A DNA stretch of 64,000 bases, taken from Candidatus Latescibacterota bacterium. GTDB taxonomy: Bacteria; Latescibacterota; UBA2968; UBA8231. Numbering within the stretch: position 1 is the first letter of the stretch; each line of letters begins with the position of its first letter. The position numbers and the translations under genes are program-made. Below, piece after piece: positions 1-64,000 of the stretch. The stretch is taken from contig OZ242214.1 in assembly GCA_965206595.1 (NCBI GenBank), positions 6,624,001 through 6,688,000 on the forward strand. Reading direction: 5' to 3'. A model generated the notes under the pieces. That model did not search any database and was not told the DNA's origin. It saw nothing but the letters and a program-made list of their open reading frames with translations.

Positions 1-376
1 CCGCCTCTACCGCCATCTCCAGCACGTTGGCCGCGGACTTGCTCATCATGGCCCGGTGCTGCGGAGAGGTGCCGACGAAGGTGTGAATCCGCCCTTTCGG
101 CGCCCCCTTCAGGGCCTCCCCCGTGCGGTCGACATCCTTGAGCACGACGCGGCACAACCCGCAGATCGCCGGACCCTCGACCTCCTGCCCGATGCGGTGC
201 ACGGCCTCGAAGTCCTCGTTGGAAGAGATCGGAAACCCTGCTTCGATGACGTCGACGCCGAGTCGGGCGAGCTGATGGGCGATCTCGAGCTTGTCCGGCA
301 CGGTGAGAGAGGCGCCGGGCGTCTGCTCGGCGTCGCGCAACGTCGTATCGAAAATCACTACGCGATCACTTTCCAT
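1..376 (-). CDS. leuA: 2-isopropylmalate synthase (5' part, runs off window)
   Basis: Manual translation from ATG at 376: [24 protein letters not shown], the DRE-TIM DTTLRDxEQ motif; later IEAGFP and RIHTFVGTS; downstream of ilvC. Confidence 0.92.
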
Positions 377-485
377 GACTCGTCCCTTTCATGACGCCAC
401 CTGGCAAGATTGTGGCTTCACTCGCGAGTTGCATGTGACCCGAAGGCGCACTGTGACTCGAATGGTTTCATGGATCCGGGGAGAC

Positions 486-1475
486 CTACCCTTCGAGCCA
501 ACTCATCATGCCGCGCAGACGGGCCCCCACCTCTTCGATCTGGTGCTCGGCGTCCTGGCGTTTGCGGGCGTTGTATACAGGCCTGCCAACCTGGTTTTCC
601 AGCATCCACTCTTTTGCGAACTGCCCGTTCTGCACCTCTTCGAGGATCTTCTTCATGCGCTGCCGCGTCTCTCCCGTCACCACTCGCTTGCCGCGGGTGA
701 GATCACCGAACTCGGCCGTGTCCGAGATCGACGAGCGCATGTTGGCGATGCCCCCTTCGTATATCAGGTCGACGATCAGCTTCACCTCGTGCAGGCACTC
801 GAAGTAGCAGACCTCGGGCTGGTAGCCCGCCTCGACGAGGGTCTCGAAGCCGGCGCGGATCAACTCGGTCAGGCCTCCGCACAGCACCACCTGCTCTCCG
901 AACAGGTCGGTCTCGGTCTCTTCGCGGAAGGTCGTCGTGATGACGCCTCCCCGGGTGCCGCCGATTCCCTTGGCGTAGGCGAGCCCGATTTCGTGGGCGC
1001 GCCCCGTGGCGTCCTGCCCGATCGCCAGCAGGCACGGGACCCCTCCCCCTTCTTCGTATACCCGGCGCACCAGGTGACCGGGTCCCTTCGGCGCCACCAT
1101 GAAGACATCGACGTTGGCCGGCGGCACCACCTGCTTGAAGTGAATGTTGAACCCGTGCGCGAAGGCCACGGCGTTTCCCTCTTCCAGGTTGGGCTCGATA
1201 TCGGCTTTGAACACCGCACCCTGGATCTCGTCGTTGATCAGAATCATGATGATGTCTCCCGCCTTCGCCGCTTCGGGTACCGTGGCGACCGCGAGGCCGT
1301 CTCTCTCCGCCTCGGCGCGGCGGGCGCTTCTTTCGCGCAGTCCGACGACGACATTCACGCCGCTCTCCTTGAGGTTGAGGGCGTGCGCGTGCCCCTGGCT
1401 GCCGTAGCCGATGACGGCCACGGTTTTGTCCGCGAGCAGTTCGAGGTTGGCGTCATCGTCGTAGAACATCTGCAT
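486..1475 (-). CDS. ilvC: ketol-acid reductoisomerase
   Basis: [37 protein letters not shown] and [10 protein letters not shown] motifs. Start moved to MQMFYD (1475), 9 nt after CAGGAG. Confidence 0.96.
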
Positions 1476-1531
1476 CGTCGTCATCTCCTGGGGGGTGTTG
1501 AGGGAAGCATCGGTCTCGTCGACAGACATTT

Positions 1532-1607
1532 TTCGGTCACTGCCACAGACACAATTCGGTCACTGCCTTTTCGGTCACTGCCACAGACACAATTCGGTCA
1601 CTGCCTT
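1532..1607. repeat. 38-bp tandem duplication with four copies of TTCGGTCACTGCC
   Basis: The 13-mer starts at 1532, 1555, 1570 and 1593, separated by ACAGACACAA, TT and ACAGACACAA. Confidence 0.92.
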
Positions 1608-1663
1608 TGAATTTTATCAAGGCTCCGTTCTCGGTCGGGTTGTTGGTAGCGAAAGAGCGGAGC

Positions 1664-1798
1664 CTACTCGATCAGCGCGGTAAGGCGAAGGCCGAGGAGC
1701 AGGAGAATGATCGGAAGGAGGCGCAGAGATGCCGGTGTCGGGAGTTTGTTGCGCGAGGCGGGAGCCGCCTCGCGATCCTTGTCTGGAGAGCAGTACAA
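1664..1798 (-). promoter_or_regulatory. candidate Leu/Ile-rich leader peptide (attenuator) of ilvC-leuA
   Basis: TTG-started 44-codon ORF ending LRLLPIILLLLGLRLTALIE*, followed by a GGCTCCG...CGGAGCC stem; lies upstream of ilvC on the same strand. Confidence 0.55.
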
Positions 1799-1896
1799 AT
1801 CCAACCGGCCCAAGTGGTTAGAATAAAGTTACATATTTGTTAATATAGAACGGCTCCCCGGACGATGTCAACAACGCCGATAGTGACCGCTGGATA

Positions 1897-2883
1897 ATGC
1901 CCGCCCTGGACATCTACGAAATCGCCGATGCAAGCAACGCCGGGGACTGGGACGAGTTCGTGCGCGGCGCCGTGGGCGGCACGGTGTTCTCGACGCGGGC
2001 ATGGCTGGAGTGCGCGCAGGAAGCGACCGGCGACCGCGCCGTCAACTACGGCTGTTACAAGAAGGGACAGCTCGTAGCCGGCGTCAGCGGAATCGAGCGC
2101 CGTCGCGGCAGGCAGTTGATCACCCCGCCCCTGATGCCGCACGGCGGCTTCATCCACCGGCCGGTCCCCAGCGACCTGCCGTCGCGGCAGGAATCGGAGC
2201 GTCGCGGGGAAGCGCGCGCCCTAATCGAATTCCTGGAGGGCAGCTACGGCCACGTGCACCTCACCTTGTCACCTGCAATCGACGACGTCCGCGAGTTTTC
2301 CTGGGCAGGTTGGAACGCGGCGCCCCGGTACACCTACCTCACCGATCTCCGCTGCGGTTCGGCCGCGGTCTGGTCCCGCCTCGAGCGCCGCACCCGCACC
2401 GTAATCCGCAAAGCCTCGGAGATATTCCGGTTCGAGCCTGCCGACGATCTCGACGAGCTCGTGCAGCAGTACGAGATGGTCTATGGCGAACAGGGCCGCC
2501 CACCGGTTGCAGCCGATATCATGCGGCGGTTCGCCTTCGAGGCGCGGAAACACGAACTCACCGAGGCCTACCGCGTCGTCGACGGCACCGGCCGCACCGC
2601 CTCGGTAGTCGTATTTTCCCGCGGCTTCGACACCATCTACGCCTGGGTCTCCGGGGCCGATCCCGACTTTCGCGACAGCGGCGCCACTTCCTTTCTCTAC
2701 TGGAAGCTGCTCGAGCAGACCGGTTTTCCCCGGTTCGACTTCGTTGGCGCCAACCTTCCGGGAATCGCCTTTTTCAAGCGCGGATTCGGGGGCAGGCTGG
2801 TGTCATACTATGCCGTCGAGACCTTCCCGAACCGGCTGCTGAAACTGCTTGCCGGAGGCCGTCTCCTCCTGCGGGGATCCTGA
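1897..2883 (+). CDS. GNAT/FemAB-like acetyltransferase family protein
   Basis: WDEFV..GTVFSTRAWL N-terminus and FDFVGANLPGIAFFKRGFGG C-terminus. Confidence 0.75.
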   Translation: MPALDIYEIADASNAGDWDEFVRGAVGGTVFSTRAWLECAQEATGDRAVNYGCYKKGQLVAGVSGIERRRGRQLITPPLMPHGGFIHRPVPSDLPSRQESERRGEARALIEFLEGSYGHVHLTLSPAIDDVREFSWAGWNAAPRYTYLTDLRCGSAAVWSRLERRTRTVIRKASEIFRFEPADDLDELVQQYEMVYGEQGRPPVAADIMRRFAFEARKHELTEAYRVVDGTGRTASVVVFSRGFDTIYAWVSGADPDFRDSGATSFLYWKLLEQTGFPRFDFVGANLPGIAFFKRGFGGRLVSYYAVETFPNRLLKLLAGGRLLLRGS

Positions 2884-2943
2884 TCCTCCTTGCCGCCTTC
2901 CGAGGGAGCCGTGGATTCGCCAAATCGACAGGGGAGCCCGGCC

Positions 2944-4080
2944 GTGAAACCATACCGCATCGCCATAGTCGGACTCGGCAGCATGGGACATCACCACGCC
3001 GAGGCGGTAGAAGCGGAAAATACCTGCGAGCTCGCCGGCGCCGCGGAAGTCAATTGCGATCAATCGCGCAAATGGCGGCAGCGCTTCGCCGTCAAGGCGG
3101 TCTTCGATGACTACGAGAAGATGATGGATGAGCTCGAGCCCGACATCGTCATCCTAGCTACACACTCCCCCGTGCACTGCGCAGCCACTCTGGCCGCGGC
3201 GCAACGCGGCATCCACGTGTTCTGCGAAAAACCTATCGCCTTGAACCTGGTCGAGGCCGACGCCATGGTGGCCTCCTGCGACGACAACGACGTGCGCCTC
3301 GCCATCAATCACATCAAGCGGGCAAGTCCCTACAACCGCTACGTGCAGGAAAAGATCAGCAACGGCGAGATCGGCCGGCTCATCCAGGTCAAGGCTTTCG
3401 AAAAAGGGGGAAGGCGCGCCGGCAACGCCTTGATGGAGATGGGGACCCATTTGTACGACTGGGTTCGCTTTTTCGCCGGAGACATGGAATGGGCGCACGC
3501 CCACCTCCAGCAGCTCGACGGCAGGGAATCGAAGATCCGCGACATCAGACATACCCGAGAAGTAGATGCAAGCGATCGCGATTCCGGCCTGGTCCTGGGT
3601 GAGCGCGGATTCGTTTCCTTCCGTTTCAAGACGGGAATACATGCACAGGTGGAGTTTCTTGCCGAGCCGCGTGCCAACGACGATGCCTACGGTCTCGACC
3701 TGATCGGAACAGAAGGACGCCTGGCCCTGCGAGGCAGCGTCGGAACCGCTTTGTTCATCCACGACGGTTCTCATCACACCCCCATTGAGGAGTGGATCCC
3801 TCAGGCGGTCCCATCGGAGGATGTCGACGAACTGGGCAAGCGGCGGGACATGGCGGCGAAGAGGTTGTTATTACAGCGGTTGATGCTCCGCGATCTGATT
3901 GCGGCGATCGAGGAAGGACGCGATCCGGCAGCCAGCGGAAGGGATGGGCGTGACTGCCTGGAGATGATCCACGCCACCTGGGAGTCGCACTTGCGCAAAG
4001 CACGCGTCCGGGCGCCGCTGGAACCGCGCGAACATGTGCTGGAACTGTGGCAAAGGCAGGGTGATCCACGCTTTCTCTGA
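2944..4080 (+). CDS. Gfo/Idh/MocA oxidoreductase
   Basis: IAIVGLGSMG Rossmann motif, HVFCEKP and MEMGTH; GTG start after GGGGAG. Confidence 0.88.
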   Translation: MKPYRIAIVGLGSMGHHHAEAVEAENTCELAGAAEVNCDQSRKWRQRFAVKAVFDDYEKMMDELEPDIVILATHSPVHCAATLAAAQRGIHVFCEKPIALNLVEADAMVASCDDNDVRLAINHIKRASPYNRYVQEKISNGEIGRLIQVKAFEKGGRRAGNALMEMGTHLYDWVRFFAGDMEWAHAHLQQLDGRESKIRDIRHTREVDASDRDSGLVLGERGFVSFRFKTGIHAQVEFLAEPRANDDAYGLDLIGTEGRLALRGSVGTALFIHDGSHHTPIEEWIPQAVPSEDVDELGKRRDMAAKRLLLQRLMLRDLIAAIEEGRDPAASGRDGRDCLEMIHATWESHLRKARVRAPLEPREHVLELWQRQGDPRFL

Positions 4081-4265
4081 TTTGGCCTGGCATCCAGATG
4101 GTGCCGGCCACTTGGGCGAACCCCGCCACCAGGTATCGGTATGTCAAGACGGCTTTCGGCTATTGGCGCTGTCATCGTTCTCTGTATCCGGCGTTACAGC
4201 GCCCCCCGGCGCCCGGAACCTTGGCTGAAGGGACACGACCAGGCACCGACCAGGAGGCATAACCC

Positions 4266-4641
4266 ATGGTGAAGTTCCTCCTCAAGGAGCTCCTGGAGCG
4301 GAAGGGAGCTCCCACGCAGTCCGAGCTCGCCCGCAGAATCGGGATGCGGGCGCCAGCAGTTGAACCGACTGGTCAGGGGCGAGATCAAGCGCATCGACCT
4401 CGATACCCTCGATCGCATCTACCGCGCCCTTGGATGCGAGGGCGTCGACGAGCCGATCGTCCACGTCCCCGGGCCGATCTGCCAGCCTCCCGGGGAACCC
4501 TTTACGCAGGGCCCCTTCCTCCTGTCCTGCCTGCAGCCTCTGAGGACGCCTGAAGACCGGATTCCTCTCGCTCGCCGTGCCCCGGACGCCTCCCTATCTT
4601 ATCGAACTCCGCCCTCGATATTGCAATCGAACAGGTCCTGA
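4266..4641 (+). pseudogene. frameshifted Cro/C1 (XRE, YozG-like) HTH regulator
   Basis: MVKFLLKELLERKGAPTQSELARRIGMR continues as RQQLNRLVRGEIKRIDLDTLDRIYRALGC only if one G is removed from GGG at 4348-4350. The HTH core ends near 4470. RBS AGGAGG is present. Confidence 0.7.
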
Positions 4642-5603
4642 TGACGACGGAAACACTTCCCCAGTTCACCTTCAGCGGCCGTCCGCTCGACATGTCGGGT
4701 GTCGGCCCCCTGCGCAGCTCTATCGACGTTGTCGCGGACCGCGAGGAGCTGCACCGGCGCATGGCTGCCGACGGCTATCTCTTCCTTCCCGGATACCTCG
4801 ACCGCGACGAGGTCGCCGCGGCGCGTATGAGCGCCATGCGGCGGATCGCCGCTACGGGGGTCTTCGAGGAGGGTTCCCCTCTCGAGGAAGGGCGATTCAA
4901 GCCCGGAACGAGGATCCGCTCTGCCCAGGACGTGCCTGTCGACAACCCCGAGATCGACAGGCTGCTCTACTCCGGCCGCATGATCCAGTTCTACGAGTTC
5001 TTTCTCGGCGGGCAGGTGGCGCACTTCGACTACACTTGGTTCCGGGCCAAGACGCAGGGGAAGGCCATCGCCACCGACCCGCACTGCGACATCGTATTCA
5101 TGTCGCGCGGAACCAGGAACCTGTACACCTCCTGGACCCCCCTCGACGACGTCCCGTTTGAAATGGGCGGGCTGATGCTGCTCGAAGGCTCGCACCTGCA
5201 GGAGGAGCTGAAGGCTACCTACGGCTGCGCCGACGTCAACCTGTACTGCGAGAATTCCGGGGAGGCCGCGGCCATCGTCGCCGCGGCGAAGGCGGAAAAT
5301 CGCGAACTGACCGGCGAGGAGAGGAACCACATTCAGTGGACCACCCTCGGCCCCTACGGCAAGGACCCGATCGACACCCGCGCCGACCTCGGAGGCCGCT
5401 GGCTGACCGCCGACTACAGGATGGGCGACCTGCTGGTCTTCACCATGTACACCATGCACGCCGCCCACGACAACCAGACCGACCGCCTGCGGATCTCCAC
5501 CGACTCCCGCTACCAGCTCGCCTCCGAGCCGATCGACAGCCGCTGGGTCGGCGATCCCCCTCCGGGAAACGGCATCGGGCACCATCGAGGGACGATCTGT
5601 TGA
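4641..5603 (+). CDS. phytanoyl-CoA dioxygenase (PhyH) family Fe(II)/2OG enzyme
   Basis: DGYLFLPG, PHCD (HxD), WTPLDD, GDLLVF, distal H and RISTDSRYQ. Confidence 0.85.
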   Translation: MTTETLPQFTFSGRPLDMSGVGPLRSSIDVVADREELHRRMAADGYLFLPGYLDRDEVAAARMSAMRRIAATGVFEEGSPLEEGRFKPGTRIRSAQDVPVDNPEIDRLLYSGRMIQFYEFFLGGQVAHFDYTWFRAKTQGKAIATDPHCDIVFMSRGTRNLYTSWTPLDDVPFEMGGLMLLEGSHLQEELKATYGCADVNLYCENSGEAAAIVAAAKAENRELTGEERNHIQWTTLGPYGKDPIDTRADLGGRWLTADYRMGDLLVFTMYTMHAAHDNQTDRLRISTDSRYQLASEPIDSRWVGDPPPGNGIGHHRGTIC

Positions 5604-5628
5604 GGCCGGCTTCCCCGGGTAGGCGGCC

Positions 5629-6711
5629 GTGAGCCGGCCGCTTCGGCTCGGCATCGTCGGGGCGGGCTTCACCGGCAGGCAGGCCGCGCTCTCCGCGTCC
5701 CAGATGGCGCGGGTCGAAAACGCGGCGATCGCCGACACCGATTCGGGGCGCCGCGACCCGGTGGCCGAGGAGTTCGGCATTTCCGGCCGCTACGCCGACT
5801 ACCGCGAGCTGCTCAGCGACGGCCGCGTCGACGCCATCTATCTCGGCGTCCCTCCCGACATACGCACGCCGATGGTCCTCGACAGCCTCGCCGCGGGCAA
5901 GCACGTCCTGGTGCAGAAGCCGCACGCGACCCGGGCCGGGGAGATCCTCGAGATAGGGACGGCCGCGCAACGGGCCGGCAGGGTCGTCCAGTTCTGCTAT
6001 TACCTGCGCCACTACCCCCACAACCGCGCCGTCCGCCTCGCGGTCGCCGCGGGAAGGATCGGCGAGCCCTACCACGGCCGCTATTTCAGCAAGAACGCGA
6101 GCCCGCCGGAAACGATTACCGATGCCAACCGCTGGCTGCACGTGTACGGCATGAAGGGGGGCGTGCTGGCCCAACACATGTCGCACGATCTCAACCTGCT
6201 CTGGTGGTGGATGGGCTGTCCGGAACCGCAGTGGGCCTTCGCCGCCAAGCACCACCTGCACCCTCTGTACGACGGCCCGGAAGGCCCCTCGGAAGATTAC
6301 TTCAGCGGCCTTCTCGGCTTCGCCGGCGGCAGGACGATCCAGATCGACTGCAGCAACTCCAGCCACTGCGACACCCCGCGAACCTGCGAGCTGCACGGCA
6401 CCGAGGGGGCTATCGCCGGCAATGCCCGCTGCGGCCTGGGCCACGCCCCCGGTTCGCCAGCGAACGAGGCGGTGTTCCGCCGCACCGGGAACGGGTACCG
6501 GCGCGAAGAGATCCCCCTGGAATCCGACATCGAACAGACCGAGGCGCCCGAGGGGGCGTCGCCGTTCTACCACGAGATCGAGCGCTTCGCGATGGCAGTC
6601 GCCGGCGAAACCGTGCCGGAGGTCTCGGCAGCGGAGGCGCACCTGTTCATGAAGATGCTCGACGCCCTCTACGACAGCGCCGAAACCGAACGGAAAATCG
6701 ATATCCGTTGA
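5629..6711 (+). CDS. Gfo/Idh/MocA oxidoreductase
   Basis: LGIVGAGFTG, GKHVLVQKP and GGVLAQHMSH. Confidence 0.85.
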   Translation: MSRPLRLGIVGAGFTGRQAALSASQMARVENAAIADTDSGRRDPVAEEFGISGRYADYRELLSDGRVDAIYLGVPPDIRTPMVLDSLAAGKHVLVQKPHATRAGEILEIGTAAQRAGRVVQFCYYLRHYPHNRAVRLAVAAGRIGEPYHGRYFSKNASPPETITDANRWLHVYGMKGGVLAQHMSHDLNLLWWWMGCPEPQWAFAAKHHLHPLYDGPEGPSEDYFSGLLGFAGGRTIQIDCSNSSHCDTPRTCELHGTEGAIAGNARCGLGHAPGSPANEAVFRRTGNGYRREEIPLESDIEQTEAPEGASPFYHEIERFAMAVAGETVPEVSAAEAHLFMKMLDALYDSAETERKIDIR

Positions 6712-6739
6712 AAACCACCTGACCGGAGAAAATACCGAA

Positions 6740-7492
6740 ATGGACATCAGACCGAACCGGATCAAGCAGAAGCTCGCCGACGGAGGCGTCGCCTGCATCC
6801 TCAGCGGCATCTCCGATCCCGACGGCATCGACGCCTTCGGCCCCAACGGCTTCGACGGCGTCTGGCTCGAGGGGGAACACGGCTCCGCCGACGCCTCCAG
6901 GCTCGGCGACCTGACGCGCGCCTGCGACATCTGGGGCATGACCTCGGTTGTGCGCGTCAACAGGAACGATCAGGCGCTGATCTACCGCACCCTGGATTGC
7001 GGCGCCACCGGCATATGCGTACCCCACGTCGACACCAGGGAGGAGGCGCAGAACGTCGTCGACGGGGGAAAGTTCGCGCCGGTCGGCAAGCGCGGCATGT
7101 ACACCAGCCGCCAGGGGTACGGGGTCGAGAACTTCTTCGAGAAGGCCAACGAACAGTCGCTGCTCATCGTTCTGATCGAGGACATCAAGGCGATTTTGAA
7201 TCTCGACGCGATCCTCACGGTCGATCACATCGACGTCTTCTTCGTAGCCCCCACGGACCTCGCCCAGTCGATGGGACACAACGCCGACACCGCGCACCCG
7301 GAGGTTCAGGACACGATCACCGACGCCCTCGCCCGCATCAACGCCGCCGGGCGGGTCGCCGGCTTCACCACCTCCAACGACCAGGTGGAGGACTACGTCG
7401 GCCGCGGCGCCCGGGTGGTCCTGACCTCGGTGGGGGCGTGGCTGGCGGCTGGCGCCAGGGATTTCATCGCGCGCGCCGAGTCCGCTCTGTAG
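6740..7492 (+). CDS. HpcH/HpaI aldolase family protein
   Basis: WLEGEHG, LDCGATGICVPHV, PVGKRG, VLIED and FVAPTDL. Confidence 0.88.
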   Translation: MDIRPNRIKQKLADGGVACILSGISDPDGIDAFGPNGFDGVWLEGEHGSADASRLGDLTRACDIWGMTSVVRVNRNDQALIYRTLDCGATGICVPHVDTREEAQNVVDGGKFAPVGKRGMYTSRQGYGVENFFEKANEQSLLIVLIEDIKAILNLDAILTVDHIDVFFVAPTDLAQSMGHNADTAHPEVQDTITDALARINAAGRVAGFTTSNDQVEDYVGRGARVVLTSVGAWLAAGARDFIARAESAL

Positions 7493-7621
7493 TGTCTAGA
7501 TAGGTAGTCTGCGGACCGGGGAATCAGCGAATCCATTTGACTGGGCCGCGGCCCCGCGATCACTTGGCAGTCCGGGAACCGTAGCCACCCTTCCCGATCC
7601 CCGAACGGAGCGGAAGACGAC

Positions 7622-10534
7622 CTACAGTACCGGCACCAACTCCAGGGCCCGCCCGCCGTCGGCGTTGGCGGCTTCCAGGGCGTCGCGCGAACCCAGCACG
7701 GCTATGCGGCCCCTCTGCCCCACCTGTTCGAGCACGTCGGCGAAGGCCCGGAACTCCGCGGTCGTGGTCGCCAGCACCGCATCCCGCAGGCGCTGGCGAA
7801 AGCCGTCATCCATGCCGGTCAGCTCCCTCACCATCGAGGTGTAGCCCTTGGCGTCGGGCAGCTGGTAGGCGTCGAGGTCGCTGATCGTCCCGATGATCGC
7901 CTTGGTCAGCTCCTCCTCGGAGAGATCGACCTCGCGCAGAAAGCGCCCCGAGTCGTCGAAGTTGGCGAGGGTCTCGCGGAGGTTGGGGTCCCGGTACGAA
8001 GCGAAGGCGAGGATCCCCGAGAAGGGATCGAATGAACAGAAGGCCCCGTAGGCGCCGCCCTGGACGCGGACGCGGTCCCACAGCCATGTGTTGCGGAGGT
8101 AGCGCGTTATCACGGCGGCCGAGCCGTGCAGCTCGTACCCGAGCTCGTACAGGTTCGCGGCCTTGCCGACGTAGTTGACCTGCGCCGGGATCACCAGACC
8201 CTCGCACTTGCTGTCGTACCTCGGTTCCCACGCCGCTTCTTTCGCAGGGGCCTCCGGCAGCCCCTCGACCAGCTCCGCGAGCTGCCTCTCGAACCCGGGG
8301 CGGTCGGCGTCCGGGAGCGTGGCGTTGCACAGCAGGGTGCGCCGGTTCACCAGCAGGCGGCGCAGCTCCTCGAGCCTCGCGAGCACCCCGGGCCAGTCGC
8401 TCTCGATATCGGCGACCAGCTGCCGCAGGAAAAAGAGGTGGCTGACCCCCTCCATCTGCTCCGACACCCACGCCGCCTCGTCGAGCTGAGCCCGCAGGCG
8501 CAGGGCGACGACCCCGTGCCCCCCGGGCACAAGGCCGGCCTCCTGCTCGGCACGCTCCTCGAGCGCCATCTGCAGGAACCGCTCCCGGTTGTCGAGGTTC
8601 ACCGTGTTGAGGATGTCCCCCATGATGTCGACGAGGTCGCCGACTTGGCCGACCATTGCCTTGCCGCGCAGGAAGAATCGCGCCAGGGCCTCTTTCGAGC
8701 CGCGCCTGGACGACACCAGGGTACGCGGCCAGACACCGCCGGTGCGCGCGCCGATGCGCTGCGCGAGCTGTACGAAATCCTCCTTTTCGGTACCCATCTC
8801 GAGGAGGGCGCGCCCGAACAGCGGCAGGTAGGGGAGGAGCTGCTCCGGCACCGTGCGCACCGAGAAACCGATGTCCGCGTAGACGATGCCGTTGGTGAAG
8901 AGGTCGTGGAACAGGGCGGGGGCGCCTGCGACCTCCCCCCTGTCAAGCGGTATGGTGCGGATCTCCGGTTCCAGATCCTCGAGGGTCAGGCGCGGCAGCC
9001 TGGCGAGATCGGCAGGGTCGTCCGGTTGCTGCTGGCGCCGGGCAAGCTCTTCCGCCTCCGCGGCGATCGTCTGCAGCTGCCCGTCGCTCATCCCCGAACG
9101 CGCCCGGTTCAGCCGCTCCTCCTCATCCTGCTCCTCGCGCCGGGCCTGCTCTTCGTCGGCGCGCAGGTAGAGCATGGTGCAATGGCTGTTGTCGAGCAGG
9201 TGACGCCTGATCAGCTGCTCGAACCAGCCGTCCGCCTCGGCCCTCCGCCTGACCTCGGCCAGGGTTCCGGCGTAGGAAAGCGGCGCGAACGGGTCGCGGT
9301 CGTAGAGCCACGTCGTCAACGCCCTGAGCATCAGCGCCAGGCCGCGGGGAAAGGAACCGGTGTTGTTCTCCCGCAGGCGGAACTCCGAGGTATTGAGCGC
9401 CGCGGTCACCGTCTCCTTGGCGATGCCCTCCTCCGCCAGCGATTCCAGGGTCTTGAGCACCAGCTCGACGACTCCCTCCTCGTCTTCACGGGGGACCCCC
9501 TTCAGGCCGATCGAGAAGAAGAACTGTTGCAGCTCGGTCTCCAGGCCAGTACCGGAGAGATCTTCGCCGAAGCCCGACTCGATAAGCGCCTTGCGCAGCG
9601 GCGATGCCGGCGTCCCCAGCAGCGCGTGGTCTAGTATCTGCAACCCGAGACCGGTAACGGGGTCGATTTCCTCGTGCATAAGCCAGTTGACGGTGACCAT
9701 GCTCCTGGCGCGGCCGTCCCCACCCCCTTCCTCACCCGCGGCGTAGGTGCGCTCGACGCGCCGCCGCCCGGCGAACGGGGGCTGCCAGGCGACCGCCGAC
9801 CTGATCTCGACCGCCTGGTATTCGCCCAGGTACTCCTCGAGCACCTCGAAACGGCGCTCGACCGGGTCGTCGCCGTAGAAGTAGATGCGCGCGTTGGCCG
9901 GGTGGTAGAAGTCGCGGTGGAAGCTTTCGAACTGCTCGTAGGTCAGGTCCGGTATCTCGCGCGGGTGGCCCCCGGAATCGACGCCGTAGGTGTTGTCGGG
10001 GAACAGCGAATGCTGCACGTACTCCGCCATCACCCGGTCCGGCGAAGAGTTCGCCCCCTTCATCTCGTTGAACACCACCCCCTTGAACACCAGGGGGCCG
10101 CCGGCCTCCTCGAGCTCGTAATGCCAGCCCTCCTGCTGCAGAACCTGCGGCGTCAGGCGGGGGTGGAAGACCGCATCGAGGTAGACGTCGATCAGGTTGT
10201 AGAAATCCTGGAGGTTCTGACTGGCGACGGGATAGCAGGTCTTGTCGGGGTAGGTGAAGGCGTTGAGGAAGGTCTTCAGCGAACCTTTGAGCAGCTCGAC
10301 GAACGGCTCCTTGACCGGGTACTTGCGCGAGCCGCACAACACCGAGTGCTCGAGGATGTGCGCCACCCCGGTCGAATCCTCGGGCGGAGTCCGGAAGGTT
10401 ATGCCGAAGACCTTGTTCTCGTCGTCGTTCGAAAGCGACAGCAGCTCCGCACCGGTGCGGTGGCGGTAGAGGCGGCCCCGGGTGTCGAGCTCGGCGATGT
10501 CGCGCTCGGCGATCAGTTCGAAGTCATGGCTCAT
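7622..10534 (-). CDS. M16C insulinase-family peptidase (PreP/Cym1-like)
   Basis: TGVAHILEHSVLCGSRKYPVKEPF (HxxEH), LNAFTYPDKTCYP, RVQGGAYG and SYRDP. Start set at MSHDFE. Confidence 0.93.
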   Translation of the reverse strand: MSHDFELIAERDIAELDTRGRLYRHRTGAELLSLSNDDENKVFGITFRTPPEDSTGVAHILEHSVLCGSRKYPVKEPFVELLKGSLKTFLNAFTYPDKTCYPVASQNLQDFYNLIDVYLDAVFHPRLTPQVLQQEGWHYELEEAGGPLVFKGVVFNEMKGANSSPDRVMAEYVQHSLFPDNTYGVDSGGHPREIPDLTYEQFESFHRDFYHPANARIYFYGDDPVERRFEVLEEYLGEYQAVEIRSAVAWQPPFAGRRRVERTYAAGEEGGGDGRARSMVTVNWLMHEEIDPVTGLGLQILDHALLGTPASPLRKALIESGFGEDLSGTGLETELQQFFFSIGLKGVPREDEEGVVELVLKTLESLAEEGIAKETVTAALNTSEFRLRENNTGSFPRGLALMLRALTTWLYDRDPFAPLSYAGTLAEVRRRAEADGWFEQLIRRHLLDNSHCTMLYLRADEEQARREEQDEEERLNRARSGMSDGQLQTIAAEAEELARRQQQPDDPADLARLPRLTLEDLEPEIRTIPLDRGEVAGAPALFHDLFTNGIVYADIGFSVRTVPEQLLPYLPLFGRALLEMGTEKEDFVQLAQRIGARTGGVWPRTLVSSRRGSKEALARFFLRGKAMVGQVGDLVDIMGDILNTVNLDNRERFLQMALEERAEQEAGLVPGGHGVVALRLRAQLDEAAWVSEQMEGVSHLFFLRQLVADIESDWPGVLARLEELRRLLVNRRTLLCNATLPDADRPGFERQLAELVEGLPEAPAKEAAWEPRYDSKCEGLVIPAQVNYVGKAANLYELGYELHGSAAVITRYLRNTWLWDRVRVQGGAYGAFCSFDPFSGILAFASYRDPNLRETLANFDDSGRFLREVDLSEEELTKAIIGTISDLDAYQLPDAKGYTSMVRELTGMDDGFRQRLRDAVLATTTAEFRAFADVLEQVGQRGRIAVLGSRDALEAANADGGRALELVPVL

Positions 10535-10629
10535 GGTCGTGTGGTCCCGTTGGTGTGTCTTGTGAGTAGTGAGAGATGTGAATCGGGGGGCCACACCCGA
10601 AGCCTCCGGCCGCCGGCTTGCACCCCACT

Positions 10630-11802
10630 TCATCCCCTTCGGCCGGGGCAGATCTTGCCCAGCACCGCGGCGCGCGCCGCCCCGGTCGCCGCCGGCAGGT
10701 TGCCGCTGTTGCCGGCCAACGTCTCGTTGGCGAGGACCGCAAAGGCGAGGGCCTCCTTGGCGTCCGCGGGCACCCCGAGTTCGTCCGTGGGGGCCACGCG
10801 AAGATCGGGGAGCCCACGCACGATCTGATGCATCAGGCACCGGTTGTGCACGCCGCCGCCGCTGACCCAGAGCTCCTCCATCCTGCCGCCGGCCAGGGCG
10901 AAGCGGCCGATCCCCTGAACTATGGCGCCCGCGGAGAACGCCGTCAGGGTGGCAATCAGGGAGTCTCCCCCGAGCCCGCTTCCAGCCATCACCTCGAACA
11001 GGTACTCGGCGCCGAACTCCTCCCGGCCGGTCGATTTCGGCGGCGGCCGGTGCAGGAATTCGTGCCCGAGCAGGCGCGCCAGCCACCCCTCGTCGACCGC
11101 ACCCTTGGCGGCGCGGAGTCCGTCGCGGTCGAAACGCTCGCGGCCCCCGGTCAGGAACGAGACCGCGACGTCGACGAGCATGTTGCCTGGTCCGAGATCG
11201 AAGGCGGCGACGTCGTTGGCTCCGGCCCCGGGGGGCAGTATGGTGACGTTGGCGATGCCGCCGATGTTGAGCATCAGGCGCCCCCGCCCGGGATGGCCGA
11301 AGAGCAGGAGGTCGACCAGCGGCACCAGCGGAGCACCCTGGCCGCCAAGGGCGATGTCCGCGGGCCGGAAGTCGGCCACCGTGGTGATGCCGGTGCGCTG
11401 GGCGATCACCGCGGGCTCCCCGATCTGCAGGGTCGAGGGGCTGCCGGCCCCGGGGAAATGGCGCACCGTCTGCCCGTGGGAACCGATCAGGTCGACTTCT
11501 TCGGGGTCGGCGCCGGCCATGCGGATCACTTCGAGGGCGGCCAAGGCGAGCGCCTCGCCGAGTTCGAAGTCCAGCCCCGGCAGATCGTCGACCAGCGCGT
11601 CCGGCATGAAGAGGTCGAACAGCCCCTCGCGAAGAGCTTGGGGAATGTCGCCGGTGAAGTGGGCGAGAAGCTCGAACCCGGTGGTCGTTCCCGATGCGGA
11701 GATCCGGGCCAGCACGGCGTCGATGCCGTCCGCGGAGGTCCCCGTCATCAGGCCGACCACGAGGCGGCTGGGCTTGGCGGCGATCTCCTCAAGAAGCTGC
11801 AT
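10630..11802 (-). CDS. anmK: anhydro-N-acetylmuramic acid kinase
   Basis: GLMTGTSADGID, GSHGQTV, GGQGAPLVP, NIGGIAN and KSTGRE. Confidence 0.93.
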   Translation of the reverse strand: MQLLEEIAAKPSRLVVGLMTGTSADGIDAVLARISASGTTTGFELLAHFTGDIPQALREGLFDLFMPDALVDDLPGLDFELGEALALAALEVIRMAGADPEEVDLIGSHGQTVRHFPGAGSPSTLQIGEPAVIAQRTGITTVADFRPADIALGGQGAPLVPLVDLLLFGHPGRGRLMLNIGGIANVTILPPGAGANDVAAFDLGPGNMLVDVAVSFLTGGRERFDRDGLRAAKGAVDEGWLARLLGHEFLHRPPPKSTGREEFGAEYLFEVMAGSGLGGDSLIATLTAFSAGAIVQGIGRFALAGGRMEELWVSGGGVHNRCLMHQIVRGLPDLRVAPTDELGVPADAKEALAFAVLANETLAGNSGNLPAATGAARAAVLGKICPGRRG

Positions 11803-13240
11803 GCGCTGATCCGGGTGCCGGGGTCGGGGTCGCTGCCGCCCCCGCCCGCGCCACCGCGGCGAACAGGATGGCGAAAAGGACGGCGAAGCGGCCGTTGATC
11901 ATCGAGCCGTCGGCGATGCCGAAAACCCCCATCGCGACCAGGGCGCTGAAGGCCGCGGCCGCGAAGGCGCGCTGGTCGACAGCGGCCCCCGAGTGAAACC
12001 GGTTCCAGGCAGTTCGCAGCAGACGCAGGTACAACAGCGAAAAAAGGATCAGCCCTGGCAGTCCCATCTTCAGCCACAGGGTCAGGAACAGGCTGTCGAC
12101 GGTCCAGGCGTGCCAGGTCTCGAACCTGCCCTGGTCTGGATTGAAGCCGTAAAACCTCAGGGTCCTGCCCTGGCCGCTGCCGAGAACCGGGCGCTCGGCA
12201 ATCGCCCCCAGCACCTCGGAATAACCCATGAGGCGCCCCAGCACCTGCACGTCCCGGGTGTAGTCGACGAAGGTGCGCGAGCGTTCGAGTGCATGGGCGC
12301 TGACCGCGGCGCCTGTGAAGCGCTGGAACACCAGCACCGAGGCGACGAGAAGGAGAACGACGGCCGCGGCGAGAATTGCCGCCCCCCAGGCGCGGCGCGC
12401 CCCGCGCGGCCGGCTGCGGTGCCTGAGCCACAAAGTCGCCGCCAGCCCTACGGCAAAGGCGAGCCACATGCCCCGGCCCACGGTAAGGGCGAACGCCAGT
12501 CCCGTGGGAACGAACGCCAGCGCCGGCAGCAGGCGCCCGAAGCGCCCCGGGTCGTGGATGAAGAGGTTGGCCGTCATCAGCATGGCCACCGGCAATACCA
12601 CCCCTTGCGGGCGCGCGACGCGAAAGAAGCGCTCTCCTGCCGACAGGTCGATGGCCCCGAGAAACTCGAAGATGTACGTAACCCCAACGACCGGACCGAC
12701 GAACATGAGAGCCGGAGCGATCAGACGCGCCCCGTCTCGAGGGGAGAAGGCCTGGGTGGCAGCGAAGAAGGCGACGTAATAGAGGGGATAGCGGAGATTG
12801 CGGAGGATGCTCCCCTTGTCGTCGTTGCCGTAGTACACCCCCAGCAGGGCGGAGAGCAGGGCAACGGCGAGAAAGGCGGCGACGAGGCGATCGACATCCG
12901 TGGTCGTCACCCGCAGCCGGCGCGCCCAGGCGACCTCGATCGCCAGGAACAGCAGGGTTGCGATCAACAGCACCTCGGTCAGCTTGAACCCGAGGGGTAT
13001 GCGCAGGAGCACGAGCACAGGGCCCGGAATCACCGCGGTCGCCACGAGCAGGACGACTAGCGAACGCCTGACCGAGAAAAGCATGGCCGCGGCGGTCAGC
13101 AGGGCCGCGGCGATCAGCGGGACGTAGTGGGCCGACCAGAATGCCGGCGCCACGACGATCCCGCACAGCAGCGCGCAGGCCGCGGCGATCAGGCGGTTGT
13201 CGCGAGGGTCGAAGGAGTGCCGTACGGTGACCGCGGTCAC
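11789..13240 (-). CDS. O-antigen ligase/Wzy-like polytopic membrane protein
   Basis: Many TM segments; LTVGRGMW, PVLGSGQG and WLKMGLPG. GTG start overlaps the upstream stop (GTGA). Confidence 0.72.
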   Translation of the reverse strand: MTAVTVRHSFDPRDNRLIAAACALLCGIVVAPAFWSAHYVPLIAAALLTAAAMLFSVRRSLVVLLVATAVIPGPVLVLLRIPLGFKLTEVLLIATLLFLAIEVAWARRLRVTTTDVDRLVAAFLAVALLSALLGVYYGNDDKGSILRNLRYPLYYVAFFAATQAFSPRDGARLIAPALMFVGPVVGVTYIFEFLGAIDLSAGERFFRVARPQGVVLPVAMLMTANLFIHDPGRFGRLLPALAFVPTGLAFALTVGRGMWLAFAVGLAATLWLRHRSRPRGARRAWGAAILAAAVVLLLVASVLVFQRFTGAAVSAHALERSRTFVDYTRDVQVLGRLMGYSEVLGAIAERPVLGSGQGRTLRFYGFNPDQGRFETWHAWTVDSLFLTLWLKMGLPGLILFSLLYLRLLRTAWNRFHSGAAVDQRAFAAAAFSALVAMGVFGIADGSMINGRFAVLFAILFAAVARAGAAATPTPAPGSAHAAS

Positions 13241-13923
13241 GGTGCCGCCCCTCCTCCGGGGCGCTCTGCGATCAGCAGGAAGTTCCACGCGTCTCCCTCG
13301 ACGCGGTGGAGCCTGTCGAGGAGGAAGCCGGCTACCTGGATCAGCGCGTAGAGAGGCCGCGTCACCCAGGCGAGACCGATCTTCTCGAACTGCTGCAGGT
13401 ACTGGCAGGCGCGCGCCGCCGCAGTCACCCAGTAGCCCGCCAGGGCCTGCACGCTCGCCACCTCGAGGCCGGCGTCTCCGGCGAGCTGGCGCAGTCCGAA
13501 GCCGGTGAAGCGGAAATAGTCGCGGGGCTCCTCGTGGACTCCCCACATATGGGGGGCCGTCACGATCAGGCAACCACCGGGAGCCAGCACCCGCGCCATC
13601 TCTTCGACCATCCGCGCCGGTCGCGGCACGTGCTCGAGTACCTGGAAGGAGACAACGGTCTGGAAGCTGCCCTCCCGGAACGGCAGGGCGAGGGCGTCCC
13701 CCCATACATCGGGAGGGGAAGCGGCGAAGCGGCGGCGGTCGAACTCGAGATGGGTCAGGGATTCCCCTGCGGCGGCCAGCAGGGGCGCGAACGGCCGCTC
13801 CCCGCAGCCGACGTCGAGGATGCGGCCGCGGGCGCAGCGGCTGACCGCGTCCTCGACGCAGCGCCGGTGGATGCTGTGGACCAGCCAGTTCACCGAGAAG
13901 GGTGAGCGCGGCTGCGGCTTCAT
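13237..13923 (-). CDS. class I SAM-dependent methyltransferase
   Basis: ILDVGCG, LPFREGSF, QVLEHV and DYFRFT. Start at MKPQPR. Confidence 0.85.
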   Translation of the reverse strand: MKPQPRSPFSVNWLVHSIHRRCVEDAVSRCARGRILDVGCGERPFAPLLAAAGESLTHLEFDRRRFAASPPDVWGDALALPFREGSFQTVVSFQVLEHVPRPARMVEEMARVLAPGGCLIVTAPHMWGVHEEPRDYFRFTGFGLRQLAGDAGLEVASVQALAGYWVTAAARACQYLQQFEKIGLAWVTRPLYALIQVAGFLLDRLHRVEGDAWNFLLIAERPGGGAAP

Positions 13924-13942
13924 GGGACGGGCTCGACCGAGC

Positions 13943-15055
13943 CTATGAACGGTCGCGGGCCGAGTGCGGGTAGTAGTCGACGACCTGCCCCTCACCGCCG
14001 ATTACGTAGCTGCCCGGGTAGCGGACCGTCGTCGGGCAGACGTGCCCGGGGACGGCGAGCAGGTAGGTCCCTATCCCGGGCAGGTCGCCGTCGCAGGCGA
14101 AGACGCCGTGCTCCTCGTTCTGCCTGGCCAGGTTGGCGCCTCCCATGCCGAGAAGGCTTGCCCGGCTCGACAGCGGCGGATCTCCAGCGATCGCCTTGTA
14201 CCCGAGATCGGTCGTGAAGGTCTTCTGGTCGGGGTGGCGGTCGACGACCTGGGTCAGCACCAGGGCGGCAAACCGGAAAGGGGTGTCCGGCATCCCGCCC
14301 TGGTAGCCGGCATCCCAGTAGATGCAGGCCCCGGGGGATCCGAGCATCCCCTCGGCGCGGGCGTAGAACGGATAGGAGAAGCTGCTGCCCCCGACGACAC
14401 GCCCCGCCTCCATCCCCTCGGCCTCGAGCGCGGCGATGAGCTTACCCGCCTCCTCTATGTGGCGGTTGGCCGCGGCTTCCCGCAGGGTGCGGTCGCTGAA
14501 GTGCTCGTGCCCGTCGTAGATGTGAAGGCCGCTTCCCTCGACCTGGTCCTCGCGCCCCAGGCGCCGGTACAGGGCAATCGCCGGCGCGCCGAAGGCGACC
14601 CCGGTCCGGTGCTGGCCGGCGTCGAGGTCGAGCATGGCGCGCAGGGTCAGGGATTTCTCCCGCGCCACCGAGGCAAGGACATCGACGTGGCAATCGCTGC
14701 TGACTATGGCGTGGACGAGGGCGCCCGGATGTGCGGCGGTCAGCTCGGCGAGGCGCTCGACCTTGGAGCGCTGCACCAGGGGGTAGGACAGGATCGCCTC
14801 CTCCGCGCCGGCCTCGAGCACCATCTGCAGCTCCCGGAGGGTCGCGCACTTGAAGCCGCTGACCCCGGACTCGAGCTGCTTGGCGGCCACCGCCTGCGAC
14901 TTGTGGGTCTTGACGTGCGGCATCAGCCGCGCGGCCCCGCCGGCCTCTTCGGCCATCGCCGCGATATTGTGATCCACCATGTCCTCGAACAGGACCATGG
15001 CGGGCGTCTCGATGCCTTCAGGATCCGCGATCCGGTAATCTTGGGAGTCGATCAT
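13943..15055 (-). CDS. D-threonine aldolase/alanine racemase-like PLP enzyme
   Basis: PHVKTHK PLP lysine, KCATLRE, HRTG, HIYDGH, EEHG and PGHVCPT. Confidence 0.85.
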   Translation of the reverse strand: MIDSQDYRIADPEGIETPAMVLFEDMVDHNIAAMAEEAGGAARLMPHVKTHKSQAVAAKQLESGVSGFKCATLRELQMVLEAGAEEAILSYPLVQRSKVERLAELTAAHPGALVHAIVSSDCHVDVLASVAREKSLTLRAMLDLDAGQHRTGVAFGAPAIALYRRLGREDQVEGSGLHIYDGHEHFSDRTLREAAANRHIEEAGKLIAALEAEGMEAGRVVGGSSFSYPFYARAEGMLGSPGACIYWDAGYQGGMPDTPFRFAALVLTQVVDRHPDQKTFTTDLGYKAIAGDPPLSSRASLLGMGGANLARQNEEHGVFACDGDLPGIGTYLLAVPGHVCPTTVRYPGSYVIGGEGQVVDYYPHSARDRS

Positions 15056-15101
15056 CGCTGCTTCGGGGGGCCTTGAAGTTTTGCTGGAATATTGACGTAA
15101 A

Positions 15102-15137
15102 GCATTGAAAATTAATGCGCTCGGGAGTCAGTGGCAA
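15102..15137 (-). promoter_or_regulatory. putative sigma70 promoter with overlapping palindrome
   Basis: TTGCCA-17 nt-TAATTT on the minus strand; GCATT-N7-AATGC at 15102-15118. Confidence 0.4.
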
Positions 15138-15172
15138 TCGCTGGAGGCCACGCTTTTTCCCGGTCGGACCGG

Positions 15173-16078
15173 TCAGACTCCGAACCCCCGGCGGCTCTCC
15201 AGCTCGTCGATGGTTCGCGGCCAGTCCTCCTTCAGCAGCTTCGAGAGCTGACGGTCGGCGAGGATCTTTCCCCCGGTCTGGCAGCGCGGGCAGTAGTTGG
15301 TCTCGTTGGCGGCGTACTCGATGCGTTGAATCTGCGTCCCGCAGACCGGGCAGGGCTCACCGTAGCGGCCGTGGGCCGCCATTCCCGGGCGGAAGGCGGT
15401 GACCTTTTCGGGAAAACCATCGGCGCCTTCGCATCGCAGCCGCTCGATCCACAGGGCCAGGGTCGAGCGCGCAGCCTCGTGCAGCCGCGCGATTTCCTCC
15501 TCGCTCAGCCGGCTCGTCCACTTGACCGGGGAAAGGCCTGCGGCATGGAGGATTTCGTCTGAGTAGGCGTTGCCTATGCCGCTGAACAGGCGGGGATCGG
15601 TTAGGGAGCGCTTGAGAGTGTGGTTCTCGCTCAGCAGCGCCTGCCGGAACTCCTTCACGCCGGCGCCGAGCACCTCGATCCCCCCCGGGTCGTGGCCCGC
15701 CAGGCCGGCCTCACCCTGAACGACGTGCAGGGAGGCGCGCTTCTTCGACCCCGCCTCGGTCACCATCAGAACCCCCCGATCGAAATCGAACGCCGCCAGG
15801 TCGATCCTGCCCCTCGGTTTCGAACCGGGTTTCCTCCAGTGGTAACGGCCGGCGATCATCAGGTGGAAGACGAGGAACAGCTCCCCCTCCAGCTCCCAGA
15901 CGATCCTCTTGCCGATGCGGCGGAACCCGCGCACCTCCCTGCCGTTTGCGGCCTCCAGCCCCGGGTCGAAGGAACGCACGAAGAACTGGCTCCTCAGCTC
16001 GGTCCCGGCGATGGTCCTGCCGCCGATGTCGCGGTCGAGGGCGTCGATGTAGAGGGCGACGTCCGGCAGCTCAGGCAT
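15173..16078 (-). CDS. Fpg/Nei family DNA glycosylase
   Basis: N-terminal MPELPDV, HLMIAG, GIGNAYSDEIL (H2TH) and CPVC..CPRCQ zinc finger. Confidence 0.92.
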   Translation of the reverse strand: MPELPDVALYIDALDRDIGGRTIAGTELRSQFFVRSFDPGLEAANGREVRGFRRIGKRIVWELEGELFLVFHLMIAGRYHWRKPGSKPRGRIDLAAFDFDRGVLMVTEAGSKKRASLHVVQGEAGLAGHDPGGIEVLGAGVKEFRQALLSENHTLKRSLTDPRLFSGIGNAYSDEILHAAGLSPVKWTSRLSEEEIARLHEAARSTLALWIERLRCEGADGFPEKVTAFRPGMAAHGRYGEPCPVCGTQIQRIEYAANETNYCPRCQTGGKILADRQLSKLLKEDWPRTIDELESRRGFGV

Positions 16079-16910
16079 TGCCCCGGTTCTTTCTGCCGAC
16101 GTGGAGGAAGTGCAGGGTGCCACCAAGCAGGTCGGGGAGCTCGCAGGTTTTGCGCAGAATGTCGAACCAGGCCTGCTTGTCCCGCTCTTCCGCCAGGACC
16201 TTTTCCTGGCGGACCTGGAAGAAAGCCCCGACTCCCTCGAGGTTGCGCATGCGCAGGGTCTCGAAGCCCCCTGCTTCCATCATGTCCCTCGCCTCCCGAG
16301 GCCAGCAGCGGAAGTGGTCGCTCATCGAGGTGATGCCGCTCGCCGCCCGGACCAGGCCCCGCTCGAGCAGGTCGTCGAGGAAGGCGTCGTCGTGCAGCAG
16401 GGAAGGGTCGTGGGTGAGCATGCGCGAGAACACCGGGTAGCGGCTGATGAACGAGGCGACGGCGATTCCACCCGGCTTGAGGATACGGAAGGTTTCGGCG
16501 ATCGCCCGGCGGCGTTCCCCTTCCTCCAGCAGGTGGTAGAGCGGCCCCATCAGCAGGGCGGCGTCGAACTGCTCCCCGGGGATCCAGCTCAGGTCGGTGG
16601 CGCAGGATTTCCAGGTGAACTGCACGCGGCCGCGGTGGGCTTCGCCGATGCGGCTGTTGAACAGTGCCAGGCAGCTCCCCGAGAGATCGACGAGGCCGAC
16701 CTCGCACCCCCGCCGCTTCAGCAGGTACTCCGAATAGCGGCCCGGACCGGCCCCGATGTCGACGACCGCCGAGCCCCCGGCGACGTACTCGTTGATCAGC
16801 TCGACCGTCAGCTCCCACTCCGCTTCATGCAGAGGGGACTGCAGCAACCGCCCGTACTCCCGTTGCGCCCCGTCGTCGTAGGAGCGGGTGATGAGCTCCC
16901 TTGCCGTCAT
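16071..16910 (-). CDS. class I SAM-dependent methyltransferase
   Basis: VVDIGAGPGRYS and FDAALLMGPLYHL. Confidence 0.85.
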   Translation of the reverse strand: MTARELITRSYDDGAQREYGRLLQSPLHEAEWELTVELINEYVAGGSAVVDIGAGPGRYSEYLLKRRGCEVGLVDLSGSCLALFNSRIGEAHRGRVQFTWKSCATDLSWIPGEQFDAALLMGPLYHLLEEGERRRAIAETFRILKPGGIAVASFISRYPVFSRMLTHDPSLLHDDAFLDDLLERGLVRAASGITSMSDHFRCWPREARDMMEAGGFETLRMRNLEGVGAFFQVRQEKVLAEERDKQAWFDILRKTCELPDLLGGTLHFLHVGRKNRGNA

Positions 16911-16934
16911 GGCAGGGTGCGAAGCGCTGGCCCG

Positions 16935-17699
16935 CTACTTCTTTTTCTTCGCGGCTTTTCGCTTCCCGGCCTTGTCCTGGGTGCCGTAGGCGTGACCCTG
17001 AAAAATGGCGCGCAGCTCCGCCGCGGACGTCGCCTTCCGCATCCGCTCCTGCTGTTCCGCTTCCTCAGCCAGCAGGGTGGCGACGTTGTCGTGCACCGCC
17101 TGCAGGTGCTCGGCGGGAAATTTGCAGGCCCCGTGCTCGTCCATGTGGATGATCTCCCCCGGGCTGACGTCCATCCCCGAAATCGACACCGGCACGTTGA
17201 CGGCGTGGAGCTGCATCTCCCCGTGTCCGGGGGTGACCCCGCTCAGCAGGTACTGGAACTCCATCGGCCGGATCTCCTCGACGTCGCGGGAGGGGCCGTT
17301 CGAAATCGCCCCGATGCAGCCGACCGCCTTCATCGCCGTTACCATGTTTCCCCCTGCCAACCCCACCTTGCCGGCGAGCCGGCGCGGGAATTTCTGCTGG
17401 AAAACGAGAATCGTCGGCTGCGGCGAAGCCTCGAGGGCGTCGAGCACGTCCATGAACGACAGGCGGTTGAAGTTGGGGTCGGGCATGCCGAAGACGCAGG
17501 TCACCGCGTACCCGGCGACCGCTCCCAGCTCGGGATACATGCAGCGGATGCGCTGATCGGTGTACCAGTTCTCCGTCCAGGGATGGTACAAGCCGAGGCA
17601 GAGCGGGTTGTTCGGGTAGGTGGCGACGACGTTGGTGATCGAGGGGGTGTCGAACCTGCGGAGCTTCTCGAGCAGGTCGAGTTCGGGTGTTTCGGCCAT
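16935..17699 (-). CDS. RraA family protein (HMG aldolase-like)
   Basis: FDTPSITN, AGYAVT, GPSRD and PGEIIHMDEHG. Confidence 0.82.
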   Translation of the reverse strand: MAETPELDLLEKLRRFDTPSITNVVATYPNNPLCLGLYHPWTENWYTDQRIRCMYPELGAVAGYAVTCVFGMPDPNFNRLSFMDVLDALEASPQPTILVFQQKFPRRLAGKVGLAGGNMVTAMKAVGCIGAISNGPSRDVEEIRPMEFQYLLSGVTPGHGEMQLHAVNVPVSISGMDVSPGEIIHMDEHGACKFPAEHLQAVHDNVATLLAEEAEQQERMRKATSAAELRAIFQGHAYGTQDKAGKRKAAKKKK

Positions 17700-17803
17700 G
17701 AATTTGCGGCTCCATTGATCGGGATGAAAGGCGAAGGTTTTTCAACCTATCCCATGGGGACAAAGCTGGCAATCGGAGCCGGGGACTGCGCAAAGCGGGC
17801 CTG

Positions 17804-18697
17804 CTATTTCGGAATCCCCAGCTGCTTCCGGTAGGTCTCGTCGCCGTTGCCTTGCAGCTCCCAGTAGGGGACGCGGAGGGTGCGCATCAGCTCTCCCGAG
17901 CCGCCGCCCGAATCCCGCCACGCCAGTATGCGGCGGGGGGCGGCCTGCTCGACCCAGACGACCGTCTGCCCGTGGCCGTACCCCCAGGTCCAGCGCACCG
18001 CGGCCGCACGGACCCCGCCTGCCTCGATCTCCTCGACCGCGCCCTTGGTCAGGGTGGCATGCATCAGCTCTCGCGGCGCCTCGCGGGCCCGGACCTTCCA
18101 AAGCCCCGGCAGCAGCCGGAGCTGGCGCGCCTCCCCGGTCTTCATCCACTCCCCCTTCAACTCGCGGATGCGGATCAGCAGGTTGTCCTCGCTTTCGAAG
18201 TCCGCCGGCGTTTCCAGGCTCCACTGCTGGCGGCCCTCGCGCTCGAAGTAGCTGTTGAGGTCCCCCCGCAGGGAATCGGGTGCGGCGCGCACCTCCTCGA
18301 ACACGTGCCCGCACCACTCCTGCGAGCTCAGGCTGACCTTCCACAGCTCGAAGGGCTCCACACCGGTACGCGGCTCCACGGAACTGAACACCGACGTCAT
18401 CACCGAGTAGTCGTAGATACCGGTGGTGAACTTCAGCACGTTGTTGAGCTTCAGGACGTATACGCGGTCGGCCGCGGGAGCCGGCGACTCCACCTTGATC
18501 CCGGTGCCGGCGTGCAGGTCTTCGGTGACGAAGATCAGCACCCCGTACGCCTCTCTCGGTTCCCCGTAGCGGGGCTGTTCGATGCGGTAGCTCGAGAGCT
18601 CGGCGCGACCGTCCCCCCAGTGGGCGTAGAAATCCTGTCCCGCAACGGGCGACAAGGCCGCCGCCAGGACGGCGGCGGTCGCAAGAACTCGGTTCAT
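17804..18697 (-). CDS. secreted hypothetical protein
   Basis: Signal-peptide-like N-terminus; WGDGRAELSSY, LIFVTE, VLKLN, FTTGIYDYS and SSQEWCGH blocks. Confidence 0.7.
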   Translation of the reverse strand: MNRVLATAAVLAAALSPVAGQDFYAHWGDGRAELSSYRIEQPRYGEPREAYGVLIFVTEDLHAGTGIKVESPAPAADRVYVLKLNNVLKFTTGIYDYSVMTSVFSSVEPRTGVEPFELWKVSLSSQEWCGHVFEEVRAAPDSLRGDLNSYFEREGRQQWSLETPADFESEDNLLIRIRELKGEWMKTGEARQLRLLPGLWKVRAREAPRELMHATLTKGAVEEIEAGGVRAAAVRWTWGYGHGQTVVWVEQAAPRRILAWRDSGGGSGELMRTLRVPYWELQGNGDETYRKQLGIPK

Positions 18698-18946
18698 CCT
18701 GTCCTCTCTCTGGTATCGGCCTCGGCGGCCGGCTTCTCATTTACGGAACCACTCCCGCAAGATAGGCGCGGCGAGGGAACCCGGCACGACAGGCACGGCA
18801 GCGGAAAACCAGACCCTGTGGAAACAGGTTCGCGCCTCCCTTCCCGACGCCCGGCATGGCCGGATCGATCCGGCACGCCCTCCCTCCTTTTCAATTGCGT
18901 TTAATTGCGGAAATTCCATCTTGCGGGAGAGGGCACTAGCTGGTCA

Positions 18947-18975
18947 TTGACTTCAAATTTAGCCAAGACTAAATT
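18947..18975 (+). promoter_or_regulatory. sigma70 promoter overlapped by a DtxR/MntR/TroR-like operator
   Basis: TTGACT (18947)-17 nt-TAAATT (18970); palindrome AATTTAG-N6-CTAAATT at 18956-18975. Confidence 0.75.
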
Positions 18976-18981
18976 ATCACG

Positions 18982-19955
18982 ATGCTTTCATTCGCAAACC
19001 CACTGGAAAAAATGGCACCGCAACCTTCCAGGATGATGGCGGGAATCGTCGCTGTCGTCATCGCCGCGGTCGGCATGGCCGGATGCGGCGATCCCGAGGT
19101 CGAACCAGACCAGCCTGGCCCTGGCCGCCTCAAGGTGGTGGCGACCACCGGAATGATCGCCGACATGGTCGCCGAGGTCGGCGGCTCCCGGATCGAGGTG
19201 ACCGGCCTGATGGGGCCCGGGGTCGATCCCCACTACTACAAGGCGACCCGGGGGGATCTCGAACATCTGACCGCGGCTCGCGTCATCTTCTACAACGGGC
19301 TCTTCCTCGAGGGCAAGCTCGACGAGATCTTCCGCAAGATGGCCCGCTCCGGAACGGTGGTCGCCGTCTCGAGCGCCGTTCCCGAAGAGCAGCTTCGCAA
19401 ACCCGCGGAGTTCGAGGGCAACTACGACCCCCACATCTGGTTCGACGTCGACATGTGGCGCTCGGCGATCGGAGGCGTCGCCGCCGCCCTGGCGAAAGCG
19501 GACCCCGGGGGGACCTCCCTTTTCGAGGCCAACGGGGCGAGGTACGGCTCCGAGCTGGCCGAGCTCGATGACTGGGTTCGCGAGCGCCTGCAGCAGGTCC
19601 CGGCGAAGCGGCGGCTGCTGGTCACCGCCCACGATGCCTTCGGCTACTTTGGCCGCGCCTACGGCATCGATGTCGTCGGCCTGCAGGGAATCTCGACCGT
19701 TGCCGAGTACGGAGTCGCCGACGTCCGCAACCTCGTCGACCTCATCGTGGCGCGCGGCGTGCCGGCGATCTTCGTCGAAAGCAGCGTCCCGGAGCGCTCG
19801 ATCAACGCGGTGCGCGCAGGCTGTCTCGCCCGCGGCCACGAGGTCGTCATCGGCGGCACCCTCTATTCCGACGCCATGGGGGCGGTCGGCAGCGGGGCGG
19901 ACACCTACGCCGGGATGGTGCGCTCCAATGTCGACACCATCGTCGAGGCCCTGAA

Positions 19956-19959
<4 letters not shown>
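18982..19959 (+). CDS. troA: Mn/Fe/Zn ABC transporter substrate-binding lipoprotein
   Basis: Lipobox MAGC, GPGVDPH, YNGLFLE, DPHIWFD, TAHDAFGYF and LYSD. The true start may be a later ATG. Confidence 0.92.
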
Positions 19960-20765
<806 letters not shown>

Positions 20766-20774
20766 CCCGGGGCG

Positions 20775-22106
20775 ATGACGGGCATCTGGGAAATCCTCTC
20801 GCTGACCGACGCCAACGTTCGCTTCGTCCTCGCCGGCTCTCTTCTCATCGGCGCCACCGGCGGCATGCTGGGGACGTTCGCGGTCCTCCGGCGCCGTAGT
20901 CTGATGGGCGACGCCCTGGCGCACGCGGCTCTTCCCGGGGTCGCGCTCGCCTTCATGATGACCGGCAGCAAGTCGCTGCCGGTGCTGATCGCCGGGGCCA
21001 CCGCCACGGGGGTAGCCGGCATGCTGGTCATCCAGTTCATCGTCCACCACACGCGCCTCAAGGCCGACTCCGCCATCGGCATCGTGCTCTCGGTCTTTTT
21101 CGGGGGCGGCATCGTCCTTCTCACCCACATCCAGCGCAGCGGCGTCGGCAACCAGAGCGGCCTCGACAAGTTCCTGTTCGGCCAGGCCGCGGCCATCGTC
21201 AAGGAGGACATCCTCGTCATGGCGGCGATGAGCCTAGCCATCATCGCCGTCCTCCTGTTGCTTTACAAGGAATTCAAGGCCCTAATCTTCGACCCCGGCT
21301 TCCTGCAGTCCCTCGGGTTCCCGGTGCGGGCCATCGACATGGCGCTGATGGGCCTGATCGTGATGACGGTCATGGTCGGGCTGCAGGCGGTCGGAGTGGT
21401 GCTGATCGCCGCCATGCTGATCACCCCGGCCATGGCTGCCCGTTTCTGGACCGAGCGCCTGCACCGCTTGGTGCTGCTGGCGGCGCTCTTCGGCGGCCTG
21501 TCAGGCATTGTCGGAACCTCCCTGAGCGCCATGGCCCCGCGCCTGCCGACAGGGCCGGTGATGGTCCTGGTGGCGACCGGATTCTTCCTGTTGTCCGTCC
21601 TCTTCGGACCCCGGCGCGGCATTTTGGCGCGTCTGCACCGGCGCAACGCCAACGAGCGCCGCGAGCGGCGTCACCATTTCCTGCGGGCAGTGGTCGAGCT
21701 GCTCGAGGCACATCCCGGAAGACATCGGTTTTCCATCGGCGAGGTCGCAGCGGAGCTGGGCTCGGATGCGGGCCGGGCGGGGGCCGATGCGAAGCGGCTG
21801 GCGCGCGCCGGCCTGGCCGCGGTGGGGACCGACGGCATCGCCTTGACAGGGGCTGGGATGTCCGAGGCGACCTTCGTCGTCAAGTCGCACCGCCTGTGGG
21901 AACATTTCCTCGTCTACCGCGACATCCTCGCCGCCGACCATGTCGACCGGCCTGCCGACGAGGTCGAGCACCTGCTGACGCCCGAAATCATCGCCCGTCT
22001 CGAGGAAATCCTGCAGCGCGACCACGGACTCGATCCGGCCAGGGTTATCAACATCCACGAGACCGGCAGCGGCTATGGAACCGGCGACGAAGGGAGGCCC
22101 TCGTGA
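20775..22106 (+). CDS. troC: metal ABC permease with C-terminal DtxR-like domain
   Basis: LMGDALAHAALPG permease motif; tail LT..G...VVKSHRLWEHFL..DHVDRPADEVEH. Confidence 0.88.
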   Translation: MTGIWEILSLTDANVRFVLAGSLLIGATGGMLGTFAVLRRRSLMGDALAHAALPGVALAFMMTGSKSLPVLIAGATATGVAGMLVIQFIVHHTRLKADSAIGIVLSVFFGGGIVLLTHIQRSGVGNQSGLDKFLFGQAAAIVKEDILVMAAMSLAIIAVLLLLYKEFKALIFDPGFLQSLGFPVRAIDMALMGLIVMTVMVGLQAVGVVLIAAMLITPAMAARFWTERLHRLVLLAALFGGLSGIVGTSLSAMAPRLPTGPVMVLVATGFFLLSVLFGPRRGILARLHRRNANERRERRHHFLRAVVELLEAHPGRHRFSIGEVAAELGSDAGRAGADAKRLARAGLAAVGTDGIALTGAGMSEATFVVKSHRLWEHFLVYRDILAADHVDRPADEVEHLLTPEIIARLEEILQRDHGLDPARVINIHETGSGYGTGDEGRPS

Positions 22107-23386
22107 CCGCGGTCCATGGGGAGTGGTCCATTCTGCTGACCGCGGCGCTCGCCGCGGTTTCCTGCGCCCTGCTCGGCACCTTTCTCGTGCTGCGCCGGAT
22201 GTCGCTGCTCGGGGATGCCCTGAGCCACGCGGTGCTTCCCGGGATCGCCATCGCCTTCCTCTTTTTCGGGAGCCGCGCCATCCTGCCGATGTTCGCCGGG
22301 GCCGCGGCTTTCGGGGTGATCACCACCCTGCTCGTCGAAGCCTTCCACCGTCGCTGGCAGGTCCCCGAGGACGCCTCGATCGGCATCGTCTTCACCTCCC
22401 TGTTCGCCCTCGGGGTGGTGCTGATTTCCGCGTATGCCGGACAGGTAGATCTCGACCAGGAGTGCGTTCTCTACGGCGAGATCGCCTACACCCCGTGGGA
22501 CGTTCTGGTCTGGGGAGATACCGATCTCGGTCCCCGCCCCGTCTGGATCCTCGGCTCGGTCCTCCTCCTCAACCTGCTGTTCGTCGGATTTCTCTATAAA
22601 GAGCTGGTGATCGCCTCGTTCGATCCTGCCATGGCGCTGTCGGTTGGCATCAACGCAACCCTGGTCCACTACCTGCTGATGGGGGCGGTGTCGTTGACCA
22701 CAGTGGCGAGCTTCGAGTCCGTCGGCGCCATTCTCGTGGTCGCCCTGCTGATCGTTCCCGGCGCCGCGGCCTGCCTGTGGAGCGACCGCCTGCCGGTCGT
22801 GCTGGCAATTGCGGTGCTGTTCGGGATCGCCGCGGCCGTGGGCGGCTACTACGCGGCGGGCATCTGGAACAGCTCGATCGCCGGTGCGATCGTTGTGCTC
22901 CTCGGCGCGGCTTTCGCCTTGTCGGTGTTCCTCGCGCCGCGACAGGGACTGTTGGCGCGCCTCTGGCAGCGGTGCCGGCTGTCGGTCAGAATCGCCCAGG
23001 ACCACCTGTTGCTCTCGATGGTGCGGGCTGCCGAGGTCGACGAGAATCGGCGCTGGCCGGCCCCGCAGCTGCGTGGTGAGGCATCGGTCCATAGCCTGCT
23101 TGCCCGCCTCGCTCTGCGCCGCCTGCGCCGCCTTGCCCTGCTCCAGCAGACGGCGACCGGGCTGCGCCTAACCGAACTTGGCCGCAGCCAGGGGCTGCGC
23201 CTGCTGCGCGGCCACCGGCTGTGGGAAACCTATCTCAACGAACTGGGGATCAGGCCCGACCACGTGCACGATCCGGCCGACATCCTCGAGCACTACATCG
23301 ACGAGCCCCTTGAACGCGAAATCGACCGGCAGGTGGCCGAGCGGGCCCTCGACCCCCAGGGCAAGGAGATCCCCCCCACCCGCTGA
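22103..23386 (+). CDS. troD: metal ABC permease with C-terminal DtxR-like domain
   Basis: GTG start overlaps the troC stop; LLGDALSHAVLPG; tail LTELG..HRLWETYL..HVHDPADILEH..DPQGKEIP. Confidence 0.88.
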   Translation: MTAVHGEWSILLTAALAAVSCALLGTFLVLRRMSLLGDALSHAVLPGIAIAFLFFGSRAILPMFAGAAAFGVITTLLVEAFHRRWQVPEDASIGIVFTSLFALGVVLISAYAGQVDLDQECVLYGEIAYTPWDVLVWGDTDLGPRPVWILGSVLLLNLLFVGFLYKELVIASFDPAMALSVGINATLVHYLLMGAVSLTTVASFESVGAILVVALLIVPGAAACLWSDRLPVVLAIAVLFGIAAAVGGYYAAGIWNSSIAGAIVVLLGAAFALSVFLAPRQGLLARLWQRCRLSVRIAQDHLLLSMVRAAEVDENRRWPAPQLRGEASVHSLLARLALRRLRRLALLQQTATGLRLTELGRSQGLRLLRGHRLWETYLNELGIRPDHVHDPADILEHYIDEPLEREIDRQVAERALDPQGKEIPPTR

Positions 23387-23541
23387 AGCGCCGGTCGACC
23401 CGGGTTCCCGCCCTGTTCGGCTTCCGTCAGTCCTCCGTCCCTTTTCCCATGCGTGAAAGGTGGGTCCGGGCCGGCCCCGGTGACGCAGACAGGCGCGCGC
23501 CGGCACGGAAAAACAGGGGATGGGAAACTACAAAATAGCGA

Positions 23542-23605
23542 TTGACGAAGGCCGATCGGGACTGCTATATTAGGCATGTCAATCATTTGTTTGCCATATA
23601 AAACA
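23542..23605 (+). promoter_or_regulatory. putative feoAB promoter and operator
   Basis: TTGACG-18 nt-TATATT; TGTTT-N8-AAACA palindrome at 23588-23605 in an AT-rich patch. Confidence 0.5.
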
Positions 23606-23653
23606 GATTGTTGTCATAACATACGGCAGGTATCAGGTTGGTAACGACGTGAA

Positions 23654-23959
23654 ATGAACGTCAACGGCACCTCCCGAAACGGGCAAGACGCGGGGATCAC
23701 CAATCTGTCGGAATGCGGTCTTCATGTCGAAGCCGAGGTGGTCGAAGCCCCCTGCAATACCTCGGTCGAGACGCGGCTGCGCGAAATCGGCCTGGTTCCC
23801 GGAGTGCGCGTTCGCGTCATTCGAAGCGGCAGCCGCATCGTCCTTCAGGTAGGAGAAGGACGGGTCGCCATGCGCCGGATAGACGCCTCCACCATTCGCG
23901 TGCGCCCCCTGGACGGGGCCAATTCTCCGAGCCCGCCCGCCCTTCCCGCGGCGACGTAG
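23654..23959 (+). CDS. feoA: ferrous iron transport protein A
   Basis: RLREIGLVPGVRVRV..RVAMRR SH3-like motif; directly upstream of feoB. Confidence 0.85.
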   Translation: MNVNGTSRNGQDAGITNLSECGLHVEAEVVEAPCNTSVETRLREIGLVPGVRVRVIRSGSRIVLQVGEGRVAMRRIDASTIRVRPLDGANSPSPPALPAAT

Positions 23960-23989
23960 CTTTACCCGGCCACCGCGCGGCAATCAGGA

Positions 23990-26182
23990 ATGACCGCTGC
24001 ATCACCCGGGGGCGAGCCGGCGCCCTCAATCGCCCTGATCGGCAACCCCAACACCGGCAAGACCACTCTGTTCAACGCCCTCACCGGGCTTTCGCAGCAC
24101 GTCGGCAACTACCCTGGTGTGACGGTCGAGCACATGAGCGGCACCCTCTCGCTGAGCGGGGGGGGCACCGCGGAGTTGATCGACCTGCCGGGAACCTACA
24201 GCCTCGCCGCTCGCGCCCCGGACCAGCTCATCGCGGTCGACGTCCTTCTCGGCCAGCAGGCCGGCGCTCCCGAGGCCGATCTCGTTCTTGCCATCGTCGA
24301 TGCCAGCAACCTGCGCCGCAATCTCTACCTGATCTCGCAGCTGCTCGAGGTCGGCACTCGGATCGTCATCGCCCTCAACATGACCGACATCGCCCGCCGC
24401 CGCGGCGTCGAGGTCAACGCCAGTGTCCTGTCCGCCCGCCTCGGGGTGCCGGTCGTTCCGATCTCCGCGAGGCGGCGCCAGGGTCTGCGGGCTCTGAAGC
24501 AGGCCCTGGAGGCGGTGCTGAACACCGCGGAGCAACCGCACCCGAACCTGCCGGAGTTTCCCGTGCCCCTGAGCGAGCAGGCACAGGCGCTCGCCGGGCT
24601 CCCCGTGGTTGCGGATGGCCGCGAGCGCTCCCTGTCCCGGGTCGAGGCGTTTCGCGCCCTCGTCGACGCGGGCGGGGTCATCGAACAACGCCTCGGCGCC
24701 TCGCTGGGAGGCGGCATCAACGCTCGCCTGGAACGAATGAGGGGCAAGGTCGGCGCCGCGAGCCCGCTCGCCGCTCTCGAGACCGAAATCCGCTATGCCT
24801 GGATCGAGCGGGTACTCGAGGATTCGGTATTTCAGGGGAGACCGTTGCTCCCGAGCCGTTCCGACAGAATCGACCGCGTCCTCATGCACCGGGTCGCCGG
24901 AGGGGCGGTGTTCGCCCTCCTCAGTGCGCTCGTGTTCCAAGCGATCTTCGCCTGGGCGGTGCCGGTCATGGACGCCATCGACGCGCTGTTCTCGGGCCTG
25001 GGCGCCGCAGTCTCCGCGGTGATGGCCCCCGGCCCGTTTCACAGCCTGATCGTCGACGGGATCGTAGCCGGGGTCGGCGGCGTGGTGATCTTTCTGCCGC
25101 AGATCGCCATCCTCTTCCTGTTCATCTCCGTGCTCGAGGATTGCGGCTACATGGCGCGCGCCGCCCTGCTGATGGACCGGCTGTTGAGCCGTTGCGGGCT
25201 GTCGGGCAAGTCGTTCCTGCCGCTGCTTTCCAGCTTTGCCTGCGCCGTTCCCGGGGTGATGGCGACGCGCACCGTGGAGGACCGGCGCGACCGCCTGACG
25301 ACGATGATGGTTGCGCCGCTAATGAGCTGCTCGGCGCGGCTGCCCGTGTACGTCCTCATCATCGGCGCCTTCATCCCCGATCGCGCCCTTCTCGGCACCT
25401 GGGTCGGCCTGCAGGGACTGACCCTGTTCGCCATGTACTGCGTTGGGGCCGCGGTCGCCGTCCCGGTCGCCTGGGTGCTCAAGGGGACCCTGCTGAAGGG
25501 GGATCCGCCCCCCTTTCTGCTCGAGATGCCGTCGTACAAATTGCCGGCGCCGCGCACCGTCGCCCTGCGGGTGTACCACAGCAGCAAGGCTTTCGTCCTG
25601 CGCGCCGGCAGCATCATCCTCGCGACCACCATCGTCATGTGGGCCCTGGCCTATTTCCCGAGGCCCGGCGAGGTCGTGCAGCAATACGAAAGGGAGCGCC
25701 TGGGAACCACCGCAGCCGAGGAGATCCAGGATATCGAACGCCGCCAAGCCGCCCACCTGCTGGAAGTCAGCTATCTAGGCCAGGCGGGCAAGTTCGTCGA
25801 GCCGGTCGTCGCCCCCCTGGGGTGGGACTGGCGCATAGGCATGGCGACCCTGGCCTCCTTCCCGGCGCGGGAGGTGATCGTGTCGGTGCTGGGAACGATC
25901 TACAGCCTCGGAGGAGATCAGGACGAGACCTCCGAAGACCTGAGCCATGCCCTGCAGGCGGCCAGGCGCGCCGACGGGCGCGCCGCGATCGGGATCCCCG
26001 CCGCCCTGTCGATCATGGTCTTCTTCGCGCTCTGCGCCCAATGCATGTCGACGCTGGCGGTGATAAAGCGGGAGTCCGGATCCTGGAAGTGGCCCCTGCT
26101 GACCTTCGTCTACATGACCCTGCTCGCCTACCTCGGGGCTCTCGCGACCTACCGCGGCGCCCTGTGGCTGGGGTTGGGGTAA
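23990..26182 (+). CDS. feoB: ferrous iron transport protein B
   Basis: GNPNTGKTT, VGNYPGVTVE, DLPGTYSL, LNMTD, LEDCGYMAR and MSCSARLPVY. Confidence 0.96.
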   Translation: MTAASPGGEPAPSIALIGNPNTGKTTLFNALTGLSQHVGNYPGVTVEHMSGTLSLSGGGTAELIDLPGTYSLAARAPDQLIAVDVLLGQQAGAPEADLVLAIVDASNLRRNLYLISQLLEVGTRIVIALNMTDIARRRGVEVNASVLSARLGVPVVPISARRRQGLRALKQALEAVLNTAEQPHPNLPEFPVPLSEQAQALAGLPVVADGRERSLSRVEAFRALVDAGGVIEQRLGASLGGGINARLERMRGKVGAASPLAALETEIRYAWIERVLEDSVFQGRPLLPSRSDRIDRVLMHRVAGGAVFALLSALVFQAIFAWAVPVMDAIDALFSGLGAAVSAVMAPGPFHSLIVDGIVAGVGGVVIFLPQIAILFLFISVLEDCGYMARAALLMDRLLSRCGLSGKSFLPLLSSFACAVPGVMATRTVEDRRDRLTTMMVAPLMSCSARLPVYVLIIGAFIPDRALLGTWVGLQGLTLFAMYCVGAAVAVPVAWVLKGTLLKGDPPPFLLEMPSYKLPAPRTVALRVYHSSKAFVLRAGSIILATTIVMWALAYFPRPGEVVQQYERERLGTTAAEEIQDIERRQAAHLLEVSYLGQAGKFVEPVVAPLGWDWRIGMATLASFPAREVIVSVLGTIYSLGGDQDETSEDLSHALQAARRADGRAAIGIPAALSIMVFFALCAQCMSTLAVIKRESGSWKWPLLTFVYMTLLAYLGALATYRGALWLGLG

Positions 26183-26202
26183 CGCGACCCGGGGAAGAAA
26201 CG

Positions 26203-26382
26203 GTGGCCGCCTTACTGACCGAGAACTGGCAGACCGGAGCGGCGCTGCTCGCCGCCGGGTTCTGCGCCGGCTGGGTGGCGGTGCGCGTCCTGGCGCCGTT
26301 CCTTCGCCGCCGCGGCGGCGAAAAGGACGAAGGACCCGGCTCCTCCCCGCTGATCGAGATCGATCCGCCCGGCCGCAACTAG
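26203..26382 (+). CDS. small single-TM protein downstream of feoB
   Basis: GTG ORF of 59 aa, ENWQTGAALLAAGFCAGWVAVRVLAPFLRRR; position typical of small FeoB-associated membrane proteins. Confidence 0.5.
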   Translation: MAALLTENWQTGAALLAAGFCAGWVAVRVLAPFLRRRGGEKDEGPGSSPLIEIDPPGRN

Positions 26383-26427
26383 CAGGCTGTTGAAACCACG
26401 ATTTCCGGATTTTCAACGGCCTGCTAG
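26379..26427. mobile_element. 49-bp miniature inverted-repeat element (IS-end remnant)
   Basis: CTAGCAGGCTGTTGAAA-N15-TTTCAACGGCCTGCTAG, a 17-bp IR with one mismatch and CTAG at both ends; resembles IS5/IS1182-type termini. Confidence 0.6.
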
Positions 26428-26742
26428 GCCTGAAAGGCCGCCCGCCTCCTGGCGTCCCGGCGCGACCGACCGCCCCCGACAATGGTCCGGCAAGAAGGGC
26501 GGCAGGTTGCCATCGGCGTGGCTTCGGATTCCGCAAATGCGTGTAACTGCGTGGCCTGGTAATTCTGCCGGCTCCACACGCTCGCTTCGGCCCATCCTTC
26601 CTCGAGCTCGCCGCCGAGACCGCGGCACTCTTCCGGGAGCCTTGGCCGTGAGTTGTTTCCAGAGAACCAGCGATCGGGCGGGACCGGAATCACCCCGCGG
26701 TCCCGTCCTGCAGGCCCGGATGCCCTCGCGCTCTCTGGCGGC

Positions 26743-27579
26743 TCAAGCCAGCATCACCCGGTGCATCAGGCGCCGGAAGCCCTGGTAGTCATTCAGGGGT
26801 AGGTGCTGGGCACAGCGATTGTCCCAGAGGGTAAGGGTCCCCCTTTCCCACCGGATGCGGCAGGTGAACTCCGGGCGCACCTGATGGTCGAACAGGTAGT
26901 CGAGCAAAGGCCGGCTCTCCCCCTCCGTCCACCCTTCAAACCGGATCGTATGGCCGCGGTTGACGTAGAGGGCCTTGCGCCCGGTCTCGGGATGGGTGCG
27001 CACTACCGGATGCAACGCGCTCAGCACTTTGAGCGCTTTCCCCTTGTCCCGCAGACGATCATCCCTCGTTCTCGCGATTTCCGGTTTCGAGGAGGTGTTG
27101 ACGGCAGTCAGGCCGGCAAGCGTCCCCCTGAGTCCCTCCGAAAGGGTTTCATAGGCGATGTACTGGTTGGCGAAGATCGTGTCGCCGCCATGGGGTGGGA
27201 CCTCGACGGCGTACAGCTGGCTCGCCTTCGGTGGAGATTCGAGGTAGGCAGTGTCCGAGTGCCAGACGCCGCCGAAATTGACCCGCTCCTGCTCCCGTTT
27301 GATCACCTCGGTGATCAGGGGAAACCCCCGCAACCCTTCGAGTTGCGGATAGGGCATCGGTTCGCCCATCTGCCGGGCGAAGGCGAGCTCTTCCCGAGGG
27401 GTGAGTTCCTGATCCCGGAAGCAGATGACCAAGTGGTCGAGGAAGGCGCGGCGGATCTCCGCCAAAAGGTCGGGTTCGAGAGGCCGGGATAGATCGGCGC
27501 CCTTGATCTCGGCGCCGAGAGCGCCGGAGACCGGGTGGACCTCGATGCGGCGATAGGGACGCGTGCACTGCGTTTGCAT
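26743..27579 (-). CDS. TauD/TfdA family dioxygenase
   Basis: LGAEIKG, WHSD, GGDT, HPVVRTHPETGRKALYVN and WDNRCAQH. Confidence 0.92.
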   Translation of the reverse strand: MQTQCTRPYRRIEVHPVSGALGAEIKGADLSRPLEPDLLAEIRRAFLDHLVICFRDQELTPREELAFARQMGEPMPYPQLEGLRGFPLITEVIKREQERVNFGGVWHSDTAYLESPPKASQLYAVEVPPHGGDTIFANQYIAYETLSEGLRGTLAGLTAVNTSSKPEIARTRDDRLRDKGKALKVLSALHPVVRTHPETGRKALYVNRGHTIRFEGWTEGESRPLLDYLFDHQVRPEFTCRIRWERGTLTLWDNRCAQHLPLNDYQGFRRLMHRVMLA

Positions 27580-27584
27580 GGGGA

Positions 27585-28670
27585 CTACGGGCGGCAGAAC
27601 CGCTTTCCCGGCAGCTGGACCACCCTTCCCGACATCTCCATTCGCAGCAGCAGATCGAGGGTCCGCGCAGGGCCCAGGCCGGTGAGTTCGCTCAGCTCGT
27701 CGACGTGGCGGGTCTCGTCGAGAAGGGCGGCGACCATCCCCTCCGGCGAGCCGTCGTCCGCCGCGGGCAGGCGCGGCTGCGGCTGAGGACGCGGGGGCGC
27801 GGCCAGTCCGAGGGACTCAAGCACGTCTGCCGCCCTTTCGACCAGCCCGGCCTCGCCGCGGCGGATCAGCCCATGGCACCCGGAGCTTTTGCCGGCGGCG
27901 ACGTCCCCCGGCACGGCAAACAGGGGGCGGCCCAGGTCGCGCGCGATGCGGGCGGTGATCAGGGCACCGCTGCGCGCCGGGGCCTCGGCGACGATTACCG
28001 CGGTGCACAGAGCGCTGACGATGCGGTTGCGCTTGGGAAAGGTGCCGGCCGATGCCGGCGTCCCCATCGGCTGCTCCGCAACCGCCGCACCTTTCTCCAA
28101 TATCCTCTTGTAAAGAGTTCGATTCCCCGCGGGGGAGGGCCTGTCGAGGCCGCTGCCGAGCACCGCCGCGGTTGCGCCCCCCGCCTCGAGGGCACCCTCG
28201 TGAGCCGCGGCGTCGATGCCATCCGCCATGCCGCTGACTACGCAGATTCCGGCCGCTGCCAGCTCTGCCGCCATTCTGCGGGCGAGCCGGCGCCCGCTCT
28301 CGCTGCACCGGCGCGTGCCGACCATGGCGATACAGCGGTCGCCCAGGCGTCCGGCGATGTAGAGAACGGCTGGCGGCGGGCGCAGTTCCGCAACCGGCGC
28401 GGGATATTGTTCGCTCGCGAACGGTGCAATCTCCACCCCGGCGGCGCGCGCCGCGGCGATCTGCGATTCCGCCCACTCCCTGTCGGGCGTTGCGCCCACG
28501 GCCTCCCGGGCGGCTGCTTCACCGACTATGCCCACCCAGTCCGCGCCGCGGTGGGCGAGGGCGGCGGTCGCCGAGCCGTACTCCCGGATCAGCCGGCAGG
28601 CGCGACCGTCCCCTATGTGGGGAAGCCGCCGCAACTCCAGGGCCGCTCTCGCTTCTCCGGCGCCGTTCAT
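27585..28670 (-). CDS. dprA: DNA-processing protein DprA
   Basis: AMVGTR, VSGMADGIDAAAH, FPKRNRIVS and SGALITA; C-terminal winged helix. ATG overlaps the obgE stop. Confidence 0.92.
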   Translation of the reverse strand: MNGAGEARAALELRRLPHIGDGRACRLIREYGSATAALAHRGADWVGIVGEAAAREAVGATPDREWAESQIAAARAAGVEIAPFASEQYPAPVAELRPPPAVLYIAGRLGDRCIAMVGTRRCSESGRRLARRMAAELAAAGICVVSGMADGIDAAAHEGALEAGGATAAVLGSGLDRPSPAGNRTLYKRILEKGAAVAEQPMGTPASAGTFPKRNRIVSALCTAVIVAEAPARSGALITARIARDLGRPLFAVPGDVAAGKSSGCHGLIRRGEAGLVERAADVLESLGLAAPPRPQPQPRLPAADDGSPEGMVAALLDETRHVDELSELTGLGPARTLDLLLRMEMSGRVVQLPGKRFCRP

Positions 28671-29662
28671 CGCCGTTCCTCCTCGCGCCTCTCCCTGACC
28701 CGGTTTCCGAGGAAGGAGACGAGGTCGCCAAGTCCGTGTCCGCTGACCGCCGAGATTGCGAAGCGGGGTGCCGGGTCGCTCCACGATTCGGGAAGCGCCC
28801 GGTCCGGAACCTCGAACAGATCCGCTTTTGTCAAAGCGACGGCGTGCGGTTTGTCGAGCAGCGAAGGGTTGCTCTGGCGCAACTCGTGGCGCAACAGCTC
28901 GAAATCCCCCTCCGGATTAGGGCTGGCGGCGTCGAGGATGAACAGCAGGATGCGGGTGCGTTCGACGTGGCGCAGAAACCGCGTCCCCAGTCCCCTGCCC
29001 CGGTGGGCCCCTTCGATCAAACCGGGCAGATCGGCCATCAGGAAGGTCTCGTACTCGCTCCAGCGCACGATCCCGAGGTGCGGTTCGAGGGTGGTGAAAG
29101 GATAGCCGGCGATCTTCGGACGCGCCGCAGACAGGCGGGAAAGGAGCGTCGACTTGCCGGCGTTGGGCAGGCCGACGAGTCCGACTTCCGCCAGCAGCTT
29201 GAGCTCGAGGAGGACGACGGCCCCCTCCCCGGGCCCGCCCTCATCGGCACGCGTGGGCGCCTGGTTGCGGGAGGTCGCGAAGCGCGCGTTTCCGCGTCCC
29301 CCGCGGCCTCCCACGAGGAAGCGGAACTCCTGGCCGGCGACGACGAGGTCGGCGATGATCTCCCCAGCCTCGGTGCGGACCACCGTCCCGGGGGGCACCC
29401 TGATGACCGCGTCCTCGCCTCGGGCCCCGGTCATGTTCCCGCCGCGGCCATGGGTTCCGCGCCCCGCCGAGATCAGCGGCCGGTAGCGGTAGTCGAGCAG
29501 GGTGTCGAGGCTGTCGTCGACGCGGAAGATCACGCTTCCCCCGTCGCCGCCGTCGCCGCCGTCGGGCCCTCCTAGCGGCCGGTACTTCTCGCGCAGGAAG
29601 CTGCTGCAGCCATTGCCCCCGTCGCCGGAGCGCAGGGTAAGTCTGACCTCGTCGATGAACAC
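28667..29662 (-). CDS. obgE: GTPase ObgE/CgtA
   Basis: FIDEV..GDGGNG, GGPDGGDGG, GLPNAGKST, YPFTTLEP and DLPGLIEGA. Confidence 0.96.
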   Translation of the reverse strand: MFIDEVRLTLRSGDGGNGCSSFLREKYRPLGGPDGGDGGDGGSVIFRVDDSLDTLLDYRYRPLISAGRGTHGRGGNMTGARGEDAVIRVPPGTVVRTEAGEIIADLVVAGQEFRFLVGGRGGRGNARFATSRNQAPTRADEGGPGEGAVVLLELKLLAEVGLVGLPNAGKSTLLSRLSAARPKIAGYPFTTLEPHLGIVRWSEYETFLMADLPGLIEGAHRGRGLGTRFLRHVERTRILLFILDAASPNPEGDFELLRHELRQSNPSLLDKPHAVALTKADLFEVPDRALPESWSDPAPRFAISAVSGHGLGDLVSFLGNRVRERREEERR

Positions 29663-29683
29663 AGCTGCCCCTTCAGGCCGCGG

Positions 29684-30163
29684 TCAGCGGTCGAAGCGGT
29701 TCTTCAGTCTGGCGGCGACCCCAGGTGGCACGAAGCGGTTGACTTCGCCCCCCATTTCCGCCACCTGGCGCACGACTGAGGAGTGGAGGTACATGAACTC
29801 CTGGCTTGTCATCAGGAACACGGTATCGAATTCCGGCCACAGCTCGCGGTTGGTCAGGGCCATGGAGAATTCGATATCGAAGTCGGTGAGGGCGCGCAAT
29901 CCGCGCACGGCGTGGGTAATTCCGTTGGCGCGGGCGTACTCCACCAGCAGGCCGGAGGTCTGGTCGACCTTTACTTGAGGCCACTGTTCGGTCGCTTCCC
30001 GGATCATCTCGATCCTCTCCCCCAGCGGGAACAGCGACTTTTTGGAAGGGTTGACGGCGATGAGAACGGTCAGTCGATCGAAGATGTCCAGGGCGCGTTC
30101 AATGATGTTGATATGCCCCAGGGTGATCGGGTCGAAGCTCCCCGGGTAGAGGGCGGTTTTCAT
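29684..30163 (-). CDS. coaD: phosphopantetheine adenylyltransferase
   Basis: MKTALYPGSFDPITLGH and VRGLRALTDF. Confidence 0.95.
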   Translation of the reverse strand: MKTALYPGSFDPITLGHINIIERALDIFDRLTVLIAVNPSKKSLFPLGERIEMIREATEQWPQVKVDQTSGLLVEYARANGITHAVRGLRALTDFDIEFSMALTNRELWPEFDTVFLMTSQEFMYLHSSVVRQVAEMGGEVNRFVPPGVAARLKNRFDR

Positions 30164-31002
30164 CGAGAACCTCCGTTTCTGGGTCCGGCCGCCATCACCA
30201 CCACGTCGACGGTGGCGAAAATCTGGGCGCTCTCCCACACCGCGTCCGCCCCGGGGTAGCCCGGAACGACGAGCAGCTCGACCAGGGCGTGCCGCTGCGT
30301 CGGCAATCCGATCGCGCGCGCGAAGGCGGTGATCTGGGAACGGGAACCTGAAGCCCAGAACTTCCCCCTTTTCCGCAGAAGGGAATCGCCGAGCCCCTGC
30401 TCCGCCACCGCGTCTGCATTTACACCGCGCAGTCCGGCTGCCAGCGCCCGCTCCTCCACCTGCTCGAACAGCAGCGTCCCCTCGGCCGCGGTAACCGCCG
30501 GCAGCGGAATACCGCCGAACCCCCTCAGCCTGCCCTGGAAGGCGAAGCGATACTGGTCTTCCCCCGCACTCCGGTCACACCGGTACGACAGGCTCGCCTC
30601 CGCCGGCAGCCCCTTCAGGGTATCGAGAATGCTCTGCAGGCTCTCTACCTGGTCTGCCCGGCAGGACCCTTCCAGGTGATATCCGCCCCCGGCGTCGGCC
30701 GCCAGCGAAGTCAGCCGCAGCGGCGGCGGCAGCTGATTCCCCAGGCGCAGGATACGCAGACATGCGCTAGTCCCCCGCGGTCTCTCGAGGGCGACGGAAA
30801 CGGGCGCCTCTTCGGGCGCCGGCTCGTGCCCGACCGGCTGTAGCTTTCCCGACAAGGTGGCGTGCAAGTCTCGAAAAAAGGGCAAGGGCCCCCCTCCCGC
30901 CGGCAGAAAAACGATCAACCCCACGCCCAGGGAGGGCCCGGACAAGGCGGCGATCAGCAACCAGCGCAGGCGATGGGATGGGCGCAGCTCTACGCGTATC
31001 AT
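30160..31002 (-). CDS. hypothetical bitopic membrane protein (possibly PilN/PilO-like)
   Basis: Begins MIRVELRP, then one TM and LPPPLRLTSL..YHLEG; follows a pilM-like gene; stop overlaps the coaD start. Confidence 0.45.
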   Translation of the reverse strand: MIRVELRPSHRLRWLLIAALSGPSLGVGLIVFLPAGGGPLPFFRDLHATLSGKLQPVGHEPAPEEAPVSVALERPRGTSACLRILRLGNQLPPPLRLTSLAADAGGGYHLEGSCRADQVESLQSILDTLKGLPAEASLSYRCDRSAGEDQYRFAFQGRLRGFGGIPLPAVTAAEGTLLFEQVEERALAAGLRGVNADAVAEQGLGDSLLRKRGKFWASGSRSQITAFARAIGLPTQRHALVELLVVPGYPGADAVWESAQIFATVDVVVMAAGPRNGGSR

Positions 31003-31233
31003 GACGGAGAAACCAGGGTTCTGTCCCGGAAAATTGATTGAAAAATCCGGACGCCGACACACCCGGCCCGCATCGCGCCTGGGCGGGTCGCACCGGGGAC
31101 GTACGGCAAGAGAGCATTGCCGCCAGCCGGGATCGAGGGAAAATTTCGCACCGATTAACTGTTTGGATTGAACCGCGATTTTCCCCTCAAGGACAGCGGC
31201 GTCCGGATTCACGCGGAATTGCGCGCGCAGGCA

Positions 31234-32202
31234 CTAGGCCTCGGACAGCCCTCGAAAGGCGAGACCGGCCGCGGTTGCGAAAGCGAACGGGTCGTCCACC
31301 TCGTCCATCCCCGTGGTGTCGACGTTGGCAAACGGGTCGAGCGCCTTGCTGCCCAGGGACAGTCTGGTCTCGACCTCCTGGCTCCACCCGTCGAGAGCCT
31401 CTCTGCCCGAGAGCCAGACCCGGTCCGGCTCCTCGCCTCCCAGCTCGAGATCCATCATCCTGCGCAGCGATACCGACAACAGCCCCCCCCTGGACGGGTC
31501 CGCGGCCGCGGTTGCCTGCCCATCCCCCTTCCGAGTGTCGAGGGCCCCTTGCCCGTAGGGAGCATAGCGGCCGTCCCAGTTGCAACCCTCGACCGCCAGC
31601 AGTTCCCCGCGATCGAGCAGAATCATGGTGACCCGGTCCCCGGCAAAATCCAGAACCAGGTCGATCCCGACCGTCGACGATGCCCCGCACGACTCGGCGG
31701 CGTTGCACAACGCCAAGGCGGCGACATCCACCCTGGGCCGGGAAATACCGGCACCGCGGCAGATCGCCGCCACCTCCTCGATTCCCTCGCGGCGCACGGC
31801 CACGACGAAGGCGGCCCTCGTCGTCGTGAAACAATCGAGGGTGTAGGAGCGGATGTCGTCTGACAGGAACTGCCGTGCCTCCCATTCGAGCTGGTCCCGG
31901 TTTTTCGAATCCTTGCGGTAGAAGAGCGGTGTCTGCTTGAGGTGCACGGCCCCGTAACGGAGGGTCGCGTACGGATTCTCGAAGCGCATACCGCGCTGGT
32001 TGCGCGCCTTCCTGAGTGCGGCGGTGAGCCCGGTGCGCAGCCAAGAATTGGTAGGACCGCCGACGCTTGCGAAGGCATCCAGATCGACGCGCACGCTCCC
32101 GGCGAGCGCCGTCCTCCCGCGCGCCCGGGTCAACTCAACCGCGTACAACCCCCGGTCATCGAAGTGGATGCCGGTGGCTCGCTTTTGCCATGGCCGCAGC
32201 AT
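31234..32202 (-). CDS. PilM-like pilus assembly protein
   Basis: TGIHFDD..YAVEL, EWEARQFL, VDVAALALCN, VWLSG, LDPFANV and FATAAGLAFRG match PilM family blocks. Confidence 0.7.
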   Translation of the reverse strand: MLRPWQKRATGIHFDDRGLYAVELTRARGRTALAGSVRVDLDAFASVGGPTNSWLRTGLTAALRKARNQRGMRFENPYATLRYGAVHLKQTPLFYRKDSKNRDQLEWEARQFLSDDIRSYTLDCFTTTRAAFVVAVRREGIEEVAAICRGAGISRPRVDVAALALCNAAESCGASSTVGIDLVLDFAGDRVTMILLDRGELLAVEGCNWDGRYAPYGQGALDTRKGDGQATAAADPSRGGLLSVSLRRMMDLELGGEEPDRVWLSGREALDGWSQEVETRLSLGSKALDPFANVDTTGMDEVDDPFAFATAAGLAFRGLSEA

Positions 32203-32206
32203 GTCT

Positions 32207-32593
32207 TCAGTTCAGGGTGACTGCCGGACGGATCTTTTCGAGTGTTGCGGGGCCGATGCCCTTGACCTCCAGAAGATCCTCCAGCCTGGAAAAAGGCCCA
32301 TTCTGTTCCCGGAAGCTGAGAATGCGCGCCGCGGTCTTCGGCCCTATCGAGGGAAGCGTCTGCAGCTGCGCCGCAGTCGCCGAGTTGACGGCGACCGGTA
32401 CCACCGGTTCGGGGGGCGGAGGCGGGTCGCGATCGGCGGCAGGGGGCTCGGCCGGCACCTCTACCGCCCCTTCGATCACGTGGAACTCCTCCATCGCTTC
32501 TGGATCGTAGCGGTCGACGACGGCTACGCCGGTGCCGAGCAGGAGCGCTGCCGACAGGAACAGCAGCGCGGTCTGCTCCTGCCGGTTGAACAT
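32207..32593 (-). CDS. comEA: ComEA family helix-hairpin-helix DNA-binding protein
   Basis: N-terminal TM; VNSATAAQLQTLPSIGPKTAARI..GPFSRLEDLLEVKGIG. Alternative start at 32650. Confidence 0.9.
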   Translation of the reverse strand: MFNRQEQTALLFLSAALLLGTGVAVVDRYDPEAMEEFHVIEGAVEVPAEPPAADRDPPPPPEPVVPVAVNSATAAQLQTLPSIGPKTAARILSFREQNGPFSRLEDLLEVKGIGPATLEKIRPAVTLN

Positions 32594-32655
32594 CGAAGAT
32601 ACCGGTTGCAGAAGTCGGGTCAAACCTGTCCACACGCCCCTGGTGACCATCGCCG

Positions 32656-35600
32656 TCAGCGGAAAGTCAGCACGCCGGAGACCTTCACCTCGTGCACCTT
32701 GCGCAACTGCTCTCTGCGGTTGTCGCGGCTGTAGTCCAGGCGCACGACGCCGTTGCCCCGGAAGGTGTCGCTGAAGCGGTAGGTCCCCTTCAGTTCCGCT
32801 TTCCATTCATCCTTTGACTCGAGGGGCACAGGTTCTTCCAAGCCGGTGGCGCTCGATCTTTTCTTCGAGCCGCGCTCGACCTCGAAGGCGAGATCGACCT
32901 CGCTCTTAAGTTTGCCGAAGAGCGGCAGCTCCCCAGGCCTCAGCCGGTACTTCACCTCGAGGCTGGTCGACCTCCGCTCGCTCGTCCCGCTACCGCGCAC
33001 GGGGGGCCTCTGGCCGGCCTCGGCATCCGCGGAGAGCTCGTAGTTGGTTTCGTCGGACAGGGAACGCGTCACGCCGATGCGGGTGCTCGGACCCCAGCGC
33101 CACTGTCCGGTCCAGTTCAGGCGCATCTCGTCCGTCGTTTCCTCGCTCAGCAGGTTGTGCGGAAGCAGGGAGTTGTTCCCCTCGTCGGTAACCCCGCCGT
33201 CGATGGAGGCGCTCACCTGGGCGCTGTTGAGGAACCTCTTGATGTAGGGAATTCGGTCCGCCCGGCCCCAGCTGATGGTGAAGCTGGGAAAGGTTTCCTC
33301 GCGGCGAACCCGCATCCGGTTGCGGGTGCTGCCGCTACGGCGCGAGGTCTGGTCCTTGAAATTGGTTTTGACGCTGAACCCCATCGGCAGCTTGACCCCG
33401 GTCGACAACTCGAGGTTCTCGTTGCGGCTGTCCTGATCCTGCGTGGTCAACCCCGAGGCGGCGCGCCGCCTCTCGAGGCTGTCGGCGAGCCCGAGCTGGT
33501 ACGAGAATGCCGGGCGTCCGACGAGGTTGTAGTTTCGCGTCTCCCCGCTACGGCGCCAGTTGGCGCTCAATGGGTCGACGCGGCCCCCGGCGAAATGCAG
33601 GAACCGGCGCAGGAAGAACGGCTGCCGGTCCGCCCCCCTCTTCTCGGGGCTGCTCGTATTCACATCCCCCTCTCTTTTCTTCCTGGAGCTCCTGCTCGGC
33701 TTCACCCCCGGCTTGCCCACCGCCTTCATCAGCTGCCCGAGGCGCAGGTTCACGCGGCCGGAAATATTGTTCTTGGTCGTAATGTCGATCGTTTTGACCG
33801 GGAGTCCGGTGACCGTGTCGATGACCGCCTGCGCCTGCCTTCTCCTCGGATCGTTGATCTCCTCGTAGTTGGCCAGGAAGGTATAACTCTGGTCGAGCCA
33901 TTTCAGGAACCTGAGGGTCAGCTTGACGTCCGCTTTCTGGTTTCGCCTGACCTCGCGGCCGAAGCTCATCCTCCTGAGGTCGTACTTCTTGCGCAGGTCG
34001 CGATTGATCTGGAGGCTATAGTCCCCGGACAGCACTTTCAGCGGATTGGCCTTGGCGGTGTAGGTTTCCCTCATCGCGAACTCTTCCTGGAAGGTCGTAT
34101 CGATGTTCGAGCGCTGCAGGGTCACCGACTCCCTGTGGTTGACGGACATCGAATAGTTTGCGGTCGTCGGCAGGAAGCGCAGCTCGAATTTCGACCACGA
34201 GTCCGGCGCGAACCCCGGGAGCCAGGCGAGAAACCGGAACGAGGGTTTCGGCAGGGGCATCTTGTAGCCGAAGCTGAGGTTCTGGTTGTCCCTGTTTTCC
34301 AGCGGACGGATCGGGGAGAAACCGCGCTCCCGGGTCTGCGATATGCGGAAGTTCATCTGGTCGACCGACCAGCGAGTGAGCCAGTTCTTGCTCGAGCGTT
34401 TGCTGATCGAGATCTCGTAGAGCTCCTTGGCCCGGCGCGACTTCTGCTCCTGCTTTTCCTGAGGGTTCAGCTCGACGTCGGAGTTGGGACCGAAGCGGGG
34501 CAGGCTCTGGTTGCGCGAGTAGGTCGCCTTGACCGGGATGGAAAAACCCCAGCTCCCCGGTAGGAACTTGTGGAGGTTGGTCGTGGTGTTGAGCGCCGTC
34601 CGGAAGTCGGATTGCTTGCGGCCGGTATTGGTGATCGTGCGAAAGTTCTCCCCCTGCCAGTCGACCGAGGCCTCGACGTTGACCAAGTCGGCCAGCGAGC
34701 TGTTGACGCGGGCATAGGCCGCCAGTCCGGGATCGTTGCGCGCCTCGTCCAGGCGCAGCTCGTCTGTGAACAGCCGCCCCGAGTAGCTGCGCAGGGCGCT
34801 GCGGTTGCGCACCCCGATGGCCAGTTGCCTGATCTGCTGCAGCGACGGACTGCCGCGCACGCGATAGGTCGCAGGGGTGCCGTCGCGGAGATCCGGATCG
34901 ACGATCACGGTGTCGATTTCGGTTACCGGATTTCCCAGCTCGTCTGTGCGGCCCTCCTCCAGCAGCGCCTTCAGCTGCGCCATCTGCAGCAGGTCGACGT
35001 CGACCTCGTTGCGCTCGTCCCAGCCCGGGAAGATCGGCATGGCGAACTCGTAGTAGTTGGAGCCGTCCCGCCCGAAGCGCACGAACAGCTCGATCTCGCT
35101 CGAGTCGACGTCGACGAGATAGGTCCCGGAGGAGTCGCCGTGGGCGAACATTTTCAGGCGCGTGTACTTCGTGTAGTCCGCCTTGCCCGACAGCACCTTG
35201 GTGGCCACCGCCTGGTGCCCCGCTTCGAGGTCGCCGTACTCCAGAACCAGGGATTGCTCCCGCTCCCTCGCCCTCGAGCTGCGCAGGCGCCGAACCTTGA
35301 CCCCCGGTGGAGGTTTGTAGGTCAGGCTTTCGTCGGTGCCGATCACGGTTACGTTGAAGCTCTCCTCGCTGTCCGGTTCGATCGGCATGCCGCCTGGCAG
35401 CACCGCAATCTCCTGTTCCTGCCAGTCGTTGCGGATGATCTCGATCTTGGCGATCTCCACCTTGATGGTGGTTTCCCCGGGCGCAGGCGAGCCGCCGGCA
35501 AGGGTCAGGCGCCCGTACTCGACGCGGCTGGAGTCGGGCGAACCGACGCGTTCGACCCTTTCGTCGAACAGCGCCCTTCTGTAGAGACGCCAGCCCGCCG

Positions 35601-38600
35601 GACTTTCGGAACCCGGGACATGCCCGCCGTCGGACAGATCGATGACGTGGTGGTAGTAGTCGTTGCTGCGGTTTAGAATGCCGTCGTTGTTGAGGTCCTC
35701 GGTGTCGGGACGCGTCCCGGCTTCGGTGTTGCGGTTGCCCTCGGTACCGTTTATGCGGCTGTAGTCGTCGCGGTTGCGGCTCGAGTCGTAGCGCCAGTTG
35801 TCTCCCTCCGGATCGCCCGGGTCGCGGTCTTCGTACTGGGGCAGGGCCCTGAACTGAACCCGCATCTCTTCAGCTGTCAGTCCCTCCGTACCGACTCCGG
35901 CCGCGGCGAGGTAGAAAGCGAGCTCCCCGGTATCGTCGCGGCCGTCGATGCCGACGTCCTCATCCTTCGAGACCACGTTGTCCCCGGATCTGCTTCCCGC
36001 GTACGGGACGTCTTCGGTGTCGAGAACGCCGTTCTCGATCCAGTCCTCGTCGATCGAACCCAGATCGATGTGCAGCACCCCCTCGGTGCCGCGCACCCAG
36101 ACCTCGAGAAACTTGCTCTGCGAGAAGTCGCGCACCCCCGTCGACCAAGTCGTCATCAGGCCGTCCCAGGACTCGGGAACCCCGTCGAGGGGCGTCAGCT
36201 CCATCACCAGCACGTCGGTCTTGTTCTGGCTGGCTTCGACCTGCTCCTCCTGCCGCGGCCAGATCTCGGTGAGGGCGATCCTGTTGAAGGGGTTGTACCA
36301 GATCATCCTGCCGCGGTCCTCGCCGTCGAAGCCCAACGGCCGGCTCGACGGCGTCCAGTTTCTGCGGAATACACGGAATTCCTCCGGCCTTTCGCTGCCC
36401 TCGAAGTCGTCGATGTAGCCGCGCCCCTTGGTGTTCAGGTTGGGACGACTCTGGGCGACCTCGGCGTGGAAGGACAGGTCGGACTTCGCCGCGGTCTTCA
36501 GCATCGGCAGGGCGTCGACCGCCCGGGTCAGCAGCGGGGCGTCGAACTTCGCCTTGAAGTCGAGATCCCAAACCACGGTGCGCGCCGGCTCGGCGCCGAC
36601 GCGGACGCGGGGCTCGGCGCTGCGAACGTTGTTGTAGAGGATCGTTCCGCCCACGGTCGCGTCCCCGCCCATGAATTCGTACTCCCCCCGCGTGCCAAGC
36701 AGGGTTTTCTGCTGGCTACCAAGGCCGAGCAGGTCCTGCGACTCGTAGCTGATTTCCAGCTCTGCCCCGGGGTCGGCAACGATGTTCTGCACCTCGCCGA
36801 GGAAGGTTACGTCCCCGGTGAAAGACACGGTGTAATCGATGTCGCGCTGCAGCCTTTTCCCGTTGAGGCGCACCTGCACCGACTCGGTGGCGATGCCGGC
36901 GAGGCGCCCCTGGGTAAGGCTGATGCGCTGCTCGCCGGAGCTGTTAACGACCTGAATCAGGAAGCGGCTCACCTCTTCCTGGTCGCGGCGCTGGTGCGAG
37001 TTGTAGATCTTGGGCACCGGATTCTTGAGCGCGGAGAAGCGCTGATCGCTGGGGGCGAACGGGGTCAGGTCCGGGAAAATCAGCACCCCCCTGCTCTCGT
37101 CGAGACCTATGTAGTCGGCGTCGATCAGCTGATCGGGAGGAGTTCCCGAGTCCTGACCGTGCGAGTCGAGGCCCATGATCTGCAGCAGCGACTTCCTGCC
37201 CTGGGAAGGGGAAGGCTCACGCCCCGGCACCTCCTCGAGGATCTCGACGCGAATCTTGTCCCTTTCGAACTGGCGCCCCCGGGAAAAGCCGCGAACGATG
37301 CGGTAGACGTTCTTCCACTCGAGATCCCAGGTCGGAAAGTCGGGGCGGGCATTGCGCGCCTTTATCAGCCTGAGCTGCAGCTGATCGCCTCCGCCGCCGA
37401 ACTCCTCGCCACCAACGGTGCGGTACCTGACGGCGAGGGCGTAGCGATCCTGCACTGGGCGGTTGAGGATGATGAAGCCGAACTCGCGCACCAGGGAGTA
37501 GTCGTTGTCGGGATCGAGCCTGTGCCAGGTTCCCTCTTCGCGACACCCGGTTCGATCGACAGCACCGCTGGCGTCGAAGCACTCGATGCGCGAGCCGCCG
37601 GCCGCGGCCAGCTGCGCGTCCTGGGCGTCGACGGCCGCCACCCCCTGCTTGGCCAGGAGCTCGGCGTCGTTGTTGATGTTGAAGTCGTTTATGTAGACCT
37701 CGAGGCTGGCCTCGTCGATGATGTCGGCCTGGACCAGGCCGCGAGGCTGGGTCGAGGCCACCTCGCGAAAGTCGCCGAGCCGGTCGCGATAGCGCATTCC
37801 CAGGTAGAAATAGGTGTTGCGGATGTAGTCGTGGTCCCTCACCGTGAAGGTGTCGACCTGAGCCCCGCCCCGGAAGGTGCGCCTGTTGCTCTCGCTTTTC
37901 TCATGGCTGGCGATGGTCGTGAACGCCATCGGCCCCAGGCGCCCCTTGGCGCGGATTCCGAACAGCCCCTTGTGCTGCTGGTTGAAGGTCACGAAGCGGG
38001 TCTGCGGCAGGGCCAGGGTGGTGTTGCCGGCGACGACCTCCTGGAAGATGTCGTCCTCGTCCCCCTTGAAGTCGAGCTTGATCTCGTTGGCGAGCTTGTC
38101 CTTGAAGCCGGTGGTGAACCCCTGGCCGAGCTGCTGCGTGTCCTGATCAATGCGCACGTTGATCGCCTCGCCGACACTGCCTTCGACGGAGAATTTCGAT
38201 TCCTGCTCCATCGCCAGAGACGGAAACTTGGACGACCCTCCGGCGCGGGTGAACTCCTCCCCCGCGGTCCACTGGCTCTTTCCTGCCAGGGTAGCCGTAT
38301 GACTGCCGTTGATCCTCAGGCTGCCCTCGTCCCCGATGAAGCGGCGCACCGGCGCCGGAGCGGGGAAGGGGACCCTCCACTCGAAGCGCCCTCGCTGCCC
38401 TGCCTGGCGGGCGGCGGTCACCTTCTGGTTGCGGCGCACGGTCTCCCGCCACCTGGTTCTCAGAGTGTGGTCATACCCCAGGTCGAGGTAGTCATCGAGA
38501 GAAAGGGTCACCGGGGGCCCGCTGGGAAAGCCGGCCGCCTGCGGGGAGTAGTGAACGCCGTTGGAGTCGACGGTGACCTCTTTCATGTCAAAGGACATCG

Positions 38601-38829
38601 CCGATTCCAGCATCGGCTTCTTCCAGCGCCAGCGAAGCAGGGGCTGGCCCGGGCGCGTGATATCGCCGTATTCGAGAGGCTGGTGAAAAAGCTGTGCTAC
38701 TGGTCCGACCAGAGGCTGGCCACGCAACCCGACCTCGGCTGCGGACACCTGAACACACAGGGTGCACGCGAAGAAGCCCAGGAACCCGAACCGGGCCCTC
38801 TTCTCGGTGAATCGAGATCTGATGCTCAA
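32656..38829 (-). CDS. sprA: SprA/Sov-like giant outer-membrane translocon (T9SS-type)
   Basis: 2057 aa with signal peptide; EVVAGNTTL, GLFGIR, WDLEWKNVY, GYIDDFEG, HIDLGSIDED, EDVGIDG, PDTEDLNNDG and DELRL blocks; beta-strand C-terminus. Confidence 0.85.
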   Translation of the reverse strand: MSIRSRFTEKRARFGFLGFFACTLCVQVSAAEVGLRGQPLVGPVAQLFHQPLEYGDITRPGQPLLRWRWKKPMLESAMSFDMKEVTVDSNGVHYSPQAAGFPSGPPVTLSLDDYLDLGYDHTLRTRWRETVRRNQKVTAARQAGQRGRFEWRVPFPAPAPVRRFIGDEGSLRINGSHTATLAGKSQWTAGEEFTRAGGSSKFPSLAMEQESKFSVEGSVGEAINVRIDQDTQQLGQGFTTGFKDKLANEIKLDFKGDEDDIFQEVVAGNTTLALPQTRFVTFNQQHKGLFGIRAKGRLGPMAFTTIASHEKSESNRRTFRGGAQVDTFTVRDHDYIRNTYFYLGMRYRDRLGDFREVASTQPRGLVQADIIDEASLEVYINDFNINNDAELLAKQGVAAVDAQDAQLAAAGGSRIECFDASGAVDRTGCREEGTWHRLDPDNDYSLVREFGFIILNRPVQDRYALAVRYRTVGGEEFGGGGDQLQLRLIKARNARPDFPTWDLEWKNVYRIVRGFSRGRQFERDKIRVEILEEVPGREPSPSQGRKSLLQIMGLDSHGQDSGTPPDQLIDADYIGLDESRGVLIFPDLTPFAPSDQRFSALKNPVPKIYNSHQRRDQEEVSRFLIQVVNSSGEQRISLTQGRLAGIATESVQVRLNGKRLQRDIDYTVSFTGDVTFLGEVQNIVADPGAELEISYESQDLLGLGSQQKTLLGTRGEYEFMGGDATVGGTILYNNVRSAEPRVRVGAEPARTVVWDLDFKAKFDAPLLTRAVDALPMLKTAAKSDLSFHAEVAQSRPNLNTKGRGYIDDFEGSERPEEFRVFRRNWTPSSRPLGFDGEDRGRMIWYNPFNRIALTEIWPRQEEQVEASQNKTDVLVMELTPLDGVPESWDGLMTTWSTGVRDFSQSKFLEVWVRGTEGVLHIDLGSIDEDWIENGVLDTEDVPYAGSRSGDNVVSKDEDVGIDGRDDTGELAFYLAAAGVGTEGLTAEEMRVQFRALPQYEDRDPGDPEGDNWRYDSSRNRDDYSRINGTEGNRNTEAGTRPDTEDLNNDGILNRSNDYYHHVIDLSDGGHVPGSESPAGWRLYRRALFDERVERVGSPDSSRVEYGRLTLAGGSPAPGETTIKVEIAKIEIIRNDWQEQEIAVLPGGMPIEPDSEESFNVTVIGTDESLTYKPPPGVKVRRLRSSRAREREQSLVLEYGDLEAGHQAVATKVLSGKADYTKYTRLKMFAHGDSSGTYLVDVDSSEIELFVRFGRDGSNYYEFAMPIFPGWDERNEVDVDLLQMAQLKALLEEGRTDELGNPVTEIDTVIVDPDLRDGTPATYRVRGSPSLQQIRQLAIGVRNRSALRSYSGRLFTDELRLDEARNDPGLAAYARVNSSLADLVNVEASVDWQGENFRTITNTGRKQSDFRTALNTTTNLHKFLPGSWGFSIPVKATYSRNQSLPRFGPNSDVELNPQEKQEQKSRRAKELYEISISKRSSKNWLTRWSVDQMNFRISQTRERGFSPIRPLENRDNQNLSFGYKMPLPKPSFRFLAWLPGFAPDSWSKFELRFLPTTANYSMSVNHRESVTLQRSNIDTTFQEEFAMRETYTAKANPLKVLSGDYSLQINRDLRKKYDLRRMSFGREVRRNQKADVKLTLRFLKWLDQSYTFLANYEEINDPRRRQAQAVIDTVTGLPVKTIDITTKNNISGRVNLRLGQLMKAVGKPGVKPSRSSRKKREGDVNTSSPEKRGADRQPFFLRRFLHFAGGRVDPLSANWRRSGETRNYNLVGRPAFSYQLGLADSLERRRAASGLTTQDQDSRNENLELSTGVKLPMGFSVKTNFKDQTSRRSGSTRNRMRVRREETFPSFTISWGRADRIPYIKRFLNSAQVSASIDGGVTDEGNNSLLPHNLLSEETTDEMRLNWTGQWRWGPSTRIGVTRSLSDETNYELSADAEAGQRPPVRGSGTSERRSTSLEVKYRLRPGELPLFGKLKSEVDLAFEVERGSKKRSSATGLEEPVPLESKDEWKAELKGTYRFSDTFRGNGVVRLDYSRDNRREQLRKVHEVKVSGVLTFR

Positions 38830-38995
38830 GACGAATTCCGTTCACGGCACGGATGTACAGCAAGGATCGTACCGCGAGTGTCGTGCATGGTCCTTCGTAA
38901 ACCGGGGTGATGGCTTGGGGCATGTCCGGAAAATCCGCCCGCATGCGGGTGAGCCCGCAAGGGCCTTGCCCAGGCCGAACGGATCGCCGGAAAGG

Positions 38996-39150
38996 CTCTG
39001 GAGTCCTGGAGCTTGTCCTCCCGCTTCAGCGGCGCCCGCGTCGCTGAGCAGGTCCTACATACGTTCGCTATGGAGCGATAAGCGGACTCCAGAGATGGGC
39101 GGGTTCAGTTGGGGAAACCGTAGAGACAAGCCTTCCACGCGGGACCGTGG
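38996..39150 (-). ncRNA. candidate structured RNA in the sprA leader (family unknown)
   Basis: Complementary pairs: GCTTGTC/GACAAGC (39011/39125), CCCGC/GCGGG (39020/39099), TCAGCG/CGCTGA (39026/39042) and an 11-bp CTCTGGAGTCC/GGACTCCAGAG (38996/39084). Confidence 0.45.
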
Positions 39151-39171
39151 GGTGGAGTTAAATCTTTAATA

Positions 39172-39201
39172 AACATAGCATAAAGGCTTAGATTACATCA
39201 A
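39172..39201 (-). promoter_or_regulatory. putative sigma70 promoter for the sprA operon
   Basis: TTGATG-18 nt-TATGTT with an extended TG, in an AT-rich patch. Confidence 0.5.
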
Positions 39202-39439
39202 GCAGAGCCGCCTTCCGCGGCAGCGGGGACCGAGGTCGGCCAAGGTCGGCATCGAGGATGGGTCGGGCGGTCTCCGGGCCGATTGCGCGCTCCGCGCCGT
39301 TCCTTCCTGGATCGGAACGGGCCTTCCCGGGCCCGGCGGAACGTTTCGCTGCCCTCCCCGCGTCCCGAGATGGCGACGTTTCCGCTATTACACGGGGAGT
39401 GTCCCTATATATTCACGCACGGAAAGCCGGGCGGTTCCC

Positions 39440-40825
39440 TTGAATCCACTTTCACGCTACGTCCTCGCTCAGCATCTGGGCCCGTTTCTGTTCGGCTGTT
39501 CCCTGATCGTGTTCGTGCTGGTCATCGACGTGGTCCTGCAGATGATGGACCGGGTGCTGAGCAGGGGGCTGTCGTTCGCCGCGGCAGGCCAGCTGTTTTT
39601 CTACAACCTCGGCTGGATAGTCGCGCTCGCCGTGCCGATGGCCGTGCTAGTGGCGGTGTTGATGGCGTTCGGCCGGCTCTCGGCCGACAGCGAGATCCTC
39701 GCCCTCAAATCGAGCGGCATCAGCCTGGTTCAGCTGATGAAGCCGGTCCTTGTGGCAGCCGCGATCCTGACCGCACTGATGGTCCTTTTCAACGATCGGG
39801 TGCTCCCCGACTGGAACCACAAAGCCCGTAGCATCCAGGCCGACCTGAAGCGGCGCAAGGCCGCCCTCGTTCTCAAGCAGAAGGAAGGCCTCTTCATCCG
39901 CGATCTGGGCGGATACAACCTGCTAATCCGCCGCGTCGACGAGGCGGAAAACAGGCTCTACGGGGTGACCCTCGTCGACGGCGGTCGCGGCAGCGGCCCG
40001 CCGCAGACGCTGCACGCGGACTCGGCTGAGGTGCGAATCTTCGACGACGGAGGGTACATGCGCCTGACCCTGTTCGACGGCGAATTCCACCGCATCGACT
40101 CCCAGAATCCCCGGCAGTTCGTCGATGGCCGCTTCGAGCGCCAAGTAATTCACATAAAGGACCGCGACCGGGCGGCGCGGACATACCCTTCTACTTCCTC
40201 TTCCTACCGCAGCGACCGCGAGATGGATGTCGGCGCCATGATGACCGCGGTGACGGACTATCGCACCGAGCAGGCCCGCGAAACCGCGGCGATGGATTCT
40301 GCCGTGCATGCCTTCCTCGACACGGTGGCGGCCAGCTACGGAACGACTGCGGCCGGGGATGAGACCGAAGAAGGGCTATCGGAAACGCCACTCCGGGCGA
40401 GAGCCGAGAAAATCGCCAAACAGCTTCACAGGCAGAGGCGCCTCAACCAGAACCGCGAGCGCCGCGCAAACGCCTATCTCGTGGAGATTCACAAAAAGTT
40501 CTCGATCGCTGCGGCCTGCATAGTTTTCGTTCTCGTCGGGGGCCCGGCGGGAGCCCTCGTGCGCACGCGGGGGGCGGCGACAGCCGTCGTCCTCAGCCTG
40601 GTCTTCTTCTTTGTATACTGGATGTTCCTGATCGGCGGCGAGGGCCTGGCGGACCGCGGGTACGTTCCCCCCGCCCTGGCGATGTGGGCTCCCAATCTCT
40701 GCTTCGGCGGCCTCGGAATCCTGCTGCTGAGGGTGGTCGCCCTCGACCAGCCGACCGGCGGCCGCCTCGGCGGACGGCTGTTGGCAACCCTCGCCTACTA
40801 CCGCCCGGGGGCCCGCGTGCGATGA
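39440..40825 (+). CDS. lptF: LPS export permease, LptF/LptG family
   Basis: FGRLSADSEILALKSSGISL, EIHKKFS and AMWAPN. Confidence 0.88.
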   Translation: MNPLSRYVLAQHLGPFLFGCSLIVFVLVIDVVLQMMDRVLSRGLSFAAAGQLFFYNLGWIVALAVPMAVLVAVLMAFGRLSADSEILALKSSGISLVQLMKPVLVAAAILTALMVLFNDRVLPDWNHKARSIQADLKRRKAALVLKQKEGLFIRDLGGYNLLIRRVDEAENRLYGVTLVDGGRGSGPPQTLHADSAEVRIFDDGGYMRLTLFDGEFHRIDSQNPRQFVDGRFERQVIHIKDRDRAARTYPSTSSSYRSDREMDVGAMMTAVTDYRTEQARETAAMDSAVHAFLDTVAASYGTTAAGDETEEGLSETPLRARAEKIAKQLHRQRRLNQNRERRANAYLVEIHKKFSIAAACIVFVLVGGPAGALVRTRGAATAVVLSLVFFFVYWMFLIGGEGLADRGYVPPALAMWAPNLCFGGLGILLLRVVALDQPTGGRLGGRLLATLAYYRPGARVR

Positions 40826-41889
40826 TCCTCGATCTCTACCTCCTGCGGCGGTTCGCCGTCTGGTTCGCCATCAGCGTCGTCGCCCTGTGGCTGATCGCCG
40901 CCATCGTCGACCTCATCGAGAGCATCGACACCTTCATCGACCACGCCGCACTGCCCGGCCAGATCCTGAGATACTATCTCTTCCGGAGCCCCTACTGGAT
41001 CGTGTTGATCCTGCCGGCCGCGGCGATGCTCGCCACCCTTTTCGCCCTCACCGGGTTTGCGCGCCGCGGCGAGATCGCGGCGATGAAGGCGGCAGGGGTC
41101 AGTCTCCACCGCCTCCTGATTCCGGTGCTGGCCAGCGCCCTGTTGTTCAGCGGCGGGGCCATGCTTTTCACCGAGTACGTCGTTCCTCCGGCGACGTTCC
41201 GCTACAACACGACCAGGGACGACATTCGCTCGTACAGCCGCAGCGACGGATCACGGCGGCAGGTGCTGCTCCAGGACATCGGCGGACAGCTGGTGTTCGC
41301 GCGCTCGTACGACCACACCAGGCAGCGGGCCCAGCAAGTGCTGTGGGAGAGCCGGCCCGGGGGCCGTACGGGCGAGCGCGCCGCGGCGGAGCGGCTGGAA
41401 TGGAACGAGGGGCGCTGGGTGCTGGTCGAAGGCACCCGCTACGCGCTGACCGGCGACCGCTTCGAGGTCAGCTCCTTCGACACCCTGACCCTTTCGACGT
41501 TGACCCTCGAGCCCGGCGATTTCTCACGCCAGCGGAAAAAGCCGGAAGAGATGAATTTCGGTGAGCTGAGGTCCTACGTGGACCGCGCCCGCGCCAACGG
41601 CGAGGACGCCACCCGCCACCTCGTCGACTTGCACCTGAAGATCGCTTTTCCCCTCGTATCCTTCGCGATCGTCCTGGTCACGGCGCCGCTGGCCGCCAAC
41701 ACCCGTCGCTCGGGGCGCGCCGCCAGCTTCGGGTTCGGCGTGCTGATCTGCTTCCTGCTCTACACCTGCGTCAAGGCGGGACAGGCGCTCGGGTGGAACG
41801 AGATCATCCCCCCCTGGCAGGGGGCCTGGGGGGCCAATCTCGTTTTCGGCCTCATGGGCCTGATACTGCTGAAGAGGGCGCACTCGTAA
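40822..41889 (+). CDS. lptG: LPS export permease, LptF/LptG family
   Basis: MILDLYLLR, GEIAAMKAAGVS, PEEMNFGEL and LHLKIAFP; overlaps the lptF stop. Confidence 0.88.
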   Translation: MILDLYLLRRFAVWFAISVVALWLIAAIVDLIESIDTFIDHAALPGQILRYYLFRSPYWIVLILPAAAMLATLFALTGFARRGEIAAMKAAGVSLHRLLIPVLASALLFSGGAMLFTEYVVPPATFRYNTTRDDIRSYSRSDGSRRQVLLQDIGGQLVFARSYDHTRQRAQQVLWESRPGGRTGERAAAERLEWNEGRWVLVEGTRYALTGDRFEVSSFDTLTLSTLTLEPGDFSRQRKKPEEMNFGELRSYVDRARANGEDATRHLVDLHLKIAFPLVSFAIVLVTAPLAANTRRSGRAASFGFGVLICFLLYTCVKAGQALGWNEIIPPWQGAWGANLVFGLMGLILLKRAHS

Positions 41890-41937
41890 AACGGAAGCCG
41901 CCCCGGATACCTTCTCCTCCGGGACCGCTTCCGTTTT
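41888..41937. terminator. putative bidirectional intrinsic terminator
   Basis: AAAACGGAAGC...GCTTCCGTTTT between convergent genes. Confidence 0.6.
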
Positions 41938-42013
41938 GGCCGCTGTCTCCGACAGCGCAGACCCCATTCTTCCCGCCGGGGCTTCCCCCGGTCTCCCGAC
42001 TCCCCGCGGAATG

Positions 42014-43141
42014 CTAGTCGAGACCCTGCTGCATGTGATAGATCTTGAGCTTGAGCGCCGGCGACCTCCCCTTCCACCCCTCGAGCAACTCCTCGGCCTC
42101 CGGTTCCGCTCGCCTGTCTAGCCGGGTCTTCAGCTCGAGCAGCATCCCGGCCATTTTCACCAGTCGCTCCTCGCTCGCCGTGGTCGCCAGGCGCTCGAGA
42201 TCTCTTAGCAACTCGCTGCCGAACGTCGCCCCGGTGTTGGCGATCGCCGCGGTGAGGAACGAAGCATGCCGGCGGGCAAAGGCGTCGTCGCGGGCGCAGC
42301 GTCCGACAAGATGGCGCACCAGCTCTGCCGACGGCTCTTCCAGCATGGCCGTCTCCACCATCCTGGCCAGTCGATGCCACCTTCGCAGCATTTCGGTCGC
42401 CTCTTTGCCTGCCCGGGGATCGAAGGTTGGCAAGCCCCGTTTTTCGACGAAATGCTCGAAGATCTCAACTTGGGGCAGGCAGGCGACCAAGGCGAGAATC
42501 GCCTCTTCGCTGGCCGATCCTACCCATTCGACGGCCAGCTCCGCTATCGTCACAGCCAACGAGCCCGGTGCCGTCCTCAGCTTGTCCAGCAGGATGGTTT
42601 GGACATCCCGGACGCAGCCGGCAAGCACGGCCGAAACCAGGGCGGCTGCCGTCTCCCTGCTGATCGGCAGTCCCAGTGCCGCTTCGCGGGCAATTCCGGG
42701 GACGCGGTGGAGGAGAAACTCCCTCGCCCCGGTCCTGCCGCGCAGGGCCCAGACGAGCGCGCGCCCCACTTCCGGATCGGTTTCGTTCCGGATCCACGCG
42801 GTCAGCCGTTCCGCCCCCGACCGGACGGCCAGCCAGCCGCGGTGAAAACCGAGCAATTCAGCCGCGGCCAACCGGCGCGGATCGGATGCGTCCTCAACGA
42901 TCCCGCCCAGGAAGTCGGCCCCTTCCCTGCTGGGGACGAGGGCACGCAACTGCGCCATCGCATCCGCTCGCTCCCCGGCGACTTCGCTGCATGCCGCATT
43001 CAGCAGATCCTCCAGATCTGGGCCCGACTCCGGGGCTTCGGGTTCCTCAGGCGCCGGGGGTTCCGCTTTCTCCTGTCCGGCGACGTCCGGTTGATTCTCG
43101 TCGTCTTCGGCGAATTGCAGATGTCGAATATCCAGAATCAT
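42014..43141 (-). CDS. hypothetical alpha-helical (HEAT-like) protein
   Basis: 375-aa ORF with an acidic N-terminus and Ala/Leu/Arg-rich helices such as RRLAAAELLG. Confidence 0.55.
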   Translation of the reverse strand: MILDIRHLQFAEDDENQPDVAGQEKAEPPAPEEPEAPESGPDLEDLLNAACSEVAGERADAMAQLRALVPSREGADFLGGIVEDASDPRRLAAAELLGFHRGWLAVRSGAERLTAWIRNETDPEVGRALVWALRGRTGAREFLLHRVPGIAREAALGLPISRETAAALVSAVLAGCVRDVQTILLDKLRTAPGSLAVTIAELAVEWVGSASEEAILALVACLPQVEIFEHFVEKRGLPTFDPRAGKEATEMLRRWHRLARMVETAMLEEPSAELVRHLVGRCARDDAFARRHASFLTAAIANTGATFGSELLRDLERLATTASEERLVKMAGMLLELKTRLDRRAEPEAEELLEGWKGRSPALKLKIYHMQQGLD

Positions 43142-43528
43142 GACCGGGTCTCTCAGTTGTATTGTCCAGGTAATTCAGCTTTCGAACGAGTTGGGGATGA
43201 TTGCTCACCGGAACCAACGGCGTGGTGGGCACGTCCTGTTGCGTCCCGGCGCGGCAACCCGCAAGACGGGGGCCTTGCAGGCATGACGTCACCTTGCGCG
43301 GCGAGCGAAATGCCGAGGCACCGCTACAGGGGAGGAGAGTCTGTGGAGAAGGGGGAGGGAAAATCCGGCGCCCTTGGAGATAGGGCGCGGTCGGCGGCGC
43401 TCGAAGCGGCGCCTGCCATCGGACAAATCCAAAATTTATAAGATGTTACAAGATATCGGAATATAGCACCGGCAATCGGGAACGGGCAAGCGTCCCCGGC
43501 GGGATTTCGATTGTCAGCATCTTCGAAA

Positions 43529-46306
43529 TCATCGCAGACTGGCGTACACCGTCGCGAACGACAGGCCGCCTGTCTCCGATTGCCGCTTTCGGTCCGATCT
43601 TTCGAAGCTTCTTCTGTTGAGGCTGTACCCGAACTGGGTTACCAACCGGTAGCCTCCGTACTCTCCGATGTTGGTCACCTGGGCCGCCAGCACGGTGTTG
43701 CGGAAGTCGCCGGTGAATTCCCCATCTCCCACCTCTTCGTCATCAACGATCAGTTCCTCGAAGAACAGCTGCTCGACCCCCAGCTCGACGTGACTCCTGT
43801 TGAGGAACGGGAATCGCACCGAGACATCGAGCGTGCCGGTCCACTCCCGGCGCTCCTCCCCTCCGAGCGCATACGGGGTATTGTCTCGCAGAAGCTCGCT
43901 TTTGACTCTGGGCCGAATCTGGAGGCTGCCGGCGTCGATCAGGTACCCCGCCTTGTTGATGACACCCAGGAAGCGGGTGCTCTCCTTGTGTCCGCTCTCC
44001 GACGAACCTTGTCTCAGGGTCTGGTACTTGAGCTTGTGAGCGAAGTTTACTCCCAGATTTTCCCGGCGCTCCAAGCCTAGCCAGGCGGTGTTGATCCAAG
44101 TGTCGAGGGCGGCAAGGGGGTCGGCGACCGGTATCAGCGAGCCTGTCGAACCTGGCGCCTGCACCCACTGTACCAGATCGTCCTGGATGTCGTCTTCCGC
44201 TTTCTTGAGCAAGTTGTAGAAACGCAACTTGCCCGCCCCGGCAAAATCCCGCTCAAAGGCAACCATCCCGTAGGTCGTCTGGTTTCTTCGGTCGTCAGAT
44301 ATCAGCTCCTGGCGCGTCTGCCCCGCCTGCAGCCGCAACTCCGGAGACAGGTAACGGCGCAGGTACAGGTTATACCCCTTTAGATTCCGTTTGTAGGGAT
44401 AATCCGGTTCGTTGTCGTTCTCGAAGCGGTCGGTCCAGCCGTTGTTGTTCAGGTCGATTCCGAACAGAAACTCGGGGCGGTCCGAGGCGTAGCGCAGGAA
44501 GGGCTCGTCGTAATCGGGAAAGACGTTTTCCTGCAGTCGATTGCTGTTCTGGTTGAAGTCGGAGACGAAATCGCCGTTCTCGTCCCAACCCGGAAAAATG
44601 GCGTCGTCGGCAAAACCTGCCGAGGAGCGACTCTGGTTCTGCCTTTGGTGCCCCTGCCTCGGGTCCTGGAAAAGCCGCTTTTGATCGGGGAGCCTGTCGT
44701 CGTCGTCATTGTCATCGACGAAATCGTACAGGCTTCGGGTGTCATCCTCGTAGTCGACCCTGCCGATTCCGTCGAGGATATAGGAACTCGTGCTGTAGTC
44801 TTCGTCCATGTAGAAGCCTTCAGCAAGGAAATACCAAGGGTAGTCCGATTTCGACAGGTTCATCATCCAGGCCTGGGCACTCTCGTCCCCTTCGATCCCC
44901 GAGAACGACCGGTGTTTCTGCAACTGGTTGTTGGGATACTGCCTGTACCGATGGTTGACGTCGAATTCGGTGAACAGCCGGAAGCCGAGGATGTCCTTCG
45001 TCTCGAGGGTGAGCCCAAAGATCTGGTTTGCCGTCGGCAGGCCGTAATTGAAGGCGACCTCGCGCCGGTTCGAGCCGTCCTGTATGTTGCCTGCGGCCTG
45101 GGCAACGGTCAGGAAAACCGGCTGCCCTTCGAGGTTGGTCTGCCGGTCGGAGGTGACTTCCACCTTGTAGTCGTTGACCAGAATCAGGCGAAAGCGGACC
45201 GCCCTGATGTTCTTCACGAGATCCCTGTCGCTTATGATCTCCCCCAGTCTGCCGAGCTCGTAACGCAGCAGGATCTGCTCGCTTCCGTCGGCGACCAACA
45301 CTCCTTCCTTCAGCGTCCCCCCCTCCCGGTCGGGCGGAAAGCCGATGCTGTTGCCCGAAAGAACGGTGTCGACACCCCCGATGGTGGTCGCGACCTCGAT
45401 ATCGTCGTAAAGGAGGACCGCTCCGCCCCTTGAATCCCCCGGTGAATCGTCGCTCAGCCTGATGGTTATCGTGTTGACCTGGTTCTGCACCTGGCTCGTC
45501 GACAGCGCCCCTTTCAGCGGGTTGCCCTTGAAGCTTTCCAGGGTACCTCTCGTGCTGTGGGCGTTCACGAAGGTGCCGCCGAGGGTGACGTAGTCGCCGA
45601 TGTTGAACTCCGCCCTGCCCGCCTGCATGTTGACGGCGTTGTTGAGGGCGGCGGGATTCGGGTCGGTCGTGAAGCCGGGAGCGCTTATCCGCGACATCAG
45701 CCCGGTGATCACCAGCCGGTCCGAGGCGAAGTCTACCTTTGTTCCGTTGTAAGCCGCTTTGCGGAAAGTCATCGGCGTCAAGGTCGTTCCGATCTCGTCG
45801 CCGATCGTGACGGCGTAGGAGTACTGTCCCTTCTGGTCCACGGCAATGATAAGGTTGGAAAAGAAGGCGGAGTATTTGTCTTTCCTGAGGATGCGGCTGC
45901 CTTCCGAGGTTCGCGGACGATCTTCGGTCCAGTTGTAGATCAGCCACCCCCTGGTGAGGAAGTTCCCAAAGTTGTCGTAGTGATATTCACCCTGCAGAAG
46001 GGGGGACAGGTAGCGCTTGTAGGAATCGCCGGCGTAGTTGGTGGTTTGCCACGTTCGCCACCGGTACTCGTCGCGGATCTCCTGTGGCAGGTACTGTTTC
46101 CTCAGCATCGGGTCGAGGAGATCCGTGTCGACACCCGGCCCGTACGGTCGAAAAACCACTCCAGTTGGTCCCCGTTCTCCCAGACGGTTGCCGTACTCCG
46201 GCTGCGCTCCTCCCGGTTGCGGCCAACCTGCCAGGGCGGACAGCAGGCAGAGGATCCCGATACTGCTTCCCCGGCGTCCGAAGATGGTCGGTATGAGGTC
46301 GTTCAT
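43529..46306 (-). CDS. secreted or outer-membrane hypothetical protein, paralog B
   Basis: Signal peptide; long motif sharing with the 46323-49118 protein; Asp/Asn-rich loops; alternating strand pattern ending FATVYASLR. Confidence 0.8.
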   Translation of the reverse strand: MNDLIPTIFGRRGSSIGILCLLSALAGWPQPGGAQPEYGNRLGERGPTGVVFRPYGPGVDTDLLDPMLRKQYLPQEIRDEYRWRTWQTTNYAGDSYKRYLSPLLQGEYHYDNFGNFLTRGWLIYNWTEDRPRTSEGSRILRKDKYSAFFSNLIIAVDQKGQYSYAVTIGDEIGTTLTPMTFRKAAYNGTKVDFASDRLVITGLMSRISAPGFTTDPNPAALNNAVNMQAGRAEFNIGDYVTLGGTFVNAHSTRGTLESFKGNPLKGALSTSQVQNQVNTITIRLSDDSPGDSRGGAVLLYDDIEVATTIGGVDTVLSGNSIGFPPDREGGTLKEGVLVADGSEQILLRYELGRLGEIISDRDLVKNIRAVRFRLILVNDYKVEVTSDRQTNLEGQPVFLTVAQAAGNIQDGSNRREVAFNYGLPTANQIFGLTLETKDILGFRLFTEFDVNHRYRQYPNNQLQKHRSFSGIEGDESAQAWMMNLSKSDYPWYFLAEGFYMDEDYSTSSYILDGIGRVDYEDDTRSLYDFVDDNDDDDRLPDQKRLFQDPRQGHQRQNQSRSSAGFADDAIFPGWDENGDFVSDFNQNSNRLQENVFPDYDEPFLRYASDRPEFLFGIDLNNNGWTDRFENDNEPDYPYKRNLKGYNLYLRRYLSPELRLQAGQTRQELISDDRRNQTTYGMVAFERDFAGAGKLRFYNLLKKAEDDIQDDLVQWVQAPGSTGSLIPVADPLAALDTWINTAWLGLERRENLGVNFAHKLKYQTLRQGSSESGHKESTRFLGVINKAGYLIDAGSLQIRPRVKSELLRDNTPYALGGEERREWTGTLDVSVRFPFLNRSHVELGVEQLFFEELIVDDEEVGDGEFTGDFRNTVLAAQVTNIGEYGGYRLVTQFGYSLNRRSFERSDRKRQSETGGLSFATVYASLR

Positions 46307-46322
46307 GCTCCCAAGCCCCTCA

Positions 46323-49118
46323 TCACTCCAGACCGGCGTAAATGGTCAGGAAAGTGGTGCCCGTGGTTTCGGAGTCCATCCTCTTCACAGTTTCCAATTC
46401 CCGGATCTCGATCGTCTCGATCGCCGCCCGCGTCAGTCTGAATCCGGTCTGCAGCAGCAGCTTGTAGCCCTGGTAGTCGGTGCGCGTCGACCACTGCAGG
46501 GCGAGGTTCGTCTCGTTGAGATCTCCCGTGGGACCGATCGTGTTCTGGTTGAGGAGATCCTGCTCGTCGAGCTCGAAATCGGCTAGATGCATCAGCTCTA
46601 GCCCCAGCTCCAGCTGCGAGTTCCGCAGGATCGGGGTCTTGCCCGTCAGGGAAATCAGGCGCCGCCACTCCTTGCGGTCCTGGTTGCGCTTCAGGAATGC
46701 AGTCTGGCGCAGGAACTCGCTCTTGACCCGCGGCTGCAGGATGAAGACGCCGATCTCGTACGTGTAATCTGCCCGATTGACGATTCCCAAAAAGGCGGAT
46801 TCGCCGTTGAGCTGGCTGCCGTCCAGGGCCCGCGGATCGTCATCCTGCTGCGCATAGGTCTCGAGCTTGAACTTGTTGACGACGTTGAGATTGGAGATGC
46901 GCCGGTAGTCGAATCCCAGCCACAGTGAGTTGACCCAGGTGTTCGGCGCCGGCACGATATCGGGGACGTTGCGCGGCGCTCCGGCGAGCAGGAAGGCCTG
47001 CGGCTCGAAGCGGTCGTCGGGAATTTCGTCCTCGACCCTCTTGAGCATGTTGAAAACCCGCAGGCGCCCCAGCGACGAATAATCCCTGTCGAAACTCACG
47101 AGACCGTAGGTCGTGTTGTTCCTCCGGTTCGACGACAGCAGCTCCTGCCGGGTCTGTCCCACGGTCACCCGCCCGTAGGCGGTGAGATCGACACCCCCGT
47201 AGGCGTTGTAACCGCTGTGGTCCCGCTTGTAGGGGTAGTCGGACTCGTCGTCGTTTTCGAAGCGGTCGATCCAGCCGTTGTTGTTGAGGTCGATGCCGAA
47301 CAGGAATTCCGGACGGTCGACGGTGTACCTGAGGAACGGCTCTTCGTAGTCGGGAAGGCGATTGCTGATCGAACGGTTGTCGTTCTGGTTGAAATCGGAG
47401 ACGAAATCGTTGTTCTCGTCCCAGCCAGGGAAGATCTCGAGGTCGCGCCCGCCCTGGTTAGGCCGCTGCCAGTCCGGGTAGCGGTCCTGGTCGTCGTTGT
47501 CGTCGACGAATTCGTAGAAGGAACTCGAGGGGCGGTCGTAGACCACGTCGCCGAGGATGTTGACGATGTAAGAGCTTGTCGAGTAGTCGCGCTCCATCGA
47601 GAACGCCTCGCCAAGAAAGAACCAGGGAAAAGACTGGTACGAGGCGTTCACCATCCATGCTTCGGAGCTCGAAGAGGCGGTCGAGAAGGTCTTGTTGTCG
47701 TTGAAGCGGGCGGCGTTCGGATACTGCCGAAAGCGGTGGTTGACGTCATACTCGGCGTACACGTCGAGCCCCTTGACGTCGGTGAGCTCGATGGTGAAGC
47801 CGGCGATCTGGTTCGCCGTAGGCAAGCCGTAATCGAATGCCACGCGCTGGCGGTTGGAGCCGTCCTTGACGTTCCCCGAGGCTTGCGCGACATCGAGCAG
47901 GGCAGGATTCTCGCGGTCGAGGGCCGCTATGGTCAAGGGGGCGTTCGGCACGACCGACTGACCGGTCTGCCGGTCGGACCATACTTGGACCCTGAAGTCG
48001 TTGGCCAGTATCAGCTCGAAGGCGACCTCGACGATCTCGCTCGGGTCCGGGCCGATGTAGGCCGGATCGGTGAAGTCGTAGTTGATAATCATGCGCTGAC
48101 GACCATTGGCCGACAGGAATCCTTCTTCGAAGAAACCGCCTTCAATGATCGGCCAACGGGTCGGATCGCTGGTCAGGTCTGCGAGCCGCAAGGTAGTTCT
48201 GGCCCCACTCTGGAAATCTTGGCGGACGACCTTGACGTCGTGGGAGAACAGGGCCGCCCCCGCCTCCCCGTCCTCCGGGGAGTCATCGCCCAGGATGAGG
48301 GCGATCGCCGTCACCGGGGAGCTCCCCTGTCCTTCTGCCAGGGTCCCTTTGAAGGAATTGCCGGTGAAGGCACCGAGGCTCGAGCGCGAGTTGTGGGCGT
48401 TGACGAGGGTGCCTCCGACGGTGACGAAGTCGCCGACCTGAGCCGTCAGGCGGCCCGCGATCAGATTGGTCGAGCTGGTGCGGCGGTCCGGCGCCGTGAC
48501 CGATCCATTGATCGGGCTGTTGGCGCGGGAAAGCAACAGCGTCCCGGTGAACTTGTCGGTCGCCGCATCGAGCTGAATCCCGTTGTAGCGGGGCTTCGAG
48601 AAGGTCAGCGGCGTCAGTGTCGTGCGGATGTCGTCGCCAACGGTGAGGGAATAGAATACCGACCCCTTCGAGTCGGATGCCACGGCGAGGCTGCTGAACC
48701 AGTTGCGGTAGTTGGCATCCTGGTAGATCGAGCTGCCCTGGGGGGTGTTCGCCTCCTGGCGCCAGTCGTAAATCAGCCACCCCCTGGTTACGTAGTTCCC
48801 GTACACGTCGTAGAAATAGTCGCCTTCGAGCGCCGTGTTGACGTAGCGCTGGTAGGGTACCCTGGCGTAGTTCGAATACTCCCAGGACTTCCAGCGGTAC
48901 TCGTTGTAGAGCTCCTGGGGGACGTACCACCTCTTGACCGCCGGGTCGAGGGCGTCGAAGAGAACGCCGGCGCCCCGCGGTTCGAAGGTGACCGTACCTC
49001 CGCGCCGCGTCCCCAGGCGGGCGCCGTAGTCCTGCGCCAGGGCGGTGGTCGCCAGTCCTGCCGCGGTGAGGACGGGGATCAGCAGGCACGCGTACCCCCT
49101 CATGAAAATCCCGGTCAT
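46323..49118 (-). CDS. secreted or outer-membrane hypothetical protein, paralog A
   Basis: Signal peptide (ALA-QDYG); FPGWDENxDFVSDFNQN and DRPEFLFGIDLNNNGWxDRFEND shared with paralog B; ends FLTIYAGLE. Confidence 0.8.
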   Translation of the reverse strand: MTGIFMRGYACLLIPVLTAAGLATTALAQDYGARLGTRRGGTVTFEPRGAGVLFDALDPAVKRWYVPQELYNEYRWKSWEYSNYARVPYQRYVNTALEGDYFYDVYGNYVTRGWLIYDWRQEANTPQGSSIYQDANYRNWFSSLAVASDSKGSVFYSLTVGDDIRTTLTPLTFSKPRYNGIQLDAATDKFTGTLLLSRANSPINGSVTAPDRRTSSTNLIAGRLTAQVGDFVTVGGTLVNAHNSRSSLGAFTGNSFKGTLAEGQGSSPVTAIALILGDDSPEDGEAGAALFSHDVKVVRQDFQSGARTTLRLADLTSDPTRWPIIEGGFFEEGFLSANGRQRMIINYDFTDPAYIGPDPSEIVEVAFELILANDFRVQVWSDRQTGQSVVPNAPLTIAALDRENPALLDVAQASGNVKDGSNRQRVAFDYGLPTANQIAGFTIELTDVKGLDVYAEYDVNHRFRQYPNAARFNDNKTFSTASSSSEAWMVNASYQSFPWFFLGEAFSMERDYSTSSYIVNILGDVVYDRPSSSFYEFVDDNDDQDRYPDWQRPNQGGRDLEIFPGWDENNDFVSDFNQNDNRSISNRLPDYEEPFLRYTVDRPEFLFGIDLNNNGWIDRFENDDESDYPYKRDHSGYNAYGGVDLTAYGRVTVGQTRQELLSSNRRNNTTYGLVSFDRDYSSLGRLRVFNMLKRVEDEIPDDRFEPQAFLLAGAPRNVPDIVPAPNTWVNSLWLGFDYRRISNLNVVNKFKLETYAQQDDDPRALDGSQLNGESAFLGIVNRADYTYEIGVFILQPRVKSEFLRQTAFLKRNQDRKEWRRLISLTGKTPILRNSQLELGLELMHLADFELDEQDLLNQNTIGPTGDLNETNLALQWSTRTDYQGYKLLLQTGFRLTRAAIETIEIRELETVKRMDSETTGTTFLTIYAGLE

Positions 49119-49154
49119 ATAAGAACTCTCCCTTTTTTCCAGAAGCGGCGCCCG

Positions 49155-51374
49155 TCAGTACGCCACAACTACTATCCCATTCTTTTCTTCGTTCCCGGAG
49201 TCGGCGTCTACGGAGATGCTGTACAGGTAGGATCCCGGTGGCACGGTATTCCCGAAAGCATCGGTTCCGTCCCAGCTTCGCGAATACCTCCCGCTTTTGT
49301 CGGTGCCCGTGTATACCTCGCGCACCAAGCGGCCGGAAAGGTCGTATATCCACGTTGTGACCTCCGCCCTCCCGATCAGGCTCGTCACGTCGTAGTCGAG
49401 GACCGTGGTTTCGTTGAATCCGTCGCCGTTAGGGGTAAATACTTCCGGAGTGGCCCCCGCGTTTATCAGGAGGGCCCCTTTTATCGGAATTTGGACGACG
49501 ATGTTCGCCGCATTGCGCACTACCTTCCCCCCGGATGCGGAGGCGATGTCCGCGGCGTTGCCGCCGCTCAACTCCTGCGGCAGGCCGTCGGGGGCTTCGG
49601 GAAGAGCCCTGCCCGAAAAAGCGGTCGCCGCCCTCAGCACGGGGCAGGTGAACTTCACATTGAGGACGGTCATCTCCCCGTCTTCGATACGGCTGGATTC
49701 CACGGTGGGAAAACCGATGCGGAAGCGCGTCTCTTCGACTTGGTCGACGCTGATATCTCCACGCCGGATCGGAAGGGTGCTGAGGTCGGCGTCCTCGAAG
49801 TTTTCGGCAGAGGTGCTGCCATCCGGCCTCGTATAGGTGATCTCGCCTATGGATACGACACGCACCGGCGTCGAAATCTCGAGAGCGCTGAACCCGAGGT
49901 CGATTCCGGGACGCAGATCGGGGATCACGGTGTAGGAAAACTCCCGAGCGCTGCCCAGGTCGGCTTCCCGGGGACTGATTTCAGCAACGATCTGCTCCGC
50001 AAGAGAGGGGCCGGAAACGTCGATGGAAAGGGATCCGAGACTCCTGGCGGAAAACAGGTCGTCGTTCTCGAAGTCGATCCTCACCTGGAAGTATCGCGCC
50101 GGCCCGGGCGAAACGATCGGGGTTCCACCTTCTCCGTCGGCGATCTGGAGAGCAGTTCCGGCCCCCGCCGGGGAGTACGGCGGCGACCACGTACTCCAGT
50201 TGTCCACGTCGTCGCGCACAAGGCCCTTGACCCCCGAATTGAGGCGGCCGTATTCCCCTTCACTCAAGGCGATGGCGTTGCGCTGATCGAGCGGCAACTC
50301 GCCGTAGAGCCGCAAAGCCGCCCGCGGATCGAGGTCTTCGGCATCGAGCATCTCGACGATCTCTCTCTCCTCGGTGCCCCCGTCGTACTCCCCGGCACCC
50401 GCCCATGGCACCTGCGCGCCGTCAGGGCGGCGACGGTTGAAAACCACCGGGGTGTCGTCGATACCGGTTCGCGTGCGGATCTCGACGCGCGAGCGCAGGG
50501 AATCGCCGATGCTCTCCTCTTCCCAGCGAATCCTGCCCCAGAGAGCAAGGTCCTCGCCGAAATCGAGGATGTTGGTCAAGTACTGTGCCCGGGGCACGAA
50601 ACCGGCCCCGAAAACCTGAAACTCGGCGATTTCGAAATCGACGGTGGTCAGCGATTTGAGCTGGATGTGGCGCACGAGCTGGGGTTCGATGATCAACTCG
50701 ACAACGGGCTTGTCGTTCTGCAGCTCGAGCAGGACCCCGGGTCCGAACACCGGCCGGCCGCTGATCTGGGTTTCGTCGGAGCCGTCGTTGAGAAACAGCT
50801 CGAACGCCCGCAGGAAATCGTCTTCGAACGGAAACGCTTCGGTGGCGTAGGCGGGGTCGGCGTTCCTGGGAAAGAACTTGAACCTGCTGACGCCGAACTG
50901 CGAGCCGAGATCGAACTGCATGACGACCCCCAGGGTGTTCACCTGCCTTCCGGGGGAGTCCTTTCTCTCGAAGGCGGTCTCCCCGTCGTCGTCGATCATC
51001 TGGGGAAGTACGGTGTCGAGATTCTCGAACACGTTCGGCGCGGTAACCGCACCGCCGCGTTGGAGCAGGCCCAGGGCGATATTCTCGGATTCATCGGCCA
51101 GTTCCGGCGAGATCCATCCATCCCTGGTCTCGAAGTCGATGACGCCTCCAGGGGTGTTCCCGAACTCGATCTCCTGAGAGCCTGTGATGTAGACCGGGGT
51201 GATTCCTTCGCCGCCACTACTCCAATCGATGCCGTTCTCCCCACCGAAGACGATGGTGCGCCCATTTGCCGTAGCCGCCGTACAGGCCAGAACCAGAACT
51301 CCTTCGAGAAGCCGTCGAAGAGGTTTGTTTCGCCGGCGCCCCGATTCCCTGCACCCGGTTCGTTCAGAATTCAT
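49155..51374 (-). CDS. secreted protein with discoidin-like region and FlgD-Ig/CHU_C-like C-terminal domain
   Basis: Signal peptide; C-terminus FTPNGDGFNET..IYDLSGRLVR..WDGTDAFGNTVPPGSYL..VVVAY. Confidence 0.8.
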   Translation of the reverse strand: MNSERTGCRESGRRRNKPLRRLLEGVLVLACTAATANGRTIVFGGENGIDWSSGGEGITPVYITGSQEIEFGNTPGGVIDFETRDGWISPELADESENIALGLLQRGGAVTAPNVFENLDTVLPQMIDDDGETAFERKDSPGRQVNTLGVVMQFDLGSQFGVSRFKFFPRNADPAYATEAFPFEDDFLRAFELFLNDGSDETQISGRPVFGPGVLLELQNDKPVVELIIEPQLVRHIQLKSLTTVDFEIAEFQVFGAGFVPRAQYLTNILDFGEDLALWGRIRWEEESIGDSLRSRVEIRTRTGIDDTPVVFNRRRPDGAQVPWAGAGEYDGGTEEREIVEMLDAEDLDPRAALRLYGELPLDQRNAIALSEGEYGRLNSGVKGLVRDDVDNWSTWSPPYSPAGAGTALQIADGEGGTPIVSPGPARYFQVRIDFENDDLFSARSLGSLSIDVSGPSLAEQIVAEISPREADLGSAREFSYTVIPDLRPGIDLGFSALEISTPVRVVSIGEITYTRPDGSTSAENFEDADLSTLPIRRGDISVDQVEETRFRIGFPTVESSRIEDGEMTVLNVKFTCPVLRAATAFSGRALPEAPDGLPQELSGGNAADIASASGGKVVRNAANIVVQIPIKGALLINAGATPEVFTPNGDGFNETTVLDYDVTSLIGRAEVTTWIYDLSGRLVREVYTGTDKSGRYSRSWDGTDAFGNTVPPGSYLYSISVDADSGNEEKNGIVVVAY

Positions 51375-51543
51375 AAGAAAGTCGTAATCCTTCCCCCGAT
51401 GGACGGGGAAGTATCAATTCTCCGAATCGCGGTACGTTTCCATAGGAAATCCCACAGCATGGCAGGGAGGCTGCGAGGAGCCGGCAGATTGGAAAATCGC
51501 GGTTCCGCTTCCCGATAGGGAGGCATTCCAAGTCGAGGGCTCC

Positions 51544-54276
51544 TTAATACGCCACGTGGATCAGCCGGTGCGCCGCTGTCGAGGTAGCCGACGCGGAATC
51601 GACAGCGATCTCGATTCTGGCGATGTAGATGCCCGGGGGCACGAGCACTTGGGAATCGTCGTCCCCGAGCCAGGAGATCGCGTAGGAACCTCGCGGATCC
51701 GTCCGCTTTTCCATGGTCTGGCGTACTACGGTGCCGCCGAGGTCGAAAATAGTCAGCCTTACCTCGCGCTCGCTGTTGATGCGAGCGACCGTGAAATGGA
51801 ACGTCATCATATCGTTGATGCCGTCCCCGTTGGGAGTGAGAACCCCCGATCCTGTGGAGAGATTGCTGATTACCTCGTTCCCGGCCAGCGCCAGGACTGC
51901 CGTTGTCTGGCTGTTGACCAGTTCGGTGGCGTCGCCGGCATCGACGCGCTGCCATAAACCGGGCTCCTCAGAGTTCTGCCCGGCCACCTTGAACGAAGTG
52001 CTCGTGGAGAAAATCGTCGGCCTGAAGCGCACTTCGACGAGGTCCGTTCCCTTGGCTACTGGTTCGGGCAATCGAAACCACAACGTGCTGTCAGCGGAGC
52101 CAATCATCACCAGCTCGGCTGCCGAAAAGACCTTTGCTCCGTCCCCGGCGAAGTCTTCATCGCTTCCGACCAGCGCCTCGACCAACTCCATGGTGGTTCC
52201 TCCGGTCGCCTCTATTCTCAACTCGTCGAAGCGCTGCCTGGAACTGGAAAACGAAGGGCGTATGAAGAAGGACAGGTCCAATGGTTTTCCGAGATCCTCT
52301 ACCTGGCTCGGAAACACTTCGCCGACCAGGCGATCGGCCACAGGATCCGAGAAATTCACCGTGATCGAGTGCAGAGACGCCCCCACATCTGCCAGTTCGG
52401 AGAACAAAGTCGCACGGATCTGCATGAACTCCCTGGGGCTCGGAGAGGTGATGTCGGCCCCCTGAAACTGGTACGGAGGACTCCATGCAGACCAGTCTCC
52501 TCCGGGTATGAAGAAGTTTTTTACCTCCCCCTTCTTCGACTTGGGCAGGCGGTCGTATTTCGATTTTGCCGCCTCGGGATCGTCGACCGGCTCCACGGGA
52601 TTACCATTAGAATCGAAATAGAGGAAATTCTCGATCAGCTCGTTCCCGGAACGTGTCTGGATTTCGATGCGGGTCCCCTCGGGAAAGTCGGCTTCCCAGG
52701 AAATCGTGCTGAGGTTCTTGCTGCCGCCGAGCTCGATGAGATCGGAAACCATCACCAGTTCCGGAACGAACCCTTCCCCGTACAACAGCATTTCCGCGAA
52801 AGCCGTGAACGTTCCCAGTACCCCACCGCCTCCCGGATTTGATTTGAGCGTGCCGATCGTGCCTTTGAGATAGCGCACAAGGGTAGGCTCGATATCGTAC
52901 TGGCGGAATTTTTGCGCCCCCTCACCAGCGCAGTGATCGCACGAATACCCGAAATGGGATCCCGTGCCTCCCACTCCCAGCCCGGTGACCTCACCCGCCG
53001 CCCGCGTCCACTTGATGCTTCCATCCGGAGCGCGGGAACCGTCCGATACATCCACCGCCATCTCGTCGATCGCATCCTTGCCGTCCATCAGGAACTGCAT
53101 GGTGTCGACCCAGTAGAGAGCGCCAAGATCCACGACGAAGTCGCTCGGACCGAAGTGCCTGAACAAGGTAACGGTATGCGCCGTCGAATGCCTGCCGTCG
53201 ACTGCGACCGCGGTGATGTCCTTCCACCCCAGGCCCGGACTCGGAAACTCAATGTTGACGCTGCCGCCCCGTTCCGCCATTCTGAGCGCCAAGTTGTCTC
53301 CCGAGGTCCAGACCTCGATCTCGGCGACCCGCGGCCGCTCTCTTCTGTAATACCTGATCGAGCCCCGGCGCTCCTCCCTGATGTTTTCGTACTCGCTCCG
53401 GGAGATCAACGTCTCGCGTCCCGATGGCTCGCGACGGTAGTGATCGATGGCGCCTCGCTCCTCGGGGGATATGGCCCCGTACTTTTCCTCGGCGGTCTCC
53501 CCGTCGGACAACACCTCGGAAGACCTTTCGAGATCTGTGTCAGTGGCGAATATCTGAATCCTGTCTATGGCGTCGCCGCCGAAACTGTCGCTGGCGGGAA
53601 TCAGGGATTCCGGAGGCCGGAATGTGTTGTTCGCCTCGGGATCCGGAAAAAACTCGAACACCCTCTGACTTTTGTTCGGCTTGTCCGTCCTGCCCAGCTC
53701 CCAGTACTTCGGAATGTCCGGGGCTCCGTTCAGCCAGAGCTCGGGAGCTCCTCTCGGAGGAGCGTGGCGCCACGCGAGTACCTTGAACTGCAGGAACGGA
53801 TCTCCCTCTTCTTCCTCGGCGAAGCGCACCACGATCCTGTTGGCAACCACTATGCGCCCGAGGTTTACTTCCGCCCACCATTCGGACAAAGGGCTGTCCG
53901 TGTCGGGTCCCCAGGTCGTTGCAGGGTTGCCGTCGATCAGGAACCGCGCCTCGCTGTCATTGGAACCCACAATGACTCCTCCCGGTCCATCGTCGAAAGC
54001 TGCTCCCTTGGCTTCGTTTTCGAACTCCGTGGCGTCGAAAGCTGCGTTGATGCCTTTGCGCATGAAACGAGGTCCGACGGAGCCATCGCCGGTTATTTCC
54101 GCGGTGCCGCCCGCGACCGCCCACTGCTGCCAGTGGGAGCTGCGGTCAACGACAATCTCGTTTCCCTGTATGCTGTATCCGAGCTGAGCCGACAGCGGCG
54201 ACGAACCTGGGGCAATAACGGCCAAGGCAGCCGCGAACGAAATCGGATGAAAGATCTGCACCTTGGAATTTATCAT
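51544..54276 (-). CDS. secreted protein with discoidin-like regions and FlgD-Ig/CHU_C-like C-terminal domain
   Basis: Start set at MINSKV (signal peptide; ORF is open to 54363); LIDGNPATTW and WAEVNLG; C-terminus LTPNGDGIND..IFDLGG..VPPGIYI..IHVAY. Confidence 0.8.
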   Translation of the reverse strand: MINSKVQIFHPISFAAALAVIAPGSSPLSAQLGYSIQGNEIVVDRSSHWQQWAVAGGTAEITGDGSVGPRFMRKGINAAFDATEFENEAKGAAFDDGPGGVIVGSNDSEARFLIDGNPATTWGPDTDSPLSEWWAEVNLGRIVVANRIVVRFAEEEEGDPFLQFKVLAWRHAPPRGAPELWLNGAPDIPKYWELGRTDKPNKSQRVFEFFPDPEANNTFRPPESLIPASDSFGGDAIDRIQIFATDTDLERSSEVLSDGETAEEKYGAISPEERGAIDHYRREPSGRETLISRSEYENIREERRGSIRYYRRERPRVAEIEVWTSGDNLALRMAERGGSVNIEFPSPGLGWKDITAVAVDGRHSTAHTVTLFRHFGPSDFVVDLGALYWVDTMQFLMDGKDAIDEMAVDVSDGSRAPDGSIKWTRAAGEVTGLGVGGTGSHFGYSCDHCAGEGAQKFRQYDIEPTLVRYLKGTIGTLKSNPGGGGVLGTFTAFAEMLLYGEGFVPELVMVSDLIELGGSKNLSTISWEADFPEGTRIEIQTRSGNELIENFLYFDSNGNPVEPVDDPEAAKSKYDRLPKSKKGEVKNFFIPGGDWSAWSPPYQFQGADITSPSPREFMQIRATLFSELADVGASLHSITVNFSDPVADRLVGEVFPSQVEDLGKPLDLSFFIRPSFSSSRQRFDELRIEATGGTTMELVEALVGSDEDFAGDGAKVFSAAELVMIGSADSTLWFRLPEPVAKGTDLVEVRFRPTIFSTSTSFKVAGQNSEEPGLWQRVDAGDATELVNSQTTAVLALAGNEVISNLSTGSGVLTPNGDGINDMMTFHFTVARINSEREVRLTIFDLGGTVVRQTMEKRTDPRGSYAISWLGDDDSQVLVPPGIYIARIEIAVDSASATSTAAHRLIHVAY

Positions 54277-54367
54277 AAGCCCTGCGATTGTTTCTCGACG
54301 CGGTAACGGTGTGAACTCTGGACTGATTCTCTTTAAAAGGATCTTCTTCAACTTGGACGTCAATGCA

Positions 54368-54412
54368 ACAGAAAGAGAACAGGGGGGGCTCCTGTTGTTT
54401 GAACCCCCCCTG
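54368..54412 (-). terminator. intrinsic terminator after the CBM9-like gene
   Basis: Minus strand CAGGGGGGGTT-loop-AGCCCCCCCTG followed by TTCTCTTTCTGTT. Confidence 0.7.
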
Positions 54413-54445
54413 CCTGTTTACTACGCCCTTTCCTCGTCTACTTCA

Positions 54446-55396
54446 TTACTCCTCGATGAGGAAATCGGACTTGATTCGGCCCCAAGTGTCGGTCTCGACA
54501 GCCGTCGGCCACAGCGAGTCGTCGATTTCGAGCAACTCGAAGTCGGCGAGCAGACTGCTGTTGCGCCAAGTGTCGTGCAACGGCGGAAAATCATACGAAG
54601 CCGAGTAACGCTCACCCTCGACGGGAACGTCGAAATCCTTGAACATGTAGGCAATGCCGAGGATGCTACCCACTTCGAGATCGACGATAGTGCTGCGGGA
54701 CTCGCCATCTTCACCGCGATACAGGTTCTCCCACGGGGTCACCATCATCTCGTAGGTGCGGGTTCCGGGTTCGTAGAGCTCGGCATTGAGCGTCCAACCC
54801 ACCTCGAGGTACTGGGGGGCCAGGATCTCGCGACCGGTGGTCAGGAAGTTGTCGTTGCCGACAAAACCGCGACCGAGCATGAAGATGTAGTAGCCGTCGA
54901 GGGGCGGGGTGTAGTAGCGGTAGTTCTGGCCCGAAACGAAGATCAAGTCGATCTGGTCGTCGTGCTCTTCTGCGTGCCAGTCACTGTTCCACAAGTCGCC
55001 GCCGCTGTGGTCGGCATCGACGATGAAATCGAAACCGTCATCCCAATCGACGCCGGAGGGGTCTTCCTTATCCCTCTTGAAGTAGTCGTCAAACACGTCG
55101 GCCGTTACATAGAGGCGGTTGGTCTCTTCGTTCCAGCCGAGGATGTGCTTGGTGTTGAAATCGTCGAGTCTGACTTCGGTGTCGTTGCCGACCACCGTCT
55201 CTTCGAAATCATTCTCGCGAGTCACCCAGTACGACTCGGGAACCATGTCCCAATCGCTGAGGTCGCCATCGATGGTCGGAATGGCGTGGGTCGGGAACGC
55301 GACCGCGAAGTACGTCACGCCCGGGGGCTCGTGCGCCGAGGCGGCGCTGAGGCCCAGGATGAGGCTGAGTGAAAGAATGCCCTTCAAACTTTTCAT
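54446..55396 (-). CDS. secreted CBM9/DOMON-like protein with TWGxIK tail
   Basis: GAGGAG RBS; signal peptide; PTIDGDLSDW, GWNEETNRLYV, DGFDFIVDAD and YEMMVTPW; tail TAVETDTWGRIK. Confidence 0.78.
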   Translation of the reverse strand: MKSLKGILSLSLILGLSAASAHEPPGVTYFAVAFPTHAIPTIDGDLSDWDMVPESYWVTRENDFEETVVGNDTEVRLDDFNTKHILGWNEETNRLYVTADVFDDYFKRDKEDPSGVDWDDGFDFIVDADHSGGDLWNSDWHAEEHDDQIDLIFVSGQNYRYYTPPLDGYYIFMLGRGFVGNDNFLTTGREILAPQYLEVGWTLNAELYEPGTRTYEMMVTPWENLYRGEDGESRSTIVDLEVGSILGIAYMFKDFDVPVEGERYSASYDFPPLHDTWRNSSLLADFELLEIDDSLWPTAVETDTWGRIKSDFLIEE

Positions 55397-55604
55397 TGCT
55401 TTGGATCTCCTCACGGACTGAAGGGGTTTTGAAAAATTGCAATCGCCACACTCTGTGTCGTTGCAAGTCTGCCGGCAGAATGGGCGCCGACAAGGAATTG
55501 TTCGTCGAGTTGTCGCATTGAACTGCGCCTGCCGCGAATGCGGTACTCATTCAGCTCGGTCCCACTCATAGGCTCATCCGGCAAGTTCTGAGTTCATTCC
55601 TTAA

Positions 55605-55656
55605 TGGCAGTACGGGTTTGTTTATTTGGCAGTAATGGTTGACTATTCAAAATAGT
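55605..55656. promoter_or_regulatory. direct repeat plus palindrome upstream of the envelope module
   Basis: TGGCAGTAnnGGTT at 55605 and 55627 (22-bp period); ACTATT-N3-AATAGT at 55642-55656. Confidence 0.45.
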
Positions 55657-55821
55657 AATGAAACAGTTTTGATAAAAGGTGTTTGGAGTTAGGAATCGTT
55701 GGAAATGTACGCCTTCCCGATGTTCCAAAGCAAGAGGCAAGCACTCGGAGATGAACAATTGAACACTGGTGAACCGTTGCGCCTTCAGGTCTCCTCCGGT
55801 TCGGATGACGGCAATTCTCCG

Positions 55822-57987
55822 TCATTTCCTCTCTTCGAGGAACTGTCGCACCGAGGCCGCCAGTGGGTGCTCCGGCCCGAGCTCAAGACCCTTCAGTGCC
55901 ACCTCGTAGGCACGTCGGTACTGGCCGGTGGCGTAGAGCGCTTTGGCGAGGTTGAAGTAGGCTGTTGAATGAGTAGGGTCGAAATCGAGGAGCCGCTCCC
56001 ACAAGCGGATCGCCTCTCCGACCCGACCGGTGCTGGCGCAGGCGATCGCCAAGTCGTTGTAGTACTCGGGACCGTCGGGAAACAAGGCCACCGCGGCCCT
56101 CAGTAAGGGCAGTGCCCGGTCGTAGGCGCGCAGGTAGCCATGGGCGATTCCCGCGTTTCCATACAGGCGGTGGGCGTAGACATCGGGCAACAAGTCGGAC
56201 AACTGAGGCACCTTCAGGGCCCGGTCGAAGGTGCGCACCGCCTCGTTCCAGTCGGAGGCCCGCATCGCCAGCGACCCGATCCGGGTATTCAGCAGCACGT
56301 CGAACAAGGTACTGGCGCCTGGTTCGGCACCCTCCATGTCGGACGGCAGTAATCCCAGCCGGATGGTGGGACCGGAGTGCTCCATCCCGGCTAACCCCGA
56401 CAGCGGCAGGAAATACCAGTCCATGGGATCGAATGCCGCTGCATCCACCCCTGTACCGGGTGAAAATGTCTGCGGCCACGAAGCGGAAGAGACGAGTTTC
56501 CCGGAATTCGGCGACACCTCGGCATCGGCGCAGAGCGGGTGTCGATACTCCAATAAAACAACATGCGGACTCGCCCCGGTTGCCAGCCTTGCACTTTCCC
56601 AAACCCTAGCCGGGTCAGGTTCGAGAAACAGCGGCGGAAGATGTTCGCGTTTGCGAAGCCAATCGTACGCCGCGATCAGCTTCTCCTCACCATAGCTGCG
56701 AAGAAAATGCGTCTCCCTGACGAGGACTCGGCGCGGTGTCAGCACCTGGATGTTCCCGCACCTGTCGGGGAGGTGCACCAGCCGCCTGCTGGCGGGGGCG
56801 TTGTTCTCCATCCAGGTGACGGCCTGTTCGCGCGTGTCGCTGCCTGACAGCAGAGCCCTGGTGTGCAGCGAGGCGTAGGCCGGCTCCGCGAGCAGGACGG
56901 CGAGAACCGCCGCCATCAGCGTGGGGCTGCGGCGCAACCGGAGCAGGGGCCGAACCATCAGCACCGACATGATCGGAGTCAGCGGCAGCGCGTATCGCAT
57001 GAAAACCGAGCCCGCTGCGGCCAGCAGAATCGCGAAGGCACCCAGTCCTGAGAGCAGAACGACCTCGTCCCTCTTCAGGCTCCCCGGCTTTCTCGCCAGA
57101 GACAGAAGCAGGAGGGCGACCCCCGCCAGGCCAAGGCCGAAACGCAGGGTGTGACGCAAGTGGAAAAAAAAGGGCCGTTCTACGGCCGCATTCGGAAGCA
57201 AATGGTCGCCGCCCATTTGGGCGAAGTCCTTCCAGAAAGCGGCCGAATCCAGCCACACGTACGGAGTCGCAGCACAGAACGACAGCACCGCCGCAGCGCC
57301 GGCGCACCAGATGCCGGGATGGCGCAGAGAAGGGGTCCGCAGCAACGCCGCGGCCGCGACTGGCACCGCGACCAGGGCAGCCGGGTACTTGGTCGCTCCT
57401 GCCAGGCCGGCGAAGAGCCCGGCGACCAGCGCATCGACACAGGTCCCCCGTTGCCGCATCCGCACCGCAAACACCAGGGCCAGGCTGACCCACAGCACCG
57501 CCGGCGTGTCGGTGTTGGCGAGATGGCCGAAGCGCACCGACAGTGGCATCAGCGCCAGGACAAGGGCGGCCAACAGCCCCCCGGCGGAGCCGTACAGGAG
57601 ACGCCCTAGAAAGGCTGTCACCGCCACGGTAGCCGCCGCCATCACGGTGCTGCATGCGCGGGCGAGTGACAACAGATCGCCGCCGTCGACGAAATACCGG
57701 TAGGCGACGAACTGTTCCAGCGGAACGCTTTCCGCCAAGGTGAACTTTGCGAAATAGAGAAGGGATACCAGGTAGAACTGAAGGGTCGGATAGTTGAAGA
57801 AGTGGGGATTGAGATCGCCGCTCCAGAATCCCAGCGGAATCAGGACCAGCGATTCCTCATCGAAGTGCGACCACTCCGGCGCCGGGAGCGGCCAGCGCAG
57901 CCACAGCGAGAGAAGCACCGTCCCCCCCAGCAACCAGGGCCAGTATCTCGCGATGGACAGGGAAGAGTCGGGAGGCTGCGTTCTCAC
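55822..57987 (-). CDS. GT-C fold (GT39/PMT-like) membrane glycosyltransferase with C-terminal TPRs
   Basis: HFDE after TM1, NPHFFNYP, ANTD, GLAGATKY, multiple TMs; TPRs YNDLA and YFNLA. Confidence 0.8.
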   Translation of the reverse strand: MRTQPPDSSLSIARYWPWLLGGTVLLSLWLRWPLPAPEWSHFDEESLVLIPLGFWSGDLNPHFFNYPTLQFYLVSLLYFAKFTLAESVPLEQFVAYRYFVDGGDLLSLARACSTVMAAATVAVTAFLGRLLYGSAGGLLAALVLALMPLSVRFGHLANTDTPAVLWVSLALVFAVRMRQRGTCVDALVAGLFAGLAGATKYPAALVAVPVAAAALLRTPSLRHPGIWCAGAAAVLSFCAATPYVWLDSAAFWKDFAQMGGDHLLPNAAVERPFFFHLRHTLRFGLGLAGVALLLLSLARKPGSLKRDEVVLLSGLGAFAILLAAAGSVFMRYALPLTPIMSVLMVRPLLRLRRSPTLMAAVLAVLLAEPAYASLHTRALLSGSDTREQAVTWMENNAPASRRLVHLPDRCGNIQVLTPRRVLVRETHFLRSYGEEKLIAAYDWLRKREHLPPLFLEPDPARVWESARLATGASPHVVLLEYRHPLCADAEVSPNSGKLVSSASWPQTFSPGTGVDAAAFDPMDWYFLPLSGLAGMEHSGPTIRLGLLPSDMEGAEPGASTLFDVLLNTRIGSLAMRASDWNEAVRTFDRALKVPQLSDLLPDVYAHRLYGNAGIAHGYLRAYDRALPLLRAAVALFPDGPEYYNDLAIACASTGRVGEAIRLWERLLDFDPTHSTAYFNLAKALYATGQYRRAYEVALKGLELGPEHPLAASVRQFLEERK

Positions 57988-58035
57988 CCTCCGTAGGTTG
58001 CGCGCGTGCGAGTTGGGTACCGCTGCGACATTGCA

Positions 58036-59799
58036 CTACAGGGCGGACGCCAGGGCATCCTCGTAGATCTCCACCTCGGAGGCGTATTTCTCCCGCAAGC
58101 TTTCCACTTCACCTTCGAACAGCCGCTGCTTTCTCAGCCACCTGACGGTGGCGACGACGCGCCGCTCCACCTCCTCGAAGGTGACCTGACGGCGGTCCCT
58201 GGATATGACCCGGAAGACGGAGTACCCGTCAGCCACCTCGAGCGGACCCATGAGCTTTCCGATGGGAGCCTTCCTGACCGCGGCTTCGAGCCCCCCCCAG
58301 GCCGCCTTCTCGAAGGCATACAGCTCGGCCCTGCCGTTCTCGTTCCGGTGATCGAGGGGCCGCCCGGAGCGGCCGGCGAACTCGGCGAACGTCGCGCCTT
58401 CCTCAATCTGCTTTTTCAGGCCCAGTGCCTCCTCCTCGGAGTCCACGAGGATCTCGTCCATGACGAACAGCTCGGGATCGGCGAACATGGAGGCGTTGTC
58501 ATCGAAATACCGGCGTGCTTCGTCCTTGGAGACCTCAAGCCGTCCCTCGAGCACGGTGGTGCGCAGCTCGACAATCAGCAGCCACCTGCGCTGCTTTTCG
58601 AGCCAGGCAACTACCGCCGGCTCCTCGTGTATCTCCGAGCGCACTGCCGCCTCCATGAACATCGCATCCGGCACGAGGAAACGGGTTGCCGCGTCGATGA
58701 CGTCTTCAGCCGTCTCCATGGAATCCGGCCGTTGGCGTCGGACCTTCAGGGCTTCGATCAAATCCCCTGCGGTGATGCTTCCGTCACTGAAGGTGTAGAG
58801 GACTATCGAGTCCTCCTCTTCGGGTGAGAAGGGCTTGTCGATTCTCGTCCGGGAAAGGAAGCGGTCGACGCCGCTTCGATTCAGCTCGAGCCCGTACTCC
58901 CCCGCCAGCTCAGCGGCGAGCTTGTCGCGCGCCTTCCGGAACTTGAGAGTCTGGAATTCCTTCACCACCTCCTGCAACGCCATGGGTCCCAACTGCACCC
59001 TCATCTCGTCGGTCACCTTGACGACCGCCCAAAGTCCCCCGGCGAACCTGATCGCTTGGGATGTTTCACCCACTTCGAGAGAAAAAAGGGCGTCGCGGAA
59101 GACCGGATCGATTTCGACTTTGACGGAAGCCCGTCCCCTGTCTCCCCCGGTTTCCGCGGTGGCCTTGCTCAGCGACATTTCCCGGGCCACCTCCTCGAAG
59201 CTCCTGCCGCCGTCGATTTCGGCGCGGGCACGCTCCGCAGCTTGCATCGATTCCACGATGATCTCGCTGAACCGGATCGCCCGGTCGTGCTCCTCCCTTG
59301 CGACAAACTCCTCGAACTCCTTCGGATCCGTCTCGACCTCGATCTCACGGGCCTGGAAAATGCCGATGAGCCTTTCCTTTCTCGCCTTGCTCAGCCTTGT
59401 GACAAACCGGCGGCTCTGATCGAGACCTCGCGCGTGCGCCTCGAGCCGCAGAATCTCCCTGTCCATCAACGTCTGCAGGTGGTTTTTGGCCCTTTCGATA
59501 CCAGTCCGCTCGCCTCGCAGCTGCTCGGGCATTCTGCCGCTGAATTTTTTAAGATCCGCGGCGGTGATCTCCGCACCCGCCACCCTGGCCACGACCACAT
59601 CCCGGGGCAGGGCGGATTCGGTCGCCGCCGGAGCATCGTTTCCAGACGGAACGGGAACCGGTGCCTTTTCGTCCGGCGGTGCCGAGCAGGCGGCGAGGGC
59701 AAGGACGAGACCTGCGAGCCGCGGTCGGGGAAACACTCGGCGGTGCCCGGGGCATGGAGACGTTGAGGAACCTCTATTTTTACTGAGAATGCTGATCAT
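58036..59799 (-). CDS. PpiC/parvulin-type PPIase lipoprotein (SurA/PrsA-like, two PPIase modules)
   Basis: Lipobox LAAC; VVARVAGAEIT; SFEEVAREMS..GGDRG and TFAEFAG..GPLEVADGYSVFRV. Start moved to MISILS to avoid overlap with the divergent gene. Confidence 0.82.
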   Translation of the reverse strand: MISILSKNRGSSTSPCPGHRRVFPRPRLAGLVLALAACSAPPDEKAPVPVPSGNDAPAATESALPRDVVVARVAGAEITAADLKKFSGRMPEQLRGERTGIERAKNHLQTLMDREILRLEAHARGLDQSRRFVTRLSKARKERLIGIFQAREIEVETDPKEFEEFVAREEHDRAIRFSEIIVESMQAAERARAEIDGGRSFEEVAREMSLSKATAETGGDRGRASVKVEIDPVFRDALFSLEVGETSQAIRFAGGLWAVVKVTDEMRVQLGPMALQEVVKEFQTLKFRKARDKLAAELAGEYGLELNRSGVDRFLSRTRIDKPFSPEEEDSIVLYTFSDGSITAGDLIEALKVRRQRPDSMETAEDVIDAATRFLVPDAMFMEAAVRSEIHEEPAVVAWLEKQRRWLLIVELRTTVLEGRLEVSKDEARRYFDDNASMFADPELFVMDEILVDSEEEALGLKKQIEEGATFAEFAGRSGRPLDHRNENGRAELYAFEKAAWGGLEAAVRKAPIGKLMGPLEVADGYSVFRVISRDRRQVTFEEVERRVVATVRWLRKQRLFEGEVESLREKYASEVEIYEDALASAL

Positions 59800-59887
59800 C
59801 CTTCCTCGTTCCTTCTGTTCCCCGTTTGTGATGGCGTTGCGGCAGGGCTGACTGCGGCGGGATTTAAGGATACAGAACCGATTTAAC

Positions 59888-61930
59888 ATGGCAAACCGGA
59901 CCTGGGTCGCCGCCATCTTCCTAGTCGCCCTTCTGCTGCGTCTGGGTTACCTCGCCGACGTTTCCGAGTCACCCTACTTCGACACCCTTATTCTCGATGC
60001 CGAGGAGTACGACCACCTGGCCGAGGAACTGAGTCGCGGGAACTGGCGGCTCGACGAGAAACAGACCTACGTGCATGGCCTGGGGTATCCCGCCGCCTTG
60101 GCGGCCCTCAAGATCCTGGGCTTCGGACTGACCGGCTTGCGGCTGTGGCAGGCGGTTCTGGGGGCGCTTTCGTGCGTCCTCGTCTACCGCATTGCCCGCC
60201 ACCTGTTCGACCCCGGGGTGGCCGCAATCGCCGGGACTATCGCCGCCGGGTACTGGCCTTTCCTGTTCTTTGGCGGCGAGCTGTTCGCAACCACCTTCTT
60301 CATTTTCATACAACTGCTCCTCGTCGACACCCTGCTCCGCTTCGCCGAGCGCCCCAGCCACGGCGCAGGTGCCGCATCCGGCTTTCTCCTGGGACTGCTC
60401 GTCGCGACCCGCGCAAACGCCCTGCTCGCAATACCAGCGGCCCTCTGGTGGATCTGCCGGTGCTCGGGCCAGAGTTTCTCTTGCGACCGGCAACGACTCT
60501 GGCCTTCCTTCGCGGTCGCCCTCGTGCTGACCCTCTCTCCGTTCGCTCTCCGCAACCATATCGTCCAGGGGGGACCGCTGCCGTTCCAGGGGGCGTGGAG
60601 TTTCTACATGGGGGCCAACCCCGAAGCCGACGGCACCCCCTACGTCCGGCAGGGGTTTCAGTGGCAGCGCCACGAGCTTCTGCCGCTGCGCGCCGGGTTC
60701 GCCGAGCCGGTTTCCAGGGGCTTCTATTACCTGCGGTCCGGAATGCGTTTTGCAGCGGAACACCCCGCGCAATACCTGCATCTACTCTACCGCAAGTTCA
60801 GACTTTTCTGGCACGCATTCGAGATACCCGTGAGCAGCGACCTGTCGTATTACCGGGAACATTCGATCCTGCATCGGATACTCTTGGTCAATTTCGGCGT
60901 CGTCGCGCCCCTGGCTCTGGCAGGCCTGCTCCTGGGTGGATGTCGCGATGCGCGCTATCTCCTTTTGTGGACCTTCGTGCTGGTGTCCCTCGCCACCGGG
61001 ATGTTGTTCACGGTCAGCGCCCGTTACCGCGTCCCGGCTGTCCCGTTCCTCATCGTCATCGGCGCCCACGCATTCTGGGAGCTCGCCGCCCTCGTGCGGG
61101 CGCGGGACTGGCGCAGGACCGCGGTCTTCGTCGCGGTGCTCGCAGCCGCGTCGGCGCTCGTTCACACAGGCGTCGATACAAGGCGGGTCGACCATGTACG
61201 ACCCGGCCTCCTCATGGGGATGGCCCACTACCGGAACGGGGAATACCCCGGCGCGGAACAGGCTTACCTTGAAGGCCTTGCGAAGAACCCCGACGACCCC
61301 GACCTGTTGAACGGCCTGGGAACCGCGTACGCCGCCCAGGGCCGCCATCGCGAAGCGGAAGACGCCTTCGCCAGAGCGATAGCCGTAGCGGATGACTACG
61401 GGCAGCCGCGATTCAACCTCGGGGCCCTGTACCTCCGGCTCGGCCGCCGCCAGGAAGCGATCGCCGCGCTGAAACAGGGGCTGGCAATCGACCTGCGGCC
61501 GATACCCCGGTACCAGGGGAACCTCGCCCTGGGAAACGCCCTCATGCAGGAAGGACAGTTCCGCGAGGCGTCGCGGGCGTTCGAGCGCGCCCTCGGGCAC
61601 CGGCGGGATCCCCACGCCTACTACGGGCTTTCGAACGCCCGCGGCAAGCTCGGGGATGTCGAGTCCCAGGTCCTGGCACTCGAACAAGCAGTAGAGCTCG
61701 ATTCGACCTTCGCCCCGGGGTTGCGCAACCTCGGTGTCCTCTACCTCATACACGGCGAGCCGGAAGCCGCCGAGGCCGCCCTTCTGCAGTCGATCCGCCA
61801 CGATTCCACATCGGCTGTTGCCCACCAGAACCTGTCAGAGCTCTACTCCCGGCGCGGACACCACGAGCGGGCTCGCGCCGCCCTGGACAAGGCCGAACGG
61901 TTGCTGGAACGGGGAATCAGCGAGCGCTAG
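59888..61930 (+). CDS. GT39/PMT-like membrane glycosyltransferase with TPR array
   Basis: LDAEEY, GYPAAL, TRAN, PFALRN and RYRVP; several TPRs. Confidence 0.8.
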   Translation: MANRTWVAAIFLVALLLRLGYLADVSESPYFDTLILDAEEYDHLAEELSRGNWRLDEKQTYVHGLGYPAALAALKILGFGLTGLRLWQAVLGALSCVLVYRIARHLFDPGVAAIAGTIAAGYWPFLFFGGELFATTFFIFIQLLLVDTLLRFAERPSHGAGAASGFLLGLLVATRANALLAIPAALWWICRCSGQSFSCDRQRLWPSFAVALVLTLSPFALRNHIVQGGPLPFQGAWSFYMGANPEADGTPYVRQGFQWQRHELLPLRAGFAEPVSRGFYYLRSGMRFAAEHPAQYLHLLYRKFRLFWHAFEIPVSSDLSYYREHSILHRILLVNFGVVAPLALAGLLLGGCRDARYLLLWTFVLVSLATGMLFTVSARYRVPAVPFLIVIGAHAFWELAALVRARDWRRTAVFVAVLAAASALVHTGVDTRRVDHVRPGLLMGMAHYRNGEYPGAEQAYLEGLAKNPDDPDLLNGLGTAYAAQGRHREAEDAFARAIAVADDYGQPRFNLGALYLRLGRRQEAIAALKQGLAIDLRPIPRYQGNLALGNALMQEGQFREASRAFERALGHRRDPHAYYGLSNARGKLGDVESQVLALEQAVELDSTFAPGLRNLGVLYLIHGEPEAAEAALLQSIRHDSTSAVAHQNLSELYSRRGHHERARAALDKAERLLERGISER

Positions 61931-62236
61931 TCAGGTCCCTGGATGACCTGCAGAAACCGATGGCCCGGAGGTCACGTCAGCCCGACGCTGGATTGGTGAG
62001 ATCTTGCGAACAAGGTTCCCTGCCTGCCGGCCCGCATGTCAGGACGCCACGACGAATGGTTTTCATGTTTTTGGCCCGAACGGACACCATTCCAGCATCC
62101 TAAAAGTCGAGACTCCGGACACACCGCTTTTTTAAGGGTCTCTGCTTGGTGTCCCCTTATGGCGGCGTATATTGGAGGCCGACCTGGGCCGTTACTCGTC
62201 GAGGAGGAGGAAAGACCGAATGAAGGATTCTTCGAT

Positions 62237-63040
62237 CTACATTCCCGCCTGCGACTGGGACTCGGCCGCATCCCTGCCGCAATCGCTTCCTGGCTGGCGG
62301 TACGCCAAGCGCCTAGTGCTGGTGAACGACAGCCAGGCCATCAGGTCGGGATCGGCTCCGAGCATGCGGTGGGCTCCGACCAGGCCGCCGCGGGCGTGGC
62401 CGCGGATGCGCACCGGGTCGAGGTTGTGGAACAGGGACAGGAGCCTGTCCTTCGCGGCCACCATGGCCTCGTAGTCGTACCCCAGATCCGCGGCCATCGG
62501 CGCCACGGATTCCGGCAGGTCGTGAAAGAAGTAGGAGCGGTGATTCATGTGATGGGGGGCGATTTCGTACCCCCACTCCGGCCCGTCCATCACGGCGCCG
62601 TCCGCCATCGGGAAGTGCTCTAGCGTGTCGACCATGCGTGCCACCCGCGACGCCAGCGTCTTGTCGTCGTGCAGGTGGTGGCCCGTACCGCCTGGACCGG
62701 CGCCACCGTCGGCGTACATGCAGTAAACCTGCATACCGCGGTCTTTGGCGGCGTTCATCGTCTTTTCCAGCAGGGCTCTTTTCTCGGGCAGCTTCTGCTC
62801 CGGCGGCGGCGGTGGCTCGACTCCGAGCCGCGTGTACACCGCCGGGTTCGGATCGTACGCCTCCGCCACGATGTCGCCGGTGGGAGCGGACACTGCATCC
62901 TTCGACAGTCTCGAAGTGCCGAAAACGAGTGGTCCGAACACGACTCCGTCGACGCCGCCCTCCGCCCAGGCATCGAGTATGCGCTCATGATCGTTCATCA
63001 CGCTTTCGAGATCGCGCATTACATCCATCCACAGCTTCAT
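62237..63040 (-). CDS. hypothetical TIM-barrel-like protein, possibly 3'-truncated
   Basis: AAGGAGG RBS; GGVDGVVFGP and DGAVMDGPEWGYE; the last ~27 codons look out of character. Confidence 0.6.
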   Translation of the reverse strand: MKLWMDVMRDLESVMNDHERILDAWAEGGVDGVVFGPLVFGTSRLSKDAVSAPTGDIVAEAYDPNPAVYTRLGVEPPPPPEQKLPEKRALLEKTMNAAKDRGMQVYCMYADGGAGPGGTGHHLHDDKTLASRVARMVDTLEHFPMADGAVMDGPEWGYEIAPHHMNHRSYFFHDLPESVAPMAADLGYDYEAMVAAKDRLLSLFHNLDPVRIRGHARGGLVGAHRMLGADPDLMAWLSFTSTRRLAYRQPGSDCGRDAAESQSQAGM

Positions 63041-63070
63041 GGTCAGCCTCCTTGCCTTTTTCGGCGCCCT

Positions 63071-64000
63071 TCAAACGAAGGACCCGCCGATCGGCTGGTT
63101 TCCCTGCACCCCTGTGAAATGGTCGATAACCAGCCACAAGCCGGAGCAGGAGATCTGCCCCAGAATGAGACCCAGGAAGAATGGCCTCGTCGTCCGGTAC
63201 AGGGAAGGCCCGCCGTACTTGAGGACAACCGACTTGATTGCCCATGCGATCATGACGCTGAACCATAAGTAGGTCATGATGAAAAAAGTGCTTATCGCGA
63301 AGCCCAGCGGATGCAGCGGCCACCAGACCAATCGTGCCCGCGCGGCCACGAGGAGCGCCTGAATAAGCCCGCCGGCGCCGGTGAACAGCCAGCCGCTCCA
63401 GCTCGGTGGGGTTGGATTGGCGATGAACTGGGCAATGTTGGTCCCGGCGTTGTGCGGAACCCCAATGAACCAGAATCCGTGCAGATTTACACCCCGTATT
63501 GGTAGGACAGGACGAGTACGCTCCAGAGCGACCCGGACAGGGCGACGAGAACGGCAAGGGCGATCGCCCATTTCAGCCGCTTTCGGCCGCACCCGATCTC
63601 CTGAGCCAGCCTCAGGGCGTTGGCAAATGCCGGCATGAAGAAGATGCGGATATTCGCCGCCCACACGTAGGTCAACCCCAGGGAAGCGATCCCGAAGCCC
63701 CCGATGGCGCTCGTGCCGAACCCTGAGATGACGAAGTCCGCCGGGGTCAGGGGGGTACGGATCACGGCCACCCCGCCCTCGACGACGGCCCGTTTCAAGG
63801 CCACGAAGACGACGAATGCCGCCAACAGGAACACCGGCACGAGCCACAGCGGCATGCCCGCCTTCCACATCCAGGCGCTGACTACGGCGAGTCCCCCCGA
63901 CATCCCGAACACGGCGGTGCGGTACGACAGCACCTCGTCGCTGTCGTCGATGCCGCCGTTCCTTCCCACAGCCTTGCGAAACACGGCCCCCAGATGGCTC
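63071..64000 (-). pseudogene. frameshifted polytopic transporter-like protein (DUF6785/DUF6784-like), 5' end beyond window
   Basis: One frame ends LSYQYGV*; another continues GVNLHGFWF..WWPLHPLGF..LKYGG..RPFFLGLILG. One extra G in the run at 63492-63495 joins them. Confidence 0.7.

Follow-up and report, generated by a model that had tools for sequence, protein, structure and literature searches.

A repeated cassette of predicted giant outer-membrane barrels and lectin-like tailed proteins in uncultured Latescibacterota

What do five neighbouring genes in a 64,000-nucleotide stretch (the window) of a Candidatus Latescibacterota genome encode, and where does the unit to which they belong begin and end? 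An earlier note had placed a "1+2+2" cell-surface module at 43529..55396, consisting of one binding protein, two tailed paralogs and two barrel-like paralogs, and had proposed that it serves in uptake or anchoring. The five genes are real, all being minus-strand ORFs (A to E below), with signal peptides called by eye from the N-termini. The limits of the module were, however, drawn too narrowly, leaving out genes for a SurA-like PPIase and for PMT_2+TPR proteins. The locus represents a single copy of an undescribed cassette that is repeated in uncultured Latescibacterota and made up of predicted giant barrels and tagged lectin-like proteins that probably form a surface capture or attachment device.

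Composition and recurrence of the locus

The genes, in descending order of position, are:

59888..61930, plus strand (divergent): second PMT_2+TPR protein, 680 aa (PMT_2 E 7.8e-10, TPRs)
58036..59916, minus strand: SurA-like periplasmic PPIase, 626 aa, opening the co-oriented run (Rotamase_2 E 1.1e-20, Rotamase E 3.8e-14)
55822..57987, minus strand: PMT_2 (GT-C type glycosyltransferase-like membrane domain) with C-terminal TPR, 721 aa (PMT_2 E 3.8e-15, several TPR families)
54446..55414, minus strand: A, ORF of 322 aa
51544..54363, minus strand: B, 939 aa if started at TTG
49155..51374, minus strand: C, ORF of 739 aa
46323..49118, minus strand: D, ORF of 931 aa
43529..46306, minus strand: E, ORF of 925 aa

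Only 36 bp separate C from D and 16 bp separate D from E. An ATG at residue 30 of the 939-aa translation of B (start 54276) gives a protein of 910 aa and is the likely start in preference to the TTG.

Families A to E recur at 11 loci in this genome, of which they occupy 2.8%, and at 78 loci in other genomes. In all 11 close cassettes of this genome, B/C genes lie beside D/E genes. C stands directly upstream of D at 64 of 67 related loci, so the linkage is strongly kept, although the related loci are not independent of one another because many are orthologous loci in related genomes. Paralogy and linkage of B/C and D/E are far above chance. The 2+2 stoichiometry, on the other hand, is not conserved: a second barrel follows within 3.2 kb downstream of D at 63 of 75 loci, B is present at 47 of 62, and many loci have an additional C-type gene. 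The invariant core is C then D, and "1+2+2" describes this copy.

The chaperone-like and membrane genes also travel with the cassette. Ten of the 11 PPIase paralogs in the genome have a barrel gene within 20 kb, covering 10 of the 11 cassettes, and among the 62 related loci that measure 18 kb or more, 50 have the PPIase. TPR or PMT_2-TPR genes are present at 42 of the 62, and A at 55. Paralogs of the second, divergent PMT_2+TPR protein adjoin other cassettes, and this gene is a probable cassette member too. With the PPIase and PMT_2-TPR proteins belonging to the unit, "1+2+2" is not its conserved core.

Across 151 genomes of the phylum, every genome with the C family also has the D family (86/86). 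As to co-occurrence with sprA, a check suggested in the earlier note, SprA_N is matched within the window (E 1.2e-33), and SprA was found in 50 of the 51 genomes of families f2-f4, in none of which the C and D families were found.

Tailed lectin-like proteins and their predicted barrel partners

The common core and FlgD-Ig/CHU_C tail previously ascribed to C and B are confirmed. The two proteins align over 529 columns with 25% identity (E 9e-28) and share the motifs GxGFVP, (V/I)EIxTRxG, WSxWSPPY, IxSPxP and TPNGDGxN(D/E). An AF2 model of C (pLDDT 87.1, pTM 0.79) places a CBM32-like lectin domain first, then Ig-like domains, then a tail resembling the C-terminal domain (CTD) of PorU; no catalytic domain was seen in the model or its fold matches. 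Two parts of C are of particular relevance:

50592..51095, minus strand: CBM32 / F5-8 type C-like beta-sandwich, residues 94-261, by fold match
49158..49478, minus strand: sorting-type C-terminal domain, residues 633-739, containing TPNGDGFNE

The sandwich matches the CBM32-6 module of CpGH89 (4a42_B) with a VIA Z of 14.9 and an rmsd of 2.1 Å over 123 residues, and many further CBM32 modules at Z 12-14. Other matches of C are to the SusE-like protein 7m1a (Z 11.3) and, among Ig-array proteins, to the S-layer protein 7ptp_A. A discoidin-type beta-sandwich is thus found in C by fold and in B by F5_F8_type_C_2, which at 27.8 bits lies right at its cut-off. The fold suggests that the cassette proteins may bind glycans.

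The tail of C superimposes on the C-terminal domain of Porphyromonas gingivalis PorU (6za2_B) with Z 12.2 over 99 residues at 21% identity, and scores 40.3 bits with FlgD_ig and 37.2 bits with CHU_C (cut-off 27 each). B matches the PorU-CTD region at E 1.3e-7, and its tail gives 25.9 bits with CHU_C, slightly below the cut-off of 27. Across the C family, CHU_C matches 40 of 43 members and TIGR04131 28 of 43 at E <= 0.001 (best 1.2e-7), against 2 of 43 for the type A model TIGR04183. The tails are therefore closer to type B than to type A, with scores below the curated TIGR04131 cut-off of 35 bits (24.5 bits for C, 18.4 for B). Every one of the 44 ORFs of this genome that have [STN]P[ND]GDGxN within 130 residues of the C-terminus is a B- or C-family member, and 15 of these 44 lie more than 20 kb from the nearest barrel gene. 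The genome has a type IX secretion system (T9SS), with SprA, PorU (617.6 bits, cut-off 420) and a PorV-like gene (141 bits, below the cut-off of 250). We conclude that C and B are lectin-like proteins of several domains, none of them enzymatic, ending in a type-B-like T9SS C-terminal domain.

D and E are colinear full-length paralogs, as proposed, with 403 of 928 positions identical (43%, E = 0). In a tree, the D-type copies form one clade and the E-type copies its sister, with branching orders that mirror each other, which indicates that D and E duplicated jointly, as pairs. Pfam and NCBIfam searches gave no family for either protein, and none of 52 D-family members has a significant Pfam match, consistent with the novelty claimed for them. 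Neither D nor E matched PF11751 or TIGR03519 at E <= 0.1, nor did 52 relatives at E <= 1. Two PorP/SprF models found nothing in this genome, but they were equally silent in all 14 control genomes, so their silence here is no proof of absence.

Structure prediction and Foldseek, proposed earlier as a check, returned almost exclusively outer-membrane barrels. The AF2 model of D (pLDDT 69.7, pTM 0.65) has long antiparallel strands at 143-508 and 634-930, about 26-30 in all as tallied from the DSSP list only, and no long helix except the signal peptide. A beta-rich insert of ~110 residues (271-381) comes after six long strands. Of 41 Foldseek matches at E <= 0.001, nearly all are outer-membrane barrels, the best being SlpA (8ae1_A, E 5.4e-8), then MtrB, LptD and SprA; PapC is matched at E 4.8e-4. 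VIA gives Z up to 14 against TamA, BamA and porins, and Z 11.9 over 337 residues for FimD (9bog_D). The longest VIA alignment is to SlpA 7zgx (440 residues, Z 12.0, rmsd 9.5 Å). The Foldseek alignment to 8ae1 spans ~940 columns at a TM-score of only 0.23, and TM-scores to SlpA are low overall (0.23-0.26). Thus, D is predicted from its model to be a giant outer-membrane beta-barrel whose family is undescribed, and E, its paralog, is predicted to be a second. Two conserved segments of D are modelled with pLDDT under 50:

48696..49046, minus strand: N-terminal segment, residues 25-141, with many invariant columns between G36 and G128
47241..47504, minus strand: Asp/Asn-rich insert, residues 539-626, with invariant D/N/G/P columns D540 to D627

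The loops of the latter may resemble the calcium loops of EF-hands or dockerins, with TSP_3, EF-hand and dockerin matches absent in Pfam.

A is secreted, without a lipobox Cys or a T9SS tail, and matched nothing in Pfam and NCBIfam at E <= 0.1. One of 35 family members matches CBM9_1 (E 0.068), one homologue (P0239) has a precomputed PF06452 match, and in the atlas clusters closest to a homologue of 47% identity, 13%, 37% and 94% of the members have CBM9_1. A thus weakly resembles CBM9/DOMON, so that the earlier description as CBM9-like survives in a weak form. At its extreme C-terminus A carries a separate motif:

54449..54505, minus strand: TAVE..TWGRIK..F, then 4 residues and the stop

Of the 70 matches to WG.[IVLM][KR]..[FYWLM] in the whole genome, 59 are no more than 10 residues away from a stop codon. 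The motif is present in 7 of 13 A-family ORFs, with near variants in 4 more, and sits on at least 59 proteins, most of them far from barrel genes.

A surface glycan-binding complex as the preferred reading

The reading that we prefer, though only tentatively, is that each cassette builds a surface glycan-binding complex upon a giant outer-membrane barrel. B and C would cross the inner membrane via Sec and be exported via SprA, and a cognate D barrel or D/E pair would receive them and hold them at the surface via the tail domain, taking the place of a PorP/SprF-type shuttle. Their CBM32-like modules would then bind polysaccharide or host-matrix glycans. From family names and gene position, we infer that the SurA-like PPIase may escort the giant barrels (or cargo) through the periplasm, that the PMT_2-TPR protein may glycosylate some cassette protein on the periplasmic side, and that A may be an accessory binding subunit. 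Several diverged cassettes could provide differing binding specificities.

A close parallel is with the type B systems of Bacteroidota, where two papers (PMC9143113; PMC12618676) describe the cargo as binding cognate PorP/SprF proteins of neighbouring genes. As in SprB-SprF and PG1035-PorP-PorE, the gene for the tailed protein lies directly 5' of the barrel gene; each genome has several cargo-barrel pairs that have diverged, along with some orphan cargo genes, and the T9SS core genes SprA, PorU and a PorV-like gene are present. The cassette differs in host phylum, Latescibacterota as opposed to Bacteroidota, and in its barrel, which at ~930 aa is about three times the size of PorP/SprF (~300 aa), has no detectable sequence similarity to it and is mostly doubled as a D/E pair. 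Additionally, it brings a SurA-like PPIase, TPR/PMT_2 proteins and a CBM9-like protein. Size, strand number (~26-30) and the presence of two paralogs were counted against anchoring by D/E, as were the tailed genes distant from barrels, the missed TIGR04131 cut-off and the CHU_C score of B.

Alternative readings

Another way to view D and E is as substrate channels of great width that would function as SusC or a giant porin does, with B and C as glycan-capturing surface lids or feeders and A as a periplasmic protein that binds the oligosaccharide once imported. Polysaccharide utilisation loci (PULs) would then have an enzyme-free counterpart in the cassettes. The best whole-length fold match of D, the C-terminal barrel of Deinococcus radiodurans SlpA (SlpA_C, PF21620; 8ae1, 7zgx), is a very large barrel, of a type with about 30 strands, and SlpA forms a very wide pore. 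Among 24 distant family members, 9 have sub-threshold SlpA_C matches (best 30.2 bits, cut-off 35), with none in D, E and all 52 close relatives. Like SusC/SusD with SusE/F-like proteins, the cassettes combine a barrel with CBM- and Ig-like surface proteins in many diverged copies, and the CBM32-like module of C, its SusE-like match and the CBM9-like A would suit such a role. However, neither A-E nor their recurrent neighbours have TonB-dependent receptor, Plug or SusD-like domains (Pfam, NCBIfam), and the surface proteins carry T9SS-type tails and are not lipoproteins. Across the 78 loci there is no recurrent glycoside hydrolase, TonB/ExbBD or sigma/anti-sigma gene, and a sulfatase occurs at only 2. 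Dedicated chaperone and glycosyltransferase-like genes favour assembly over catabolism. The uptake role put forward in the earlier note is therefore not borne out by domains or neighbours, and we regard it as somewhat unlikely. Uptake and anchoring are not mutually exclusive, and both can hold.

A broader proposal, which we think unlikely, is that the FCB (Fibrobacterota-Chlorobiota-Bacteroidota) group has, in addition to SusCD and PorP-anchored adhesins, a third and undescribed means of capturing glycans at the surface, represented by the cassette. An SlpA-like giant barrel pair would be both a dock for T9SS-exported lectins and a wide conduit for the captured material, with a SurA-type chaperone of its own to assemble it and a periplasmic glycosyltransferase of its own to decorate it. 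If this were true, Latescibacterota would have PUL-like specificity cassettes without TonB dependence and without linked enzymes.

It is very unlikely that D and E are export or assembly pores, in which case they would translocate B, C and/or A with the cassette's chaperone in the manner of an usher or two-partner secretion, and the FlgD-Ig tail would serve for docking to D/E and not as a T9SS signal. Like chaperone-usher pili (FimD/PapC), the cassette has a large barrel, its own periplasmic folding helper (in 10 of 11 cassettes here) and Ig-fold surface subunits. The 271-381 insert of D may correspond in position to the plug of ushers, FimD and PapC are among the matches of D, and A, lacking a T9SS tail, ends in a conserved motif of its own. 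However, many other barrels outrank the usher matches, the helper is a parvulin/SurA-type PPIase and not a PapD-type chaperone, and no usher or pilin family was detected in cassette proteins. A T9SS is present in the genome, and CHU_C, TIGR04131 and the PorU CTD are all matched by the tails; 15 of the 44 tailed genes have no barrel inside 20 kb, and the A-type motif is mostly found distant from barrels.

Equally improbable is a purely structural scaffold, with D and E as abundant SlpA/OmpM-like barrels under a glycosylated, S-layer-like coat of B and C that has no specific ligand-capture role: the SlpA matches, the PMT_2-TPR glycosyltransferase-like genes and the similarity of C to 7ptp_A speak for it, but unlike SlpA/OmpM-type connectors D and E have no SLH domain (Pfam) or coiled coil, a profile of 73 barrel-family members retrieves no SlpA chain from the PDB, CBM32-like modules typically bind ligands, and 11 diverged cassettes suit variable specificity better than a single structural lattice.

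The gene cassette and its copies

The genome is a single contig of 7.05 Mb, and within the window (6624001-6688000, G+C about 59-69%) the earlier note had picked out five co-oriented genes as a surface module, here called A to E. The gene run is as follows.

43529-46306, minus strand: E, barrel paralog, 925 aa
46323-49118, minus strand: D, barrel paralog, 931 aa
49155-51374, minus strand: C, tailed surface protein, 739 aa
51544-54363, minus strand: B, tailed surface protein, 939 aa from a TTG start (910 aa if translation begins at the residue-30 ATG)
54446-55414, minus strand: A, CBM9-like protein, 322 aa
55822-57987, minus strand: PMT_2+TPR membrane protein, directly upstream of A-E and co-oriented
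58036-59916, minus strand: SurA-like PPIase, upstream of A-E and co-oriented
59888-61930, divergent from the PPIase/PMT_2+TPR run: second PMT_2+TPR gene

The open reading frames and pairwise alignments bear out the co-orientation of the five genes, the paralogy of D and E (43% identity, end to end) and the relationship of C to B (25% identity across 529 columns, E 9e-28), which both carry the sequence motifs previously listed for them. C and D are separated by 36 bp, and D and E by 16 bp. The signal peptides proposed for all five are consistent with a charged and then hydrophobic stretch at each N-terminus, as judged by eye; because that stretch in A has no cysteine, A is not a lipoprotein. 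The five-gene observation stands. The boundaries of the unit had been drawn too narrowly, as the upstream PMT_2+TPR and SurA-like PPIase genes are not bystanders. Counts of promoter-like sites (6 against 3.7 +/- 1.8 expected) and terminator-like sites (25 against 16.3 +/- 4.1) were uninformative on operon limits.

A protein search of the whole genome with D gave 42 matches. Scanning all six frames with A-E by phmmer, we found 11 loci with close copies of D or E, every one of which also has B and/or C. Four more loci contain distant D-like barrels (4, 3, 3 and 1 in a row), and at three of these loci a C-like gene adjoins. The matched segments of the five families total 200,655 bp, or 2.8% of the genome. 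Ten of the genome's 11 PPIase paralogs (E < 1e-10) have a barrel gene no more than 20 kb away, and they are spread over 10 of the 11 cassettes. In a quick maximum-likelihood tree of the genome's barrel copies (a more careful tree search is incomplete), six E-type genes are sister to nine D-type genes with mirrored internal branching, and therefore D/E pairs were duplicated as units. The cassette at 6.37 Mb has one B-type and one E-type gene each split into two adjacent ORFs (6369285-6371793 and 6373707-6376431), and a B-type gene at 2.42 Mb is split likewise (2424790-2426474); frameshifts, pseudogenes or assembly errors are possible explanations.

We also analysed 78 related loci from GTDB species genomes, which span several distinct paralogous arrangements and are not independent, since orthologous loci from related genomes make up a good number of them. 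Of the 67 with enough upstream DNA, 64 have C directly upstream of D; the earlier note had suggested testing whether the gene order recurs within this genome and in relatives. A second barrel gene follows within 3.2 kb in 63/75; A is present in 55/62 and B in 47/62, and among related loci of at least 18 kb the PPIase is found in 50/62 and a TPR-type gene in 42/62. SurA-like PPIase, TPR and PMT_2-TPR proteins are encoded in gaps of related loci too. The commonest order is TPR-A-C-B-C-D-E-PPIase (11 loci), followed by (A)-PMT-C-D-E-C-B, C-D-A-C-PPIase-B and PMT-A-B-C-C-D-E. Near-identical cassette architectures occur in metagenome-assembled genomes with inconsistent labels: Latescibacterota, Gemmatimonadetes/Gemmatimonadota, 'Gemmatimonas phototrophica', Handelsmanbacteria and Myxococcales (loci L014, L017-L021, L027 and others).

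Other families recur beside the 78 loci, namely DUF6785+DUF6784 (20), FG-GAP/ASPIC (19), Amidohydro_2 (8) and a 631-aa protein without a family (7). By match count each has roughly 40 scattered copies in the genome, and being large and scattered they were rejected as cassette parts. DUF6785(+DUF6784) genes lie at 63487-63984 of the window (continuing past its end) and at genome positions 4215790-4217811 and 6299268-6301484, and several adjoin barrel-less 'orphan' C-family genes (26 bp and 187 bp apart). Many FG-GAP/ASPIC (UnbV) repeat proteins sit a few kb from cassettes (e.g. 907436-909487, 4198183-4200240 and 4993206-4996286).

Predicted structures of the barrel and surface proteins

The proteins of about 930 aa had been proposed as novel barrels, and modelling agrees. 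An AlphaFold2 model of D, built from a 52-row alignment (pLDDT 69.7, pTM 0.65), has long antiparallel strands in succession at residues 143-508 and 634-930, about 26-30 strands as counted from the DSSP list. Foldseek returned 41 PDB matches at E <= 0.001, outer-membrane barrels almost throughout, headed by Deinococcus radiodurans SlpA (8ae1_A, E 5.4e-8) and then MtrB, LptD and SprA. VIA-align gave Z about 14 for residues 445-930 against 16-18-strand barrels, and at whole length matched SlpA (Z 12.0, 440 residues), MtrB and the FimD usher.

Pfam gave no significant match for D or for 51 relatives, NCBIfam none for D and E, and our literature searches found no paper on the family. Nine of the 24 full-length distant representatives compared give SlpA_C scores below its threshold of 35 bits, the highest being 30.2; a 73-row D/E-family profile (A4) found no SlpA chain in the PDB and, like sequence profiles A1 and A3, nothing significant there, and D and E have neither an SLH domain nor a stalk. 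Given the barrel model, the lack of Pfam and NCBIfam matches, the sub-threshold SlpA_C scores and the absence of SlpA from the profile matches, we call D and E members of a predicted, undescribed family of giant outer-membrane barrels, possibly with a remote relationship to SlpA_C. In a library of 1.84 billion representative proteins, 965 clusters match the family at E <= 0.001. In the Protein Atlas a stored homologue of D (P0023) falls only in unnamed clusters of its own, the nearest named one, DUF6029 at 0.89, being a mere lead.

Two parts of D, residues 25-141 and an Asp/Asn-rich insert at 539-626, are near-invariant in sequence, yet the model gives them pLDDT < 50. The loops of the insert presumably resemble EF-hand or dockerin calcium loops; Pfam detects none. 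Residues 25-141 (48696-49046 of the window) are among the family's most conserved parts, with about 20 invariant columns, and pLDDT is around 30 over the roughly 115 residues that follow the signal; the segment may depend on a partner or resemble a plug.

C was modelled with greater confidence (pLDDT 87.1, pTM 0.79). A CBM32/discoidin sandwich occupies residues 94-261 (Z 14.9 against 4a42_B, with 123 residues at rmsd 2.1 A), the central part consists of Ig-like sandwiches, and residues 633-739 resemble the C-terminal domain of Porphyromonas gingivalis PorU (Z 12.2, 21% identity); structural comparison of the model found no catalytic domain. B has an additional discoidin-type domain. The small binding protein A, described earlier as CBM9-like, is weakly so on homologue and cluster evidence (its Protein Atlas comparison went via a stored homologue, P0177) and matches no curated family.

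Secretion tails and phyletic distribution

Among 43 C-family tails, 40 match CHU_C, 28 the type B model TIGR04131 and two the type A model TIGR04183, with C and B of the window scoring under NCBI's 35-bit cut-off for TIGR04131. The pattern [STN]P[ND]GDGxN occurs within the last 130 residues of 44 ORFs in the genome, every one a B- or C-family member: here no other family bears the type-B-like tail. For 25 of these ORFs a barrel gene lies within 5 kb, and for 15 the distance exceeds 20 kb. Against the PDB, profile A2 matched the tail to FlgD and C5a-peptidase Ig domains only.

Type IX secretion system (T9SS) components are also present: SprA is encoded inside the window (32656-38829), PorU scores above its cut-off with a PorV-like gene adjoining it, and PorU-CTD-like tails occur on at least 49 other proteins. 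The PorP/SprF models PF11751 and TIGR03519 were silent in this genome and equally in 14 control genomes, and therefore absence of PorP/SprF cannot be claimed. The single SprA gene (2057 aa) lies with an LptF/LptG pair 1.6-4.7 kb downstream of E (32656-41889), and in a genome of the same genus SprA is about 8 kb from the orthologous D/E pair; as sprA has a single cassette of the 11 close by, their proximity may be a coincidence.

In one set of 151 genomes of the phylum, the D family occurs in 95 and the C family in 86, all 86 within the 95 by comparison of genome lists, so C and D go together. For SprA the count is 143. The earlier note had asked whether the module co-occurs with sprA. The genome studied here has both; in three families of the same class (51 genomes, mostly > 90% complete) C and D are absent throughout, yet SprA is present in 50. 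These counts make the module an accessory confined to certain lineages of a T9SS-bearing phylum and not a core T9SS part.

Proposed function and related observations

In Bacteroidota, a cognate PorP/SprF barrel, as a rule the product of a neighbouring gene, serves both in the secretion of type B cargo and in holding it (PMC9143113; PMC12618676). The cassette most resembles this cargo and shuttle-anchor logic. Its C-then-D order matches the genetics, whereas the D barrel is non-homologous and three times larger. Membership of D and E in PorP/SprF or SlpA_C was rejected on those families' defining features, and likewise SusCD membership, for want of its defining domains.

We tentatively favour, at somewhat under even chances, a glycan-binding surface device in which T9SS-exported lectin-like proteins are held on D or D/E. 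T9SS would export C and B, D or the D/E pair would receive and hold them via the tail, and their CBM32-like modules would be displayed for glycan binding; the PPIase may act as chaperone of the huge barrels, the PMT_2-TPR enzyme may glycosylate a cassette protein, and A may be an accessory binder. The T9SS-type tails on C and B and the adjoining barrel genes are observed, and the whole of the rest we infer. A complex prediction pairing D 36-931 with the C tail (636-739) scored 0.00, a 'no answer' that weighs neither way.

An uptake role, with the barrels also or mainly serving as conduits, is rather unlikely. Against it, neither a plug nor a TonB-receptor domain was found, nor any recurrent gene for a hydrolase, TonB or a regulator at the loci. 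It is improbable that the barrels are a dedicated export pore, and we give just as little credence to the entire assembly being a structural coat.

To our knowledge, no Latescibacterota have been cultured, and genomes are the sole basis for what is said of their envelope; with subscription journals outside coverage, we found no relevant literature on Latescibacterota/Latescibacteria with T9SS or outer-membrane barrels. If the display of lectin-like proteins on D/E is correct, attachment to and feeding on particles or hosts would, in these bacteria, be shaped by a major surface machine present in repeated copies. In T9SS biology, type-B-like cargo would be seen to pair with a non-PorP barrel outside Bacteroidota, and the 11 diverged cargo-barrel pairs would be a natural set for studying tail-partner specificity.

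Contigs from two RNA libraries of one study, labelled as sponge metagenome, are 90-97% identical to the locus. They cover gene A at a word depth of about 25, and B-E in short stretches at 2-4. From a third run, presumed to be RNA, exact pieces map to A and to the C/D junction. The presence of a relative's copy in RNA libraries is a weak hint of transcription, with DNA carry-over possible, and the stretch at 55680-60117 left uncovered by the contigs is uninterpretable.

A ends in an extreme C-terminal motif (54449-54505 of the window), (T/S)AVE-x-x-(S/T)WG(R)IKA(S)L/F with 0-6 residues between it and the stop. It has the look of a tag for sorting or docking that differs from both the T9SS tail and the lipobox. 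A literature search, with subscription journals outside its coverage, found no paper on the WGxIK motif. The motif closes at least 59 proteins of the genome, mostly of 200-400 aa (59 of 70 regular-expression matches lie within 10 residues of the stop). Several of these are weak relatives of A, all nine tested were without a Pfam match, and many of the bearers stand in tandem arrays. Besides A, the motif was noted at genome positions 6974848-6984018, 446983-456040 and 2743246-2752459 (loci L087, L088 and L089).
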